Of a stretch of DNA of 64,000 bases, positions 1 to 64,000 are shown piece after piece. The position numbers and the translations under genes were made by a program. The stretch's first letter is position 1; the number at the start of each line of letters is the position of its first letter. The notes under the pieces were generated by a model. The model had not been told where the DNA came from, made no database searches, and saw only the letters and a list, made by a program, of their open reading frames with translations. Source of the DNA: an uncultured Chloroflexia bacterium (GTDB lineage Bacteria; Chloroflexota; Dehalococcoidia; GIF9; UBA5629). The stretch lies in assembly GCA_963784375.1 (NCBI GenBank), contig CAWAQY010000005.1, positions 11,896 through 75,895 on the forward strand, in the 5' to 3' direction.

Positions 1-1173
1 ATACTTTTTATCACAATGTCTCTGCAGGTAACGATTGCAGAAAAATTCGTGGTAGCCATTTCATTTGGAGTCAAAGTCCGTAGTCGTACCCCGTAATTTC
101 CCTTGCTTGTGGCAGTCCATGAATATTTTACGGTGAATGTATCGGCTCCGTAAAAAGTTATGCTATTCGTCGGCCCTTTGACTCCATCGCTTTGCTCCCA
201 AAGGTAAGTTACTACGCAGGGGCCATTTGTAGTAATCGCTCCGACATATTCCATCTTCATAGGACAAGGGCAGTCACAGTAAGCTGGACCCTCTGTTATT
301 GCAACCTTTGTTACATTAAAGGACTTTGTTGTTTGAACTGTAATCGGAATAGTTGAAGTTACGGTTCCGTTAGAATTACTGGCAACTAACTGATAAGACG
401 TTGTTGATGAAGGTGAGAGCGATTTATTGCCAGCCTGAGTTACTTTGCCTATCCCCGGCTGGATTATTACGTTTGAGGCATTCATTATATCCCATCTTAA
501 AATGGTAGTCTCGCCAACAACAATTCTGTCAGGATCAGCACCGAAGTAGTTAATAACCGGCGGTGAGTCTGCACTAAATGTGGCCGGAACTTCAACCTGG
601 GCAGTTGCTTTCGTGCTGCCGATATCGTTGATAGCATTTAATGTATACACGGTAGTCACTCCCGGGAGAAACCACCCTGCTGCCCGATAAACCTACACTC
701 CCTGCTTCATTGTCCAGCAAAACCTGTGTTGCCCCGGTAACATTCCAGCTCAATGTAGAAGACTCTCCCGGGCCAATATTTGAAGGAGTCGCCTTAAAAT
801 ACTCGATAACAGGGCCTGCCTGGGTGCTACCACCGACAGTAAGTTTTTTCTGTGCTTCTTTAGACCAGGCTCCCGTTGTATCCTGAACTTTAAAATATAT
901 AGTATGCACTCCGGAAGATAATTTTGAGGTCTCAAAGCTTGGTAAAATATTAATATCTCCATCTTTATCTGAACGCCATACATAAGCTGTTATCGTCCCG
1001 CTGAGTGGAATCCCGTGCCCGGTCATGGCAATATTTTCGCCGACACTGGCTTTTTCAGTAGATATTGAATCGATAATTGCTACGGGCAGGTTTGTATCAC
1101 CTGGCCGGCCGGATTGGCAACCCCCCATCAACGCAATCCATAGAAATATTGTGACAACTATATATCTAGTCAT
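1..1173 (-). CDS. Lipoprotein-like secreted protein with tandem Ig-like (SWNVTGA-motif) domains and a C-terminal Cys-bracketed NGPxxVTYxWExSDG domain. The 3' end runs off the window and there is one frame break near 650-660.
   Basis: ORF 592..1173 starts MTRYIVVTIFLWIALMGGC (signal peptide, lipobox-like). After ...SRVVSPG the sense continues in another frame with no stop to position 1. Hand translation: TTVYTLNAINDIGSTKATAQVEV...TILRWDIMNASNVIIQPGIGKV...AITTNGPCVVTYLWEQSDG...LRTLTPNE. The domain types match the 58.5-64 kb array. Confidence 0.6.
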
Positions 1174-1263
1174 AGCTTAATGATCCAAAAGGATTGATTT
1201 CTTGACCCAAAAGGTTCATAATGAATTTACATACAAAAAAATAAATCCTCACTTACTTCTTCA

Positions 1264-1566
1264 TTGGGAGTCCACATGAAGTGCGTTTTTATTTTAGCTA
1301 CACAACTGCAAATATGGGATGGCCTCATAACACAGGTTCTGGTAAATAATGGGATAGCGAACGAAGGTAATCCCTTAATTCGCTCTCTTGTTGAACAGGG
1401 TGGCTTCCTCACACTCAAAATTCTTGGCTCCTTCTTGTGCCTGGCAGCTCTTTGGATTCTCTCAAAGTACGCGCCAAAGTTTTCCTTTGTAGCGGCATCC
1501 AGTTTAGCTGCATTGTATATGGCTGTAATATCCTGGAATTTTTTTGTCGTTTTCAACGTTTCCTGA
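1264..1566 (+). CDS. Small polytopic membrane protein, DUF5658-like
   Basis: 100-aa ORF with three hydrophobic segments and a GIANEGNPLIR motif resembling the xNPL signature of DUF5658-type proteins. Assignment by eye only. Confidence 0.45.
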   Translation: MGVHMKCVFILATQLQIWDGLITQVLVNNGIANEGNPLIRSLVEQGGFLTLKILGSFLCLAALWILSKYAPKFSFVAASSLAALYMAVISWNFFVVFNVS

Positions 1567-1656
1567 CTATCACCACGAACTATTTTCTCTGTCTCCCTTC
1601 CTTTTATAGGCCATTGGTAATTTAAAATAGGTTCTTAATTACTCCATTTATTAACG

Positions 1657-3450
1657 TTAAGCCGTTGCCAATTCATTATGATTAAGGTTGCAACCATTAG
1701 TGAAATCCCTTGTATCCATCAGATTTACTACTAAATCAACCACCTGAGAATCATATTTTTGCCCTTTTCCCTTGCTCAGCTCCGATAATATTTCTTCTTT
1801 ACTGCGAGCTGGGCGATAGGGTCGATGAGAACTCATTGCCTCAACCACATCACAAACTCCAAGAATGCGAGCACCTAAACTGAGCTTGCCGCCTGCTATT
1901 CCATCAGGATAACCGGACCCATCTAAGCGCTCATGGTGGTGCAGGATAGTATCACACACATCTTCGGGTAAGGTCATACTCTGTAAGATTTCACAACCGC
2001 GTTTGACGTGTGATCGTATCAATACCCATTCTTCATCAGTCAATGGACCTGGTTTTGATAAAATCGTTCCCGGTATTGCAGCCTTCCCGACATCATGTAG
2101 CAGTCCACAAAAATAAAGCCACTCAAGTTTTTTATTATTTATTCCTAATTTTTCTCCGACCTTGCATACCATCACGGCAAGTCGCTGTTGATGGCTCGCT
2201 GTATAAGGATCAATGATAAAGAGGGCCTTAGATAGCGTCCTGGCAAGGGAAATAAAATGGTGCTTCAGCTGCCTGTTTGACTGTTCGCGTTCAATTTCCT
2301 GGGAAATCATATTCGCAGCAGTGGTCAACATGTTAATATGTGCTGTTTTCCATTTTTCCGAGTTTGTTGATTTTGTAAATCCAATAGTACCTACGGGCTT
2401 TCCTTCCACAAAAATGGGTATGGTAACGAAAGCAGAGTCGCTGCTGCCGGTATCCATTTCGATCTCTTCGTTTCCTTTAACATTTACCCGCTGCTTCTCT
2501 TTGTTATTTATTGAGCTTTCTCTTTTGTTGTAAGAGTTCAAATAGGTATCATTGTCATATATATATATACGAGGGGTTATTGTCGCTCCTTTTTCGTTTA
2601 TGCCGCTTTCACAACTCAAAGAACCCGCCATATCGGGAGAAGTACTTAACGGTGAATCGGCGATATTTAGTAGCACGAACCCATGCCTGCTGTCGGTAGC
2701 CTTCGATAATTCTTCTAATATCATCTTATATGGAATTTCCTCTGTCGTTTCAATAATAACCTGCCCTACTTTGGCAATCGTTTGCAGGTAATGTTCTTTT
2801 TCCTGTTGAGCCTTTTCTACCTCTTTTCGTTCGGTAATATCTCGAGCAATTCCTTGAAAACCCTCTCGTTGACCGTTTCGGTCTTTAATTGGTACAAAAC
2901 TGATTTCTATTGGCACAATATTGCCATTTTGCCTGAGGGCATCAATGAAAAAATGCTGCCCGGCAATGTCCTTGGTTTCGTTAAGCTGCTTATGAATAAA
3001 GGATCGGTATCCAGTCGACAGCACATCGCGTATGTTCATAGTCAGGATAGTATTCATATCGAAGCCGGTGAGAGCCTCAATCGACGTGCTGGCAAATGTG
3101 AAATACCCCTCATTGTCGATAGTAAAAATAGAATCTTGGCTGGTATCGATAATATGCTGCAATCGTTTCTCTGCCCGACTGGCTTTTTCCCGCTTCTCTA
3201 TTAATTCATTTTGTATCTTAATAATTTCACGGAAGCTGAAATGAACCAACCCTCCAATAATGAGCATGGCAAACATCCAATCGAACATGGTCTGCAGAAG
3301 AGTCAATTGCGAGTTGGAGTTCAAGAAAAAATAGCGAATAATTTGAAGTGAAGCAAGCGTCGCACCCGCCATTGCTATTATCAGCCATTCTAACTGTCTT
3401 GATTTGGTCTTCAAGTCTTTTTTTATGATGTCATTTTGCATTTTTATCAC
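1657..3450 (-). CDS. Membrane-anchored PAS-GAF-HD-GYP protein (putative c-di-GMP phosphodiesterase)
   Basis: 597 aa with two N-terminal TM helices, a PAS-like segment and a GAF-like segment. The C-terminal part carries canonical HD-GYP motifs: LLHDVGK and HHHERLDGSGYP. Confidence 0.85.
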   Translation of the reverse strand: MIKMQNDIIKKDLKTKSRQLEWLIIAMAGATLASLQIIRYFFLNSNSQLTLLQTMFDWMFAMLIIGGLVHFSFREIIKIQNELIEKREKASRAEKRLQHIIDTSQDSIFTIDNEGYFTFASTSIEALTGFDMNTILTMNIRDVLSTGYRSFIHKQLNETKDIAGQHFFIDALRQNGNIVPIEISFVPIKDRNGQREGFQGIARDITERKEVEKAQQEKEHYLQTIAKVGQVIIETTEEIPYKMILEELSKATDSRHGFVLLNIADSPLSTSPDMAGSLSCESGINEKGATITPRIYIYDNDTYLNSYNKRESSINNKEKQRVNVKGNEEIEMDTGSSDSAFVTIPIFVEGKPVGTIGFTKSTNSEKWKTAHINMLTTAANMISQEIEREQSNRQLKHHFISLARTLSKALFIIDPYTASHQQRLAVMVCKVGEKLGINNKKLEWLYFCGLLHDVGKAAIPGTILSKPGPLTDEEWVLIRSHVKRGCEILQSMTLPEDVCDTILHHHERLDGSGYPDGIAGGKLSLGARILGVCDVVEAMSSHRPYRPARSKEEILSELSKGKGQKYDSQVVDLVVNLMDTRDFTNGCNLNHNELATA

Positions 3451-3505
3451 CTCTTGTAATTTAATGTTTTTACTTGGATCAATAATCTGTTTCTCAAGAA
3501 TTTAC

Positions 3506-5152
3506 TTATTGTTGTGTCCACTCATTGGGTTCAGAATCATACCCCACAGCTGTATCGGAATTTGACTCCATGATTGCGGTTCCTGGATCTTCGTCTTCTA
3601 CACTTCCCGCTTTCGACAATGTACGGCCGAGCCAGAAAAACAAGAATGCAACCAATAATACGCCAAAACCTATTAATATATATTTTGTCCAGTCAGGCAT
3701 GTTTAGCATAACAGTATCAAAGGTATACCCTTTATAAAAGGAGCTTATTGAAGACCAGGGGCTCTCATTCGAAGCTCCATCAATGGCTTTTACTCTCCAA
3801 TAGTACGGGTCTTTCTGGCTGGGTAAAAGTTTGCTATCTTCAGGCATATCAAAACTATTTTGGACCAGATTTGCCGTAGAGAGCAGTATCTCCGAAAATT
3901 TGGAATCTTTGGCAATTTCAAGAACATAGATTACTCCACTTGGATCATTCACCGCAGACCATTCCAGATGTAACGCTTTTTCGATTCGGGCAGAACCTGC
4001 AGGAGTATTGAGCGTAGGAGCTGCCGGTGCAGCTGATTCAACTGTAAAAATTACCTTCTGCACATTTACTCCATCTGTTATCGTTATATTATGAGGGCCG
4101 GAACGGCTCTTTGGTATTTTTATGGTATGTGTAAAGGTACCCTGGGCGTTCACCGCTGGCGCTTCTAATTTGACATTATCATAACTGATGGTAATAGGAA
4201 ATCCAGGTCGAAAACCGGAGCCCTGAATGCCAACTGAAATGCCGATATTGCCATTATTTGGGCTGATGGCGATGGTAGAAAGAACACCAATTTCACAATA
4301 TGAACGGTTTGCGCCATCATCAACTTTTATTTTATGAGTGCCGTCAGAACATGGAGGAACCTTGAACTTTGCTACAAAGTTACCGGTGTTATCCACCCTC
4401 ACCGATGCGATATCTTTATCATCAAAATAAATTGTGTTGTCCTTGGGTGGAAAGCCTGTCCCTGTGAGAGTAATTTCGGAACCTACAGTGGTTGATGTTG
4501 GAGAAATAGTAAGTTTTTGTTTGATGTTGAAGACACTACTTATCAAATTTCCTTCGCTATCCTGTAGTTTTATTGTGTGATCACCCTTGGTTGCTGGCGG
4601 AACAACGAAAGGAACCTCTAATATTTTCCCATTAGAATCGGTATCAACTGCGGTTACTTTTACGTCATCTACTGAGATGTTTATCGATTTTTTTGCCGCA
4701 AAACCCGTTCCTGAAACGGAAACGACATCATTGACATAGCCATTATCTGTACTCAAAGTAATTTTCGGGATAACTCTGAAAGTAGCCATCTTTTTATTTG
4801 TTCCATCGTCAGCTATTACGTTATAACGCCCAGCTGCATACAGATCAACAACAAAACTGGTAATTGCATAACCGCCGCTATCAGTGATTTCCTTGGCAGC
4901 TATGACCGTCCCTGTGGTTATAGTAGTTCCCGGACCGAAAATTACAATTACCTGTTTACTGGGTGTGTAATCGTAAATCCTGACAAAAACGGTGGACCCG
5001 ACAGCGCCTTCAGCCGGCAAAACTTCCACTCTGGGGTTGGGATCCGCTGCCGTCACTGGCGCAACAATAATAAAAGACGCGAGCGCAAATGCAAAGCATA
5101 TCAGCATCCCCCAAAATAATCTGCTTTTACGAATAGGAATATTTCTTTTCAT
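3506..5152 (-). CDS. Type I membrane surface protein with four IPT/TIG-like repeats, an FN3-like domain and a C-terminal TM anchor
   Basis: Start chosen at ATG 5152, preceded by GGAGG. There is an N-terminal signal/TM segment (LFWGMLICFAFALASFIIVAPVTA). The module xxGxxVxVxGxGF...G.hxIxV recurs four times. An FN3-like segment (LEWSAVNDPSG...YYWRVKAIDGASNESPWS) is followed by a TM helix (YILIGFGVLLVAFLFFWL) and an acidic tail. Confidence 0.7.
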   Translation of the reverse strand: MKRNIPIRKSRLFWGMLICFAFALASFIIVAPVTAADPNPRVEVLPAEGAVGSTVFVRIYDYTPSKQVIVIFGPGTTITTGTVIAAKEITDSGGYAITSFVVDLYAAGRYNVIADDGTNKKMATFRVIPKITLSTDNGYVNDVVSVSGTGFAAKKSINISVDDVKVTAVDTDSNGKILEVPFVVPPATKGDHTIKLQDSEGNLISSVFNIKQKLTISPTSTTVGSEITLTGTGFPPKDNTIYFDDKDIASVRVDNTGNFVAKFKVPPCSDGTHKIKVDDGANRSYCEIGVLSTIAISPNNGNIGISVGIQGSGFRPGFPITISYDNVKLEAPAVNAQGTFTHTIKIPKSRSGPHNITITDGVNVQKVIFTVESAAPAAPTLNTPAGSARIEKALHLEWSAVNDPSGVIYVLEIAKDSKFSEILLSTANLVQNSFDMPEDSKLLPSQKDPYYWRVKAIDGASNESPWSSISSFYKGYTFDTVMLNMPDWTKYILIGFGVLLVAFLFFWLGRTLSKAGSVEDEDPGTAIMESNSDTAVGYDSEPNEWTQQ

Positions 5153-5153
5153 A

Positions 5154-5930
5154 TCATTGCCTCCGTGTCGTACCTGCTTTGTGTTTGGATAGAACCTGCG
5201 ATATTTCTTCACTGAGTTTACTCAATGTGCTCAGATCCACGTCCGTCATAAGCGATGCTAATCCAGTAGCTTCGGATTCTTCTAAATCCTCGTCCTCAAA
5301 AATATCCATTAAACTACCACCGCCTTTTTTCTCCTGCGCTTCCTCAGGGACTTCAGGTGACTTGGCTTCTGCAGTAGCTTCGGTACTTTCAGGTAGCTTA
5401 GCGTCTTCGGGGGTTTTTTCTCCCCCGGATTTGGTTTCAGCATTTTTGCCTGGATCAAACAAGAGAGAAGTGGCACCCCCGCTCGTGTTTTCTTCTGTTG
5501 CCGAACCACCCACAGCAGTAGACATATCCACTGTTTCTCCCGAAGAATACCCGGGCTGCTTGGAATTTTTCTCCTCTGGCTTATTTGAGGGGTCACCTGT
5601 TGACAGCGGTGAGGAATTTTCCAGCGGGCTATCTGTAGTTTCACCGGATTGCTGCTTGGTCACATCCTTATTGGCTGATTTTACAGAGGGCTTAATCAAT
5701 TGAGGCCGCACAGACTTTTCCGGTTGCCTGGCGGAAATTGGTTTTTGAGGTTTCCCCTTTTCTTGTAGAGCATTGTTGCTGGCCCTCGATACAATTTTTC
5801 TATTCTTTTTACTGGATTGCTTCTTTTTCCCCATGTGGCTGGCAATGAGCAGGATGACTGTAGTTACAAATATCCCGACAATTACTACCATAACCATATA
5901 TATATTTATTTCGTATCCAAGAATTTCCAT
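5154..5930 (-). CDS. Single-pass membrane protein with a long disordered K/P/E/S-rich acidic tail, function unknown
   Basis: 258-aa ORF with an N-terminal TM helix (MVMVVIVGIFVTTVILLIA) followed by low-complexity sequence. It starts 28 nt after the arlJ stop and the next gene starts 1 nt after its stop. Composition bias makes the frame less certain. Confidence 0.5.
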   Translation of the reverse strand: MEILGYEINIYMVMVVIVGIFVTTVILLIASHMGKKKQSSKKNRKIVSRASNNALQEKGKPQKPISARQPEKSVRPQLIKPSVKSANKDVTKQQSGETTDSPLENSSPLSTGDPSNKPEEKNSKQPGYSSGETVDMSTAVGGSATEENTSGGATSLLFDPGKNAETKSGGEKTPEDAKLPESTEATAEAKSPEVPEEAQEKKGGGSLMDIFEDEDLEESEATGLASLMTDVDLSTLSKLSEEISQVLSKHKAGTTRRQ

Positions 5931-5958
5931 TTAAATCCTCGTCAGCTTATCCATAAAC

Positions 5959-7509
5959 CTATGAAACAGTACTAAATATACCCTTTAATATGTCAGGAAC
6001 CACCAACAAACTACCGCCGGATATGGCCATCGTAAGACCAAAATAGAACAGGAACTTTAGATTATTACCACCTTCCACTACTTTGATGGAAGCAGCATTG
6101 ATTATCGTAAGCATTATTACCATAGCGATAACCATCATATTTAGTGTGTGGAGCTGGCTGCCGCTATCTGTAAAAAACTGGAATGTCGGCAGTTGAGAAA
6201 GCATGTCCATGCTTCCTTCGACATCTGCAGAATTCGCTGTTTTTAAGAGTGTGGCAAAATTCACCAGGACCTGGTATATGCCCACCAGCAATACGACTAA
6301 GGCACTATGTATGACAATACAGGTATACGAAAAAGTTGAAGCTACCATATTGCGCTTGGCTCGGAGCAGGGCAACTTTCATGGAGAACTTGGATGCCTGA
6401 ACTCCTACAATTTGAGGATCTCCACCCACCGCGATACCATCCCAAAAAATCTGAACACTCCGGTTTATATGTTCACTTCCGGTGTTGGCTATAAACCTTT
6501 GCCAGCACACATCAGGGCTGATACCGAGTTGTAATGTGCTATTCAAACCGATTGCTGCCTTTTTCAACGATGCCTGAGCTCCAAAGTCCATCCTTCCGAT
6601 CGCTTCAGTTACCGTGGTTCCTATCGCTTTGGTAACCCCGCCAAGGTTTCTGAGAAAGCCAGCCGCATCGGCATCAAATTTATCTATCATGCGGTCATCC
6701 CACACTGCGATGAATCCTGTAGGCAGCAATATGATAGACATTACTAACATTGCCCAGGCTAAATCAATCTTCGTTATCAAGATAATAAGTATCATCACAA
6801 TCACTGCCGGAATGACCACAAATTTGAATAGTAGTTTTGAGATTTTTTGACCCAAAGAAGTTGTCGCCATTGAATGTGTTTTAACCTCTTTAGGGGATGA
6901 CCGGTACAATATCCAGGCACCGAGTAATGTCGCCATCAGCATAAACCAGGTCAGGGCCACGATGAATATAGTTTTCATGGGGAAAATCAGCATCGATACC
7001 ACGCTGATAACAACTACCAGGGCTGCCGACAGGATAAGGGCTACGTAAGCATCAGTCCATTTCCTCATATTCTCTACCGAGCGCTCATACCCGTCCCCGT
7101 AAATTTCTCCACTTGCCTGAGCCTCTCGTGCCAGGAATTCGGTTTCCTTTTCCCCGGAAGCCAGAGCACCTGACATCCGCAGAAGTATGGATTTTGCCTC
7201 GTGTTCTTTGGTGCTTTCACCGATCATGCGGCAGGCTTCCGCATAATCGAAATTAAGTTTCTTGGCCAGGAAATGTACTTTTCGGAAGAACCGGGAGGAG
7301 GTATAGGGCAAACTTTGAGCGTACTCGAAGAGCAGGTTCCGTGCCAGGTCTGACGTTGCCAGAGCTGACATGTAAGTCAGATGACAGAATAAATCTGCGT
7401 TCAAAAAGTCATTGTTATTAGACAGTTTTGCGGGGGCCTCGGAATCCCGGTCAGCCTGTCTAGAAAAGATTTTCTTTTTGAGCTTTAGCAATAACATTGA
7501 GGAGGTCAT
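5959..7509 (-). CDS. arlJ: Archaellum polytopic membrane platform protein ArlJ/FlaJ (T2SS-F/TadC superfamily)
   Basis: 516 aa with multiple TM helices separated by two cytoplasmic helical domains. It is the last gene of the H-I-J triad, and its 5' end overlaps the arlI 3' end. Confidence 0.8.
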   Translation of the reverse strand: MTSSMLLLKLKKKIFSRQADRDSEAPAKLSNNNDFLNADLFCHLTYMSALATSDLARNLLFEYAQSLPYTSSRFFRKVHFLAKKLNFDYAEACRMIGESTKEHEAKSILLRMSGALASGEKETEFLAREAQASGEIYGDGYERSVENMRKWTDAYVALILSAALVVVISVVSMLIFPMKTIFIVALTWFMLMATLLGAWILYRSSPKEVKTHSMATTSLGQKISKLLFKFVVIPAVIVMILIILITKIDLAWAMLVMSIILLPTGFIAVWDDRMIDKFDADAAGFLRNLGGVTKAIGTTVTEAIGRMDFGAQASLKKAAIGLNSTLQLGISPDVCWQRFIANTGSEHINRSVQIFWDGIAVGGDPQIVGVQASKFSMKVALLRAKRNMVASTFSYTCIVIHSALVVLLVGIYQVLVNFATLLKTANSADVEGSMDMLSQLPTFQFFTDSGSQLHTLNMMVIAMVIMLTIINAASIKVVEGGNNLKFLFYFGLTMAISGGSLLVVPDILKGIFSTVS

Positions 7510-9080
7510 AAAAATTCTTCACTCCCTGTTTGTTCAATTTCTCAAGTATTTTTGCGCGACGTTCAAGCAACGTATAGATTTGTCGTACCTTATGGGGGGG
7601 GATACCCATTTTGGGAGCTATCTTGTATTCCAGGAGATAGCTGTTATTATCACCTGTAAATTCGAACTTGTCTGTTACTGAATCCCACCTGAACACATCC
7701 ACGAACAAAAACGACTGTTTAGCTGCATCATACCCCACTATTTCACTGATGCTGAGCATTCTTCGCCCCATCTGGCCACCGGGTACTTTAACGGCGCTCT
7801 GTATGATTACCAGGTTAAGGTTGTCGATGTATGTCTTGGGGACATTGATAGGGTCGCCGGTAAGACGTTGAATGAGCCTTTCTACGGTAGCCGCGTGGAA
7901 CGTTGCCATACATGAATGTCCAGTCTGCATTGCCTGGAAGGCTATCGCCCCCTCGGATCCCCTGATTTCACCGATTATTATTTCGTTCGGCCTCTGCCTC
8001 AGGGCAGCTTTTAGAAGGTCGAACATGGTTACTGCGCCTGCTTCGCTGTCTTTTGTCGACCGTATTGTTTCTCTTATCCAGTTCTTGTGGGGTACTTGAA
8101 GCTCAGGGGTATCTTCTATGGAAACTATCTTGGCATTTGTTGGAATAAAAACGGTCACGGCGTTCAGCGTGGTTGTTTTTCCCGAAGCGGTCTCACCACA
8201 GACAAAGGTATTCATCCCCTCCCCCAGCATAATAGAGAGATATGCCGCCATCTGATAATTCAATGTTCCCATATCTATAAGCTCAAGAATCGAGAGGGGT
8301 GTTTCGCTGAATTTACGAATGGTAAAGTTAGAACCGCGTTTGGACACATCCCGACCATAGACAATATTTATTCTGGAACCGTCAGGGAGAGTTGCATCTA
8401 CGATAGGGCTATGGACACTTACCGGTTTCTTGATCCGTTCCGCCAATCTCATCACAAATGAATCCAGGTCTTCATTATCAGGGAAAACTGACTGCCGATT
8501 TCAGACTTTTAAAGATTTTGTGTTCTATAAATACAGACCCCATACCGCTGCAACTGATATCTTCAACATATTTGTCAGTCACTATTCCTTCCAGCATACC
8601 CATACCCAGTTTGTCTCTGACCATCATATACTTCAGGCTGCGTAATTGAGCAGGAGTTACCACCAGCGGTTTAATCTTGGAACGGAATGGCAACTTGTTC
8701 AGGAAACTGGTTGGCCTGTCTGTAGTAGTGACTACCAGGTCAATATTTTGAAGAATCCGTTTTCTCCGCTCTTCATCTGAAGCAATTGCCTTCAAATTGA
8801 GAAGCTCCGATATGTCGAGCAATCTTTTCTCAATTTCTATCATGAGCTTGTCCAGGTCCTCCCCGACGATCGGTTCTATCGGGATGTAGGTATCCCGGCC
8901 ATCATTACCGTCGTGGAGGATGTGGGTGAAGATACCACCTTTTACCGGGTAAATCAGGTTTGGATGTTTGCCACTCTTCGCCATTGACCTGTCCAATTTT
9001 TTATGAAACTGGGGGATACCATGTTCTTTTACAGGGATCATATTCAAATACCGCAAAAGGTGAGGGTTCTTCTGAACCAC
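7460..9080 (-). CDS. arlI: Archaellum assembly/motor ATPase ArlI/FlaI, one gene split by a 1-nt frame break at ~8478
   Basis: Carries Walker A GETASGKTT, Walker B/Asp box IIIGEIRGSEG and LPDGSRINIVYG. ORFs 8478..9080 and 7460..8455 join as ...KSAVSFP-DNEDLDSFVMRLAERI... if one base in ttccc(t)gataat is ignored. Confidence 0.85.
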
Positions 9081-9201
9081 TTCCTGGGCTTCTTTGGAAA
9101 GCAGGCTCAGTATGTCACAGGAATCCCCCTTTTTATTTTTGTTTGTATCCGTTGGAAACGGGATAAATCATTTTTGGCACAATATGTTCCCTCTCAATTT
9201 C

Positions 9202-9933
9202 TCAGGCCTGGGCTCTGCCCATCGGCATGATTCGCATCCCTAAACCGGGATCAACATCGAAGCTCAATACGTTACCGGTACTTTTCGCAGCCCCTCTAAC
9301 TTTGGATACCTCAAGTACCTTGACCAGTTTATCTCCAACTTCCTCTATGCGGAGCCGGAAATGGGCATCACATGCAGAGCGCAGACGTATTAATATCTGC
9401 TCATCGAATGCATAGGTATGAGCAATATTTATCAGAGTTTTTCCGTCATCACATATTTTCTTGCAATCTTCAAAATAGCTTAGAATCTGATCCTTGGTAG
9501 TATGGGCAATGACCGGCGTCAAGGAATCAACAACTATCACATCATAGCTTGGGAATGCCCGGACTCCCGATACAATGGTAGCAAAGGTATTCATCTGATC
9601 CATCTTGGATGCTTCGATTGTGAATATTTTCATCCAGCCGAGCAGTAAAGCATCAGTAATACCCAAACCCAGGCTTTCCATCTGCTTGTTCATACTTTTT
9701 ACCGTATTCTCAGCAGTAAATAATAGGACCCTGTGGTGACAGGAAAGAGCCCCATGCATAATTTGCTGTGCCACTACCGATTTGCCTGCATCTGACTCGC
9801 CTTCAATAAGGGTAAGGGAACCGACGGGTATTCCACCACCCATCTGCTTGTCAATTTCTCGCTGTCCGGTGCAGATCAGTTCCGCATGCTGTACTTCATT
9901 TTCCCCTTCATCAGCTATAGAAACTTTCATCAC
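9202..9933 (-). CDS. arlH: KaiC/RecA-like ATP-binding protein ArlH/FlaH
   Basis: 243 aa with Walker A GESDAGKS and a RecA-like fold pattern. It lies immediately upstream of arlI. Confidence 0.8.
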   Translation of the reverse strand: MMKVSIADEGENEVQHAELICTGQREIDKQMGGGIPVGSLTLIEGESDAGKSVVAQQIMHGALSCHHRVLLFTAENTVKSMNKQMESLGLGITDALLLGWMKIFTIEASKMDQMNTFATIVSGVRAFPSYDVIVVDSLTPVIAHTTKDQILSYFEDCKKICDDGKTLINIAHTYAFDEQILIRLRSACDAHFRLRIEEVGDKLVKVLEVSKVRGAAKSTGNVLSFDVDPGLGMRIMPMGRAQA

Positions 9934-9960
9934 TATTACCTTTACTTTTGCATTCTATTT

Positions 9961-10461
9961 TTATGGCGGTCCAAACGTTGCTTCAGCGCAAACCCCATTG
10001 GTGGTAGATATAGTTGCCAGATTAATAGTCTTACTTGCTACCGCAGGCGATAGTTTCAAAACAAGCTTCATAGTTTCATTGGGATTGAATATATTCGGCC
10101 CGTAAACCTCGGGTAGCCCATTGATATACAGACCGCCAAGTGTCCAGCCCGGAGTAGCCGCAGAATATGGCAACCGCTGGACGATGCCGCTCTGATATTT
10201 CACGATTACATCCCATTTTTCAAAATGAGCCAGGTCAGTTTGCCCGGCATTTTTAATGATTATTTCCGCTTGTGTTCCCGGTGCATTCGTCGTCGAGCTT
10301 ACATAAGTGATACTTGTGTTTCTTATTTCTCCTGCCGATGATTCGTAGTCTTTCCAGGCATATGAAAGAGTATCAATCGAATTAAACGAATGCATGGCAA
10401 TCGTGGCTCCTCCCACAATCAAAACCGTAATACTTATTAAAGCGATAAACACATTTTCCAT
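9961..10461 (-). CDS. arlG: ArlG/FlaG-like protein (N-terminal hydrophobic helix plus beta-rich domain)
   Basis: Start chosen at ATG 10461 (MENVFIALISITVLIVGGATIAM). Size and position between the ArlF-like gene and arlH fit. The F versus G assignment rests on synteny only. Confidence 0.55.
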   Translation of the reverse strand: MENVFIALISITVLIVGGATIAMHSFNSIDTLSYAWKDYESSAGEIRNTSITYVSSTTNAPGTQAEIIIKNAGQTDLAHFEKWDVIVKYQSGIVQRLPYSAATPGWTLGGLYINGLPEVYGPNIFNPNETMKLVLKLSPAVASKTINLATISTTNGVCAEATFGPP

Positions 10462-10468
10462 AGTATTC

Positions 10469-10930
10469 TCAAGAAGAGCTGTATAATTTCCAGTCTGATA
10501 TCCCATTGGGTATCACTAATTTGAAAAAATAGGTCCCTGATGGTGCCGACAGAAGATAAATAGTAATTTTTGTGGTCGCGGTTGGCCCCCATTTGGTATC
10601 ATTCTCGATAACGTAGTCCCAGTAAGGTTTCGTAGAGCCACCATAAATTATTCGGGCGAAATTTCCTTCCGGTCCCCAAAATATGTCACTGTTTTGAATT
10701 CCACCTATATTTGAAGTACCAACATTCTTTACCCATGCATATATCTTGTCACTATCTTTGGCTATTTCAATAATCTTAATTTGGCTTCTTATCCTATCGT
10801 CAATTTTGCCGGCTGCGTCGGTAATGGCTCCACTGGTTCCTGTAATTGCTGGATATGCCGCATTCATGATCACTACCGAACAAACAACCCCGGCAATAAG
10901 GAGCAGAAGCGTAACAACTACTTTATCCAT
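10469..10930 (-). CDS. arlF: ArlF/FlaF-like protein (N-terminal hydrophobic helix plus beta-rich domain)
   Basis: 153 aa starting MDKVVVTLLLLIAGVVCSVVIM. The archaellin-like N-terminal helix, size and position fit. The F versus G assignment rests on synteny only. Confidence 0.55.
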   Translation of the reverse strand: MDKVVVTLLLLIAGVVCSVVIMNAAYPAITGTSGAITDAAGKIDDRIRSQIKIIEIAKDSDKIYAWVKNVGTSNIGGIQNSDIFWGPEGNFARIIYGGSTKPYWDYVIENDTKWGPTATTKITIYLLSAPSGTYFFKLVIPNGISDWKLYSSS

Positions 10931-11300
10931 TACGAGAATCCTTCATCATAGAAATAATTGACAGAAGTGCATTATCTTGCTGCTTCGAATCTGATAGTAG
11001 ATTATCCAACTGAGCTAAAATAGATAGGTAGTCGCTCGCGGCTATCGGTTGAGAATTGGTAGACTCCTGGATTGAGAGCCGTGCCATTTTTATTAAGGCA
11101 TCTCTAAGGCTTTGTGGGAGACGCCCCATAGTGAATGATATTTCCACGAGTACTTCTGTACGTTCTTTCCCGAGCTTGGTTATTGCCTGGTCCAACCACT
11201 GGGTGAGACCTGCTATAACGACAAGGTCAACCTGCCTGTTACCGCTGCCAGTTTCCTGGTCATTTTTCTTTTCGCTGTTGGATACTGCCGACCTGGGCAA
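10923..11300 (-). CDS. ArlD/E (FlaD/E)-like protein. The true 5' end is possibly at ATG 11433, with a frame break near 11375-11385.
   Basis: The segment DLVVIAGLTQWLDQAITKLGKERTEVLVEISFTMGRLPQSLRDALIKMARL resembles the conserved FlaD/E domain core (..WLeFL...vG...l..vL.yY...GWIs). An upstream frame, MKQSIHRIWAHYETELKR..., could join by a 1-nt shift. Confidence 0.45.
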   Translation of the reverse strand: MPRSAVSNSEKKNDQETGSGNRQVDLVVIAGLTQWLDQAITKLGKERTEVLVEISFTMGRLPQSLRDALIKMARLSIQESTNSQPIAASDYLSILAQLDNLLSDSKQQDNALLSIISMMKDSRNG

Positions 11301-11457
11301 AATCCCTTCAGAATGATCCTCCTGTTTGGATGTTTCAGTCCTTAGGCCATATTCCTGCCGAGTCGTTTCGCGAGGGCATTCTCTTTAGTTCTGTTTCATA
11401 ATGTGCCCATATTCGGTGAATCGATTGTTTCATTCTGAATTCTTGAGTTATGTGCAC

Positions 11458-11778
11458 TTATCTCCCTTTGGGATTGATGCGATGAATTGCTGGATTTCGA
11501 TCGCTCGCTGTATCTGTTTCACTATATACATTCTCCGTATCTACGGGAGCGCTGTCTTCATCCTCGGAATCATCAGTATCCTGCTGCTCTCCTTTTTGTT
11601 CTAGATGCATTGCCTGATTTATCCCACCGGCACTGGGTACCATATTTTGATTGAAAGGGTTTTGAATATTAAGGTACTGTTCTCGTAAATCCAGAAGAAC
11701 TGCCTTGATCTCATTTTTTAATATTTTCAGTTCATCTTCCAATACCGTAATTCTTTGCTCGTCCTTCATGGCACTCAC
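11458..11778 (-). CDS. Coiled-coil protein with acidic tail, in the position of ArlC/D/E N-terminal regions
   Basis: 106 aa with the heptad-like segment RITVLEDELKILKNEIKAVLLDLREQYL followed by a D/E-rich tail. It lies between the archaellin and the ArlD/E-like gene. Confidence 0.4.
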   Translation of the reverse strand: MSAMKDEQRITVLEDELKILKNEIKAVLLDLREQYLNIQNPFNQNMVPSAGGINQAMHLEQKGEQQDTDDSEDEDSAPVDTENVYSETDTASDRNPAIHRINPKGR

Positions 11779-11873
11779 CCTTTTACTGATGAAGGGTCAT
11801 TCGATTGAGACATGACCCTTCACGGTAAACCTATTTTAGAAAACCAGTTCTAAATATCGACCAATTTAGCGAA

Positions 11874-12488
11874 TTAATGGAGATCCATCGCTGGCTCTAA
11901 TGCTCCCGGTAATGATCTCATTATAGTGATTGTGGAACCCAAAGACGGCTTTATCTGAACACTGAATTTACCGTTGGCCTCTATTCCATTTACCAGTGCA
12001 GTACCTCCAAGGTCGGCCGTATTGATATTTATCTCGAATTGTTCGCCAGTTTCTAGCAAATTGTCGGAGTCAGCAGCGCCGATGGCAGTCTTGGTCCATT
12101 TAATATTGTTGAGATATTCTGCAGATGTACCAAGGCTGATCACGGTTTTATTGGTGGCGTTTGCCGTGCCATCACAAGGCGTCATATCGATCGGTTGCCC
12201 GGCAACAGCATTCTTTACCGTAATCAATATGTTAGATACTGTGACATTATCAGTCGACTTGGCAATGACTGAACCGGATACCTCAAGGTTGCTCTGAGCG
12301 GTTTTTAACCCGGCATAGATTGTTTCCTTGCCTCTCTCGGCGGAAAACAGCCCTGCGCTCAGCACCGCGTAGCCGAATACGGCAGCTACTGTGACGAAGG
12401 CGATAAGGATAATGGCGGTTTCCAGTCCGGTCATACCGCGGTCGTCCCTATGCAGATTCCTCATTGCTTTCATGAATTTCTTAAACAT
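11874..12488 (-). CDS. arlB: Archaellin (archaeal flagellin) with a class III signal peptide
   Basis: Start ATG 12488 is preceded by AAAGGAGG. The N-terminus MFKKFMKAMRNLHRDDRG/MTGLETAIILIAFVTVAAVFGYAVL is a canonical archaellin prepilin-like leader plus hydrophobic helix. The C-terminal region is beta-rich. Confidence 0.85.
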   Translation of the reverse strand: MFKKFMKAMRNLHRDDRGMTGLETAIILIAFVTVAAVFGYAVLSAGLFSAERGKETIYAGLKTAQSNLEVSGSVIAKSTDNVTVSNILITVKNAVAGQPIDMTPCDGTANATNKTVISLGTSAEYLNNIKWTKTAIGAADSDNLLETGEQFEININTADLGGTALVNGIEANGKFSVQIKPSLGSTITIMRSLPGALEPAMDLH

Positions 12489-12527
12489 TATTCCTCCTTT
12501 GGTCATATATATTCTCCACAAAATTTA

Positions 12528-12998
12528 TCAAAGTTTTACCAGTGTAAAATGGTGTTCGTCCTGGAACAGGATAGAGTGCCACAAATTGATAATTCGAATT
12601 GCTGCTATCAATTCATTACGCCCGATATCCCTCGATAAGAATGCAGAAGCACCATTTTCGATTGCAGGTACAAGAAAGCTTCTTTCATCATTCAAAACAA
12701 TTATGCCAACATGGTTTAAAGATTGGTTTATCTGGTTGACTACCTTGATACCCTCCGTCCCCCCCATTTCAGCATCTAGAATCACAATATCGGGATATAA
12801 TTTTTGTATTTGACTTAAAGCTTCTTTCGCATTTCGTGCTTCGCCGATGACTTTAATGTTGTCATCACCGCTTAACATCTGGCGTAAACCTTCCCGCATT
12901 GCCTCCCTGCTATCTACTAACACTACACGTATTACATCCTCATTACTGGCAATATAATTGTATACGTGAGATAATTCTTTTGTTTTAGTCCCTTCCAT
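12528..12998 (-). CDS. Stand-alone receiver (REC/CheY-like) protein with atypical active-site residues
   Basis: 156 aa. Alignment by eye to CheY gives VVLVDS (DD becomes DS), IVILDAEMGG (phospho-acceptor Asp present), IIVLND (Thr87 position is Asn) and AFLSRD (Lys109 position is Arg). It lies 39 nt upstream of arlB on the same strand. Confidence 0.75.
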   Translation of the reverse strand: MEGTKTKELSHVYNYIASNEDVIRVVLVDSREAMREGLRQMLSGDDNIKVIGEARNAKEALSQIQKLYPDIVILDAEMGGTEGIKVVNQINQSLNHVGIIVLNDERSFLVPAIENGASAFLSRDIGRNELIAAIRIINLWHSILFQDEHHFTLVKL

Positions 12999-13036
12999 AT
13001 ATCACTCCGTAAATTTAATTCTGGATGTATTTTGGC

Positions 13037-13059
13037 ACTTTTGTACCCCCTACAAAAGT
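13037..13059. promoter_or_regulatory. Perfect 9-bp inverted repeat (ACTTTTGTA-ccccc-TACAAAAGT) in the 220-bp gap upstream of the REC-arlB genes
   Basis: Read directly from the sequence. It lies between the NarL-type regulator stop (13218) and the REC start (12998). Its function (operator or hairpin) is unknown. Confidence 0.3.
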
Positions 13060-13217
13060 CCCAAAAGGGGTCAAAATAGTTACCATACCAGCTAATAGTT
13101 TTTTCGGCAATTGGTTAAACAAGGAATGAAATGGTCATGGATAAATGGAAGGAACTGAATGCTGATTTCGACTGATATGAGGGTGGACCGAACTTTATTA
13201 AATTAAGGATTGCTAAC

Positions 13218-13850
13218 TCAAAGTAAATTCTTGGTATAAGCTTCTGATACAGCCTGCGCTCTGTCCGTAGCTCCGAGCTTAGCAAATATGGTACTGGTTT
13301 CTCTCTTTATTGTCGCTTCACTGAGATATAGCTTCTTGGCAATTTCTTTATTGCTGATACCGCCAGCTATGAGACGTAGAATACTAAGTTGCCTTGAAGT
13401 CAAGACATTTTCCCGGTTGACAGCTGCCATCTTGGTAAATTGTTTTAAAAGAGAACTGGCGATCGAAGGTGCGAACGGAGATTGGCCTCCGCTGGCAAGC
13501 CTTATTGCTTTTGCCAGATCCTCTCTGCAAATGTCTTTAAGTAAATAACCTACAGCTCCAGCTTCGGCACATTGTCCTAAATATTTGTCATCATAAACAG
13601 TCAAAATGATTATATTTGCTGCACAACCCTGTGCCTTCAGTTGCCGAGTTGCTTCAATACCACTCATCCCGGACATCTTGACATCCATGAGTATCACATC
13701 CGGAGCAAGGTCTTTAGCCTTGACTATAGCTTCTTCACCTGATTTTGCTTCACCAACAACTGTTATGTCACTTTCTAACTCCAGCATTCGACGTATACCT
13801 TCCCGCACCAACGGTTGATCATCTACTAATAGCACTTCAATAGGTTTCAT
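13218..13850 (-). CDS. NarL/LuxR-family response regulator (REC plus HTH)
   Basis: MKPIEVLLVDDQPLVREG..DVILMDVKMSGMSG..IIILTVYDD..GAVGYLLKD shows canonical REC residues. The C-terminal part LTSRQLSILRLIAGGISNKEIAKKLYLSEATIKRETSTIFAKLG is a LuxR HTH. Confidence 0.85.
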   Translation of the reverse strand: MKPIEVLLVDDQPLVREGIRRMLELESDITVVGEAKSGEEAIVKAKDLAPDVILMDVKMSGMSGIEATRQLKAQGCAANIIILTVYDDKYLGQCAEAGAVGYLLKDICREDLAKAIRLASGGQSPFAPSIASSLLKQFTKMAAVNRENVLTSRQLSILRLIAGGISNKEIAKKLYLSEATIKRETSTIFAKLGATDRAQAVSEAYTKNLL

Positions 13851-13861
13851 AAAAATACCCC

Positions 13862-15570
13862 TTAGCAAGGATTTACCGGAACTTTATCAGGAAGCTTGAT
13901 TTCGGTTTCGTCATTGTTCACCGCAGAAGAAATAATAAGGCAAACCCTTGTTCCCTCACCAGGCGCAGTGGTTATTGTTAATTTTCCTCCGACCATTTCC
14001 GCTTTTTCGTTCATGCTTAAAAGGCCTATATGGCCTTCGAACGCTTTATATCTCATCGCCTGTTCCAGGTTAAACCCGCATCCGTTATCAATGATATCAA
14101 GTAAAATCGTAGTGGGTTCAAATACTAAATTGATACTAACCTTGGAAGCACTCGCATGTTTTCGAATATTATTAAGCGCTTCTAAACATATACGATAAAT
14201 AACTGTTTCCTGCATTGAAGACAAAGGTTTAGAATCCCCTTTGATCTCCAAGTCAATGAGAATTCCAGTTTCTTTACCCATTGATATTATATATTGCTGC
14301 AGTGCTCCAATCAACCCTATCTCTGCCAGAATTGTGGGGTGAAGATCAAGAATCAATCTGCGTAGCTCTTTTATGCTCTGGCCTAATATATTACCGGCAC
14401 GGCCTATCTCAATACTTGCTTCCTCTAACTTTTCCATAGAAACATAAGCATGACTTAATTGGATAAAATAGGAAGCACTGACCAACCATTGAGCCAGACC
14501 ATCATGTAATTCGGTAGATATTCTTCTCCTTTCATCTTCCTGGGCAGTGAGGCATCTTCTTAGAAATACTTCCCCATTATCTTTATGCGTTTTTATATCT
14601 TCAAATAGTTTGCCGTTTTCGATTGCAATCGCTGCCTGGCCTGCCAGAATGGTGAGTAGCTCAAGATCACTTTCTGTAAAAGGCAAACTTGAAGTTCCTT
14701 TGCTGCAATTGATAACGCCAATCACCTTTCCTTTTACAGATAAAGGGACGCATAGTATTGAAGAAACCACCGATCCATCATTTAATGCCGGATTGATCTC
14801 CCCTGGTTTTCTATCACGTAATATCGCTTTACCGGTCTTGATTACAGACCAGGTTGTATCTACATCTGATAGTCCTACTGCTTTACCGATCATAGCCTTC
14901 GATGAACCCAGTGCTGCTTTTATTATCAGTTCATTAGCCAACTCGTCCAGCAACATCAAAGAAACATTGTCAGATTTCGTTTCCATACCGACTATCCGGA
15001 CAAGTCGATTAAAGATTTTACTCGCATCCTGATCGGAGACAATGGAATTGTTCACCTCAAATAAAGGTAGCAATGTTTTGAATCGTACATTTTCCTTGGC
15101 TGAGCGATTCTTATTTAATATTTCCTTAACCACGGAAATAAGTTCTTCATTGTGGATCGGATCGGATAGTATCGCTTGAGCTCCCGCTCTGAATGATTTG
15201 ATAATGATGTCTATCGGGTCGTTTCTGCTGATAACTAACAAACCAATAGACGGATTTATAAGACGAATTCTTTGCAAAAAATCCGACCCACCTGTTTCGA
15301 GCATAGATAGACTGGTAATCAGGAGGTCTATCGGTTTTTTCCGTGCCATCGTTATGGCTTCAGCAACGGATTGAGAATGGAAAACCAAATAACCGCATCG
15401 GTGAGGGCAGAACTTATAGTGCAAATCATGGCTTGATCCCCATCAACTACCAGTATTTTTTCTTTTGATGAGTTTGCTATATCCAAGTTATCACTCCCAT
15501 GATAGCTTCCTAAAATAGATAATATTTCCTTTGCAGACCATATCTCAAATTTTTTGAAACTTCTTAACAC
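13862..15570 (-). CDS. Hybrid sensor kinase REC-GAF-HisKA_3-HATPase_c (NarL-partner type), frame break ~15350-15425
   Basis: Carries H-box ELHDGLAQ, N-box EALNNIRKHA, DNGCGF and GLLSMNEKAEMVGG. The N-terminal REC is split: KILVVDGDQ (ORF 15352..15570) continues in ORF 13862..15424 (..AITMARKKPIDLLITSLSMLETGG..). Confidence 0.75.
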
Positions 15571-15733
15571 AATATAGCGGTAGAGGGTAAAAATAACGAT
15601 AAATATACGGTAAATGGGAGGTAAATAATGCGTAAAATTCGGTTAACGCTACTTCATTGGTTCCACCCGGGTATTTTTTAATCGGTTAAAGATAGGTTAG
15701 TTGAATATAATTTGGTATAAGCTTTGGTTTTAG

Positions 15734-16285
15734 CTATTTTCGCTGAGGCCACCACCCCCACCAATTCTCGTGGTCGCATGTCGTACACCTGACTTTTACC
15801 GCTATCGTACCCATGGACCGGCAAGAATTACAGTTATAGGTCTTCCCAATATTATAGCCCGGTGTACTCCTCAGGCCTTCTGTAATAATCTCAACCTGAC
15901 TGCTTATGCTCCGTAATTGTTGAATGGTCGACTTCTGGGATTCTGAGGTTGATTGACCACTAAATCCAATGTTGTTTTCAAGATTAGTGATTCGTAGCTC
16001 CATCTTGGCTAATCGTAAGGACAATTCGGCCATTTGCATGCCGAGAGAATTAATTTGTCCTGCCGCAATACAATTTTCATGCTCATCTACGGATACGTTT
16101 CTGCGTTCAGTTAATTCTGGAGCTGGGCTTCTCATAGTCTCCGGCAGATTCCCAGACATAGATGGCCCAACATTTCCTGAATCGCAATGGCCGGATGATT
16201 TTGGTTGATTTGGTTTACATACCACTTTTCCCTCCAGGACGATTTTATCTTCCTGCGTCAGAATTTTATTCGCTTTGGCCATCAT
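15734..16285 (-). CDS. Hypothetical protein with a central coiled coil and a C-terminal CxxC...CxxC zinc-ribbon-like motif
   Basis: 183-aa ORF containing MQMAELSLRLAKMELRITNLENN and CNSCRSMGTIAVKVRCTTCDHENWWGWW. No family recognised. Confidence 0.45.
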   Translation of the reverse strand: MMAKANKILTQEDKIVLEGKVVCKPNQPKSSGHCDSGNVGPSMSGNLPETMRSPAPELTERRNVSVDEHENCIAAGQINSLGMQMAELSLRLAKMELRITNLENNIGFSGQSTSESQKSTIQQLRSISSQVEIITEGLRSTPGYNIGKTYNCNSCRSMGTIAVKVRCTTCDHENWWGWWPQRK

Positions 16286-16359
16286 TCTCTCCTTAATTCA
16301 CCTGAGCCAGGATATTGAATTCCTTTGATATTCTTTATCTTTTTGGTCTGATGCCACTC

Positions 16360-16944
16360 TCATACGGGTTCAGCCGCCATTTCAAATGATGCTTTGATTA
16401 GATTACTGCAGACCATCACAATAAATTTCGCAGTTGATGATTTCCCGTTCAATTGAAGTTGGGTGTCGATAGTAAAAACCGTATCGTGATTTGACTCTAT
16501 TCCCTCGCTGGCGATGCCCGTAATAGATTCTACCGAATCAACTATTATTACAGGCAGAGATGGCTTTAATCCCAGTCCGAGCGTGTCCATTACGGTAGTA
16601 ATAAAAGATTTCATAATCAAATTGCCTAACTCGCAAATAGCCGATTGCCTTACCTCCGAGAGGCTTTTTGACGGCACAATATCATCACCAAAAAGTGTTT
16701 CCAGCATCATACGGGCGATTTTAAGCTTGTAAGCTATCAAAATTCGTCCACCTGTCCCAACAGGTAACTTCTGATAGATTCCGACGGCCAAATCATCGTT
16801 ACCTCCCAGGAGATCAGTTATATGCTCGGAGGGAACCTGCCTGACTTGTATCGAATTGACTTCAATATCATAATGTATGAGTTTAGAGATATCTGCAATG
16901 GCAACCGTGAACCACTTTGTAAGAATTTGATTCCAATCCCTCAT
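16360..16944 (-). CDS. CheC/CheX-family CheY-P phosphatase-like protein (single active-site motif)
   Basis: SAICELGNLIMKSFITTVMDTLGLGLKPSLP matches the CheC signature [D/S]xxxExxNx22P exactly (counted by hand). Confidence 0.7.
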   Translation of the reverse strand: MRDWNQILTKWFTVAIADISKLIHYDIEVNSIQVRQVPSEHITDLLGGNDDLAVGIYQKLPVGTGGRILIAYKLKIARMMLETLFGDDIVPSKSLSEVRQSAICELGNLIMKSFITTVMDTLGLGLKPSLPVIIVDSVESITGIASEGIESNHDTVFTIDTQLQLNGKSSTAKFIVMVCSNLIKASFEMAAEPV

Positions 16945-17325
16945 TCCTTTTCAACCTGCAATAAAAAAATTAAGGCACACAATATGACAACTTAAATTGT
17001 CAATAGTGGTGTCAAATTACCAATTTACTCTTGCATATTCTCCAGCCAACCAGTACTTCATACAAGCACCCTAAGGCTAAACGTAATGAGCCTCATGTCT
17101 CAATGTGGTCTATCAACAATGAGACATAAAAAGAATGTCAGCCGGATAGGCAATGTGAAAAATTGGAGAGTTTCCTGAAATTACACGAGGAAGGTAAAAT
17201 TTCGGCTCAGACCAAACTCTGATCTTGAAGTAAAGAGGAACTGATTGGAGTGTCTAGGATTAAATCGAACAAGTTTGTAAATCTGCTCATACTTGTCATG
17301 GATGTCCTGCAAATAGTCTACTCGT

Positions 17326-17484
17326 TCAGCTTTTTGAGGACAAACCCCTATAGGCAGCCAGAGCAAATATTACTGCCAGGAAACCAAATGCGACCGCGGT
17401 ATATTGACTATTAGGTTCCAAAAAAGCACCGGCTATTGCGCCCCAAGCACAAGCTATCGCTGCGAAAATCCATAGTATGTTCAT
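17326..17484 (-). CDS. Small (52 aa) two-helix membrane protein, below the ORF-track cutoff
   Basis: Hand translation gives MNILWIFAAIACAWGAIAGAFLEPNSQYTAVAFGFLAVIFALAAYRGLSSKS, preceded by a GGGGGTAAGG Shine-Dalgarno-like sequence. Confidence 0.4.
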   Translation of the reverse strand: MNILWIFAAIACAWGAIAGAFLEPNSQYTAVAFGFLAVIFALAAYRGLSSKS

Positions 17485-17646
17485 ATTTTTCCTTACCCCC
17501 TAATTATTGCTTTAACGCTATTATCTCTTAATGTAATCAAGAGGTCAATAGTAGCTTCAGCAATACCAATCAACATACATATGTGATTGATGAGGATCCT
17601 AGTCATGGTGTCTTTTAGGGAAAGGGAAGTGGCAACGGTTTTTTCG

Positions 17647-18567
17647 CTAAGCTCTTATACGTTCCAGAGCCATTTGCAGGTCTGAAGGCAATTCAGAGAT
17701 AAATTCTTTGTATTCTCCTGTAGATGGCAACCGGAAACCTAATCGGTAGGCATGTAAAAACTGACGTTTTAAGTGTACCGATTTTACTCCATACGTGATG
17801 TCTCCAATAACAGGATAGCCGATAGCGGAAAGATGAACCCGTATTTGATGGGTACGTCCTGTTTCAATAGTGATTTCAAGCAAAGTATACTTGCCAATAT
17901 ATTCTCTTACCTTATAAATAGTTTTTGCTTCTCTTCCTTTGCTCACAATAGCCATACGTTTTCTGTTTACCGGATGACGACCTATAGGAGCTTCAATAAT
18001 CCCTCGCGATGGTGTGACTTTACCTTTAACAAGAGCGATGTAGCCTTTGGAAACAGAATGTGTTTTAAACTGATTGATCAAATTTTGCTGTGCAGGGCCA
18101 TTTTTAGCAACGATCATAAGCCCGGAAGTATCCTTGTCCAGTCGATGCACGATGCCCGGACGTAAAGAAGCTCCAAAATTCGCTAACTCCGGGTACCGTG
18201 CTAACAGAGCATTGATCAGCGTATGGCTGGCGTGACCCGGGGCGGGATGAACAGTCAAACCGGCAGCTTTGTTCAAAACTATAACGTCGCTATCTTCGTA
18301 TATTATATCGAGGGGCATCGATTCGGCAACGAGTGAAGAGGTCTCGGGCGGAGGGAGGCTTATAAATATTTTATCCCCCCTCTCGAGTTTCTGGCTAACC
18401 TTGGCTTGTTGGCTATTAACCAGAATAAAGCCCTGCTCGATCATTTTTTTAATATAAGATCTTGATGTATCAGGGTGTCGCGAGGCCAGATATTTATCCA
18501 ACCGCGTTGTAGCTTCTGTAACCTGGATGGTTTCAGCTGATAGTTGAGGAGATATGTCCTTCTCCAT
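17647..18567 (-). CDS. rluD: 23S rRNA pseudouridine synthase, RluA/RluD family (S4 domain plus catalytic domain)
   Basis: Contains RLDKYL (S4), the HRLDKDTSGL catalytic motif and GRTHQIRVH. Confidence 0.85.
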   Translation of the reverse strand: MEKDISPQLSAETIQVTEATTRLDKYLASRHPDTSRSYIKKMIEQGFILVNSQQAKVSQKLERGDKIFISLPPPETSSLVAESMPLDIIYEDSDVIVLNKAAGLTVHPAPGHASHTLINALLARYPELANFGASLRPGIVHRLDKDTSGLMIVAKNGPAQQNLINQFKTHSVSKGYIALVKGKVTPSRGIIEAPIGRHPVNRKRMAIVSKGREAKTIYKVREYIGKYTLLEITIETGRTHQIRVHLSAIGYPVIGDITYGVKSVHLKRQFLHAYRLGFRLPSTGEYKEFISELPSDLQMALERIRA

Positions 18568-19025
18568 TTTTTAAACCCATAATCAAGGTAAATAGCGAGC
18601 ACAATCACTCCAATGCTGATAGAAGAATCGGCAATATTAAAAGCAGGCCAATACACGTCCCCCCAGAGCCTGACATAAATAAAATCTGTAACATGACCAA
18701 TGAGAATACGGTCGATCAGGTTACCTAGAGCACCTCCAAAAACTAAACCCAATGCGACACTACTCAGAATGCTGGTTCTTGGAAGGTAACGGAAAAAAAA
18801 TAAAATTACTACCAACCCTACAATAGCGATAAAAGTGAGTAAAAATGCTTTGTCTGTAAACAACCCGAATGCTGCACCGGTATTTCCAATATGGGTAATA
18901 ATGAGAGGACCGATTTCAGGTAGCGATTCTCCGGGTAATAGATTTGTCCTTATCCATGACTTAGTAATTTGATCAGCAGCGACTACAATAACAGCAATAA
19001 GCAGAAAGGCCCATTTTTTCCACAC
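18441..19025 (-). CDS. lspA: Lipoprotein signal peptidase II
   Basis: Contains NTGAAFG, GGALGNLIDR and FNIADSSISIG. The 3' tail overlaps rluD by 127 nt and may be an artefact of an indel in an A6 run near 18560. Confidence 0.85.
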   Translation of the reverse strand: MWKKWAFLLIAVIVVAADQITKSWIRTNLLPGESLPEIGPLIITHIGNTGAAFGLFTDKAFLLTFIAIVGLVVILFFFRYLPRTSILSSVALGLVFGGALGNLIDRILIGHVTDFIYVRLWGDVYWPAFNIADSSISIGVIVLAIYLDYGFKKWRRTYLLNYQLKPSRLQKLQRGWINIWPRDTLIHQDLILKK

Positions 19026-19026
19026 G

Positions 19027-19401
19027 TTACCTTGTAGACCTGCTCCTGCTGCTTTTATCCTGGGTTGTCTTACAATTTAAGCACAAACACGCATGTGGTA
19101 ACGCTTCAAGTCTGGCTGCCTCTATTGGTTTGCGGCATTGGTCACAAGTCCCGTATGTTCCGGCCTGGTATTTTTGAATAGCACGATCAATATTGCTAAG
19201 TGAATCTGTCAATTGTTTTTCCAATGCTATTCTTTTTTCAAATTCCATTGCTTCGGTAGCCTCTTCCTCTCTTTTACCAAAAGGACTACCCTCTCGCCTT
19301 TCGTCAGAAGGTTTGATTTCTACTTCAAACCCTTCCAACTCTTTTTTCAGGCGTTCTCGTTCTTTTATAAGACGATTGTATGCTTCTTCAAAATCAGCCA
19401 T
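19027..19401 (-). CDS. DksA/TraR-family C4 zinc-finger protein
   Basis: A coiled-coil N-terminus plus CDQCRKPIEAARLEALPHACLCLNC. Confidence 0.75.
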   Translation of the reverse strand: MADFEEAYNRLIKERERLKKELEGFEVEIKPSDERREGSPFGKREEEATEAMEFEKRIALEKQLTDSLSNIDRAIQKYQAGTYGTCDQCRKPIEAARLEALPHACLCLNCKTTQDKSSRSRSTR

Positions 19402-19590
19402 TTTAACTGTATCCCGTGGCTGCTATTCTAACGCAAGGAAAATGGGAAAGCAAGCTAAATAAGTATACCTCCCGGAAGCTTTCGACACATCAGGGAAGCG
19501 ATAAAAGCTATGTGGTCGGTTATTCACAGCACTCTATGTTGCTTAAACCCACTCTAATGTGCTACATTGTAAGTAATAAAGGTGGATAGA

Positions 19591-19869
19591 ATGAAAGACC
19601 CAAATCGATCTTACAGTCAAATTAAGAAAGACCAGTTGGGAAGAGAGAGCGACTTGCTCAACAATATCATGGGCAGCGGTGACGAATTAAAGGCGCTGGC
19701 GGGGTTTGAAGATGACCTGGGGGCCAGGCGAAATGAGATTCTATTTAAAGTGCAGGTGGAGATGGAAGATACCCAGAATGCCTTAAAAGAAGCCGAGCAA
19801 CTGGTTGATCGCCTCAAAAAGCATCTTGGTCAATTAGAGGGCATGCACCGTATTCTTACCAAAAAGTAG
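19591..19869 (+). CDS. Hypothetical coiled-coil protein
   Basis: ATG at 19591 follows AAGGTGGA. The ORF is helical and charged, with no recognisable family. Confidence 0.4.
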   Translation: MKDPNRSYSQIKKDQLGRESDLLNNIMGSGDELKALAGFEDDLGARRNEILFKVQVEMEDTQNALKEAEQLVDRLKKHLGQLEGMHRILTKK

Positions 19870-19991
19870 GTGTTAACGCGATCGCGTTACATATCTTCGT
19901 GTCCTCACATTATAAAAGTGCCGTTGTTTTAATCTGGGAATTATTTACCCCAATAATATTTGTTTTTCATAACCTCAAAAAGGTGTAAGTA

Positions 19992-20493
19992 ATGGAGCCA
20001 GAATTAAAAAAAAGGCCAGATGAATTCGCCTTAGAATATGCCGGCTTCTGGATCAGATTCGGCGCAACGATAATTGATTTCATTATTTTGCTCGATAATT
20101 TTGTATACAGTCAGTTATGCAGCTATTAAGCCTGCATCCGGTGGAATCTTTGAATGGTCTCTGCTCCCCATATATAGCTGTATATTTTGGTCACTTGATA
20201 TTATTTACTTTGTAGTATTCTGGACATGGCGCGGACAAACTCCAGGAAAGATAGTGACAGGAATAAAAATAATTCGGACAGATAGCTCTCCGATCACGTG
20301 GCGATATGCCCTGTTACGTTACCTGGGCTGCATTGTCTCCACTGTTATCCTTTTTATCGGATTCATCTTGATTGCTTTTGACAGCCGTAAGCAAGGATTA
20401 CATGATAAAATTGCCGATACATACGTAGTGAAGTTACCGGTAAGGCAGGTGGAGTTCAGCTCTGAATATTTAGCCGATGGGAAAATTGGTTAA
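19992..20493 (+). CDS. RDD-family membrane protein, frame break ~20085-20095
   Basis: ATG 19992 gives MEPELKKRPDEFALEYAGFWIRFGATIIDFIILL, a typical RDD N-terminus. It joins ORF 20074..20493 (..WRGQTPGKIVTGIKII..GLHDKIADTYVV). Confidence 0.65.
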
Positions 20494-20500
20494 CCCTGAT

Positions 20501-21937
20501 ATGAAAGTTAGAGTTCGTTTCGCGCCCAGCCCGACGGGATATCCCCACTTGGGCAATATCAGGACCGCTCTGTTTAATTGGCTTTTCGCCCGTCATAACC
20601 ACGGCACTTTTATACTGCGTATTGAAGATACAGATGTCGCCCGTCGAGTGGAAGGGGCAGTGGAAATGATTATGGACAGTTTAAGCTGGCTCGGGCTCGA
20701 CCTTGATGAAGGACCTTATTTTCAATCACAAAGGCTGGAACACTATCATAAGATTGCAGATCAACTGGTGAAACGCGATGCCGCTTATCTGTGTTATTGT
20801 TCGCCGCAGCGTTTGGATGCGCTACGGCAGGAGCAAACGAAAAATAAACAACCGCCAGGTTATGATCGTCACTGTCGGAATCTTTCTTCAGAAAAGAAAA
20901 GTGAAATGGAAGCAAGCGGTATTACGCCTGTGGTCCGTTTCAAGTCACCGCTGGAAGGTCAAACCTGTTTTAATGATATGATACGCGGCGATATCATTTT
21001 TGAAAACAGCACTCTCGACGACTTTGTTCTGCTCAAATCAGATGGCTATCCTACCTACCATCTGGCAAACATAGTCGATGATCATATGATGGAAATTTCA
21101 CACGTTCTGAGGGCGGATGAATGGCTATCGAGCACACCGCGCCATGTCCTTTTATACCAGGCTCTGGACTGGCAACCGCCGAAATTTGCCCATCTCCCCA
21201 TGATATTGGGACCTGACCGCTCAAAACTCAGCAAACGCCACGGAGCTACCTCTATTAATGAATATAAAGAGCAGGGTTATCTGGTAGAAACTATGCTCAA
21301 CTTCCTGGCATTGCTGGGTTGGTCATTAGATGACAAGACTGAACTTCTTTCAATCCAGGAAATAATCCAGCACTTCTCTCTAGAACGGGTAAGTAAAACT
21401 GCAGCCGTTTTCAACAAGGACAAACTTGACTGGATGAATGGTGTCTATATTCGAAAGCTTAGCCCGGATGAGTTTGCGACGCAAGCAATTCCTTTCCTTG
21501 AAAAAAATCTACCTGCTTCAGCCAAACGACCGATTGATGCTTTTTACCTGCGTCATATCGTACCTCTTATTCAGGACAGGGCTAAAACGTTACTCGAAAT
21601 ATCGCAATTAATCGATTTTTTCTTCATTGAAGATCTCGAATACGATACTGACTTGCTTTTAACTAAATTGGATAAATCACTGACATTGCAGACTCTCAAA
21701 GTTGCGCTTTCCCGGCTGGAGGAGTTAACGGCCTGGACCACAGAGGCGATGGAGTTACTTATGCGCCCTCTCGCCGAAGAGCTTGGTCTTAAAACTGGAG
21801 TTTTCTTCGGATTGTTGCGTGTAGCAATTACCGGGAGAACGGTATCACCACCACTATTTCAAACGATGGAAGTACTTGGCAAAGATGGCTGTTTAAAACG
21901 GCTCAGATCTGCCTTGAATAAACTCTCGGATTCCTAA
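20501..21937 (+). CDS. gltX: Glutamyl-tRNA synthetase
   Basis: Contains RFAPSPTGYPHLGNIRTA (HIGH-type) and KLSKRHG (KMSKS-type). Length is ~478 aa. Confidence 0.9.
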   Translation: MKVRVRFAPSPTGYPHLGNIRTALFNWLFARHNHGTFILRIEDTDVARRVEGAVEMIMDSLSWLGLDLDEGPYFQSQRLEHYHKIADQLVKRDAAYLCYCSPQRLDALRQEQTKNKQPPGYDRHCRNLSSEKKSEMEASGITPVVRFKSPLEGQTCFNDMIRGDIIFENSTLDDFVLLKSDGYPTYHLANIVDDHMMEISHVLRADEWLSSTPRHVLLYQALDWQPPKFAHLPMILGPDRSKLSKRHGATSINEYKEQGYLVETMLNFLALLGWSLDDKTELLSIQEIIQHFSLERVSKTAAVFNKDKLDWMNGVYIRKLSPDEFATQAIPFLEKNLPASAKRPIDAFYLRHIVPLIQDRAKTLLEISQLIDFFFIEDLEYDTDLLLTKLDKSLTLQTLKVALSRLEELTAWTTEAMELLMRPLAEELGLKTGVFFGLLRVAITGRTVSPPLFQTMEVLGKDGCLKRLRSALNKLSDS

Positions 21938-21954
21938 AAACGCACGTTTTGTTT

Positions 21955-21975
21955 CACTGGGAACGATTCCCAGTG
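21955..21975. other. Intergenic 8-bp stem-loop between convergent gltX and mutM
   Basis: CACTGGGA-acgat-TCCCAGTG. The flanking T-run lies 5' of the stem on the + strand, so it is not a canonical intrinsic terminator. Confidence 0.3.
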
Positions 21976-21979
21976 TACT

Positions 21980-22792
21980 TTACTCCAATTTTTGGCAGAC
22001 CGGGCAGAAGTAGGTGCCCCGATTTCGGACTACAATCCTCTTAATAGGAGAACCACAGACCGAGCAGGAACTATTTTTTCGGTGAGCAACTTTAAATTCA
22101 TCGTGTGCAGTACCTGAATCACCCCCGGGCCGGATATAAGTATCTATACTGGCACCCTTGTTATCAATAGCTAGCTTCAATACACTGACAATCGATGTAT
22201 GCAGCTTTTGCAATTCGCGACGTGATAAATCCCCTGCTTTCTTTAATGGATGAATCTTAGCCGCATACAAAGCCTCATCGGCATACATATTACCAATCCC
22301 GGCAACAACAGCCTGGTCCAATAAAATAGCTTTTATGGGTGCTTTACGCTTGTAGAGTTGTTGAGTAAGTATTCCCGTAGTAAATTCTGGCTTTAAAGGT
22401 TCAGGGCCGAGCTTATCTGCTATTGCCTTATCATCTTGTGCCAGCCACATGACTCCCAAGCGCCTCCTGTCTGAGAACACTAACCTGCTGTCATCGTCAA
22501 GGTTAAAAACCACCCTGACAAAATGATCATCTTGTTCGGGGTTAAGCAGTAATGCACCAGTCATTCTAAGATGAATGATCAAGACGCCACTTCGAGATAA
22601 ACGGAAGATAAGGTATTTTCCCCGACGGTCCAAACCGTTTATCTTCTGTCCCCTGAGTTTATCAGAGAACTCCTTAGAGGAAGGCCGGAGTACCGGTTTC
22701 GGATCGTAGATATCCACGGAGCTAAATCGCCGCCCTATGACATGGGGCGCAAGTTCATTCTTTATCGTTTCTACTTCAGGAAGCTCCGGCAT
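21980..22792 (-). CDS. mutM: Formamidopyrimidine-DNA glycosylase
   Basis: N-terminal MPELPEVE and a C-terminal zinc finger CSVCGSPI...YFCPVCQ. Confidence 0.9.
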   Translation of the reverse strand: MPELPEVETIKNELAPHVIGRRFSSVDIYDPKPVLRPSSKEFSDKLRGQKINGLDRRGKYLIFRLSRSGVLIIHLRMTGALLLNPEQDDHFVRVVFNLDDDSRLVFSDRRRLGVMWLAQDDKAIADKLGPEPLKPEFTTGILTQQLYKRKAPIKAILLDQAVVAGIGNMYADEALYAAKIHPLKKAGDLSRRELQKLHTSIVSVLKLAIDNKGASIDTYIRPGGDSGTAHDEFKVAHRKNSSCSVCGSPIKRIVVRNRGTYFCPVCQKLE

Positions 22793-22793
22793 G

Positions 22794-25518
22794 CTATTCC
22801 ATTTCCCCCCAGTTCTTGCCCACTTTAATTTCTATTTTCAAAGGCACACTTATTTTCAATGCGCTGGGCATTAATTCAGCGACCAATTGTTTCATCATTT
22901 CAATCTCATCGGGATGCACTTCAAATACAAGTTCATCATGAACCTGTAAAATCATCTTACTTTTCAAATTTCGCTTGTTCATCTCACGATAAATATTGAT
23001 CATTGCAATTTTGATTATGTCGGCCGAAGTACCCTGGACAGGCATATTTATCGCCATTCTCTCCGCTCCTTCCCTGAGCTGCCGATTCGATGAGTTTATT
23101 TCAGGAATGTAGCGCCGTCTGCCCAGCACTGTTTGCACATAGCCTTGCTCTCTTGCTTGCCGCTTGGTGTCCTCAATGTAATCCCGAACCTTAGGATATT
23201 TATCGAAATAGGCGGTAATAAACTGTGCTGCCTCTTCCCGACTAAAACTAGTTGCTTGCTCTAATCCATAATCACTCATTCCATAGATAACGCCAAAATT
23301 CACTGTCTTTGCCACACGGCGCATCTCTGAAGTAATATCACCTGCAGGTGTATTGAAAACCCTTGAGGCAGTAGCGGTATGAACATCTTCATCCCGCAAA
23401 AAAGTTGCTTTCAGTTCCGGATCTTGTGAAATATGTGCCAGCGCCCTGAGGTCAATCTGTGAATAATCGGCGGAAAGCAGGTTCCAACCAGGCTGGGCGA
23501 TAATGGCTTGCCTAATCTTTCCACCCAGTTCCCCTCGTATCGGTATATTTTGAAGATTCGGCTCGCTGGAAGAAAGCCGCCCGGTGGTCGTTCCGGTTTG
23601 GTTGAAGCTTGTGTGAATTCTGCCTGTCCTCGGGTTAATCATGGAAAGAAAGGCATCAAGATATGTCGATTTCAATTTGGCAAGCTGGCGGTATTGCAAG
23701 ATCAGATCTATTATAGGATGCGCACCTTTCAATTCTTCCAGAATAGAGGCATCGGTGGAATAACCGCTTTTGGTTTTACGGGATCGAGCTAAATTCAATT
23801 CATCGAAAAGAATTATCGATAGCTGCTGCGGAGAGTTGATATTGAATTCGTGCCCCACGCTGCCGTAGATATCCTTTTCGATTCGGGACATATCCTCGCC
23901 AAAATTTGTGGACATAGTGCGCAGCAACTCAGTATCCAGCGCTACGCCAGTTCTTTCCATATCAACCAGAATTGAAACCAATGGCATCTCGATTTCGCTA
24001 AATAGTTGCCATAACCCTTGTTTGCGCTAGTTCCGGTGCAAACATCGTCTTCAGCCTTAACGTCACGTCAGCATCAGCACAGGCATAATTGGCAACTTTC
24101 TCTATATCCACAAGTGCCATCGAAATTTGCTTTGCCCCTTTACCGATTAAATCTTCAATTGCCGTCATTTCAATACCCAGTTTATTAAATGCCAGTGCTT
24201 TCAGTAGCAGGGGCTTTTCTCCCAAAAGATGTGCAGCTATTACAGTATCGAAACCTAAATTCTGCAGTTGTATTCCTTGTCCTGCAAGTACTGCCAGGTC
24301 AAATTTGCCATTGTGAACTACCTTACTCAATTTTATATCCTCAAGGAGGGGCTTTAATTTGTTAATAACGTGAGCGAAAGGCAACTGACCAATTGAACTC
24401 AAGATCCGATGCCCAGTGGGAATATAAAAAGCTTCTTTCTGTCTTGATGATATGGAAATGCCCACAATTTCTGCAGCCATGACATCAACTGTCGTTGTTT
24501 CCAGGTCAACTGCAAATTCGCTGTCTTCCATCAATTGTTTAATCAGCCTATCCAATTCATCGTCACTATTGATAATTCGGTAGACTCCCGTTAGCTCATG
24601 TTTGTCTACCGGAGAACTCTCGCTATAAAGCATATCTCCGGGCAAAGTAGAGAGGAGATGTGCAAATTCGAGCTCCCGGAAAAGCTCTACTACCTGGTTG
24701 CGATCATAAGCACTCACTTTGCAATTCTCCAGATTAAAAATGATGGGCACATCGGTAACTATCGTTACCAGATCCCTATTCTGGTAAACCAGTTGCTTAT
24801 GCTCGCGTAGCAGAGCCTGCAGCCGGGGAGGAGTCACTTCTTCAATATGCGCATAAATACCGTCGAGGTTTTTGAACTGCTGTAACAGCTTCATTGCAGT
24901 CTTATCGCCCACTCCCGGAATTCCGCGGATATTATCTGAGGGATCACCAACTAACGCCTTCAAATCAATCAGTTCCTTTGGTTTAATGCCATATTTTTTT
25001 TGTACTTCTAACTCATCAAATATGGTTGTATCATTAAAACTTCTTTTCGGCGTCATCACTTTGACTAATGGCGATATTATTTGAAGCATGTCATTATCGC
25101 CAGTTACTATGAGTGTATCAATCCCTTGCTCACTAGCCTTCTTACTTAACGTCCCCAAAATATCATCAGCTTCGTATCCGTCAATCTCGAAAGCAGGAAG
25201 ATTAAATGCGGCTGCAAGATGATGAACCCGCTCAATCTGTGAAATCAATTCTCGAGGAGTCGGCGGCCGCTGTTTTTTGTAGTCGGCGTATTTTTCATGC
25301 CGGAACGTTGGTGCGGGGCGGTCAAAGGCGATTGCCCAGTAGGTTGGTTTGTTTTCCCTGAGCAGCTTCAGGAGTGTAGAAGCAAAACCTCTGACTGCAT
25401 TTACCATTTCTCCGGTTTTAGCCACCGACAAAGGTGGTAAAGCATGAAATGCTCGATGCACCAGGGCATTACCGTCAAATAACAGGAGGAGTGGCTTGTT
25501 CGCTTGGTTTGTTGTCAA
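22794..25518 (-). CDS. polA: DNA polymerase I (5'-nuclease, 3'-5' exo-like and polymerase domains), one frame break ~24015-24027
   Basis: ORFs 23998..25803 and 22794..23987 join as ..PELAQ-KQGLWQLFSEIEMPLVSILVDMERTG.. after a 1-nt shift. Pol motifs SADYSQIDLRALAH and QVHDELVFE are present. The start is uncertain (TTG 25518 or 25530). The ORF-track extension to 25803 overlaps argF and is spurious. Confidence 0.9.
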
Positions 25519-25624
25519 TCTCCACCCCAAATCAAATTCATTTGCTACAAACCGGGCATGTTCATTATATACTATATCTTGGAGTATGCTATACTGAAAA
25601 AACGCCTCGCCGGGGGGAGTCAGG

Positions 25625-26554
25625 ATGAAGACAAGAAATTTACTTTCTGTAGCTGATTTAACTATTGCTGAAACTGAAGAACTGATTAGCAAAGCGGTGG
25701 AAATGAAACACAACCGACCTCCGCGTTTATTGTCTAATAAAGTGCTGGCACTTCTCTTCGAAAAACCTTCTTTGCGCACCCGGGTTAGTTTTGAAGTCGC
25801 CATACAACAATTGGGCGGTTATTGCCTTTATTTATCCCCCAATGAAGTAGGATTGGGCAAACGAGAACCCGTATCCGATGTAGCCAGAGTACTCTGCCGC
25901 TATGTTGATGGCATTGTTTGCCGAACTTTTTCCCACCAGACATTACAGATATTCGCTGCGCACTCTACAATTCCGGTGATCAACGCATTGTCTGATTTTG
26001 AGCACCCCTGCCAGGCATTGGCAGATATACTCACAATATATGAGAAAAAGGGAGGGCTTCGCGGTGTGGAACTGGCTTACATCGGAGATGGAAACAACGT
26101 GGCTCACAGCTTGCTATTAGCTGCAGTAATAATGGGTGCTAACTTTAGAATTGCTTCTCCTAAAGGTTATGAAATAAATAATAAAGTGCTGGATATTGCC
26201 AGGCGATTGGCCAGAGATACCGGCAGCAAGATTATACAGACTACTGACCCGAGGCAGGCTGTAGAAAGTGCCGATGTAGTGTATACAGATGTCTGGACGA
26301 GCATGGGTCAGGAAGCAGAGTCCGAGCAACGGCGCCTCGCGTTCGCTGGTTATCAGGTTAATCCCGGATTATTATCCCTGGCGAAGAAAGATGTAATTTT
26401 TATGCACCCTTTGCCTGCCCACCAGGGAGAAGAGGTCGCTGAAGGTCTTCTCGACCACCCTAGTTCCGTCGTTTTTGATCAGGCTGAGAACAGGCTTCAT
26501 ATCCAACGAGCTTTGCTGTCTGAACTATTTAAAATGTCCGGACAGGCCAAATAA
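25625..26554 (+). CDS. argF: Ornithine carbamoyltransferase
   Basis: Contains SLRTRVSFE, HPCQALAD, DVWTSMG and HPLPA. Confidence 0.85.
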   Translation: MKTRNLLSVADLTIAETEELISKAVEMKHNRPPRLLSNKVLALLFEKPSLRTRVSFEVAIQQLGGYCLYLSPNEVGLGKREPVSDVARVLCRYVDGIVCRTFSHQTLQIFAAHSTIPVINALSDFEHPCQALADILTIYEKKGGLRGVELAYIGDGNNVAHSLLLAAVIMGANFRIASPKGYEINNKVLDIARRLARDTGSKIIQTTDPRQAVESADVVYTDVWTSMGQEAESEQRRLAFAGYQVNPGLLSLAKKDVIFMHPLPAHQGEEVAEGLLDHPSSVVFDQAENRLHIQRALLSELFKMSGQAK

Positions 26555-26612
26555 AAGCATTGTTAATTTAGGAGCCACCAATTAATATGATAATCCAGGG
26601 AAAATATTCGGC

Positions 26613-27968
26613 ATGAAACCTGTTGTTGCTATAGTCGGTAGGGTTAATGTCGGGAAGTCAACATTGTTCAATCGGCTCACAGGGAAACAAATATCGATTG
26701 TTCAGGACCTGCCGGGTACCACGAGGGATCGCATAGTTGCCGATACATCCTTGCTGGGACATGAGATTACTCTTATTGATACAGGTGGTTTGGAACCCGG
26801 TATCAACATACCTATGAATAAGAAAATCAAACAACAGGTAGATATAGCCATTTCGGAATCTGATGTAATTATCTTTCTTACAGACTGCAAGGCAGGAATT
26901 ACTGCTGCAGAAAGAGAAATTGCAGACACGCTCAGGAAAAGCAACAAACCGATAATTTTGGTTGTCAATAAGGCCGACAATTCCTCCTTAGAAATCCAGG
27001 CGAATGAGTTTCATCAACTGGGGCTTGGCTCCCCTGTGGTAATAAGTGCAATCCATGGTCGAGGTGTAAATGACCTTATTGATAAATTACTCGAGCTTAT
27101 TCCTGAATATATCCCTTCCGATATCATTACAAATGCGGAAATTCTCAAACTAGCTATCGTAGGACGCCCTAATGTTGGTAAATCTATGCTCCTCAATGCT
27201 ATTGTCAAAGAAGAGAGAGTAATAGTAGACAGTGTGGCAGGCACAACGCGCGAAGCTGTGGACACTCTTTTCAACTTTGAAGGAAAAGACTTCTTACTTA
27301 TTGATACCGCTGGTATAAAAAGACGCGGGCGGACAAGTGCGGGTGTCGAGTTTTACAGCCTGATGCGGTCTTTGAGGGCAATTAGTCGATGCGACATCGC
27401 CCTTCTTGTGATAGACGCTGCCGAATTCATTACGACGCAGGACGTTCATATCGCGGGGTACATTAAAGACGCCTATAAAGGCATGAGCATAATTGTCAAT
27501 AAATGGGACCTGATTCATGAAGTAAGGCAAGAGGATTATGCAAGCCAGGTAAGACAAAAAGTTAAGTTTATTGATCACGTGCCCATCTTGTTTGCTTCCG
27601 CTAAACTCGGGCAGGGTATAGATAAAATTATACCAACTGCTATCGATATTTGGCATGAAAGGAGTAAACAACTGCCCGATACAGTTATTGATAAAGTCAT
27701 CAAACAAGCTTCCCAGAGCCAGCCTCCTTCGAGAAAAGGACTGCAAAGGTTAGAGATATTCCGAGCCTATCAGGAAGGGATCAATCCCCCCTCGTTTTTC
27801 TTTCTCGTAAACGACCCTAACCTTGTTCATTTTTCTTATCAACGGTATTTAGAAAATAAACTTCGCCAGACTTTCGGTTTTCACGGCACTTCACTACGTT
27901 TCCGCTTCATGAAAGCACCCAGAAGAAAAAGAGGAAAGGTAAGCGAAAGAACAAATGATAATCACTAA
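26613..27968 (+). CDS. der: Ribosome-associated GTPase Der/EngA (tandem GTPase domains plus KH-like)
   Basis: Two P-loops, GRVNVGKST and GRPNVGKSM, with DTGG/DTAG and NKAD/NKWD. Confidence 0.9.
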   Translation: MKPVVAIVGRVNVGKSTLFNRLTGKQISIVQDLPGTTRDRIVADTSLLGHEITLIDTGGLEPGINIPMNKKIKQQVDIAISESDVIIFLTDCKAGITAAEREIADTLRKSNKPIILVVNKADNSSLEIQANEFHQLGLGSPVVISAIHGRGVNDLIDKLLELIPEYIPSDIITNAEILKLAIVGRPNVGKSMLLNAIVKEERVIVDSVAGTTREAVDTLFNFEGKDFLLIDTAGIKRRGRTSAGVEFYSLMRSLRAISRCDIALLVIDAAEFITTQDVHIAGYIKDAYKGMSIIVNKWDLIHEVRQEDYASQVRQKVKFIDHVPILFASAKLGQGIDKIIPTAIDIWHERSKQLPDTVIDKVIKQASQSQPPSRKGLQRLEIFRAYQEGINPPSFFFLVNDPNLVHFSYQRYLENKLRQTFGFHGTSLRFRFMKAPRRKRGKVSERTNDNH

Positions 27969-28635
27969 ACTTATTATCATCGCCGTTGTCTCCTATCTAC
28001 TGGGAGCAATACCTTTCGCTCTCATTTTTGCTAAACTAATGGGCCGGGTTGACATCACCCAGCACGGCAGCGGCAATGTTGGCGGCACCAACGTTCTCCG
28101 CACAGTAGGCCCTAAGGCCGCAATTGTAGTGATTTTATTAGACCTGGGCAAAGCATTTCTGGCAGTCTCTCTTGCTGGTTTTATTACCATGGGCAGCGAA
28201 CTATCGATTATCGGGTTCACGATTAACTGGCAAGCTGCCCAGGTGCTTTCGGCTATTATGGTGATGGTTGGGCATAATTGGTCTGTTTACATTAAGTTTC
28301 GCGGTGGCAAAGGGGTCGCAGCCTACTTTGGCAGCTGGTTCGTAATGTCCATTCCGGCAGCATTATTTGGTGGTGTTATAGTAATTGTGACAACTTTGCT
28401 TACCAGGTTTGTCTCCATGGGCTCTATACTTGGCTCCCTGGGGATAATTATCCTGTTGATAATTCTGACTTTGACCAGTGGATCCCCACCTATCTATTTG
28501 TTGTACAGTGTCATATCAGTTATTATGATCGTTTATCAGCACCGGAAGAATATTGACAGGCTGCAAACGAGGACTGAACGTCGTTTCGATGAGAAAATAA
28601 AGTTAAAAAATTCAGAACCGACGAATATTAACTAG
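27955..28635 (+). CDS. plsY: Glycerol-3-phosphate acyltransferase PlsY
   Basis: Contains HGSGNVGGTNVLR and GGKGVA. The protein is polytopic. Confidence 0.9.
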   Translation: MIITKLIIIAVVSYLLGAIPFALIFAKLMGRVDITQHGSGNVGGTNVLRTVGPKAAIVVILLDLGKAFLAVSLAGFITMGSELSIIGFTINWQAAQVLSAIMVMVGHNWSVYIKFRGGKGVAAYFGSWFVMSIPAALFGGVIVIVTTLLTRFVSMGSILGSLGIIILLIILTLTSGSPPIYLLYSVISVIMIVYQHRKNIDRLQTRTERRFDEKIKLKNSEPTNIN

Positions 28636-28644
28636 GCAAATAGT

Positions 28645-29643
28645 ATGTCTATCGTTACTGTCATTGGAGCCACAACCTGGGGTAATACTATCGGCAGATT
28701 GCTGGCGAATAAAGGCCTGGAGGTAAATATCTGGACCAGGACAGAAGCGCGAGTTAAAGAACTCAGTAAAAGTTCACAGCAATATTCACCGAACACGGGG
28801 GCCACCGGTAAAATCTCATTTACCAGTCACAGCGATAAAGCTTTGAAGTCCGCGGAGTGTGTAATTTGGGCTGTACCCGCCCAGAGTCTCAGACAGACAA
28901 TTGGACAAGTAGGAAGTCACATGGCCAAGAATATGATTCATATTAGTTTGGCCAAAGGGTTGGAAGCAGGCACCGGAAAACGGATGTCCGAAGTGCTTTT
29001 AGACGAAATTACTTCAGCCGTATCCGGAAATATCTGCGTTTTATCTGGTCCCAACCTGTCCCAAGAAATTAATCGTGGCTTGCCTGCTACATCGGTGCTT
29101 GCTTCAACAAATGCCGATGTGGCAGAAAAAATGCGCCTGTTGTTTAGTTTGCCTAACTTTACTGTTTTCACAAGCAGCGATGTTGTTGGCGTAGAACTCT
29201 GCGGGGCATTGAAAAATGTCATCGCCGTTGGCGCAGGGATGGTAGATGGTTTGGGCCTCGGGGACAACGCTAAAGCCACGCTGATTACCTTTGGCTGGGC
29301 AGAGGTCGCCGCTCTGGGTGAAGCATTGGGAGGCCAGCCAGCTACATTTTATGGATTAGCCGGACTTGGCGATCTAATAGCTACATGTGCTGGCCCACAG
29401 AGCCGAAACCATTTTGTTGGTCGTGAGGTCGCTTCAGGTCGCTCGCTGGGTGAAGTAAGAGCGGCTATGTCCAATATTGCAGAAGGAATTGATACCACGG
29501 CAGCTGCGCACGGTTTAGCAGCCAGGTTAAAAATAAAAATACCCATCATCAACTTGATATATGGGGTACTATTTGAATCGCTCTTGCCGATCGAGATAAC
29601 AAATCGATTTAAGCAAGGTTTAAAACCACAGGAACCTGGTTAG
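28645..29643 (+). CDS. gpsA: NAD(P)H-dependent glycerol-3-phosphate dehydrogenase
   Basis: Contains [19 protein letters not shown] and NIAEGIDT. Confidence 0.9.
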
Positions 29644-30755
29644 CCACCCAGGCCAAATTTACCCTTTTTAGATTTGCCCCTATCCCTGAATATTTCATGC
29701 TGGGGCAGCGTTTTTGCCAATTCCTCAAACAATTTTTTCTGTTTTTCATTCAAAGATTGTGGAGTTGCTATAAGTACCTGCACTAACTGGTCACCCTTTC
29801 CTTTGCCATCAGGTCGGGCAATACCCTTTCCTTTAAGCTGAAATACCTTTCCGTTTTGGGTGCCCGGTGGTATTTTTAATATTGTTGTGCCCTCGAGGGT
29901 TGGCACTTCTATATTTGATCCAAGAGTAGCCTGGGCAACATTAATTATCAACTCGCAAAGTACATCATTACCCTCTCTGACAAAAATACTGTGCGGATCA
30001 ACAACAAAAGTTATATAAATATCACCCTTTTGGCCCCCATAAATGCCGGCATGGCCTTCGGCACTGAGCCGCATTCGGTAGCCTTCATCCACTCCTGCAG
30101 GAATTGTAACTGATAGTTTGCGTTTTGCTTTTACCCGGCCATCACCTCTACACTCAGGACACGGGTCTATGATTGTGGTCCCTTCTCCCTGGCACTTCGA
30201 ACATGTAGTAACCTGGACAAACCGCCCAAAGAGGCTCTCCTGAGTGCGTCTCACCTGCCCGGTACCACTGCATTCAGGGCACTTTTGGGGATTAGTACCA
30301 GGTTTACTCCCAACTCCATGACATAATGAACAATTCTCCACTCGCCCAACTTCGATTTCTTTCTCTACCCCAAACGCAGCTTCCTCGAAGCTAAGCTTTA
30401 GTTTTACCTGTAAATCAGAGCCTTTCTTGGGAGAACGGCTCTTGGTAGTAGTGGTTGATCCGCCGAAGAAAGCATCGAAAATATCCCCAAATCCACCGAA
30501 ATTAAAGGAATCAAATCCACTTTGCCATTCAGAAGTACCTACTTTACCAAACCGGTCGTAGGAAGCCCGTTTTTCAGCATCACAGAGAACTTCATAAGCC
30601 TCATTAACTTCCTTAAATTTCTCTGTGGCTTCAGGGTCACTATTATGATCGGGATGACACTGGAAGGCTAACTTTCTGAATGCCTTTTTTATTTCCTCGG
30701 TGCTGGCATTTCTGGGAACACCGAGAACATCGTAATAATCTCTTTCACTCCGCAT
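29640..30755 (-). CDS. dnaJ: Chaperone DnaJ (J domain, G/F region, four CxxCxGxG repeats)
   Basis: Start ATG 30755 gives [40 protein letters not shown] and CPECRGDG are present. The ORF-track N-terminal extension to 30866 is spurious. Confidence 0.9.
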
Positions 30756-30842
30756 TGTTTTTCTCAAACTTACAGTATAGTCAAAAGACAGACAACCTGA
30801 CAAGTTTTGTATTTGTCTGGATAGCAACTCTTGATGTAATAT

Positions 30843-31428
30843 GTGGCCTTCGCTATGAATGAACATCTCAAACGTAATCTGTCCACTCGTGTGAAGAAAA
30901 CGCTCACTGACAAGAAGCTAAAACCCGCTGCTGTCCTGGTTCCCCTGTTTTACGATGGGAACGAATTCCATATCTTATTAACCAGAAGAAGTGAAAATGT
31001 ACCTCATCATAAGGGCCAGATATCTTTCCCCGGAGGCCAACCTCATAAGAAGGACTCAGATTTGCTACAAACTGCGCTGCGCGAGAGCTGGGAGGAAATA
31101 GGGTTAAAACCCGAGGATGTACAGGTTATCGGTGAGCTGGATGATACTCCCACCTTGACCTCCGGTTTCATTATTACGCCTTTCGTAGGTATCATTCCTT
31201 ATCCCTATTCATTCAAGCTAAATCTTCAGCGAAACCACCGAGATATTTGATGTCTCACTGTCAAAATTAATGGATAACTCCGCTTATCAAAAGCAAGCTG
31301 TAGATGCTCAGGGCATAATGCAAGAAGCCTATGTCTGCCCAGGTTTTACAATCTGGGGTGCTACAGCTCGTATTATCAAACAGCTTCTGGATACTATTAA
31401 AAATGGGGGCGGAACCAGTTCAGGGTAA
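30843..31428 (+). CDS. NUDIX hydrolase (CoA pyrophosphatase-like), frame break ~31215-31235
   Basis: Nudix box [31 protein letters not shown]. After ..SFKLN the sense continues in another frame (..[34 protein letters not shown]..) to TAA 31426-31428. Confidence 0.7.
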
Positions 31429-31585
31429 ATTCGCCGCCTTAAACTTCTTTATCACCATAGACTCCACTGTCTACCCGGTCTAATTTGCCTTTAGCCAAAT
31501 TCAGTTTAAGATCTTGCCATCTCACTAAATTTATCAAAATTGTTCATATAGATTAACATATTATTTTAACTATCTTAATCTCAAT

Positions 31586-31614
31586 TTGACTATATAGCTA
31601 ATGTCCAGTATAAT
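31586..31614 (+). promoter_or_regulatory. Sigma-70-type promoter candidate for the cbpA-like/hspR/clpC genes
   Basis: TTGACT (31586-31591), a 17-nt spacer, then TATAAT (31609-31614), 39 nt upstream of the ATG at 31653. Confidence 0.45.
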
Positions 31615-31652
31615 GAACCTTACAGTAAACACGTTATATAAGGACTGGAAGT

Positions 31653-32651
31653 ATGCCAAAAAAAGACTATTATAATACCCTGGGGATAGGCCGAAGTGCT
31701 TCCGATAAAGATATTAAGCAGGCTTACCGCCGGCTGGCGCGAAAACTCCATCCAGACCTTAACCCGGGCAATAAAATTGCCGAAGCCAAATTTAAGGAAG
31801 TTAATGAGGCTTACGAAGTTCTTTCCGATCCCGGGAAAAGGAAAAAGTACGACCAGTTCGGAGATAACTGGCAAAATGCCGATCAATTTTCGCAGGCCGG
31901 TCAAAGTGCTCAGAGTGGTTTTGGCCGAGGGGGAACCCAGACAACATACGAATACGGTGACCTGGGTGATTTGAGCAGTATTTTTGAAAACCTGTATCAG
32001 GGATTCGGAACCGGCGGGACATTTACAGGCCGCAAGCCCAGTAAACCTAAAAGCTTTCAACAATTCATAGAAGTCACCCTTGAGGAAGCCAATCAAGGTA
32101 CCGCGCGAATGTTCCAGCTCCAGAGTGAAGAAGCATGCCCAGCGTGTGGAGGTACGGGAAGATCTGCCAGGATGAGGGGCAGAGCCTGTGCCAGTTGCGG
32201 CGGTTCGGGCAGCATGCCGAGGACAAAACGTATTGAGGTTAAAATACCTCCTGGTGTCAATGATGGGTCTAAAATACGCCTCGCAGGGCAGGGAAGTCTG
32301 GGCCCCGATGGTACCAAAGGTGACCTGGAACTTATCGTGAAGATGATACCGAACAAAACGTTTCTACGCAAAGGTGACGACATTTACACTGAGGTACCGG
32401 TACCTTTGTTCACAGCCGTTCTCGGGGGTGAAGTGGAACTACCTACCCTGAAAGGTAAGGTAGCCCTTAAAATACCGGCTGAAACTCCAAACGGTAATGT
32501 ATTTCGCCTGGCTGGAAAAGGTATGCCGCATTTGGGCAACATATCTCAGCATGGCGACCTGTTTGCCAAGGTTAAAATCGTTTTACCAGTGCAATTAAGT
32601 CAAAAGGAAAAACAACTTTTTGAACAATTAAGGACTCTTCATGCTGAATAA
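31653..32651 (+). CDS. DnaJ-class co-chaperone, CbpA-like (J domain, one reduced Zn-finger segment)
   Basis: Contains [22 protein letters not shown]...CASCGGSG and DnaJ C-terminal domains. Confidence 0.8.
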
Positions 32652-32682
32652 AGGATAAAAGGTGATTTTGAAGGTATAAAAT

Positions 32683-33027
32683 ATGGCTACTGCAAATTCG
32701 GAACCACGATATGTTATAAGTATCGCTGCCAGAATAGTGGGAATAGAAACACATACCCTTCGTTATTACGAAAGGTTAGGGCTGGTACAGCCGTATCGAT
32801 CTGAGGGAAACATCCGGTACTATTCTGAAAGTGATATCGCACAGCTTCGCCACATCAAGGCGCTGATGACTGACCTTGGTGTCAATCCGGCAGGGGCTGA
32901 GGTAGTGGTACATATGGCAAAAAAAATGGCTGAAATGCAAAAACAAATAGAAGAACTCACAGCAAAACTGGAACAGATAAAGTTGGCAAAGGCAGCCACG
33001 GGAAAACAAAATAAGAGTAAAAGCTAA
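32683..33027 (+). CDS. MerR-family heat-shock regulator (HspR/CbpM-like)
   Basis: YVISIAARIVGIETHTLRYYERLGLVQPYRSEGNIRYYSESDI is a MerR HTH. The gene is positioned after a dnaJ paralog and before clpC. Confidence 0.7.
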   Translation: MATANSEPRYVISIAARIVGIETHTLRYYERLGLVQPYRSEGNIRYYSESDIAQLRHIKALMTDLGVNPAGAEVVVHMAKKMAEMQKQIEELTAKLEQIKLAKAATGKQNKSKS

Positions 33028-33028
33028 C

Positions 33029-33310
33029 ATGATTCAAGCAAAAGCAGATAGTAAACCGGCAGACTGGCAAATAACTGCCACAACCCTTAACTGCGAAAGT
33101 ATTCATGAGGCTGTGACATTGATGGTAGATAGAGACTGGACCACCCGATGTGCCTGGTACCGCCGGTATAAGCAGAAAGCTTTGGAAAATAAAAAACAGA
33201 AATTCGAACGGAAAATAAAACTTAAATTAGCCGAATGCGCTGGACCCGATTGCCCTTTAGCCATTAGCTACAGGGACAAGTTGATTAAAGAAGAATTCGG
33301 CACTAAATAG
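33029..33310 (+). CDS. Hypothetical 93-aa Cys-containing protein
   Basis: The ORF is tightly packed between hspR-like (stop 33027) and clpC. No family recognised. Confidence 0.4.
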   Translation: MIQAKADSKPADWQITATTLNCESIHEAVTLMVDRDWTTRCAWYRRYKQKALENKKQKFERKIKLKLAECAGPDCPLAISYRDKLIKEEFGTK

Positions 33311-33321
33311 GAGAAATAACA

Positions 33322-35781
33322 ATGATGCGACCTGAAAAATTTACCGAGCAGGCAAGGGAAGTCATTGGAGCTTCACAGGAACTTGCCGTAGGTTATCGAC
33401 ATAGCCAATGGGATGTGGAACATCTATTTTTAGCTTTATTGAAACAAGAGGGTGGTATAGCTAAACAGGTATTCCAGAATTTAGGGATAGATATAGATGC
33501 TTTAAAAGGACGGGTACAATCTCTTCTGGACAATGTGCCCCAGATAAGCCAACCGAGCACTCAAATTTATGCCACTCCCAGGATTGCCAGCCTTATGCAG
33601 AATGCTGCCCGTGAAGCAGAGCAATTTAAAGATGATTTCATTAGCGTAGAGCATTTATTGATTGCTCTGGCAGGTGAAAGCAGTGGCGAGACAGCAGGTA
33701 TATTAAGAGAGTTTGGTATTGAAAAGGAAAAGATTTATAAGGCCGTTAAGGAAATACGGGGCGGACATCGGGTTGAAGATCCCCGAGCTGAAAGCAAATA
33801 TCGTTCACTGGAAAAATATGGTCGTGACCTTGTAGAACTGGCCAGGAAAGGCAAATTGGACCCTGTCATCGGCCGGGAAGACGAGATAAAACGCGTCATG
33901 CAGATATTGATTCGACGGACCAAGAATAACCCTATTATTATCGGTGAGGCCGGAATAGGAAAAACTGCCATTGCTGAAGGTTTAGCTGAAAAAATAGCTG
34001 TGGGGGACATTCCGGATTCACTCAAGAATAAAAGATTGATCGCTCTCGATATGGCTGCGCTGGTCGCCGGCAGCAAATTCAGGGGTGAATTTGAAGAAAG
34101 GCTTAAAGCCGTAATGGACGAAGTGCGCCAGTCCAATGGTGAGGTAATCCTGTTTATTGATGAGATGCACACTGTTGTAGGCGCCGGCGCTGCAGAAGGT
34201 GCGATTGATGCCAGCAATATGCTAAAACCGGCACTGGCACGTGGTGAACTCAGATGCATCGGCGCTACCACTCTGGATGAATATCGCGAACATATTGAAA
34301 AAGATAAGGCATTGGAACGGAGATTGCAGCCGGTATTTGTCGATGAACCCAGTATTGAATCTACTATTGAGATGCTGCACGGTCTGCGTCCAAGATATGA
34401 AGCTCATCACAAAATCAAGATCGATGACTCTGCCCTCACCGCCGCTGCGCAATTGAGTCAACGGTATATTTCTGACCGGTTTCTACCGGATAAAGCTATC
34501 GATCTGATTGATGAAGCCGCAAGCAAAATACATATTGATATGGAAAGTAAACCGGACAATCTGAAGAAACTGGATAAAGAGATAAAACAACTTCTAAACG
34601 AGGAGGAATCCGCTGCGCAACAGGGCAACTATCAGAAAGCTGCCGAAATAAAGGCGGAGCGCATGCGATTAACTCCAGAATACGAGCAGCAAGAGGCTGC
34701 ATGGCGCAAGGAGCTTAAGATAGATAAACCCGTGGACGAGGACACTATTGCTGAGCTGGTCGCCAAATGGACCGGTATACCGGTTGCCCGAATGTTAGAA
34801 GGTGAAGCAGCAAAACTGCTTCACATGGAAGAAAGATTACATGAGAGGATTGTAAACCAGGAAGAAGCTGTTTCGGCTATTTCTGAAGCCATAAGACGCG
34901 GAAGAGCTGGCCTTAAAGATCCTAAACGTCCTGTGGGCAGCTTCATCTTTCTTGGACCCACAGGGGTAGGCAAAACTGAGCTGGCTAAATCTTTGTCTCA
35001 GTTCCTTTTCGATAATGAAGATTCGATGATACGCATTGATATGTCCGAATATCAGGAAAAACACACGGTATCCCGTCTTGTCGGCGCTCCTCCAGGATAT
35101 ATAGGATATGAAGAAGCCGGGCATTTGACAGAGGCGGTGCGGAGGCGTCCGTTCCGGGTCATCCTGTTCGATGAAATTGAAAAGGCTCATCCTGACGTTT
35201 TTAATATTCTTCTCCAGATACTGGAGGATGGCAGGTTAACCGACGGACATGGTAGGACTGTGGATTTCAGAAACACCGTAATTATTATGACCAGCAACCT
35301 TGGCACTGAGGAATTTCAGCGCCAGGCTATCGGGTTTGCTCGTCAGGAAAAACAGGAACAGGGCGAATATAATAGAATGAAAGGTTCGATAGACACTGCG
35401 TTGAAACGCACATTCCGTCCCGAATTTTTAAATAGGATTGATGATATAATCATCTTCCATCCTCTTACTGAAGAGCAGTTAAAGAAGATTGTGGTCCTGC
35501 TGATTGCTGAAGTGCAAAAAAGGATAACTGACCGCAACATAGTCCTGGAACTCGATGATAAAGCAAAATCATGGCTGCTCAAGGAAGGTTTTGAGCCAGC
35601 GTTTGGTGCTCGGCCCCTGCGCAGGGCTATTCAGAAATATATTGAGAATCCTATATCGAACAAGGTTCTCAGCGGGGAGTTTAAAGATGGTGACCGCATT
35701 TTTATCAGCGTCGAAGGTACCGGACTATCTTTTAGCACTAAAAAGAAAACTAAAACCGCTGTAGCTAAAAAAGATAAATAA
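33322..35781 (+). CDS. clpC: Clp/Hsp100 AAA+ ATPase, ClpC-type (short UVR-like middle domain)
   Basis: Contains Clp_N repeats and two AAA modules ([16 protein letters not shown]). The linker between them is short with a [17 protein letters not shown]-like motif instead of the long ClpB M-domain. An AIGF loop is present. Confidence 0.8.
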
Positions 35782-35845
35782 ATACCAGGCTTAATAGAAT
35801 AACCTTAGAGACCTCGGGAAAGTAGAGAAGAACAGGAGGATAAAG

Positions 35846-36055
35846 GTGCCTAAAGAGAGAAGTTGGTTGGTTGCATTGCTTTTGTCTATCTTCCTCGGCT
35901 ATTTGGGAATAGATCGTTTTTATATCGGCAGGACTCGTTCTGCAATCGTTAAACTGATTACCCTGGGTGGCGTTGGCGCCTGGTGGCTCAGCGATATTAT
36001 TCTTATTGCTGCCGAATATCGAAAAGATGCCTGGGGAAGACCTTTGAAACATTAG
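35846..36055 (+). CDS. TM2 domain-containing membrane protein
   Basis: LGYLGIDRFYIGR plus two TM helices. Confidence 0.7.
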   Translation: MPKERSWLVALLLSIFLGYLGIDRFYIGRTRSAIVKLITLGGVGAWWLSDIILIAAEYRKDAWGRPLKH

Positions 36056-36327
36056 ATGGATTGAGTATTGGACATGGAAGTTACTTCCATCGGCACATAG
36101 AGAAAAATATCAATGCTCCAATCACCAATATTCCAATTGAAATTATTATCCACCATTCATTTATAAAACTTTCCATATCTTAATTCTACACTCTATTTAC
36201 TACTATTTTTCACCGGTTTTGTCAACCGCTGCTTGCATCTTATTTGAAACAGTTCCATACTATTTAGCTGAATTATAGCATTTCTGATATTATAACGTAA
36301 ATTAGACTCAGTAAGTTTTTCCTCGGT

Positions 36328-36353
36328 GTCACCTCAGCGAGGTGACCAATTTT
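36328..36353 (+). terminator. Possible stem-loop with a trailing T-run
   Basis: GTCACCTC-agc-GAGGTGAC followed by caatttt. It lies 270 nt after the TM2 gene and 35 nt before the next start, so its role is unclear. Confidence 0.25.
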
Positions 36354-36386
36354 CAATGCTAATGAATTCGGGAGGGTAATAAAACT

Positions 36387-36828
36387 ATGAAATTCAGCGA
36401 AGGACGCATTGGCAGAGTTTTTATTCTCAGGTTGGAAGATAAAGATAAAATTCCCGAATGTATTGAGCAATTTGCCGATGAGACATAAAATATCTGTAGG
36501 ACATGTAGTTATAATAGGCGGGATTGGCAGCGGTGAGGTTGTCTCGGGCCCTAAGAATTCTAATGAAAGTCCTCCCCAACCCATCGTTTTACCTGTGGAT
36601 GGTGCCCATGAGGTTTTGGGAGGGGGAATACTGGCTCCCAATGAAAAAGGCAAGGCTGAATTGCATTTACACGCAGCGCTGGGAAGAGCAGGTGCTACGT
36701 TAACCGGATGTTTAAGGCAGGGTGTCTCAACATGGTTGGTGGGAGAGGTTATAATCTATGAAATCCTGGGCACAAATGCCGAGCGAATTATGGACACTAA
36801 AAGTGGATTTCGTCTTTTGAAAGTCTGA
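36387..36828 (+). CDS. PPC/DUF296-domain protein, frame break ~36475-36490
   Basis: ATG 36387 follows GGGAGGG and gives MKFSEGRIGRVFILRLEDKDKIPECIEQFADE. This joins ORF 36409..36828 (..ISVGHVVIIGGIGSG...HLHAALG..). Confidence 0.55.
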
Positions 36829-36852
36829 ACTTTATAGCGGAATAAGTATTTT

Positions 36853-38331
36853 CTAGGTTCCGAACATCTTAACAGCAGCTTCTGCTAATGCCACAAACCC
36901 GCCGGGAATAACTCCAAACAGGAAGACGGCAACGCAACATAAGCCCAGCGCGATTCGAAGAGCAATGGATGACGGAACTTTCTCTTGAGACGACGGTTCG
37001 CCAACCCACATTACCTTGACTACCTTTAAATAATAGAAAGCTGAAATAACGCTATTTATTACGGCGATAATAACAAGCCAGAGCAAGCCATGCTGCACGG
37101 CACCGCTGAAGATATAGATTTTAGCAATAAGGCCGCCGGTTGGCGGCAAACCGATCAATGAGATCAGACAGAAACTTAACGCCAGGGTGAGCAATGGTGC
37201 TCTCTTTATCATACCGGTGAAATCGCTGATTTCGTCAGTTTTAATTTTATTTGTTATGGCAATAATTGCGAAAAATGCACCGAGGTTAGTCACCGCATAA
37301 CTCATAAGGAAAAATGCTAATCCGCTTCGCCCGGCAACTATTTCAGCATTCGCCGTTATTCCAACAGTGGCCAGACCAACCAGAAGATAACCTGCTTGAG
37401 CGATACTGGAGTACCCGAACAACCGCTTGATATTGCTCTGCATCAGCGCCGCAACATTACCAACGGTCATAGTAATCGCGCTGAGCACGGCAATTAATAT
37501 TCCCCAGTCAACACTTAACCAGGCTGGTTGTCCAAAAAGAGCCAGCATAACGCGGGTAACCACCGCAAAGCCGGCTGCTTTGCTGGCCACAGAGAGATAG
37601 GCCGTTATCGGCGTGGGTGCTCCTTCATAGACATCGGGTACCCACATGTGGAAAGGAAAACTGGCTATCTTGAAGCCGAAACCCGCTACAATGAGCACAA
37701 CCCCTGCCAGCAGGGCCGGATTTTGAATAATACTTTGAACAGGTAATGACCTGATAATATCCGCAGCACAAACCATGCAGGTCTTGCCGGTAAGACCATA
37801 GATAAATGTCATCCCATAGAGAAGTACGGCCGAAGCAACAGCCCCCAAAAGCAAATATTTCAGTCCGGACTCGGTAGATTTACTGTCTTTCAAGAAACTG
37901 GTCAATACATAAAGGGAGATACCGGTCAATTCCAGAGCTACAAATATCGTAATCAAATCAGCGGCAGCGGACAATAGCATCATGCCCAACGCCGAAATGA
38001 GCAGCAGGGCATAATATTCACCCTGAAAATTGTTAAACTTCTGGACATAGTCCTGAGAAGCTAAAATCACCAGGATGGCCGCAGCCGCGAGCAACAGTTT
38101 AAAGAAAAGAGCAAAGCGGTCGACAGCCAGCATGGCAAAAAAGATATCTGTAGAAGGAATGTTCCACATGGAAAGAGAAAACCCGGCGGACACAATCAAA
38201 CCGGCAATACTTACATAAGCCAAAATCTTTTTCTGCCGTATGAACAGGTCCAGCAGAATTACCACCAGGGCAAAAACGAGGATGGTAAGCTCTGGTGCCA
38301 GTAAAGGAAATTCACTTATTATTGATGACAT
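36853..38331 (-). CDS. nuoN: NADH-quinone oxidoreductase subunit N
   Basis: 492-aa polytopic antiporter-like subunit, the last gene of the nuo string. Confidence 0.85.
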   Translation of the reverse strand: MSSIISEFPLLAPELTILVFALVVILLDLFIRQKKILAYVSIAGLIVSAGFSLSMWNIPSTDIFFAMLAVDRFALFFKLLLAAAAILVILASQDYVQKFNNFQGEYYALLLISALGMMLLSAAADLITIFVALELTGISLYVLTSFLKDSKSTESGLKYLLLGAVASAVLLYGMTFIYGLTGKTCMVCAADIIRSLPVQSIIQNPALLAGVVLIVAGFGFKIASFPFHMWVPDVYEGAPTPITAYLSVASKAAGFAVVTRVMLALFGQPAWLSVDWGILIAVLSAITMTVGNVAALMQSNIKRLFGYSSIAQAGYLLVGLATVGITANAEIVAGRSGLAFFLMSYAVTNLGAFFAIIAITNKIKTDEISDFTGMIKRAPLLTLALSFCLISLIGLPPTGGLIAKIYIFSGAVQHGLLWLVIIAVINSVISAFYYLKVVKVMWVGEPSSQEKVPSSIALRIALGLCCVAVFLFGVIPGGFVALAEAAVKMFGT

Positions 38332-38335
38332 CTGA

Positions 38336-39828
38336 TTATAAACCTATCAATTTAACTATGGGGACGATACCCATCTTTATTACATTAGTAAGAATTGCCG
38401 GATAGATGCCGACTAACAAAATGGCGAAAACAAAAGAAAAAATACAGACCTTCTCAACTTGTGTCGGCATCAGGGACGCCTGCATATTTCTCTATCGGAG
38501 CGCCATAAAAGACTCTCTGCAGCATCCAGAGTATGTAGCCGGCGGTGAAGACAATCCCAAACACGCCAAGAAGTGTGTAAATCTGGATTCCGGCAAATGC
38601 AGTGCTTGAGAAACAGCCGATAAAGGTAATGAACTCGGCAATAAAGCCACTGGTTCCCGGCAATCCCAAGCGATGCCAATCCGGCAATACTAAAAATGAC
38701 TGTGATGACGGGCATTTGCCTGGCGAGACCACCGAGCGTGGTCATATTTCGATTATGAGTTTTGTCATAAACGAGGCCTACCATAGCAAACAGAAGGCCT
38801 GTAATAATACCGTGGCTGAACATTTGAAGTGCAGCTCCGGTGAGGCTGATCTCAGTCAAGGCAAATATACCCAGCAGGACATAACCCATGTGGCTGACAC
38901 TGCTGTAGGCTATTAAACGTTTCAAATCTGTTTGCCTCATGGTGACCGCAGCACCATACAGGACACCAATGATTGCCAGAGTTACAAGCAATGGGGCAGC
39001 CTGTCTGGCAATATCGGGCAGGATACTGACACATAAGCGAATCATGCCGTAGCCACCCATTTTAAGGAGTGCTCCAGCCAGGATAACGCTCACCGCAGTA
39101 GGGGCATCGGTATGAGCATCAGGCAGCCAGGTGTGTAACGGAAACATGGGCAATTTAATCGCAAATCCGATAAACAACAGGAAAAACATTCCCGCGAGTG
39201 GAATAACTGGTTTGGCCAGAGCCAGCTTTGAACCCACCTCCATCATGTTCAGACTGCCGGTAGTGAAATAGACGGTGAAAATTCCAGCCAGCATCAGGGC
39301 GCTTCCGGTAAGCGTGTAAATAACATACTTGATAGATGAATATTCTTTTCTGCCGCTACCCCAGACTGAAATCAGGAAATACATGGGCACAAGCTCCAGT
39401 TCCCAGAACAGGAAAAACAGGATGAGGTCCAGCGAACAAAAAACACCCAGTATGCTTGTTTCCAGTAATAATAACCAGATGAAGTATTCCCGCGGTCTCA
39501 GTTGAATTTTCCATGATACCAGCACGGCAAGGACACCGAGGAAGGTCATCAGTATAACCAGCGGTAGACTTAAACCATCTACACCGAGATGGTAAAAACT
39601 GTTGATGGCAGGTATCCAGGGAACTATTTCTTCAAATTGGATTTTGCCTATAGCCCCGTTTGTACGATCGAAAAGACAAAAAACAGCAATCGATACCGCA
39701 AAGGCAGCCAACGCCGCAACCAGAGCTGTTAATTTGATTGCTTTTGTTTTGTCCTTGGGCAACAAAGCAATAACGACCACCCCCAGTAAGGGAAGTCCAA
39801 GTATGATCGTTAATAAATACGAGTTCAA
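38336..39828 (-). CDS. nuoM: NADH-quinone oxidoreductase subunit M, two frame breaks (~38655 and ~38455)
   Basis: ORF 38470..39828 degenerates after ..GLASLG. The sense continues in ORF 38454..38732 (PGTSGFIAEF..), then by hand in a third frame (QVEKVCIFSFVFAILLVGIYP..KLIGL*) to TAA 38336-38338. Confidence 0.85.
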
Positions 39829-39839
39829 ACTAGTCTACC

Positions 39840-41778
39840 TCAAGCAAATATAATCATACAGATAGCAATCGCTACAATGCCAAATGCAATGGTCATTGCG
39901 TATACCTGCAGCTGACCGGTTTGTACTTGACGCAGGGCTCTGCTTGCTCCTCCGGTGCTCTGCGCAACACCATTCACGGCACCATCAACTACCCGGGTGT
40001 CGAAGAAAGCAAATGCTCTGAAAATCCCATCGACCAGCACCTTCTTGACGATAATATTTTCATAAAGCTCATCCAGGAAATATTTCCGCGAGAAAAGCAC
40101 ATATAATGGTTTAAATATGCGGCCCACGGCTTCAGCTGAAATCCATTTAGCACCGTACATTGCATAAGCCAGAAGAATTCCACAGATCGCTACAGCCAGG
40201 GATAGCAGTGGTATCGGATGAGCCAGTACACCAAAGAAACCTTCAATAAAACTATGCGGTGCTTCTGCTCCAGCGCCTCCGTGCCCCATGAAAGCACCAA
40301 AACCTCCGGTTATATTGAGAAACCCTGAGAATACAGACGGGATGGCCAGGAGTACCAGCGGTATGACCATTACTCTGGACGATTCATGCGGAGTTTGATG
40401 AGCCCCTGCGGCACCGTGACTGCTGTGGGCATGCTCAGCAGCGGTACCACCCCTGTATTTGCCTGTAAAGGTGAGGAAAACAGCTCTAAACATGTAGAAA
40501 GCAGTCATAAACACGGTAATCATTGCCAGCGCAAAAAGCGTTGGATTCTTCAGTGCCGAAGCAAGAATTTCATCCTTGCTCCAGAACCCGGATAACGGCC
40601 ATATCCCGGCCAGGCTAAGGGACCCGATCAGGAAAGTGACAAAGGTCCAGGGCATCATCTTGCGCAATCCGCCCATCAGCCTCATATCAAATGTGCCGGT
40701 GCTGTGGTTAACACTGCCGGAACCAAGGAAAAGCAGAGCTTTAAAGAAAGCGTGGTTAAACAGGTGGAATATACCGATTGCAACACCACCGGTACCCAGA
40801 CCCAGCATCATATATCCAAGCTGGCTGATAGTGGAATAGGCCAGCACGCGTTTTATGTCGTTCATGACCAGGCCCATGGTGGCAGCAAATATAGCGGTAA
40901 TGCCTCCGATTATGGCCACAGTGTTCATTGCTTCCAGTGAATGCTCGAACAATGGATACATTCGAGCCACCAGGAATACTCCCGCTGCCACCATGGTTGC
41001 AGCATGGATAAGTGCACTCACCGGAGTTGGGCCTTCCATGGCGTCGGGCAGCCAGACATGAAGGGGAAACTGGGCTGATTTACCCATTGCGCCCATGAAA
41101 ATACCCATGGCAACCCAGGTAAGTACCACTCCTCCCAGGGTTCCTGCTGCCACAAGCGCGTGTAATTCCTTGATATCGAAAGTGTGCGTCTGGGTAAATA
41201 CAAGCAGAATAGCAGCCAGAAAACCAAGGTCGCCGAAACGGGTTACGATAAATGCCTTTTTAGCTGCATTGGCCGCGGATGGACGATGAAACCAGAAACC
41301 AATAAGGAGATAAGAACCTAAACCTACCCCCTCCCAGAACACAAACATCATGAGCAAACTTGAAGAAGTAACCAGCCCGAGCATGCAGCCGGTAAATAGA
41401 GACATAAAGGCATAATAACGGTGATAGCCGGGATCGCCATCCATATAGCCTTGAGAGTAGATTTGAACCATCAGGCTGACGCCGGTGACTACGACCAGCA
41501 TTATTGCTGTTAGTGAATCTATCAGCAGACCTGCGCTGAAGTTCATAGTGCCGACGGTTAACCATGGTATGCTTGCTATCTCCAGCACATGTTCTGGAGC
41601 CCTTATGACTTCGACAAGCACCCACAGGGACAGAACAAAAGAGATACCGATTGCGGCTATAGTTACATAGCCGCCCAGTTTGGGACGATCGATTGAAAAA
41701 TGGCCTCAGGATAAAAGCAATAATTACCAGCGACAGAAAAGGCAATAATACTATTATCCAGGGAATCTGATGTGGCAT
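39840..41778 (-). CDS. nuoL: NADH-quinone oxidoreductase subunit L, frame break ~41620-41690
   Basis: The N-terminus MPHQIPWIIVLLPFLSLVIIAFIL (ORF 41260..41778) joins ORF 39840..41621. The protein is polytopic and antiporter-like. Confidence 0.85.
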
Positions 41779-41972
41779 TAGAGTTTTCTTAAGACCTCCT
41801 CGACAACATGCACTCTTTTCCTGGACACCATGATGCGGTATGAGGACAATTCTTTGGAGGTGTAGTTACCCGGCTCCCGCAAAAGCTTTGTCGGTATCCC
41901 CTCACCTTCGAAAAACTCCTTCCACATTTCGGCTATTATTAAATTGGTTGCGCTTTTAACTTGAACCCACAT
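41778..41972 (-). CDS. Small DUF2007-like (putative signal-transducing, ferredoxin-like fold) protein inserted between nuoK and nuoL
   Basis: 64 aa: MWVQVKSATNLIIAEMWKEFFEGEGIPTKLL...RIMVSRKRVHVVEEVLRKL. The pattern (V.V....n..eA......Le..GI......V.V......A..iL) resembles DUF2007. Assignment by eye. Confidence 0.45.
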   Translation of the reverse strand: MWVQVKSATNLIIAEMWKEFFEGEGIPTKLLREPGNYTSKELSSYRIMVSRKRVHVVEEVLRKL

Positions 41973-41984
41973 TTCTTTAACTCT

Positions 41985-42296
41985 TTACCACTTTGTTAAA
42001 TTGAATTTATCGACGTTTATGGTTTCCCGGTTGCGATAAATTGTTATGATAATTGCAATTCCCACAGCCGCTTCGGCAGCTGCTACCGCCATAACGAACA
42101 TGGCAAACACCTGCCCGGTCAGAGCCAGTGGCGTTATATAACGCGAAAAAGCAACCAGCGAAATATTTACTGCATTAAGCATTATTTCAATACACATTAA
42201 AATGATCACAACGTTACGTTTGGCAAGAACGCCATATAATCCGATACTGAAAAGAATTGCGGATAAGATCAGATAATGCGTTAAGCCTATTGTCAT
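41985..42296 (-). CDS. nuoK: NADH-quinone oxidoreductase subunit K
   Basis: 103 aa with three TM helices, in the expected position. Confidence 0.85.
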
Positions 42297-42300
42297 TCGC

Positions 42301-42786
42301 CTACTTCTCCCTCAATAACACTATAGCGCCTAATACCGCAGTAAGCAGCAAAATAGCCGTCATCTCAACCGGCAGCAAATAGCCGCCTGCTCCCAATAAT
42401 TTCTCACCAAGGAGGACAACTGTGTTCTCCGCGGGTGGTTTAGAACTAATCGTCCAATTAGAACTTGCTGCCGTAAACACAAGGGTTAAAAACAGCAAAA
42501 CGCTCACCAGGATAGCCGGCAAACGGAATTTACCCGAAGGATTTCCGTGGTGAACATCCCGGGTAAGCATGATTCCAACCAGCAGCAGAATCGATATGGC
42601 TCCCACATAGACCAGAATCTGTACCACGGCCAGAAAATCGGCGTTTAATGTGATGTAAATCCCGGCTATAGTCAGAAAAAGCAAAATGAGTGCCAGGGCA
42701 GCTCGAAAGACATCGCGGATAATCACTACAGCCAGAGCGGCTATCACAGCTACCGCAGCCAGAATCCAGAAAATAAAATCAGACAC
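42301..42786 (-). CDS. nuoJ: NADH-quinone oxidoreductase subunit J
   Basis: 161 aa, polytopic, in the expected position. Confidence 0.8.
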
Positions 42787-43348
42787 CGAATCCCCTCTTC
42801 TTGCTCAAAGGAAGGAAATCCGATTTTTGACCGCCTTCCTTTAACTTTTTATTACCGAATATCAGTAAGCTCTGCTTGGGCTGCTTAGCCTCGATGGTGG
42901 GTCGGAAGTAACCGCTGGGTTGTCTTAAGTCGGAAGGCATCAGATCTTCCTTGCTCAGAATCAGTTTAGTACGCCGGTACTGTGCTCGTTCGTAACCAAG
43001 GCCCATAGCCAGGGCATCATAAGGACATGATTCAACACATAGCCCGCAGAACATACAGCGTCCGGTATCCACCTCAAATTTATCAACGATATACCTGTTC
43101 TCTTCGTTGCTTCCGTGAGTAACCAATATAATATTCCCCTGGGGGCAGCTCTTGGTGCAGGTACCACAGCCGGTACATTTATCAACAAACCAGACCAGGT
43201 CATTTCCCCGGGCACGCCGCGAGATTACCAGTTTTTCTTCAGGATATTGCACTGTTATCGGTGTTCGGAACAAATGCTTGAAGGTAAGAGCCAGCCCTTT
43301 GACAATACCAAGGCCGTAGTTATCGAACTTCAACTCTGCCTCCTCCAA
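42779..43348 (-). CDS. nuoI: NADH-quinone oxidoreductase subunit I (2x[4Fe-4S])
   Basis: Contains CTGCGTCTKSCP and CMFCGLCVESCP. The start is ambiguous (TTG 43348 or 43333). Confidence 0.85.
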   Translation of the reverse strand: MEEAELKFDNYGLGIVKGLALTFKHLFRTPITVQYPEEKLVISRRARGNDLVWFVDKCTGCGTCTKSCPQGNIILVTHGSNEENRYIVDKFEVDTGRCMFCGLCVESCPYDALAMGLGYERAQYRRTKLILSKEDLMPSDLRQPSGYFRPTIEAKQPKQSLLIFGNKKLKEGGQKSDFLPLSKKRGFGV

Positions 43349-44438
43349 GTGTAAATAGCCTTGACCATAGCAGGATTAAAACACCGGCTAAAATAAAGTT
43401 CACCACGACCATTATCCAGGGCAGAGATGCTGGCAGCCACAGCTTTTCTATGGCCACGATAAAAAGGTTAATGATTGCCATCGGCAATAGCCCTTTCCAG
43501 GCAAAACTCATCAGCTGGTCTACCCGCATCCTGGGAAGAGTGGCACGAATCCAGACGATAACGAAAAAGACAATAATCATTTTAATCAAAAGCCAGATTA
43601 TCGGAGGTAAAAAGGGCCCCTGCCAACCGCCCAGGAAAAGCGTGGAAATAACAGCTGCATATACTACGGCGTGCCCGTATTCGCCCAGATAAAACATGGC
43701 AAATTTCATTCCTGAATACTCGGTATGGTAACCGGCCACAATTTCCGAATCGGCCTCAAGCAGGTCAAATGGACATCGGTTCATCTCGGCAAGCGCCCCG
43801 ATGAAAAAAATCGCGAAACCGAGCGGTTGGATCAAGAAAAACGGTATCGTCTGCGACTCTACAATCTTGCTCATCGATAGAGAGCCTACCATTAAAACCA
43901 CGCCCACAATGGATAGCACAATGGGGAACTCATAGCTTACCATCTGGGCTATAGTCCGCATTGCTGCTATCAGAGCATATTTGCTGTTTGATCCCCAGCC
44001 AGCCATAAAAATTCCCACCGTCGATAAGGAACTGATTGCCACGATATACACTATGCCCACATTAAGATCGGTAAAGATGACCCCCTGATGTATCGGCACA
44101 ACCGCAAAAATCAGTAAAATCGGAATAAAAACGACCAGTGGTGCCAGGAAATGAATTATTTTGTCGGCTTTATCCGGAACGATATCCTCTTTTAACAACA
44201 CCTTTACTGCTGTGGCAATAGGCTGAAAAATCCCTTCAGGTCCAAGCCGATTGGGGCCGAGGCGTATTTGAAATCTGGCCAGAAGCCGGCGTTCGATGTA
44301 GATAAATACTATGACCATAATAAGGATGAAGGCAAGTATGATGATAATGCCGACCAGGGCAGAGACCAAAAACGCTACCCAGTCCAGACCCTGCCAGGTA
44401 CCTTTAAGCAATAAATAGAGTTGCTCGAGTAAGGTCAT
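43320..44438 (-). CDS. nuoH: NADH-quinone oxidoreductase subunit H
   Basis: Polytopic, with ERRLLARFQIRLGPNRLGP. ATG 44438 overlaps the nuoD stop (TAATG). Confidence 0.9.
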   Translation of the reverse strand: MTLLEQLYLLLKGTWQGLDWVAFLVSALVGIIIILAFILIMVIVFIYIERRLLARFQIRLGPNRLGPEGIFQPIATAVKVLLKEDIVPDKADKIIHFLAPLVVFIPILLIFAVVPIHQGVIFTDLNVGIVYIVAISSLSTVGIFMAGWGSNSKYALIAAMRTIAQMVSYEFPIVLSIVGVVLMVGSLSMSKIVESQTIPFFLIQPLGFAIFFIGALAEMNRCPFDLLEADSEIVAGYHTEYSGMKFAMFYLGEYGHAVVYAAVISTLFLGGWQGPFLPPIIWLLIKMIIVFFVIVWIRATLPRMRVDQLMSFAWKGLLPMAIINLFIVAIEKLWLPASLPWIMVVVNFILAGVLILLWSRLFTLGGGRVEVR

Positions 44439-45543
44439 TACCTGTCTATCTCTCCCATACAAATATCGATGCTGCCAAAAGTCAGTATTAAGTCGGCAAT
44501 TTTCCAGCCGATGACCATATCACGAAAAGCAGTAAGATTAATCAATTCAGAAGAGCGGACATGCAAACGGTAAGGAGCAATGGAATTGTCGCTCACAATA
44601 TAGAATCCAAGTTCTCCCTTGGGGGCTTCAATGCGCGTATAAACCTCACCCGCAGGCGGATGCAGCAACGCCGGCACATCAGCGCAGATTGAACCTTTGC
44701 CGGCAACTGGGCAATCGCCTGTTCCAGTATTCTGAGGCTTTGCTGCATTTCCAGTATTTTAATCCAGTAACGGTCATAGCAGTCGCCGGCAGCCCCGACC
44801 GGCACATCAAAAGTGAACCTATCATAAATCGAATAGGGATCGGCTTTACGCAAATCCCATTTGACGCCGCTGGCCCGCAGAACCGGTCCGCTGGCACCGC
44901 TATTAATTGCCAGGTCCTTGGGTAAAATACCTACACCCTTGCACCTTGCCAGCAAAATCTCATTCCCCGATAAAAACTGGTTGTATTCCTTGATAAACTG
45001 CGGCATTTCGGCCATGAATTTTTTCAAGGCCGGCAAAAAATCGTCCGGTATGTCGTGGCTCACCCCGCCAATACGCATATAGTTATAGAGAAGCCTCTGG
45101 CCGCAAACCATCTCAAATAAATCGACAATTTTCTCCCTCTCACGCCACATATAAAGGACCGGAGTCATCATGGCTCCCATATCGTTGAGCATAAACCCTA
45201 CGCCCATCAGATGGCTGGAAATGCGCATCATTTCGGCTATGATAATCCTCAAATATTCAGCTCGTTCCGGAACCTTTATCCCGGCCAGTTTTTCCACGGC
45301 AAGCACATAAGCAAAATTATTCGTCATCGAGGCTACATAATCCAGCCTGTCAGTCAATGGAATAATCTGGGTATACGTTCTTCCTTCAGCCAGCTTCTCG
45401 ATGCCGCGGTGGAGGTAACCGAAAATGGGTTCGACATCAACAACAACTTCGCCATCAAGTGTAACTCTCATTCGAAACACACCATGGGTCGAAGGGTGCT
45501 GCGGCCCCATATTGAGTATCATAGGCTGAGTTTTCAATGGCAT
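44438..45543 (-). CDS. nuoD: NADH-quinone oxidoreductase subunit D, frame break ~44680-44700
   Basis: The N-terminus [20 protein letters not shown] (ORF 44593..45543) joins a C-terminus in ORF 44438..44677 (..[10 protein letters not shown]...[11 protein letters not shown]). Confidence 0.9.
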
Positions 45544-45544
45544 G

Positions 45545-46013
45545 TTATAGATAATCCTTCCTCAGAGGATGTCCCTCGAATCCCTCCCACAGTAATAGCC
45601 GTTTCATGTTGGGATGACCGTTGAAAGTAATACCCATCAAGTCATAAACCTCGCGCTCCTGGAAATCGGCACTTCGCCAAAGTTTAACCACAGAGGGTAC
45701 CTGAGGGTTATCTTTATCGTAGCATCGCGTCTTTAAAGTCAGCATATGGTTATGGTTCAGTGAGACTAAATGGTAGACTACCTCGAAATAATCCTCGTAA
45801 TCTACAGAAGTGATATCAGATAAGAAGTTAAAATCGAGACTCCGCGGCATTTTTCAGGTGTTCAGCAATCTGATAGAGAAACGTGCCGTCAACGATTATC
45901 GAACTCCTGTCAGCCGATTCGACTGAACCCGGGAAAGTTTGAACTATGGTCCTGGCTATTTCTTCGCCATTCAATTGTTTTGCTTTTTTACTTTGAACTT
46001 CCATATGAATCAT
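45545..46013 (-). CDS. nuoC: NADH-quinone oxidoreductase subunit C, frame break ~45830-45850
   Basis: ORF 45828..46013 joins ORF 45545..45850 (..[21 protein letters not shown]..). Confidence 0.8.
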
Positions 46014-46029
46014 CGTCTCAGATATGAGC

Positions 46030-46632
46030 TTATTTCTTCTTTTCCAGCCTTGGCGAACTGCCCTTCACAATTTTTTGCTGAAGCTGATTAATACCATAAA
46101 TGAGCCCTTCCGGCCTGGGGGGACACCCCGGTATATAGACATCAACCGGTATTATGCGGTTAACCCCGGGAACTACACTATACGATTCCCTGAATGTGCC
46201 GCCGCTGATAGCGCAAACACCCATGGCAATTACCCATTTCGGTTCCGCCATCTGATCGTAAATCTTTTTCACGGCGGGAGCCATTTTCCAGGTCAATGTC
46301 CCGGCTACAATCATCAGGTCGGCCTGTCTCGGCGACCAGCGGAATATATCCATGCCCCAGCGTGTTACATCAAAGCGCGAAGCTGCTGTGCCGATCATTT
46401 CAAATGCACAGCATGCCAATCCAAACATCAGAGGGAATGTAGAGCGTGCACGTGCCTGGTCAATCACAAAATTCAGGGAAGTGAGCAGAATATTACGCTG
46501 TAGCTCCTGTTCCATCCAGGCATCCGAATCCGGAATCGGTTGCTGGGAACCTTCTCTCAGCCGTACAATTCTGGTACATTCAGCAGCGTCGATCTGGGCA
46601 AGGGAAGGTATTTTTGGTTTTTCTACTTCCAC
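46030..46632 (-). CDS. nuoB: NADH-quinone oxidoreductase subunit B
   Basis: Contains [15 protein letters not shown] and GTFR. Confidence 0.9.
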
Positions 46633-46996
46633 TGCAATGCTCCCTTAACCCAGGCATAGGTATACCCAACCATAATAATAAAGAAAAAGATAACGATGGC
46701 AAGCAACCCGAATACATCCAAGGTCATTCAGATTCACTGCCCAGGGATATAGAAATACTGAAAGCACGTCCAGCGCTACAAACATTACGGCAAAGATGTA
46801 GTATCTGAAATTAAACTGTACCCATGCTTCCCCCACCGGTTCCATGCCGCATTCATAAATAGATGCTTTGGTAGGGTTATTTTTACGGGGAACAATCCCC
46901 AAAAATGCCAAGAATCAGGGGAATAAGCGGCATTAAAACGGTAAACAGGATGGCTGCGATAACGAGTATACCAATATAACCATATTGTGCTAACAA
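46623..46996 (-). CDS. nuoA: NADH-quinone oxidoreductase subunit A, two frame breaks (~46905 and ~46725)
   Basis: TTG 46996 follows GGGAGA and gives [30 protein letters not shown]. The sense continues as ..[35 protein letters not shown].. and then [30 protein letters not shown] (hand translation). Confidence 0.75.
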
Positions 46997-47120
46997 GGAC
47001 GGTATCTCCCTCACGAAAAATTGCCGTTTCGAAGTATATCATAAAGGTTAATAGAGTACAATAGGTTTCGAAAGCAAAACTTGACTAAAGATTAACGCGG
47101 CCTATAATACATTCTTTGTC

Positions 47121-48160
<1,040 letters not shown>

Positions 48161-48208
48161 AAAGCGTAAAATTGTGACAGAAAAAAATACGAGGAGGACA
48201 AACTAGAA

Positions 48209-48472
48209 ATGTCTTACAAAATAACCGATGATTGTATAAGCTGTGGTGCCTGTGAATCAGAATGTCCCAACAAGGCAATCAGCGAAGGTGATACCATCTA
48301 TAAGATTGATCCTGAAAAATGCTCCGAATGTGTCGGTGCTCATGCTTCTTCCAAATGTGCAGAGGTTTGCCCTGTAGATGCCTGCATTCCTGATCCTGCC
48401 CACAAGGAAACCAAGGAACAGTTGCTGGCTAAGTGGAAGAAGATACATCCCGGCGAAACACCAAAAACCTAA
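48209..48472 (+). CDS. 2x[4Fe-4S] ferredoxin (YfhL-like)
   Basis: Contains CISCGACESECP and CSECVG...CAEVCPVDAC. Confidence 0.8.
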   Translation: MSYKITDDCISCGACESECPNKAISEGDTIYKIDPEKCSECVGAHASSKCAEVCPVDACIPDPAHKETKEQLLAKWKKIHPGETPKT

Positions 48473-48524
48473 ACCGCACCGGTAAATCAGTCACATGCAG
48501 CCCTGGGAATGGAGTGGTAATTCC

Positions 48525-49322
48525 CTACTTTCCCAGGGTTTTCGCTTTATCATATGCCGCACTTACCGCGAGGAGGAGGGCAGAACGCAATCCTCCGGCT
48601 TCGAGTTGCAGTAGCCCTTCAGTAGTGGTGCCTCCCGGTGAAGTTACCATATTCTTCAACTCTGCAGGATGTTTGGTTGTTGTTTTAACTGAGCGGGCTG
48701 ATCCTATTACCGTCTCCAGCACCAGTTTCTCCGCAATTGTACGAGGTAAACCGATGTGAACCCCGGCATCGATCAGAGCCTCGATGATCAGGAAAATATA
48801 CGCAGGACCGCTGCCGCTCACCGCAGTTGCCATATCGATATATTTCTCATTGGAAACGTACATTTCTTCGCCGCATGCTGCCAGAACCGACTTTACCTGC
48901 TCCTTTTGACGCTCGCTGACGGCGGCAGAAGCCGTCCATACCGTCATCCCTTCACCAATTTGCGCCGGCATATTGGGCATTGCCCTGACCAGGAAATTAT
49001 GCTTTAAACCCTGTCGCAAAGTTTCCATTGTGACACCGGCAGCTATGGAGAGTACTACCTGTTTGGCGGTCAATTTCCCCAGTTCCGGCAGCACAGTGGT
49101 CATATCCTGGGGTTTTATTGCCAGAACTATTACCTCTGCTTTGCCGGTCGCTTCCCTGTTGCTGGCGGTTACATTAACGCCATAGTTCTTTTTCAGGATA
49201 TCACGCCTTTTTTGGCTGACATCGCTGACGGTTACATCTTTAGGTAATGCTCCACCTTTGGCTATTAAGCTCTTAATCAGAGCTTCGCCCATAGTCCCGC
49301 CGCCGATAAAACTTATTTTCAT
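48525..49322 (-). CDS. proC: Pyrroline-5-carboxylate reductase (in frame with the upstream yggS, no intervening stop)
   Basis: ATG 49322 follows AAGGAGAG and gives MKISFIGGGTMGEAL. A P5CR C-terminal pattern (SPGGTT) is present. Confidence 0.85.
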   Translation of the reverse strand: MKISFIGGGTMGEALIKSLIAKGGALPKDVTVSDVSQKRRDILKKNYGVNVTASNREATGKAEVIVLAIKPQDMTTVLPELGKLTAKQVVLSIAAGVTMETLRQGLKHNFLVRAMPNMPAQIGEGMTVWTASAAVSERQKEQVKSVLAACGEEMYVSNEKYIDMATAVSGSGPAYIFLIIEALIDAGVHIGLPRTIAEKLVLETVIGSARSVKTTTKHPAELKNMVTSPGGTTTEGLLQLEAGGLRSALLLAVSAAYDKAKTLGK

Positions 49323-49994
49323 TATCGCTCTCCTTCTGCCGAAAATGGCTCTGCCTATTCTCACCATGGTTGCTCCTTCTTCGATAGCTACCTCAAAATC
49401 GTCGCTCATTCCCATGGAAAGGTGCTCCAAACCCAATCTATCTCGCATTAAACGTAATTCTCTGAAGATGGGACGTACTTCTTCCGGGTCGTCAGCTACC
49501 GGCGCAATGGTCATCAACCCGCTCACTTTTAAATTCGGCAATCTCTTTATTTCATTCAAAGCGCTTTCCACCTCTTTCATTTCAAAGCCGTTCTTGGTGG
49601 TTTCTTCGGAAATGTTGACCTGGAGCAAAACCGGCAATACTCTCCGAGTTGCCTGTTTGTTCAACACATGCGCCAGGTGAACCGAATCGATACTATGAAT
49701 TATATCAAAAAGCCCTGCTGCCAGCCTTGCCTTATTGCTCTGAAGGTGGCCAATCATATGCCAGGAAACTTGCGGCCGGATGGTATCAAGCTCTCGAATT
49801 TTAAGTTCCGCTTCCTGAATGCGGCTTTCACCAAAATCCCTCATCCCATAATCAAAGGCGGCTTTAATAGTTGAAGATGGTAGACCTTTGGTTACCCCAA
49901 CCAGCTTGACATCTGCGGGTTTCCGATGGCTCCGCTCGCAGGCTTCAGCAATCCGCCGCCTCACTTCCTCGAAGTTCGCCTGTAAAGTATCCAT
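49323..49994 (-). CDS. yggS: PLP-binding homeostasis protein YggS/COG0325 family (no stop codon before proC)
   Basis: Contains VKLVGVTKG, HMIGHLQSNK and MGMSDDFEVAIEEGATMVRIGRAIFG. Confidence 0.8.
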
Positions 49995-50184
49995 ATTAAA
50001 TCAGTTAAGGTTTCTTGAATCCGACCGTGTAGTTAAAGAAATTCCCAAATATAAGCCCAAGCTGGAAAAACATGTTTTCCCCTGATTGCCTTAGCTAAAA
50101 TAAGCCAGAGGATAGGGAACGCCATGAGGATGATAAAGATTTATAAAATATTTCACTCGCTGTCGACCCTATTTTCTGCCTCTT

Positions 50185-50433
50185 TTAAAGCTTTTTCCAA
50201 TTCAAGGATCTTGCCTTGAAATGTTTCAGCACTTCAGAACACTTTATATATGCACTTTTATGCATTAGTAGGTCTCCTGCATTATCAACTTGATATGACT
50301 TACCATCCCTAATATCCAGTTTTTTAAGCTCATAAAGCATACCACCATAATCAGCCTCATCTTCAATCCCCGATGTATCGATAATAACTATTCTGTCGCA
50401 TGAAATTTTATGACTAACATCACTCGATTTCAT
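50185..50433 (-). CDS. Hypothetical 82-aa protein
   Basis: ORF only. It is co-oriented with, and 32 nt downstream of, the 266-aa gene. No family recognised. Confidence 0.35.
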   Translation of the reverse strand: MKSSDVSHKISCDRIVIIDTSGIEDEADYGGMLYELKKLDIRDGKSYQVDNAGDLLMHKSAYIKCSEVLKHFKARSLNWKKL

Positions 50434-50465
50434 TGCAACTAAAACCCTCCTCTATTTTTCTCCAC

Positions 50466-51266
50466 TTAGAATTGATTGTTACTCTCACCATATTCCCTTA
50501 GTCTTCTTTCAACAATACCAAATTTCATGCGTTGCTCATTATGAACTAAGGCCGCATTATATAGCTCCTCTAACTGGTTGTAGAGTTTAAATGAGAATCT
50601 ACCTTTAAAATTTCTAAACGGTGTTTGGTTGATATATTGATCGAACAAACCTTGCTCTTTTTCACTCGGTCCGACAATAAAAAATAGCGTAGGATATCTT
50701 CTTGGTATTTTTAATAGCCTATCTAGGCCGGATTTAACTCGGGTCGTTTCTTCTACCTCAAAAGCATATACCGGATACAAACCATAGTCATCTTCGTCAA
50801 ACCATAGAGCATCTATCTCTCTTATTTTAGCTAAATTCGGTCCCTTAAAAATTTCCGCACAATCAGTAACGCTTACAAAATCTCTTAATGGTTTCTCTTG
50901 AAAATATCTTATAGTCTGATCGTGGGGAGGCACATAAGTTTCATAACCGTAAATCTTCCCAACTGCTACCAACATCCCTTGAGCAATTCCATGATCGATG
51001 TCTGGCTTTTTGGTAAAACTTTGTGGTTCAGGTTCAATATGAGCTTCTGTAGTAACCCGGTAAATACCGCTTCTTTCAGGTGGTACTGGTTCAAAAATCT
51101 TGTATTGGCGGACAACACGCCTAATAGTATCCTTCCAAGTTGGGTTTGTCTTTGTCTTAGGATGATTTTCGACTATCTTGTTGATTTCAGAGAGATGCCC
51201 CTCTCCACCCAATTCTAACAAAGCATCCCTGACAATATCTTTCCAAGTTAGTTGATGACAATTCAT
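50466..51266 (-). CDS. Hypothetical protein with an N-terminal winged-helix-like segment and a C-terminal PD-(D/E)xK-nuclease-like motif
   Basis: The N-terminus WKDIVRDALLELGGEGHLSEINKIVENH resembles Mrr-N/HARE-type wHTH. The C-terminus IDALWFDEDD..(13 aa)..YAFEVEETTRVKSGLDRLLK resembles D...E-x-E/K restriction-endonuclease-fold cores. Assignment by eye only. Confidence 0.45.
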   Translation of the reverse strand: MNCHQLTWKDIVRDALLELGGEGHLSEINKIVENHPKTKTNPTWKDTIRRVVRQYKIFEPVPPERSGIYRVTTEAHIEPEPQSFTKKPDIDHGIAQGMLVAVGKIYGYETYVPPHDQTIRYFQEKPLRDFVSVTDCAEIFKGPNLAKIREIDALWFDEDDYGLYPVYAFEVEETTRVKSGLDRLLKIPRRYPTLFFIVGPSEKEQGLFDQYINQTPFRNFKGRFSFKLYNQLEELYNAALVHNEQRMKFGIVERRLREYGESNNQF

Positions 51267-51362
51267 TTATAATGCACCTATAAAGCCGATTCTAATAGCC
51301 TTTGCTATCCCACCACGATATTTATCAACCGCCCGGGCACGTAGATGATTTTGGCAGGTTTT

Positions 51363-53757
51363 TTACCTTCCAGGTATCCTTTGATTTTCTCCCGTCCCAG
51401 AGCCAGCTGCTTGAGCCTCAGCTTCCGATATAGACACAGGTACGGTAACTTTGTCCCGCAGCTTGCCGTTCACCTGAATAATCAGCGGAACTTCATCTTC
51501 TCTGGCCAGGTCTTCGTCCCATTGAGGCCACTGCTGATTATGAATGCTGTACGAATAACCGGTTAAAGTCCACAGCTCTTCAGTCATATGAGGAGCCGAA
51601 GGCGCCAGGAGCAACAACAAATCTTTTATCGCTTCCTTCCAGGTTGCTTCTGATACATTGCTTTCTTCCTCTATTTTAGCCAGATAATTGGTAAATTCCA
51701 TAAGTGCCGCCAGCATGGTATTGAAGCGGAACCGTTCCATATCCTCCGTTGCTTTCCTGATAGTCTTGTGTATAAATCGCTTGAGCTCTTTTTCAGCGTC
51801 AGGGCTGACGGTTTTAGGTGAGTAATCAGCTACTGCCAGATTCCAAACACGGTTCAGCCAGCGGTTCATTCCGACAATGCCATTATCATTCCATTCCCCG
51901 CCCTGTTCCCAGGGACCCACGAACATCAGATAGACACGGACTGTATCAGCCCCCAGTTCGCCCACATAGGTATCCGGCGTCACCACATTGCCTTTGGACT
52001 TGCTCATCTTATCGCCTTTGTAGATGATCAGACCCTGATTAAATAGTTTGGTGAAAGGTTCACCAAATTGAACTATCCCGATATCCCGTATCGCCTTGGT
52101 AAAAAAGCGGGCGTAGAGAAGGTGCATGTTCGCATGTTCTGCGCCACCGGTATACAGGTCCACCGGCATCCAGAACTTCATTTTTTCCTTATCAAAAGGA
52201 TAAGTATCATGATGGGGCTGGTGTAACGCAGAAAATACCATGAGGAGCACATGAAAGTATCCATGGTATCTGTCTCACGCTGTGCTGGTGACGAGCATTT
52301 TGGACAGGTTGTGTTAACGAACGACTCACAATACTTCAACGGTGATTCTCCGGTCGGTTTAAACTCCGCATCAGGGGGCAGCAGAACGGGGAGGTCCTTC
52401 TCCGGCACCGGTACAATGCCGCATTTCTCACAATAAATCATCGGGATCGGCGCACCCCAGTAACGCTGGCGGGAAATGAGCCAGTCACGTATTCGGTAGG
52501 TGGTCGCCCGTTTGCCCCAGCCTTTCGCTTCCATAAAATCGCAGATTGCACCAAAAGCTTTATCGTTCGGCATACCGTTAAATTGCCCTGAATTGACCAT
52601 AGTGCCAGACTCAACCCAGGCAGCTATCAAGCTCTTTGCCATCCCATTCCGGCGGAGCAATGACCACCCGGATGGGAAGGTTGTACTTTTTAGCGAATTC
52701 AAAATCCCGCTGGTCATGTGCCGGAACCGCCATCACCGCGCCGGTACCATAGCTGGGTAACACATAGTCAGCAATCCAGATAGGTACTTTTTCTCCATTT
52801 ACCCGGTTTATGACATAGCTTCCCAGGAAAACTCCAGTCTTCTCTTTCTCAACCGAAGTTCTCTCAATCTCGGTTTGCCGCAAGGTCTGGTAGATGTACT
52901 TTTCTACCTCAGCTTTTCGCTCGGTGTGGTGAGCCTGGCCACCAGAGGATGCTCCGGAGCCATTACAAAAAAGGTGACTCCAAAAATAGTGTCGGGACGG
53001 GTGGTAAATACTCTGATTTCCTTTTCTTCGTACGCCCTTGTGTTCCAATCCAAAGGACAGGTCAGCGCCAACGCTTTTCCCTATCCAGTTTTTCTGCATT
53101 ATCTTGATACGTTCAGGCCAGTCTATCTGTGCTGTGGTCCAATAATTCTTCGGCGTAGTTGGTGATGCGGAAAAACCATTGTTCAAGCGATTTTCTGACT
53201 ACCGGAGTATCACAACGTTCGCAGGATCCATCGTCCACAACCTGTTCATTGGCCAGCACCGTCTGGCATTTGGAGCACCAGTTCACCGGCGCTTTAGCCC
53301 GGTATGCCAGGCCTGCTTCATAGAGTTTGAGAAAAAACCACTGCGTCCACTTATAATATTCGGGTACACAGGTAATAACCTCCCGGCTCCAATCATACGT
53401 TGCGCCAATGGTCTTAAGCTGTTTACGCATATTTTCGATATTGTTCATTGTCCAGGTATAAGGATGAATACCGCGGCTTATGGCAGCATTTTCTGCGGGC
53501 AGCCCGAAAGCATCAAATCCTATGGGATGAAGCACGTTGAAACCCTGCATCCGCCTGAACCTTGCCTGAACATCTGAAGGGGCCATTGCATACCAGTGCC
53601 CGATATGAAGGTCTCCTGAAGTATAGGGAAACATGGTCAAAGCATAAAATTTAGGGCGGGGATCATCCTCTTTAACTTCGTATAAGTGGTCATCCGCCCA
53701 TTTTTTCTGCCATTTTTTCTCAATTTCCTGGGGATTGTATTTAAGAGCAGTTTTCAT
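51363..53757 (-). CDS. leuS: Leucyl-tRNA synthetase, about five frame breaks
   Basis: Contains [13 protein letters not shown] (HIGH) and KMSKSKGN (KMSKS). Four overlapping ORFs (53113..53757, 52611..53186, 52178..52717, 51363..52250) assemble into one protein. A compensated pair of shifts hides [36 protein letters not shown] between ~53030 and ~52925. Confidence 0.9.
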
Positions 53758-54201
53758 AATGGGCTGATTTTATATTGTTGAGCATAGAGAGTCAACCGCT
53801 CACTTCCTGATCCCTTCCTTTAAGGTTGAACTAAAATGATGGTGATAGCGTTAGTGACAGCCACATTATAATCTGTATTACAAGAGCAACTAATACAATA
53901 CCTAATGGAAGAATTGAAAGAGCTATTAGCCACTTCTTTTTAGCTTTTATTCCTCCAATAAGCATTAGATATTCCAATAACAAGTATTATTATTAAACCT
54001 AAAACTACTATATCCATGTAATGCGCTCCTTACAAAAATAATTTTGAGTTTCAATAGCTGATGTTGTTTATAGTTCTTAATTAAAAAATATCTCATAACA
54101 AAATGCAATTTGAGTTTAATGTTTATTGTAGGAATTATGGCGAGCTTAGTCCCATTTTGCGTATTTGACTGGTGTGGAGCTATAGTAAAGTATAAATATT
54201 C

Positions 54202-55276
54202 ATGAATTGTACAAATGTAATTAGTAAAACCGGTGAGAAAAATATGAGCCCATCGGAATTTCGTGAGACTGCCAGGAAAAATGTTCTGAATAAAGAGCAA
54301 CAAGAATTATTATCCCGGAAGATTAGTGACCTATCACTCAAAATCCAGGGCACACGACTTGAGGCACTTATCGGTGAACTCTATCAAGAGTTGGAAAAAG
54401 CAGGCATCTCCTTCAAGCCAAAAACATATCTGGCTGATGAATGGGGCTGTCCTCATGGGGTTCCCGTGATAGGGATTCCCTTCTACCTGGCGAACCCTGA
54501 ATTGTCAAAGCTGGAAGGTGAATTAACCGGGATAGAAGCTGAGGATGAAGCGGAAGTGATGATGTATCTCCGTCATGAGGCCGGACATGCATTCAATTAT
54601 GCATATCGCTTATACAGGAAGCCGGAATGGCGCCAGCTATTTCGGGAGATTTTCGCAGCCCTACCAGGAGAATTATCAGCCAGTACCTTTTAGCGCCAAG
54701 TTTGTGCGTCACATACCGGGCTGGTACGCACAGAAACATCCTGATGAGGATTTTGCGGAAACCTTCGCTGTATGGCTCACGCCTGGCTCAGATTGGCAGA
54801 AACAGTACGCTGACACTCCGGCTCTGGCTAAATTAATGTATGTTGATAAAATGGTACGCAAATACGGTCAGAAGCCGCCGGTCGTTACTGATGAGAAGCT
54901 GGATACGCCAGTGCAAGAGCTGACGATGACTCTGGATAGATGGTACGAAACGGGTAGAGATACTAACCACATCAGTCTCAACCTCCATCGCACTCTCAAC
55001 AACGACTTGCGAAGACTGTTCCCTGCAGAGCAGGGACAACCGGCGGTGGATGTCCTTCGGGCTAATCGCAAACAACTGATTCGAGAGGTGAATTACTGGA
55101 CTGGTATTAACCGTGAGCTCCTGAGTGCTCTAATCGATGAATTGCTGGAGCGGGTCCAATTTCTCGAGCTCAAGATAGAACCTGAACAAACCGCAACACA
55201 AATGGTGAGTGTGTCGGTATTCATCACCACTCTGGTCATGAACTACTTGTACCGGGGTCAATTTGTAGACACCTGA
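54202..55276 (+). CDS. Putative zinc metallopeptidase (HExxH), frame break ~54640-54650
   Basis: Contains MMYLRHEAGHAFNYAY (HEAGH) and a downstream ..HPDEDFAETFAVWL... ORFs 54202..54693 and 54575..55276 join as ..RKPEWRQLFG.FSQPYQENY... The start is 54202 or 54244. Confidence 0.6.
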
Positions 55277-55307
55277 TATTGTCCTGATTGGAAAGGAGGC
55301 TAACGAG

Positions 55308-56433
55308 ATGGATAAACTCAAGATTTCTGTGCTGTTCTGGGAAGAGCGTAGTCAAGGAAGGAACCAAGCACGATGAAGTGGTAGATGAGGTCGCCGGAGC
55401 TTTGTCCGAAGGCGGGCACAAAGTATCATTAATCGGAATAAGCGACGATTTACGCGAACTTCTGGACAAACTTGATGACAAACGACCCGACCTTGTGTTC
55501 AATCTCTGCGAGAGGTTTGCTGATAACGATGTATATGAAATGCATGTTACGGCTGTTCTTGCCATGCTTGGCCAACCTTTTACGGGAACTGGCCCGGCAG
55601 GGATGGCATTGAGACAAGACAAGGCGGTAACGAAGAAACTCTTGAAGTTTCACGGGGTACCTTATCCAAATTACGCCACCTTTGACAAGGACAACCTCGA
55701 ATTCGCCGGTAAGATGCGTTTCCCCTTGTTTGTTAAACCTTTGCATGGAGACACTTCCCTCGGCATTGATGATTCTTCCCTGGTAACCGAATATTCTAAG
55801 CTTGTCGAGCGTATCGGCTTTATCCAAACGCAACTGAAGGTACCTGCCCTGGTGGAGGAATACATCGAAGGACGCGAGTTCTATGTCGGCATTTTGGGCA
55901 ATGATGCCGCTGAAATATTGCCGGTAATGGAGCTTGATTTTGCCAAACTTCCCGGCGGATATCCACGGATTTACGGTCACGAGGCAAAGTCGGATACAGC
56001 CAGTCCTCAGTATGGGGCCGTCAATGCTATCGTTGCCACGGAACTGGCTCCTGAGGTACGAGCGCGCTTAATCATGGCTGGCCGAGAGGCAGCCTATGCC
56101 TTGAAAGTACAGGATTATGCCAGGGTAGACATCAGGCTTTCCGCTGATGGGATACCAATTGTCGTTGAGGTCAATGCCAATCCCTATCTGGAACGAACCA
56201 GTGCCTTTGCTTTGGCCGCACTGCAGGCTGGTATGGGGTACACAACGCTGATCAATCGTATTGTGGAAATTGCACGGAAACGCTGGGAGCCGACTCCATT
56301 CCTGAAAGAGTTGCAGAAGAACAGGGCAGAGAGAGCCAAAACACGAAAACAAGCCGCAAAGTTAGTTCAGTCTTGCGAGACAGCACCTGTAAAAGAAAAC
56401 ACGAAGGAGAACATAGAGAAGCCGGCTGAGTAG
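55308..56433 (+). CDS. ATP-grasp ligase of the D-Ala-D-Ala-ligase-like class, frame break ~55338
   Basis: ATG 55308 follows GAAAGGAGG and gives MDKLKISVLF, joining ..GKSVVKEGTKHDEVVDEV... ATP-grasp body: KAVTKKLL..FPLFVKP..GDTSLGI..ALVEEYIEGREFYVGILG..VEVNANPYL. The C-terminal tail is K/R/E-rich. Confidence 0.75.
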
Positions 56434-56592
56434 CAAACAACATCTGCGGCAAAGTGAGTTATATGGGTATGCAACAAGTTCTTTCCCACACTTTGTTTTC
56501 AATTTTTTTGTGCTCCCCAGGGCATCCTGCCCTGGGGAGTACTGGCTCATACCTTCGATTCAGGTATACAGGTTGAGATAAATGACATATGG

Positions 56593-56752
56593 TTAAAACA
56601 GTCTGAATACCTTTCTTAGCAGCCAGATAATTATGAGAATAACTGCAATAACAAGTGCGATATAGATCAGCCAGCCCAAAGAGGGAAGAGCTACTAAACC
56701 CAACAGCCACAAAACTAAGAGAATAATACCGATAAGTTAATAAAATATCCAT
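56593..56752 (-). CDS. Small membrane protein (lmo0937-like two-helix type), copy 1, one frame break near the 5' end
   Basis: ATG 56752 gives MDILLT, then after a +1 shift IGIILLVLWLLGLVALPSLGWLIYIALVIAVILIIIWLLRKVFRLF* (hand translation). Confidence 0.45.
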
Positions 56753-56834
56753 AACTACCTCCTTTTTAATTAGTAGACTTTTAAGTTGAAATCCTTGTTA
56801 GATGGTCCGGTCTTCATTTAGAGGTTTTGTTGCA

Positions 56835-57011
56835 CTATAGACTTTTCAGCCAACTCGTTTTATTTTTTTCCTTGAACTCTTTCAGGGGCTTGTAATCCTT
56901 GATAATTTCTTTGATAGCATCCTCGTTGTTTTTCTTGTTGTGTTCGATTCTGTAAACCTCCACAATCTTATCCTCTTCATCAGATAATTCGATTTGAACT
57001 CTTACTGTCAT
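56835..57011 (-). CDS. 58-aa ribbon-helix-helix/DUF2683-like small protein, copy 1 (below the ORF-track cutoff)
   Basis: ATG 57011 follows AAAGGAGG and gives MTVRVQIELSDEEDKIVEVYRIEHNKKNNEDAIKEIIKDYKPLKEFKEKNKTSWLKSL. The beta-strand-then-helix pattern resembles archaeal DUF2683 / RHH antitoxin-like proteins. Assignment by eye. Confidence 0.45.
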   Translation of the reverse strand: MTVRVQIELSDEEDKIVEVYRIEHNKKNNEDAIKEIIKDYKPLKEFKEKNKTSWLKSL

Positions 57012-57111
57012 GCTATTTGCCTCCTTTAATTACTACTGGAAAATGATAGCAACATGACCATAGAATAGTTATATAATCGGGTTGGTGTGTATTAAATTCT
57101 TATGACATTTA
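56979..57111. repeat. Repeat copy 1 (5' end, SD and upstream region of the RHH-like gene), homologous to 58005..58141
   Basis: Aligned by eye: atcagataattcgatttg..ccatagaatagt..ataatcgg..cttatgacattta is shared by both copies. Confidence 0.65.
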
Positions 57112-57148
57112 AGATGCCTGAGTGCTATTCTGAACACTCAGGCATCTT
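57111..57148. other. Perfect 14-bp stem-loop
   Basis: AAGATGCCTGAGTG-ctattctgaa-CACTCAGGCATCTT. There is no clear U-tract on either strand. It lies between small-membrane copy 2 and RHH copy 1. Confidence 0.35.
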
Positions 57149-57257
57149 GTTAGATTCAGATCTGTACCACTTGGGATTCTAAATTTTCCGAACCATTCTG
57201 TTACAAGTCAGGATGGACACTATAGTATCAGCGGTATCCGTTATAGTGGCGTAAAGG

Positions 57258-57411
57258 TTAAAAAAGTCTGAACACTCTTCTTAGCAGCCAGATTATGACG
57301 AGAATAACCGCAATAACAAGTGCATCATCAACCACACTGTGGTATTGCGATAAAACCCGACCGGAGCCATAAAACCAGAAGAATGATGCCAATAGTCAGT
57401 AAGATGTTCAT
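57258..57411 (-). CDS. Small membrane protein (lmo0937-like), copy 2, frame-disrupted
   Basis: MNILLTIGIILLVLWL... continues after shifts as ...VVDDALVIAVILVIIWLLRRVFRLF*. The 3' end is near-identical to copy 1. Confidence 0.4.
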
Positions 57412-57470
57412 GCAATGGCTCCTTAATTAGTAATAAAGATTTTGACAGTTTTGTTGATACTTTCGACGCG

Positions 57471-58039
57471 GTTAAACGTTCCAGCCAGATCTTGTTTTTC
57501 CTCAATCATCGTGCTAAGAGCTTGTACATGCTTGATATGTCTTTGATGGCTCCTCATTGTTCTTCTTATTGTGTTCGATCCGTATCCCGTACTACCTTAT
57601 CACTCTTCGGATGCATCCTGGATGGCGCTGGTGGTTATGGTAGATCATGTGACCTACTATGACGATGCGAACAAGCGATTTATTGGCTGACAGCACTGAC
57701 CGGTCTGTATTGAGCAAACGGGAGCGTTATTGAGAATCACTCTGGCTGGCAAACGAGCAACTCAAAGGGGTTAGGCAAATGAATGTTTAAATGATACTGT
57801 GGTTCTCATCGATGTAGTATTGAAGGTAAATCCGTGCAGATTAGCGCATGCACGATCAAAGCTTCTCTGAATAGTGGGTTCGGTCCTGGCCATAGGCCAA
57901 ACCGCCGAATTACAATTCAGGAACCTTTCTATAAAGTTCGAGGTCTAGACGGCCGGTATCGGGTGCTGTATCTCGGTCAATGTAGACTAAGCTGTGTCTG
58001 CATTATCAGATAATTCGATTTGTACTTTTACTGTTACAT
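57471..58039 (-). pseudogene. Second copy of the RHH-like gene, split by a ~400-bp insertion (57608..58004) with a damaged start
   Basis: 57471-57607 aligns with the 3' two-thirds of copy 1, and 58005-58039 aligns with its first codons (..VKVQIELSD). The start region reads ATGTAA. Confidence 0.4.
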
Positions 58040-58141
58040 ATACCGTTTATCTCCTGCAATTTATTCTGAGAAAATGTTAGCATTATGCCCATAGAATAGT
58101 CGTATAATCGGACAGGGATGTATGAATACTTATGACATTTA
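58005..58141. repeat. Repeat copy 2 of the RHH-gene 5' region (see 56979..57111)
   Basis: Alignment by eye. Confidence 0.65.
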
Positions 58142-58247
58142 CCGGTTATGTTTGCTCGATTGCTGAAATAGACTACTCTGAAGCGTTTACCTGGAGAAAA
58201 ACACAAGACTATACGCAAACTGCAAATACCCGTCTGTCACCGTCAAG

Positions 58248-58469
58248 TTATTTCTTCTGCAGTTCATCCTTTTGAATTTTTAGGATCACTTTGTCGCCTA
58301 TTGTCATTATCTTGTCCAACTTAATCTCATATTTTTTTGTTAGTCCTGCGGCCACGATTACATGGTTTATTGCACTGTTAACCATATCAACATCGATGTC
58401 GGTCACTCTGCCTATATTATTACCTTGTGCATCTATGACTTCTTTGTTGAATAATTTCTTGGCGTTCAT
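58248..58469 (-). CDS. Small PRC-barrel domain protein
   Basis: 73 aa: KEVIDAQGNNIGRVTDIDVDMVNSAINHVIV...IMTIGDKVIL is a typical stand-alone PRC-barrel pattern. Confidence 0.65.
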   Translation of the reverse strand: MNAKKLFNKEVIDAQGNNIGRVTDIDVDMVNSAINHVIVAAGLTKKYEIKLDKIMTIGDKVILKIQKDELQKK

Positions 58470-58526
58470 TTCAATCTCCTTTTAAAGAATGTTTTGATTA
58501 CAAAATATTTTACACCTGGTATTTTT

Positions 58527-59130
58527 TTAAGGCGATGCCATAACGACCTGCCAATAGGCCCATCCCCAGTCGTTTACAGCCTCCAACCTGTACAGTTTAG
58601 TTTGTCCTGAGGGTACTGTGACCACTGTGCTTCCTGTTGGGTTAACCGGACCTATGTCGGGCTGGATGACTATCTGCGTGGCATTTGATACATCCCAGTT
58701 AAGTTGCCACGCAAGTACCTCCGCGGTGGCTGGCGGTGAAGTTGATGACAGGATTACTGGCTGTAGATTGTGGCGGTGGCGCTGGCGTTGAGACGATAAT
58801 AATCGCCGATGATCTGATGACAGTACCAGCAGAGTTGGTGGCACTTATAGTATAAACGGTGGATTTAGACGGTGATATTACCCTGGTGCCTACAACATCA
58901 ACCTGACCTATACCCTGGTCTATACTTACCGATGTAGCTCCAGTCACATTCCACAACAGAGTTGACGTGCCACCGGAATTAATCGTAGCTGGATTATTGC
59001 TAAATTCTATGATAACCGGTGGCGTTCCTACCGGTAGGATAGGATTTGGTGACGGGGCTGGAAATGTAAAACAACCCGGGATGAGAATCAGTAATAGTAG
59101 TGATAGAGAAAGAAAAACAAACCTTTTCAA
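58527..59130 (-). CDS. Lipoprotein-family paralog A: shared 5' module plus a second Ig-like domain. One frame break ~58750-58840.
   Basis: TTG 59130 lies 7 nt after GGAGGT and gives MKRFVFLSLSLLLLILIPGC, then ..GGTSTLLWNVTGATSVSIDQGIGQV..VYTISATNSAGTV... The C-terminal part, in ORF 58527..58844, reads ..LAWQLNWDVSNATQIVIQPDIGPV..LYRLEAVNDWG... Confidence 0.65.
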
Positions 59131-59319
59131 TGTAGTTACCTCCTAAATTTTATTGCCTGTGACATTGACATGTCCTTAGCCTTTTGTTTGTTAATAGTAT
59201 GGTAGATACACGCTCACTAATGGCGGAGCTGAAAATGTAAAACCCGGTTAAATTTGCAACTACTATTAAAGTCGACTTTACGGCCTTTAACAGCAGCAGC
59301 AAATTTAGATTCCCCCAAC

Positions 59320-60014
59320 CTACTCATGCGGAAATATACCTTCTAATTTGTCGGGCTCCAGCATGTGATTTGAAAGTCGATTTGAGCTCGATACCGCATC
59401 ATTGGGCGTGAGCACATGGAGGCGTTGCCATCCAGAAACCTTCCCCACGTGTCCATTGGTTAGTGACGGTCTGCGAACCAGCGGCAATGAAGGTGATAAC
59501 CCCCGGAGAAGGTAGCACCATCGCTTCTCTCCCACCGGTAAGTAACTATACCAGGACCGTTGGCGGCGATAGTTCCCCAAAAGTTAATGGTTTTGGGACA
59601 AGGACCGGTGAATGGGTACTGATCAACACCCACAATGACGCCAGTCACCGACAAACGGGGAGTAGGTGCTGAGGTTGACCGTAGTCACCGCTGATCTGGT
59701 AACGGTACCAGCAGAGTTGGTAGCACTTATGGTATAGACAGTGGATGCAGCCGGTGATACTACCATGGTACCCGCAGCATCAACCAGACCTATGCCCTGG
59801 TCTATGCTCACCGAGTTAGCTCCAGTCACATTCCACAACAGAGTTGACGTGCCACCGGGATTAATCGCAGATGGATTACTGCTAAAAGTCTCCAATAACC
59901 GAAGGCGTTCCTACCGGCTGGGCAGTCGCTGGTGCGCGGGATTTGAAATGTAAAACAACCCGGGATGAGAATCAGTAGTAGTAGTGATAGAGAAAGAAAA
60001 ACAAACCTTTTCAA
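59320..60014 (-). CDS. Lipoprotein-family paralog B: shared 5' module plus an NGPGxVTYxWE domain. About four frame breaks.
   Basis: TTG 60014 follows GGAGGT. It is pieced together from ORFs 59826..60029, 59623..59895, 59460..59654 and 59320..59580 (..TINFWGTIAANGPGIVTYRWERSDG....LHVLTPNDAVSSS..). Confidence 0.5.
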
Positions 60015-60110
60015 TGTAGTTACCTCCAAAAATATATTGCCTGCGACATCGACATGTCCTTATCTTTGTATGTTAACAGTTGTCTTAAAACTTCTTATAC
60101 GTCACAATAA

Positions 60111-60774
60111 TTAGGGCCCACAGGTTGTGTAATTTGTCGAATTCGATACTATATCATTGGGAGTCAAAACGTGGACTCGATACGAACCGGAAGGCAATGC
60201 ACTCATTTCCACCGGTAATGTTATTTTTTGTGTACCGGCTGTGGGAAATGTGATATTCCAGGTATAACTATATCCGCCGCCATCGGTTGATTCCCAGATG
60301 TAAGTAACTGTGCCGGGACCATTGGCAGTGATAATTAAGCGTAAAGGTTGAAACAACCGGTGAAGGTTGATGGCTCAGTATTGGCCATAACACTGGTTAC
60401 CGCGAATGAGGTCGGAGCAGGGTGAGGGTGCGATGCTGAGTTGACCGTAGTCACCGCTGATCTGGTAACGGTACCAGCAGAGTTGGTAGCACTTATTGTA
60501 TAAACAGTGGATGTAGCCGGTGATACTACCCTGGTCCCCGCAACATTAACCTGACCTATACCCTGGTCTATACTCACCGAGTTAGCTCCGGTCACATTCC
60601 ACAACAGAGTTGACGTGCCACCGGAATTAATCGTAGATGGATTACTGCTAAAGGTTCCAATAACCGAAGGCGTTCCTACCGGTGGAACAGGCTTGGCGGG
60701 TTTGAACTGTAATACAACCCGGGATGAGAATCGAGTAGTAGTAGTGATAGAGAAAGAAAAACTAATTTTTTCAA
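60111..60774 (-). CDS. Lipoprotein-family paralog C: shared 5' module plus an NGPGxVTYxWE domain. At least three frame breaks, including one inside the signal peptide.
   Basis: TTG 60774 follows GGAGGT. The signal-peptide codons carry one extra base at 60733. The Ig module is in ORF 60335..60604. The C-terminal domain (ITANGPGTVTYIWESTDGG...YRVHVLTPNDIVSNS..C) is in ORF 60111..60356. Confidence 0.5.
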
Positions 60775-61037
60775 TGTAGTTACCTCCAAAAATATATTGC
60801 CTGCGACATCGACACGTCCTTAATCTTTGTATTGTTAACAGTTGCCTAAAACTTCTTATACATTACGTCAAATACTCTAACCTCTTCTTAAACCTTTTCT
60901 TATTGATTGCTGCCTGTTATTGAGACGTGTCAGTCACTAATAGCAATTACAAAAATCTTATCATTCGAGATATGGATTAGTAATATAATAAGAAGGCAGA
61001 AAGTTAAATAGTTATGATATTTTGACGAAGGAGCAGG
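60775..61037. repeat. Conserved ~263-bp upstream leader/promoter region of paralog C, near-identical to 63234..63495
   Basis: Aligned by eye base by base. There are only scattered substitutions and 1-2 nt indels over ~260 bp. Shorter versions (first ~40-90 bp) precede paralogs A, B and D. Confidence 0.75.
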
Positions 61038-61052
61038 CTCTGGTCTCAGTCG

Positions 61053-61104
61053 TTAAAACAGAAATAGGTGGGGAATCGTGCCAGGATATCCTCACCTATT
61101 TCTG
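61053..61104 (-). terminator. Putative intrinsic terminator downstream of paralog D
   Basis: On the minus strand the 12-bp stem CAGAAATAGGTG...CACCTATTTCTG (22-nt loop) is followed by TTTT. It lies 65 nt after the stop at 61169. Confidence 0.4.
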
Positions 61105-61168
61105 ATCCAAGTCAGAGGGGGTTTTAAAGTTCCCATAGACTTATGGGGCAGATATAATTTATTTAACT

Positions 61169-62128
61169 TTAAGGCATAGTATATTTTATTGTTAGAGTCG
61201 CATTGCTAAAGCACAGCATATCTGCCACACTATCCCAGTCAGTAGATGAATAGAATTGGATCATGAACTGACTGCGAGTCTGGCCTGTTTGAACCAATGT
61301 CTGTATCACTGATTCTCCAGCTTCAGCATTCTTCACATCCCATGCCCACGGAGACAGAGGGTAATTGATGATACTGCCGTTTTCGGTGAGTTTCGCTGTG
61401 CGGTTCCACCAAACTATGGATGTAATGGTATCAGTATCAGAAAGTTTACCGTACTGATGATGATAGACTTTCATAGGCACCCATGCCACCGTACATGGTT
61501 TCATAGGTGGGGTTGCCTGTCTTGGTATAGTTACTTAAATCCAATATCGCTTCTTGTATCACTGCGGTCTGGGGAATTGCAGAGATATCGAAACTAAGGA
61601 AAGCCCTGCTTTCCGAATTGCTTGAGTTATCACCGATGCACGCAGTGTTCTTAGTAGTAGTGTATATTGCTTGACCTGTACCCTGAGACATAGCCTTAAC
61701 CATAGAGCCAGACTCGTTACTCATTGCAGATAGTGTAACGCTCATTACACCATTGATAATTGGTGGTGATGGCGGTAGCGGTGCTGAGTTGACCAGTAGT
61801 CATCGATGATCTGGTAACGGTACCAGCAGAGTTGGTAGCACTTATGGTATACACAGTGGATGTAGCCGGTGATACTACCCTGGTACCCGCAACATCAACC
61901 TGACCTATACCCTGGTCTATACTCACCGAGTTAGCTCCAGTAACATTCCACAACAGAGTTGATGTGCCACCGGAATTAATCGCAGATGGATTACTGCTAA
62001 AGGTTCCAATAACCGAAGGCTGTCCTACCGGTGGGATAGGATTTGGTGCCGGGGTTTGAAATGTAAAACAACCCGGGATGAGAATCAAGTAGTAGTAGTG
62101 ATAGAGAAAGAAAAACTAATCTTTTCAA
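61169..62128 (-). CDS. Lipoprotein-family paralog D: shared 5' module plus a DNRLRE-like C-terminal domain. At least three frame breaks, including one inside the signal peptide.
   Basis: TTG 62128 follows GGAGGT. There is an extra base at ~62087 in the signal-peptide codons. The rest is in ORFs 61717..62088, 61446..61745 (..ESRAFLSFDISAIPQTAVIQEAILDLSNY..) and 61169..61504. Confidence 0.55.
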
Positions 62129-62194
62129 TGTAGTTACCTCCAAAAATATATTGCCTGCGACATCGACATGTCCTTACTCTTAAAGACTATAGGG

Positions 62195-62224
62195 TCAGGA
62201 CGCCGGGTAAACCCGGCGTCCTGA
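62195..62224 (-). terminator. Perfect GC-rich hairpin downstream of paralog E
   Basis: CAGGACGCCGGG-taaa-CCCGGCGTCCTG lies 75 nt after the stop at 62299. The U-tract is weak. Confidence 0.4.
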
Positions 62225-62298
62225 AACCATAATTTATTTCTACACATTGGCGTTACAGAGAAGAACTTAAATTCTGCATACCCAGTAGGATGTGGTTC

Positions 62299-63233
62299 TT
62301 AAGGCAAATGGTACTTAACCGTCAATATGGCTTGGTCAAAGCACAGCATATCTGGTACACCGTCCCAGTTAGTGGACGTGAAAAATTGAATCCTTAACTG
62401 AAACTCTCGGCTGCCCGGCTATGACTAATCCCTGGACACTGAGTTTTCCGCTAACAGGATCCTTGATTTCTAAGTTCCAGGGCGAGAGCGGATAGTCGGT
62501 TATTTCGCCCGAGGCCACCAGCTCCCCCGGTCTGTTATAGGCAAATGTATCGAGATCTTCATATGTACCATACTGGTACCTGTAAATCTCCAGCGCTCCA
62601 AAGTTGCCATACTGGGGGCCGTTGACTGGATCCGTATATGTCGGGTTACCAGTCGTCGTATACCCGCCTATATTCAGGGAAACCTCGTCTATCATTGCAT
62701 TGCTGGGTATCGACGAAATGTCGAAGCTTAAAAAAGCGCGGCTTGCCATGCCGCCACCAGTATCCCCAACACAGACAGAATGTGACTTGGTATAGTCCAT
62801 ACCGCTCTTGATTATTGACCCACTTTCACCTGGAATAATACCAACGATGATACCGGTTCCTGGTGTAGGCGATGAGGGTGATGGTGGTGCTGAGTTGACC
62901 AGTAGTCGTCGCTGATCTGGTAACGGTACCAGTAGAGTTGGTAGCACTGATAGTATAAACAGTGGATGCAGTCGGTGATACTACCCTGGTCCCCGCAACA
63001 TCAACCCGGCCTATTCCCTGGTCTATACTCACCGAGTTAGCTCCGGTAACATTCCACGACAGGGTTGACGTGCCACCGGAATTAATCGCAGATGGATTGT
63101 TGCTAAAGTCTCCAATAACTGGTGGTGTTCCTATCGGTAGGAAAGGATTTGATGCCTGGGGTTGAACTGTAATACAACCCGGGATGAGAACCAATAGTAG
63201 TAGTGATAGAGAAAGAAAAACGAACCTTTTCAA
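62299..63233 (-). CDS. Lipoprotein-family paralog E: shared 5' module plus a DNRLRE-like C-terminal domain. Two frame breaks.
   Basis: TTG 63233 follows GGAGGT and gives MKRFVFLSLSLLLLVLIPGC. The rest is in ORFs 62826..63248 and 62369..62947 (..ASRAFLSFDISSIPSNAMIDEVSLNIGGY..). The last 32 aa (RIQFFTSTNWDGVPDMLCFDQAILTVKYHLP*) are in a third frame by hand translation. Confidence 0.6.
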
Positions 63234-63495
63234 TGTAGTTACCTCCAAAAATTTATTGCCTGCGACATCGACACGTCCTTAATCTTTGTATTGTTAATAG
63301 TTGTCTAAACTTCTTATACATTACGTTAAATACTCTAACCTCTTCTTAAACCTGTTCTTATTGATTGCTGCCTGATATTGAGACGTGTCAGTCACTAGTA
63401 GCAATTACAAAAATCTTATCATTCGAGATGTGGATTAGTAATATAATAACAAGGCAGAACGTTAAATAGTTATGATATTGTCACGAAGGAGCAGG
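63234..63495. repeat. Conserved ~262-bp upstream leader/promoter region of paralog E (pair of 60775..61037)
   Basis: See 60775..61037. Confidence 0.75.
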
Positions 63496-63591
63496 TTTAC
63501 TGCACCACCAAAGGTCAATCGCCTCTCCATAGTGACCTCGAAGTCGGGGTGTATGACATTCCCCACGAAAATAATCAGACTGCTTACATCG

Positions 63592-64000
63592 CTATTGTAC
63601 TGTAACAGTAACTGTTCTAGTCACCGAGCCAGCACTGTTGGTAGCAGTAAGCGTGTAAGTCGTGGTAGCTGTTAGCAGGACCAACATCTACCCCGAACTG
63701 AGACGCAGGACCGATCCCTTGATCAATGGTAACTGACGTTGGGTTTCCCTGTATGTTGTATGCTAAATGGGAATATTGCCCTGAACTAATAGTAGACGGG
63801 GCTGCGGTGAAGCTAACTATCACCGGTAGGCTTCCCGTGCCTATGGTAACAGTTACCTGAGCTGTCACTGAGCCATAACTGTTGCTGGCAGTGAGCGTAT
63901 AGGTGGTGGTTGCTGTAGGATTCACCGTTATCGTTCCAGATGTGGTGCGGAACGGTAATGCCCTGAATAGACACCGTAGTCGCCCCCGTAACCGACCATG
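63592..64000 (-). CDS. Tandem Ig-like-domain secreted protein. The 5' end lies beyond the window and there are at least two frame breaks.
   Basis: ORF 63617..63925 plus hand translation give ..WSVTGATTVSIQGITVP..TSGTITVNPTATTTYTLTASNSYGSVTAQVTVTI..VSFTAAPSTISSGQ..DQGIGP..TATTTYTLTATNSAGSVTRTVTVTVQ* with stop TAG at 63592-63594. Confidence 0.55.

Follow-up and report, generated by a model that had tools for sequence, protein, structure and literature searches.

A run of collinear minus-strand genes at positions 5959-12521 of a 64,000-nucleotide stretch of bacterial DNA (the window) raises the question of whether a member of the Chloroflexota carries a genuine archaellum locus, and in what state. 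An earlier note, made from the letters alone, had proposed an archaeal-type archaellum in a bacterium. We put at roughly 80% the probability of one joint reading, namely that the window belongs to Chloroflexota, that the locus is of the arl2 type and goes back to an ancient euryarchaeal transfer, that a conserved bacterial shell surrounds it, and that the breaks in its reading frames are single-base errors.

Archaellum genes on a Chloroflexota chromosome

HMM and PDB sequence searches identified ArlB, ArlG, ArlF, ArlH, ArlI and ArlJ in the following layout, given in the direction of transcription.

11874..12488, minus strand: arlB, archaellin, 204 aa, ATG at 12488 (Pfam Arch_flagellin, 6.2e-24)
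10923..11769, minus strand: gene X in the arlCDE/arlX position, broken into ORFs 11458-11778 and 10923-11300 (a single ORF in relatives)
10469..10930, minus strand: arlG, stator component, 153 aa with a membrane helix at the N terminus (PDB FlaG soluble domain 5tug/6pbk, 6.8e-11)
9961..10461, minus strand: arlF, 166 aa from Met16 of the ORF, stator component (NCBIfam ArlF 1.4e-5, under cutoff)
9202..9930, minus strand: arlH, KaiC/RecA-like ATP-binding regulator with Walker A motif GESDAGKS (NF004723 FlaH, 261.8 bits against a cutoff of 194)
7460..9180, minus strand: arlI, motor and assembly ATPase, GTG start at 9180 (NF058587 FlaI)
5959..7509, minus strand: arlJ, polytopic membrane platform, 516 aa, about seven hydrophobic segments (NF004703, 1.2e-114)

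The archaellin has a class III signal peptide, and the leader that the earlier note had picked out (...HRDDRG/MTGLETAIILIAF) was found, with cleavage predicted between RG and MTGLETA. Its start codon is preceded by a strong ribosome-binding site (Shine-Dalgarno, AAGGAGG). The top PDB match of ArlB is the bacterial archaellin of Litorilinea aerophila (9i5h/9SIE/9SII, 2.8e-29), and the match begins at the predicted mature end; orthologues in contigs L001, L002 and L004-L006 are 62-77% identical.

The two small proteins that follow gene X are detectable as ArlG and ArlF. ArlG matches the NCBIfam ArlG model at 1.5e-6, under its cutoff, and Pfam Arch_flagellin at 5e-5. For ArlF, FlaF 4p94 ranks first among the PDB sequence matches (E 0.054) and a homologue 79% identical carries the JGI name FlaF, while a low-confidence predicted model (pLDDT 64), an N-terminal helix plus a beta-sandwich, matches archaellins and has FlaF at rank 10. 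Since ArlG lies at 10469-10930 and ArlF at 9961-10461, the order is G-F and not the euryarchaeal B-(C/D/E)-F-G that had been claimed; this matches the arl2 layout known from published Chloroflexota loci (PMC12488501).

ArlH, above its NF004723 cutoff, retrieves FlaH structures 4yds (6.9e-29) and 4wia (1.5e-20). ArlI matches NF058587 in two parts, N-terminal (5.4e-36, model positions 2-186) and C-terminal (2.3e-155, positions 197-520), and contains the motifs GETASGKTT and IIIGEIRG. Among proteins of known structure it is far closer to FlaI (4ii7, 2e-113) than to archaeal GspE2 (2oap, 2.7e-74), CpaF (2e-37) or PilB/PilT. ArlJ, polytopic as described before, is 51-67% identical to its orthologues and has no Pfam T2SSF match at E <= 0.1; its NF004703 score (383.6 bits) is under the ArlJ/FlaJ equivalog cutoff of 570. 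ArlF, ArlG and ArlJ thus all score under the NCBIfam curated cutoffs. The FlaI-like ATPase, ArlH, the ArlG/ArlF pair and synteny among Chloroflexota uphold the core proposal, and the locus is a genuine archaeal-type archaellum cluster on a Chloroflexota bacterial chromosome.

Gene X and the interrupted arlI

In the window arlI is spread over three frames (9180 to about 9160, 9080-8478 and 8455-7460) instead of forming a single ORF. The breaks are two single-C insertions, in CCC at 9160-9162 and at 8481-8483. Removing one C from each run gives a 572-aa ArlI that aligns collinearly with orthologues whose arlI is intact (572 and 574 aa); the repaired protein is 72% identical overall and 81-84% in its C-terminal domain, and has no further stops. 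Among the syntenic contigs the identity of the ArlI C-terminal domain is 77-84%, and all relatives have arlI as a single ORF (571-611 aa).

Gene X had been taken for two genes, a coiled-coil acidic protein (11458-11778) and an ArlD/E-like protein (10923-11300). They belong to one gene, of which they are the opposite ends: every relative has it as an undivided ORF of 235-303 aa, and the frame path traced against P0005 places three to four single-base shifts at about 11335-11470. An N-terminal coiled-coil motif is joined by an acidic disordered linker to a C-terminal, all-alpha domain of about 100 aa, and no hydrophobic segment was found in the protein. ArlX, by comparison, is membrane-anchored. 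The X family numbers 218 matches by word-indexed search and 451 by exhaustive search, two of them labelled ‘archaellum component FlaD/FlaE’ by JGI. The ArlD/E identity was not borne out: PF04659 (Pfam FlaD/E) was absent from the 43 family members searched (33 + 10), the X protein has no Pfam, NCBIfam or PDB match, no solved sequence or fold matched it, and profile and fold searches gave no tie to FlaD/E, FlaC or ArlX.

The description of the archaellum as complete goes too far, since two of the genes are frameshifted in the sequence as given. Nor does completeness set the locus apart, being typical of some 243 Chloroflexota genomes, as are the arlCDE-position gene and the G-F order (PMC12488501).

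Bacterial neighbourhood and alternative explanations

Six further genes flank the cluster.

13862..15486, minus strand: hybrid histidine kinase, REC-GAF-HisKA_3-HATPase (Pfam domains)
13218..13850, minus strand: NarL/LuxR-type response regulator, REC + GerE (Pfam Response_reg 1.7e-28, GerE 2e-15)
12528..12998, minus strand: stand-alone receiver protein, 156 aa (Pfam Response_reg 4.5e-20)
5154..5930, minus strand: membrane-anchored acidic disordered protein, 258 aa, directly after arlJ
3506..5152, minus strand: TIG/Ig-repeat membrane protein, about 548 aa (weak Ig-like Pfam matches)
1657..3441, minus strand: PAS-GAF-HD-GYP (HD_5) signalling protein (Pfam HD_5 6.1e-36, plus PAS and GAF)

The nearest relatives of the window are MAGs labelled Chloroflexota or Dehalococcoidia, and the cluster with its flanks shows synteny to seven further contigs from these groups, the largest of 1.34 Mb (L001) and others including 122 and 219 kb. 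The synteny extends over the whole interval, kinase through HD-GYP gene, in L001, L002, L004, L005 and L006, and also in a JGI contig beginning within the kinase; L007 contains only the half that begins at the arlI C-terminus. The receiver, directly upstream of arlB, has a degenerate active site compared with CheY and a conserved C-terminal tail, and keeps its position in L001, L002, L004-L006 and the JGI contig. Orthologues of the NarL-type regulator are 58-73% identical, also in conserved position. The window copy of the kinase carries a frameshift near 15389-15399; L004 and L006 have orthologues of 533-545 aa. Downstream, all relatives encode a protein of about 200-258 aa after arlJ, with weak sequence conservation (29-33% identity); the window copy has no Pfam or NCBIfam family match. 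The TIG/Ig-repeat protein, with an N-terminal signal sequence and a C-terminal membrane anchor, keeps its position in the seven contigs and has 412 homologues, many with PF01833 TIG, the named ones being from Dehalococcoidia or Chloroflexi. The HD-GYP protein keeps its position in all relatives at 40-60% identity. Beyond a 702-bp non-coding gap (16945-17646), which separates this conserved module from the housekeeping block, NCBIfam models verified der, plsY, gpsA, lspA, a rluD-like gene, mutM, clpB/C, gltX, polA, leuS and nuoD. The identities of these bacterial genes thus stand as previously read; their placement on both sides of the cluster does not, for all lie on one side, from 17.6 kb onward.

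The frameshifts could be real, in a lineage that is losing motility and retains a decaying, non-functional archaellum. Such a reading would account for the five to six lesions in gene X and arlI within about 3.5 kb, a locally dense set joined by one more in the adjacent kinase, and for their uneven spread, given that the window and L007, an independent assembly 97% identical to it, differ by only one frameshifting indel in 8.2 kb aligned. However, essential genes are broken at similar or higher density, with leuS in four collinear pieces (three breaks in 2.4 kb) and polA and nuoD in two each, which would be incompatible with viability if real; rsmD is split as well. Each lesion in arlI adds a single base to a run of C, as does the sole indel checkable against L007, where an extra C in a CCC run of the window breaks an ORF intact in L007. 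Shifts aside, arlI and gene X remain conserved and collinear with their orthologues. We therefore regard decay as unlikely. Because leuS, polA, nuoD, rsmD and the kinase are broken too, the breaks in arlI and gene X most likely reflect single-base sequencing or assembly errors in an indel-rich assembly, to judge from these comparisons.

If assembly or binning had fused archaeal to bacterial DNA, the archaellum would not truly be bacterial. The genes are otherwise archaeal, and relatives are non-syntenic beyond the 702-bp gap, within the 10-kb flanks compared. Against this, the same bacterial-type flanks (NarL-type two-component system, HD-GYP) recur in the seven contigs, the cluster is indistinguishable in tetranucleotide composition from the rest of the window (correlation 0.909; other 6.5-kb segments 0.82-0.93), the best archaellin match of known structure is the bacterial one from L. 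aerophila, and bacterial archaella have been published independently. Seven-contig synteny and homogeneous composition therefore exclude a mis-join for practical purposes. It is also very improbable that the cluster builds a non-rotating Tad- or archaeal-type adhesion pilus instead of a swimming organelle. ArlI, ArlJ and archaellins do belong to the type IV filament superfamily, and the sub-cutoff equivalog scores noted above would fit a pilus, but ArlH and the FlaG- and FlaF-like stator proteins are archaellum-specific, the ATPase is nearest FlaI, and in a published ArlIJ tree the archaellum clade, one member of which swims, includes the loci of Dehalococcoidia and Anaerolineae (PMC12488501).

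Relation to known archaella and proposed function

That archaellum-like clusters had been reported in Chloroflexota, as the earlier note remarked, is correct: they are described from 243 genomes, Dehalococcoidia-type hosts explicitly included, with arl2 order, the peptidase encoded elsewhere, no CheF, function shown in Litorilinea and a filament structure from L. aerophila (PDB 9SIE/9SII) (Sivabalasarma et al., Nat Microbiol 2025, PMC12488501). The locus is one more member of this group. As in the others, a single locus holds arlB, an arlCDE-position gene, arlG, arlF, arlH, arlI and arlJ, G precedes F, the signal peptidase lies elsewhere, and no flagellar genes were seen nearby in a non-exhaustive HMM comparison of the window for flagellar or T4P genes. 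In a crude hydropathy survey, none of the multi-pass membrane ORFs of the window looked like a prepilin peptidase (ArlK/PibD). The locus differs in the frameshifts in arlI and the arlCDE-position gene, and from L. aerophila in its flanks, which are PilN and PilO-LysM in that species.

Archaeal arl2 loci (Archaeoglobus fulgidus, Sulfolobus acidocaldarius, Nitrososphaera gargensis) have the same G-F-H-I-J order, and S. acidocaldarius supplies the best solved-structure matches of ArlI, ArlH and ArlG (FlaI 4ii7, FlaH 4yds, FlaG 5tug). Unlike them, the present locus has a bacterial host and a bacterial translation signal before arlB, and its X protein fits neither the Pfam FlaD/E model nor the ArlX architecture. 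With euryarchaeal arl1 loci (Methanococcus, Haloferax, Pyrococcus; B-C/D/E-F-G-H-I-J) it shares filament, motor ATPase, platform, KaiC-like regulator and stator pair, whereas the F/G order is reversed and no ArlC or ArlD/E domain is recognisable by PF04659 in the 43 X family members. The bacterial Tad/Flp pilus (CpaF/TadA, TadB/C) shares distant ATPase homology and an ultimately archaeal origin, but here there are ArlH, ArlF/G and an archaellin in place of Flp pilin, and an ArlJ without T2SSF.

Within Chloroflexota, filament and swimming have been shown only in a different class (Caldilineales, with L. aerophila). From homology to that experimentally established system and to archaea, we infer how the locus may work. 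Chloroflexota would have inherited it through an ancient transfer from methanogen-related Euryarchaeota. Outside the locus, the genome would encode the class III signal peptidase that cuts pre-archaellin ArlB after RG. An ArlI hexamer on the ArlJ platform, modulated by KaiC-like ArlH, would spend ATP first on filament assembly and then on rotation, with ArlG and ArlF as the envelope-anchored stator. The cytoplasmic X protein, with its coiled coil, acidic linker and helical domain, is probably a cytoplasmic scaffold or signal-input layer. The hybrid kinase, NarL-type regulator and degenerate receiver upstream, and the acidic, TIG-repeat and HD-GYP proteins downstream, make up a conserved bacterial shell of regulatory and envelope genes. 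The terms ‘HD-GYP’, ‘c-di-GMP’ and ‘response regulator’ are absent from the main text of PMC12488501, and this conserved shell around the arl genes is possibly what is new in the locus.

Archaellum genes and their order

The minus-strand block at 5959-12521 consists of collinear ORFs, as seen from the ORF listing and translation, and the motifs quoted for it in the earlier note (RG/MTGLETAIIL, GESDAGKS, GETASGKTT and IIIGEIRG) are all found in the translated products. The ORFs assigned to known arl families are listed here with the matches on which the assignments rest.

Table. Core arl ORFs of the window and their family matches
11874-12521, minus: archaellin arlB; Pfam Arch_flagellin PF01917, 6.2e-24, above the gathering score; archaellin N-terminal domain TIGR02537
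10469-10930, minus: arlG; best family ArlG (NCBIfam), 1.5e-6, under its 110-bit cutoff; PDB FlaG 5tug, 6.8e-11
9961-10506, minus: arlF; best NCBIfam family ArlF, 1.4e-5; top PDB match FlaF 4p94, at an E of only 0.054
9202-9933, minus: arlH; ArlH/FlaH NF004723, 261.8 bits, above the cutoff of 194
8478-9080, minus: arlI, N-terminal part; NF058587 FlaI model positions 2-186, 5.4e-36, 124 bits
7460-8455, minus: arlI, C-terminal part; NF058587 FlaI model positions 197-520, 2.3e-155, 518 bits
5959-7509, minus: arlJ; ArlJ/FlaJ, 1.2e-114, alignment full-length

The class III leader of the archaellin ends in ...DDRG/MTGLETAIILIAF, and the alignment with the mature archaellin of Litorilinea aerophila begins at that site; a PDB sequence search returned this same bacterial archaellin as the nearest solved structure (9i5h/9SIE/9SII, 2.8e-29). 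The top PDB matches of ArlH were FlaH 4yds and 4wia. ArlH is a KaiC-like protein specific to archaella. Each ArlI fragment falls below the NF058587 cutoff of 550 only because the gene is split, and the C-terminal part matched Sulfolobus acidocaldarius FlaI (4ii7, 2e-113) far better than A. fulgidus GspE2 (2oap, 2.7e-74), with CpaF (2e-37) and PilT (about 1e-11) well behind both. The sole families matched by ArlJ were three ArlJ/FlaJ equivalogs, at 383.6 bits and thus below the curated cutoff of 570. For ArlF and ArlG the best matches were the right families, none of them above a curated threshold, and the predicted structure of ArlF (pLDDT 64, a low-confidence fold match) gave weak support. 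We considered a Tad/Flp or type IVa pilus and rejected it: the ATPase is FlaI-like, the platform protein matches ArlJ models only, and the filament protein is an archaellin. With the products placed outside Tad and type IV pili, with ArlH recovered and with ArlF/G as the best-matching families of the two small proteins, the archaellum identity proposed in the earlier note stands.

On the minus strand the genes run arlB - X - arlG (10930-10469) - arlF (10461-9961) - arlH - arlI - arlJ, where X denotes the gene in the arlCDE position. The euryarchaeal F-G order originally described is therefore reversed; the locus shows instead the arl2 arrangement, defined as arlG before arlF followed by arlH-arlI-arlJ (PMC12488501). 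This order, common to Chloroflexota, Archaeoglobus and Sulfolobus, sets the Chloroflexota loci, and the window locus with them, apart from Haloferax and Pyrococcus (PMC12488501). In agreement with the first reading, a hydropathy survey of the window gave no class III signal peptidase candidate that could serve as prepilin peptidase. Promoter and terminator counts in a scan of 5-17.7 kb equalled chance expectation, and Rfam and tRNA scans across the window gave no hits.

Archaellum genes had been reported earlier in SAR202 and Chloroflexota metagenomes, and a survey of 3,780 Chloroflexota genomes found 243 positive, with 244 complete clusters (PMC12488501). The surveyed loci have arl2 order, typically carry genes in the arlCDE position, and in all cases have PibD/PilD outside the locus; they were traced to a single transfer in which Methanotecta-related Euryarchaeota were the source and the ancestor of Dehalococcoidia and Anaerolineae the recipient, and for L. 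aerophila a filament structure at 2.7-Å was obtained and swimming demonstrated (PMC12488501). The window locus is one more example of this published Chloroflexota archaellum. Its completeness and its ArlD/E-like gene, singled out at first as special, are both the published norm. Since transfer, arl2 layout, completeness and function are already in print, the presence of the archaellum adds little, and the remaining value of the locus lies in a warning about assembly quality and in the conserved bacterial genes that enclose it.

Bacterial host and broken reading frames

Bacteria-specific genes had been claimed on both sides of the arl block. Bacterial housekeeping genes are present on the high-coordinate side, where der, plsY, gpsA, lspA, an rluD-like gene, mutM and clpB/C were verified together with bacterial-type gltX, polA, bacterial-type leuS and nuoD; on the other side none was verified. 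With ArlJ as query, species-representative genomes yielded two relatives with 66-67% identity: 'uncultured Chloroflexia bacterium MFD04408.bin.2.19', on a 1.34-Mb contig (L001), and a MAG named 'Chloroflexota bacterium', on a 70.7-kb contig. Synteny with both (tblastn) spans window positions 1657-16944, well past the arl genes. Look-ups of the families of X and of a TIG-repeat protein encoded downstream of arlJ added contigs L004 (122 kb), L005, L006 (219 kb, GCA_964594975.1) and L007 and a 42-kb JGI contig, all with an identical arrangement over the stretch that they cover; the source names of the family members are Dehalococcoidia, Dehalococcoidales or Chloroflexi/Chloroflexota. The tetranucleotide correlation of the arl block with the rest of the window is 0.909, within the 0.82 to 0.93 of other 6.5-kb segments, and the sequence AAGGAGG precedes arlB. 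Synteny in Chloroflexota contigs, matching composition and this AAGGAGG together exclude a mis-join of archaeal and bacterial DNA; the synteny stops short of the junction at 16.9-17.6 kb, where any join would be one of Chloroflexota to Chloroflexota DNA. GC content is 0.43-0.46 along the window, falling to 0.41-0.42 at 49-52 kb. In this stretch, where GC is lower and GC skew strongly negative, two ORFs at 50185-51266 (minus strand) lie between an intact 489-aa ORF and leuS; they may represent a small inserted element.

The core genes are not all intact: arlI carries 2 frameshifts and X carries 3-4. In the window arlI is spread over three frames, starting from a GTG at 9180 (MPKMIY..., compared with MPKLIL... 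in L001). Each break is due to a surplus C, the first in the CCC run at 9160-9162 and the second in that at 8481-8483, and removal of both restores a 572-aa ArlI that aligns collinearly with the L001 orthologue at 72% identity. The frame of X, traced by alignment with its closest relative (the intact P0005), changes 3-4 times between about 11470 and 11335, each time by a single-base shift. Interrupted frames are also found among housekeeping genes: leuS (51363-53757) is in four collinear pieces covering model positions 1-203, 205-362, 366-505 and about 520-809, polA (22794-25803) and nuoD (44438-45543) are each in two pieces, and rsmD (47121-47677) is split in two. The histidine kinase beside the arl locus, in pieces spanning 13862-15570, is shifted near 15389-15399, and a PKD-like lipoprotein is cut off at about 666 by an extra C of a CCC run, its ORF continuing in L007. 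Frame arithmetic on the ORF coordinates gives a mix of +1 and -1 shifts, and three of the insertions that could be pinpointed each consist of a surplus C within T-CCC on the minus strand. L007, which was assembled independently (ENA ERZ25039602), shares 97.07% identity with window positions 95-8307. Only three indels separate the two, one of them the extra C at about 666, and the overlap ends about 175 bp before it would reach the arlI frameshift at 8481-8483.

That leuS, polA and nuoD are broken as well leads us to read the shifts in arlI and X as assembly artefacts rather than biology, which is most likely. The density of lesions in X and arlI is locally high, as would be expected if the archaellum genes were genuinely decaying, but this is set against the damage to leuS, polA, nuoD, rsmD and the kinase, and we regard decay as improbable. 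A programmed +1 frameshift at CCC UGA in arlI, where the context resembles known shifty sites, was rejected: all orthologues are in a single frame, the second arlI shift is without such a context, and housekeeping genes are shifted too. The artefact reading means that calls of split genes or pseudogenes in this indel-rich window, including those in other findings, should not be trusted before the assembly has been polished. At 58699-63925 (minus strand), a series of short ORFs that resemble one another, with lipoprotein-like leaders (LLLLILIPGCFTF...) and repeated 'NPSAINPGGTSTLLWNVTGANSVSIDQGIG' domains, probably represents several paralogous surface proteins that such indels have broken up as well.

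The protein in the arlCDE position

The earlier note had listed a coiled-coil acidic protein and an ArlD/E-like protein here. These are parts of one gene, whose orthologue is a single ORF in the relatives, of 285 aa in L001, 257 in L002 (another syntenic contig), 276 in the JGI contig, 303 in L004 and L005, and 235 in L006. An N-terminal motif of X is conserved (QRIxxLExExKxLKNEIxxVLLDxREQYLNxxNPF), as is a C-terminal domain of about 100 aa; the linker between them varies and is acidic or Q/P-rich. Of the 218 homologues recovered by a word-indexed search, none carries a precomputed Pfam domain. When the C-terminal domain was used in an exhaustive HMM search, 451 representatives were recovered, 160 of them at E <= 1e-10, and all 451 have the motif, the linker and the domain, with lengths of about 200 to 440 aa. 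One distant member is flanked by an archaellin gene and two small genes matching the window ArlG (39%) and ArlF (34%).

The window ORFs of X (11458-11778 and 10923-11300) had zero family matches in Pfam and NCBIfam, and the intact orthologues were without PF04659 or any NCBIfam match. Among 33 members scanned with Pfam at E <= 1 and 10 distant ones (relatives to 5e-11), PF04659 was never matched, and NCBIfam gave no hit in these 43 either; a PDB profile search with X returned no match. AlphaFold models the C-terminal domain as a bundle of five helices (pLDDT 72), for which Foldseek returned no match. None of Pfam, NCBIfam, PDB, exhaustive HMM, AlphaFold and Foldseek tied X to FlaD/E, FlaC or ArlX, and the ArlD/E label that it was first given is thus not supported. 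What still favours ArlCDE is its position, the JGI label 'archaellum component FlaD/FlaE' on two homologues, and the MacSyFinder statement of PMC12488501.

By position and conservation, X is an archaellum component. Archaea have a cytoplasmic component, ArlC/D/E in Euryarchaeota and ArlX in Thermoproteota, and given its cytoplasmic, coiled-coil and acidic architecture, X would most plausibly occupy the same scaffold or switch role.

Conserved bacterial genes around the archaellum

The arl genes are enclosed by a fixed set of bacterial genes.

Table. The conserved module in the window
13862-15486, minus: hybrid kinase REC-GAF-HisKA_3-HATPase, upstream
13218-13850, minus: NarL-type regulator, upstream
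12528-12998, minus: stand-alone receiver, upstream, directly before arlB
5959-12488, minus: core arlB (1-2 copies), X, G, F, H, I, J
5154-5930, minus: membrane-anchored acidic disordered protein, downstream
3506-5152, minus: TIG/Ig-repeat membrane protein, downstream
1657-3441, minus: PAS-(GAF)-HD-GYP protein, downstream
1264-1566, plus: DUF5658 protein, downstream, divergently oriented

The order from kinase to HD-GYP is kept in the window, L001, L002, L004, L006 and the JGI contig, the start of which falls within the kinase; L005 and L007 are truncated and agree with the module over the part that they cover. The acidic, TIG, HD-GYP and DUF5658 genes always follow arlJ (window, L001, L002, L004-L007). 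The TIG protein, of about 550-590 aa, carries a signal sequence at its N terminus and an anchor at its C terminus, and its family comprises 412 homologues, the named ones all from Chloroflexota. Orthologues of the stand-alone receiver lie at 4417-4887 in L001, 4485-4952 in L002, 8024-8488 in L004 and 8678-9166 in L006. Its active site is degenerate (DD to DS/ES, Thr to N/S, Lys to R/G), the phospho-acceptor Asp being Gly in L001, and its C-terminal tail (LWxSILFQDExHFTLVKL) is strongly conserved. The receiver may be a phosphorylation-independent adaptor.

Further genes lie close to the module. A CheC-like gene upstream of the kinase, at 16360-16944 (minus strand), matched NF041093 at 2.6e-17, below its cutoff, and Pfam CheX at 0.0019. 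Also upstream of the kinase, 15734-16285 (minus strand) encodes a coiled-coil protein with a Cys-rich, zinc-ribbon-like C-terminal end that is kept in L001, L002 and L004. Directly upstream of the module in L004 (positions 1-2492; ENA ERZ27254254 k141_6629) are MCP, cheY, cheB and cheR and two extra HD-GYP genes, an arrangement that physically links a chemosensory cluster to the archaellum locus. Coupling of archaella to F1 chemosensory systems is the subject of a 2026 preprint.

In the literature searched, we found no description of the kinase-to-HD-GYP module, and response regulators, HD-GYP and c-di-GMP are all absent from the main text of PMC12488501. We tentatively propose, with a probability of roughly 35%, that the arl genes and this fixed bacterial gene set form one functional unit that fits an archaeal motor to a bacterial cell in a Dehalococcoidia-like clade. 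Under such a scheme, the degenerate receiver and X could replace the missing CheF/ArlCDE signal input; the NarL-type two-component system and the HD-GYP protein could subject the archaellum to bacterial control, both of its transcription and through c-di-GMP; and the acidic and TIG-repeat proteins could act as an envelope anchor, in place of the archaeal S-layer that holds ArlF/G. PMC12488501 raises the questions of what takes the place of CheF and by what means a bacterial envelope anchors the stator, and for both the receiver, X, the acidic protein, the TIG protein and the HD-GYP protein are concrete candidates.

Follow-up and report, generated by a model that had tools for sequence, protein, structure and literature searches.

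A tandem family of probable surface lipoprotein genes with a conserved 5' module and alternative head domains in an uncultured Dehalococcoidia bacterium

How does a row of neighboring genes come to combine a near-constant 5' portion with different 3' portions, and what do the broken reading frames of all its members signify? These questions are raised by positions 58527-64000 of the window, a 64,000-nt stretch of DNA from an uncultured Dehalococcoidia bacterium. Our best explanation, which as a whole we hold to be probable, is that an accessory locus, whose distal part this region forms, encodes a paralogous family of cell-surface proteins.

As the initial annotation had described, the minus strand carries genes A-E and a partial gene F in head-to-tail order. 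GGAGGT followed after 7 nt by TTG was located in five minus-strand copies, one per gene in A-E, with TTG starts at 59130 (A), 60014 (B), 60774 (C), 62128 (D), and 63233 (E). The shared 5' module, estimated by eye at roughly 85-95% nucleotide identity, gave computed pairwise values of 85.1-93.9% (mean 88.7%). A pairwise identity profile of A-E placed the boundary between module and head: identity stays at ~90% over a stretch that starts at least 45 nt before the TTG and extends ~335-345 nt into the gene, and it drops below 50% beyond that. The modules end near 58783 (A), 59667 (B), 60432 (C), 61778 (D), and 62883 (E). The description of A-E as five complete genes holds, but none is an intact ORF, and the peptide strings given for them had been stitched across frames.

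Local HMMs confirmed three classes of 3' domain, all encoded on the minus strand. Gene A (58527-59198, including a 70-nt proximal upstream motif) encodes a signal peptide, an Ig domain, and an Ig-like 'A-head'. Genes B (59343-60109, with a 95-nt partial upstream element and a probable TAG stop at 59345-59343) and C (60111-60774) join a signal peptide and Ig domain to one Cys-bracketed, PKD/HYR-like class-ii head. Gene E (62299-63233) encodes a signal peptide with LIPGC, a Pro-rich linker, an Ig domain, and a DNRLRE/CBM96-like head, while gene D (61169-62181, including a 53-nt proximal upstream motif) pairs a signal peptide and Ig domain with a second DNRLRE-like head type. Gene F (63592-64000, stop TAG 63594-63592) is represented only by its C-terminal Ig-like repeats, the full product being a larger protein related to the family, with a 5' end beyond the window; a local IgN HMM matched it in three pieces (63940-63845, 63826-63668, and 63672-63598). 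The class-ii domain was also found, as proposed, in a distant family relative at 1-1173 (minus strand). This gene has a canonical LMGGC lipobox and an extra N-terminal domain ahead of an Ig-Ig-class-ii architecture, runs off the window start, and carries one frameshift.

Assignment of the heads to known families rests on scores under curated cut-offs for both DNRLRE and PKD. The stitched gene E product matched NCBIfam DNRLRE_dom with an E-value of 9e-6. Against the DNRLRE/CBM96 families (NCBIfam NF033679, Pfam PF24517; PMC2447325, PMC9971899), D/E heads covered profile positions 14-154 of 164 but scored 25.8 bits against a cut-off of 34 and 17.6 against 26; they also differ in having their own conserved Cys pair and no associated enzyme domain. 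The class-ii head is an Ig-fold of ~95 aa, bracketed by cysteines and containing the motif G-P-G-T-V-T-Y-x-W-E, and gave a direct Pfam match of E 0.0085 (16.5 bits against a cut-off of 23.5). Its 214 representative relatives hold 1-24 copies each, some annotated as Pfam PKD or HYR_4C (PF23237). Unlike the tandem runs of up to 24 in these remote relatives, the domain occurs here once or twice, terminally, in small lipoproteins. Structure prediction yielded two tandem Ig-like sandwiches for the C-type product (pLDDT 89) and an Ig domain plus beta-sandwich for the E-type. The best PDB matches of the E-type model were a chondroitin-sulphate CBM (8wab, TMt 0.59, where TMt is the TM-score normalised to target) and the alginate-binding CBM96 7vbo (TMt 0.46). 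The modelled DNRLRE/CBM96-like jelly roll is a likely glycan binder.

LspA is the enzyme required for lipoprotein precursor processing, and lspA lies in the window (18441-19025, minus strand; Pfam Peptidase_A8, E 3.8e-36). The Pro at -2 of LIPGC fails the strict lipobox core. The family N-terminus does fit the G+LPPv3 lipoprotein pattern (PMC13068155), and a lipobox of this type was present in 104 of 120 hits, with variants including LVAGC, LITGC, and SLSGC. The A-E products are, on these sequence features, probably exported and lipid-anchored. The initial view of a paralogous family that combines one export/stalk module with alternative distal domains is supported, for products that are probably lipid-anchored. 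The signal peptide would end in L-I-P-G-C, followed by the Pro-rich linker, one Ig-like spacer, and the distal beta-sandwich head; LspA would cleave the signal peptide and the Cys would be lipidated.

Genes A-E are each equipped with a promoter-like site, a Shine-Dalgarno sequence, and a TTG start. A conserved noncoding element of ~290 nt lies upstream of gene E (63234-63519, minus strand; full-length nhmmer match 63519-63231). Its proximal 45 nt hold TAAGGACGTGTCGATGTCGCAGGCAATAAATTTTTGGAGGT, with a promoter-like AGGACG-18-TAAATT and a Shine-Dalgarno sequence. A second full element precedes gene C (60775-61063, minus strand; nhmmer 61063-60772, E 2.5e-101) and is 95% identical to the first, while gene B has a partial match (60109-60012) and gene D a promoter-like AGGACA-18-TATATT at 62174-62145. 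The ~290-nt element is conserved in related contigs L001-L007. A GC-rich inverted repeat in the E/D spacer (62188-62231, minus strand) is probably the gene E terminator, and an equivalent hairpin lies 3' of an E-type gene in L001 (11010-11050). In our explanation, each gene is a self-contained expression unit under a promoter/operator-like box of 45 nt, extended to ~290 nt in some copies, and this common box would co-regulate the family.

A search with the stitched gene E product returned 772 proteins, many of them intact at 308-324 aa; those with named sources were annotated Dehalococcoidia. The product shared 84% identity with intact P0001, and its full-length (100%) alignments to P0018, P0023, and P0030 were at 75-79% identity. 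Every head type has intact orthologues on metagenome contigs of related Dehalococcoidia, with intact arrays in L001-L003 sharing the TTG start and upstream box. Gene D has an intact orthologue (L002 6008-6964), and gene C is 91% identical in nucleotides to intact L003 4464-5108. The orthologue of the gene B head is the second class-ii domain in those L002 and L003 genes that carry two, and gene A has orthologues in L002 (11121-11942, two Ig domains) and L005. L002 and L003 are short metagenome contigs and may contain a chimeric join. Local HMM maps showed that gene order, composition, and domain counts vary between genomes. Relatives' arrays usually adjoin a two-component system; this OmpR-type system is a possible regulator of the family. 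A 58-aa RHH-like gene (56835-57011, minus strand) has tblastn matches in L002, L003, L005, L016, and L023; in relatives it is found with the family locus, and its synonymous divergence is similarly low (dS 0.25-0.48).

Phylogenies of module and head disagree. In the module tree, the D-type and E-type modules of L002 are sisters (100% bootstrap), and across genomes the E-type modules are polyphyletic. On average, E-type modules share 70% identity with D-type modules but 64% with the other E module subtype, even though D and E heads are only 43-45% identical. The head classes form stable orthologue groups across genomes. These data support reassortment or homogenisation of the 5' module between heads, with recombination decoupling the two. 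The signal for recent conversion tracts within the array was weak in a runs test. Of the suggestion that this is a recombining cassette family, the decoupling of module and head is borne out, whereas active switching or surface variation is not.

Divergence between genomes argues for horizontal exchange. Family genes differ by dS of 0.09-0.59, in contrast to saturated pS of 0.80-0.85 for leuS, clpB, and dnaJ on the same contigs. Codon bias (ENC) is equal in family and housekeeping genes, and family GC3 is ~0.45 against 0.43-0.8 for the hosts. In L001, a low-GC3 island holds the family genes, with tRNA-Val on one side and mutS on the other; they are flanked by a copy of the mutS 3' end that is 93% identical. 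These data indicate that the entire locus has passed between distantly related lineages, in which housekeeping genes are synonymously saturated.

None of the six genes keeps its frame, and A-E together contain at least 14 shifts. Gene A reads in two segments (shift near 58712), B in at least six (at least five shifts), C in four (near 60733, 60700, and 60337), D in four (near 62087, 61796, and 61475), and E in three (near 62900 and 62405); F is broken at least once. The changes are mostly +1 insertions outside homopolymers, plus two 2-nt deletions. Had the array truly been decaying or switched off, with some frameshifts spread between paralogues by conversion, most copies would be pseudogenes or truncated Ig-only lipoproteins. 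We regard this as unlikely, although it accounts for the number of shifts, for their density (at least 14 in ~4 kb, about threefold that of leuS with 3 in 2.4 kb; 0 in 3.4 kb of clpB and dnaJ), and for common lesions, namely a 2-nt deletion at one site in both C and D and an identical +1 insertion shared by D and E. Essential leuS, 5 kb away, is itself split into four ORFs, and rsmD is cut by the same kind of single-base indel. Repaired family genes contain no nonsense codons in 1,250 codons, and their dN/dS of 0.25-0.5 equals that of intact orthologue pairs. The common lesions show that random error alone is insufficient, such that consensus error driven by context or polymorphism, or conversion-spread mutation, is needed. 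These sites coincide with positions differing among paralogues and orthologues. At one of them, both ACTACT-GTC and ACTAC-GGTC alleles exist and the window reads ACTACTGGTC, as a consensus of mixed reads would give. The breaks are best explained as assembly consensus errors at sites varying among paralogues or strains. Among the three options first offered, assembly error is thus favored over pseudogenisation and phase-off copies.

Programmed surface variation, with the breaks as OFF states in a phase-variable or cassette-switching system like Mycoplasma vsp/vlp/vpma or Neisseria opa/pilS, is very improbable. A tandem family with conserved 5' and variable 3' ends resembles such systems, and C and D fall out of frame within the signal-peptide region, at a tract of CTA/CTN leucine codons. 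This repeat is trinucleotide, varying only in frame in relatives, and most frameshifts lie outside any repeat. Mycoplasma lipoprotein genes, also tandem with a conserved promoter/signal-peptide end and a variable remainder, rely for switching on site-specific inversion at one expression site or on repeat slippage in promoter or coding regions (PMC9025108). Here, every copy appears expression-ready, promoters lack flanking inverted repeats, and heads are folded domains conserved as orthologue groups across genomes rather than repetitive variable regions. No Pfam match to an invertase, reverse transcriptase, or recombinase was found in the scanned ORFs (most of those ≥90 aa) of the 14 kb downstream (44-58.5 kb), in line with the earlier reading. 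With a promoter-like site, RBS, and start in each copy and no recombinase visible in those ORFs, the array does not look like a silent-cassette switching system.

Slightly less credible still is an array whose copy number or order is wrong through collapse or mis-joining of near-identical modules: five ~430-nt repeats of 85-94% identity do lie within 5 kb, in a region that already shows consensus errors, but 23-54 of 376 module positions differ between copies, enough for resolution, every head has an intact orthologue elsewhere, independent assemblies hold arrays of 2-5 such genes, and the junction of gene E, hairpin, and next gene recurs in L001.

The B-A spacer holds a short lipobox/post-lipobox-like stretch (59221-59247, minus strand), first noted as a relic at 59223-59247. 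The resemblance is real, with 20 of 23 positions (59221-59243) matching post-lipobox sequence against a chance expectation of 0. Its origin as a relic is ambiguous, because it sits within a 3' flank that is also conserved in L003, after the orthologous gene, and the counterpart there has no lipobox resemblance.

Among known systems, the Borrelia burgdorferi 'upstream homology box'/Erp (OspE/F-related) proteins offer a parallel (Marconi 1996 and Akins 1999, via PMC10016077). As far as that account describes them, these are paralogous surface lipoproteins with a conserved upstream region and leader, unrelated mature classes, recombination among members, and carriage on horizontally mobile DNA. 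The two families have no sequence relationship; ours adds a whole Ig domain to the conserved part and is chromosomal, tandem, and two-component-linked, whereas Erp genes reside on prophage plasmids. Immune evasion would not be the driver here, because the host is a free-living environmental bacterium. In architecture and fold, not sequence homology, the family resembles Bacteroidota SusE/F-like SGBPs, in which a lipid-anchored N-terminus and Ig-like spacers carry a distal carbohydrate-binding beta-sandwich (predicted here), and an SGBP (PDB 7kwc) was among the fold matches. SGBPs differ as outer-membrane lipoproteins of polysaccharide utilisation loci with SusC and SusD, a context absent from this locus.

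New here are the low family dS against saturated flanks, the low-GC3 island beside a tRNA gene, and the conflict between module and head trees. These sequence patterns indicate a family that evolves by reassortment and horizontal exchange. Its heads would be held away from the membrane as ligand- or envelope-binding modules.

Within 58527-64000, five minus-strand GGAGGT-N7-TTG motifs were located, with TTG at 59130, 60014, 60774, 62128 and 63233. Each of these starts, in genes A-E, leads into the same coding sequence for a signal peptide, a linker and an Ig domain. MAFFT alignment of the five units gave pairwise identities of 85.1-93.9% for this 5' module. Conservation begins at least 45 nt 5' of the TTG and takes in the box TAAGGAC(A/G)TGTCGATGTCGCAGGCAATATATTTTTGGAGGTAACTACATTG; it continues at about 90% identity across 335-345 nt of coding sequence, and falls below 50% past the Ig domain, in the linker. 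Given these start sites and this identity profile, the array had been described accurately by the initial annotation, including its common start and conserved module. Local HMMs also backed its three classes of distal domain, or head. Gene A encodes the Ig domain followed by an Ig-like head; B and C (minus strand) pair the Ig domain with a Cys-bracketed PKD/HYR-like domain (class ii), and D and E (minus strand) pair it with a DNRLRE-like domain. The gene at 1-1173 reads Ig-Ig-class ii, and the partial gene F is the Ig-repeat tail only of a longer protein. The relic proposed between B and A matches better than chance (23 nt, 20 of 23 positions, 0 expected by chance); the 3' flank around it is kept in a relative, where this stretch is not lipobox-like. 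The rare TTG start and the exact GGAGGT spacing are kept in nearly all family genes examined (window and contigs L001-L008 of relatives), while one copy in L004 seems to begin with ATG.

One search with the stitched E product, re-joined across frameshifts, retrieved 772 proteins or clusters, the named ones from Dehalococcoidia or Chloroflexi MAGs. Many E homologues are intact, at 308-324 aa and 73-84% identity over their full length. Three contigs were compared in detail: L001 (820-kb JGI), L002 (25-kb JGI) and L003 (NCBI GCA_049694415.1). All three carry intact family genes with the same TTG start, upstream box and heads. Window A, C, D and E each have a clear orthologue in relatives, and window B is the counterpart of the second class-ii domain in a two-domain gene. 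Local HMM maps show that both order and domain number vary between genomes. The window order is F-E-D-C-B-A; L002 has D, BB, E and A (the last with two Ig domains), L003 has BB, E and C, L001 has E and an Ig-less C, and in L004 and L007 the number of Ig domains per gene ranges from one to four.

At the start of the locus, five relatives encode an OmpR-type response regulator and a PAS histidine kinase; their locus also holds a dodecin gene, a PRC-DUF1508 gene and a 58-aa gene, the last found in the window at 56835-57011. The window ends before the two-component position, with the DNA upstream of F lying outside it. L003 is syntenic with the window across the array, the small gene, a zincin-like gene and leuS. 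Response regulator and PAS kinase lie directly upstream of the arrays in L002 (3239-5638), L005 (976-3362) and L011 (3-1875), and the kinase alone is visible in L003 (1-980) and L025 (3-158). Kinase proteins are 78-85% identical, with dS of 0.3-0.5 (measured for L003, L005 and L011). Directly downstream of gene A is a 73-aa PRC-barrel gene (58248-58469); PRC genes, as PRC-DUF1508, also occur in or beside the family locus of L002, L005, L011 and L023, and one lies about 5 kb off in L001. The 58-aa RHH-like gene and a 52-aa membrane protein gene form a small-gene module that comes after arrays in relatives, and degenerate direct repeats at 56500-58200 may be what is left of two or three such modules after decay. 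Elsewhere in the window, archaellum-type genes occupy 5959-10930 on the minus strand, including a FlaI-like T2SSE ATPase (7460-8455) and an archaeal-flagellin-like ORF (10469-10930). Archaellum clusters in Chloroflexota are already on record (PMC12488501).

Genes A-E had been called complete. All five are present, but the ORF of each is broken: when aligned by tblastn to intact orthologues, A falls into 2 frame segments, B into at least 6, C and D into 4 each, and E into 3. Pseudogenisation, phase-off copies and assembly error had been offered as causes. We favor assembly or consensus error over decay, because leuS and rsmD are broken likewise and because nonsense codons number 0 among 1,250 family codons once frames are repaired. 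leuS (51363-53757) is spread over four ORFs carrying successive stretches of tRNA-synthetase profiles, and differs from its L003 counterpart by three single-base indels within 1.1 kb. Pfam scans found rsmD (47121-47637) cut at profile position 105 of 182 and nuoD (44593-45543) apparently truncated at 162 of 271; clpB, dnaJ and nuoH/L showed no such truncation in these scans, and clpB and dnaJ had no frameshifting indels relative to L002. This difference between broken and whole genes points to uneven consensus quality along the window.

Most of the array's frameshifts are +1 insertions that do not lie in homopolymers. Paralogues have two lesions in common: C and D both lack 2 nt of the Leu-codon tract, and D and E both read ACTACTGGTC. 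The latter resembles a blend of two genuine alleles, ACTACT-GTC and ACTAC-GGTC, each of which is present in relatives. Programmed +1 frameshifting at ACU-ACU-GGU was rejected for this lesion, as the same indel types occur in leuS; we know of no slippery motif of this form. Window copies compared with orthologues give a dN/dS of 0.25-0.5, the same as comparisons among intact orthologues. Scans of genome and metagenome contigs placed the nearest relatives at 82-84% identity, with none closer. We consider it unlikely that the array has really decayed and that its frameshifts are real. Rather, the breaks are probably consensus errors, densest where paralogues or strains differ. The region illustrates how such errors pile up in paralogous, strain-variable loci and may be misread as pseudogenisation or phase variation.

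A noncoding element some 290 nt long lies upstream of C, E and many genes of relatives. Its conservation is about 80-95%, even where the coding module is just 72-78% identical, and thus exceeds that of coding sequence between genomes. Full copies occur at 60772-61063 and 63231-63519, and partial copies at 60012-60109, 62126-62181 and 59128-59198. Copies are full, distal-only or proximal-only, always on the same strand and upstream of family genes. The proximal box is also found ahead of one gene outside the family, PRC-DUF1508 in L002. Repeats of the upstream region include TGTCGATGTCGC and TAAGAARAGGTT; inside the element, TAAGAARAGGTT occurs in tandem together with TGTCGN (TGTCGA/TGTCGC) repeats. 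The element contains no ORF in any frame, and Rfam returned nothing real in 56-64 kb. An RNA structure is unsupported, since the RNAalifold fold was weak, its covariation term was positive and valid compensatory changes were absent. The motif AGGACR-18-TATATT is read as promoter-like from its conserved position; a sigma-70 consensus scan yielded sites no commoner than in shuffled sequence. From its sequence, the element is taken to be a putative promoter, operator or leader region.

The family had been proposed to be a set of recombining cassettes. This holds on evolutionary time scales, but not for an active switching device. Neighbor-joining analysis of the module pairs the D-type gene of L002 with its E-type gene (orthologues of window D and E) as sisters at 100% bootstrap, and the E-type modules of four genomes form no clade. 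The window E module is about 90% identical to those of window C and D versus 80-85% to any E orthologue. In a set of 30 proteins, one subtype of the E module shares 70% identity with D modules versus 64% with the other E subtype; the E and D heads of these proteins are just 43-45% identical. Heads form stable orthologue groups across genomes. Within the window array, conversion tracts among A-E were sought with a Sawyer-type runs test; significance was reached for the pair A-D alone (P = 0.004, uncorrected for 10 tests), a weak result for recent conversion.

Surface variation, as suggested by the initial annotation, is not supported, as the copies are expression-ready: A-E each have a promoter-like AGGACR-18-TATATT, a Shine-Dalgarno sequence and TTG. 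Phase-variation systems combine one expression site with promoterless silent copies, or use an invertible promoter, and have an adjacent recombinase or a frameshifting repeat. No inverted repeats flanking promoters were found in the window array. The earlier remark that no recombinase is nearby was borne out, with no invertase, recombinase or reverse transcriptase among ORFs scanned at 44-58.5 kb (14 kb downstream). Neither the 5' coding region nor the promoter holds a frameshifting simple-sequence repeat; there is just the trinucleotide Leu-codon tract, which varies in frame among relatives, and frameshifts fall largely outside repeats. With no silent copies, no recombinase in the scanned ORFs and no slipping repeat, a phase- or antigen-variation system of the vsp/vlp/vpma or opa/pilS type was rejected. 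Integron cassettes are promoterless, carry attC at the 3' end and depend on IntI. Here, the conserved sequence is 5' and bears expression signals, 3' ends differ between classes, and no integrase was found among the ORFs scanned at 44-58.5 kb. A diversity-generating retroelement, which needs a reverse transcriptase and a template/variable repeat pair, was dismissed as no reverse transcriptase occurs in the scanned ORFs and the repeats are whole 5' modules instead of such pairs.

Comparison with L002 and L003 revealed that family genes diverge far less than their neighbors. Nucleotide identity to the window is 84-91% for the family versus 75% for leuS, 70% for clpB and 63.5% for dnaJ. Family dS is 0.16-0.46, whereas housekeeping genes on the same contigs are saturated (pS 0.80-0.85). 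Low dS is common to module and head, and is also seen in the two-component system, the dodecin gene and the small genes that belong to the locus. A codon-bias origin was rejected (ENC 52-54 for the family vs 54-57 for housekeeping genes). Family GC3 is about 0.41-0.52 in every host, while that of host genes is 0.43 in the window, 0.53-0.63 in L003 and 0.73-0.82 in L001. In L001, positions 2137-11530 form a low-GC3 island (0.36-0.52 vs 0.73-0.82 for the host) between tRNA-Val and mutS. This island holds E-type and C-type family genes and a restriction-modification system (DpnII-like endonuclease, methyltransferase and ResIII helicase), and is bounded by a 93%-identical duplicate of the mutS 3' end (9331-9690). 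It looks like foreign DNA inserted by recombination. The simplest reading of these sequence comparisons is that the family is much younger than its host genomes and that the locus, or parts of it, has been exchanged horizontally among divergent Dehalococcoidia. Low family dS beside saturated housekeeping neighbors indicates that genes for surface functions have flowed between deep lineages.

More tentatively, and as a possibility we regard with some doubt, family genes could be expression-ready mobile cassettes in a cross-lineage pool of surface genes, with the element of about 290 nt and the module as portable homology. Element and signal-peptide/Ig module would together supply the homology for swapping heads or whole genes by homologous recombination. 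Such swapping could occur inside arrays and between Dehalococcoidia lineages otherwise too diverged for recombination. For the L001 island, single-crossover integration of a circular intermediate would be compatible with the low GC3, the tRNA neighbor and the duplicated mutS 3' end. If true, surface-protein genes would be pooled across lineages.

The family proteins resemble exported lipoproteins. An n-region of M-K-R/K followed by uncharged FVFLSLSLLLL(I/V)L is present in A, B and E as read, and in C and D once their frames are repaired. The PROSITE-type lipobox core admits no P at position -2. L-I-P-G-C fits the Gram-positive G+LPPv3 lipoprotein pattern, which permits this residue (PMC13068155), but fails the stricter PROSITE-type core. 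In homologues, Pro at -2 gives way to A, T or S, and position -1 is G, S or A; 104 of 120 possess a lipobox of this kind. Signal peptidase II is encoded by lspA at 18441-19025 (Pfam Peptidase_A8, E 3.8e-36). We infer that the family proteins are lipidated.

Pfam and NCBIfam detected no domain above threshold in any stitched product. Matches to DNRLRE (NF033679, 25.6-25.8 bits) and CBM96 (PF24517, 17.6 bits) were under the curated cut-offs of 34 and 26, respectively. AlphaFold modelling of an orthologue of E type (mean pLDDT 73.7, loops <50) gave an Ig domain and a larger beta-sandwich. For this model, the nearest solved structures are the chondroitin-sulphate-binding CBM 8wab (TM-score normalised to target, TMt, 0.59; E 4e-5) and the alginate-binding CBM96 7vbo (TMt 0.46, probability 1.00). 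The class-ii domain scored 16.5 bits against PKD (cut-off 23.5, E 0.0085) and 19.2 bits against PKD_4 (cut-off 27). A C-type model (orthologue of window C; pLDDT 89) shows two Ig-like sandwiches in tandem. Class-ii relatives number 214 representatives with 1-24 copies per protein, some annotated as PKD or HYR_4C; PKD occurs in the homologous proteins P0123 and P0137, and P0143 has 23 HYR_4C copies. Together, models and domain matches suggest that all three heads are beta-sandwich binding-type modules on a putatively lipid-anchored stalk. Bacteroidota surface glycan-binding lipoproteins are similar, a likeness of layout alone.

The nearest known kind is a family of paralogous surface lipoproteins that have an upstream box and leader in common but unrelated mature parts, classically the Borrelia UHB/Erp genes (primary references in PMC10016077). 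Mycoplasma Vsp, Vlp and Vpma are more distant, because they depend on dedicated switching machinery (PMC9025108). Our literature search found no account of the Dehalococcoidia family. Sediments, aquifers and peat harbor abundant Dehalococcoidia, most of them uncultured. To our knowledge, next to nothing has been reported on their cell-surface proteins. With its size (772 clusters), common expression signals and glycan-binding-like heads, this family is a concrete candidate for polymer attachment or sensing. The points of most interest are cross-lineage exchange and the conserved noncoding element. Gene flow of surface functions would bear on the spread of accessory surface traits in uncultured populations.
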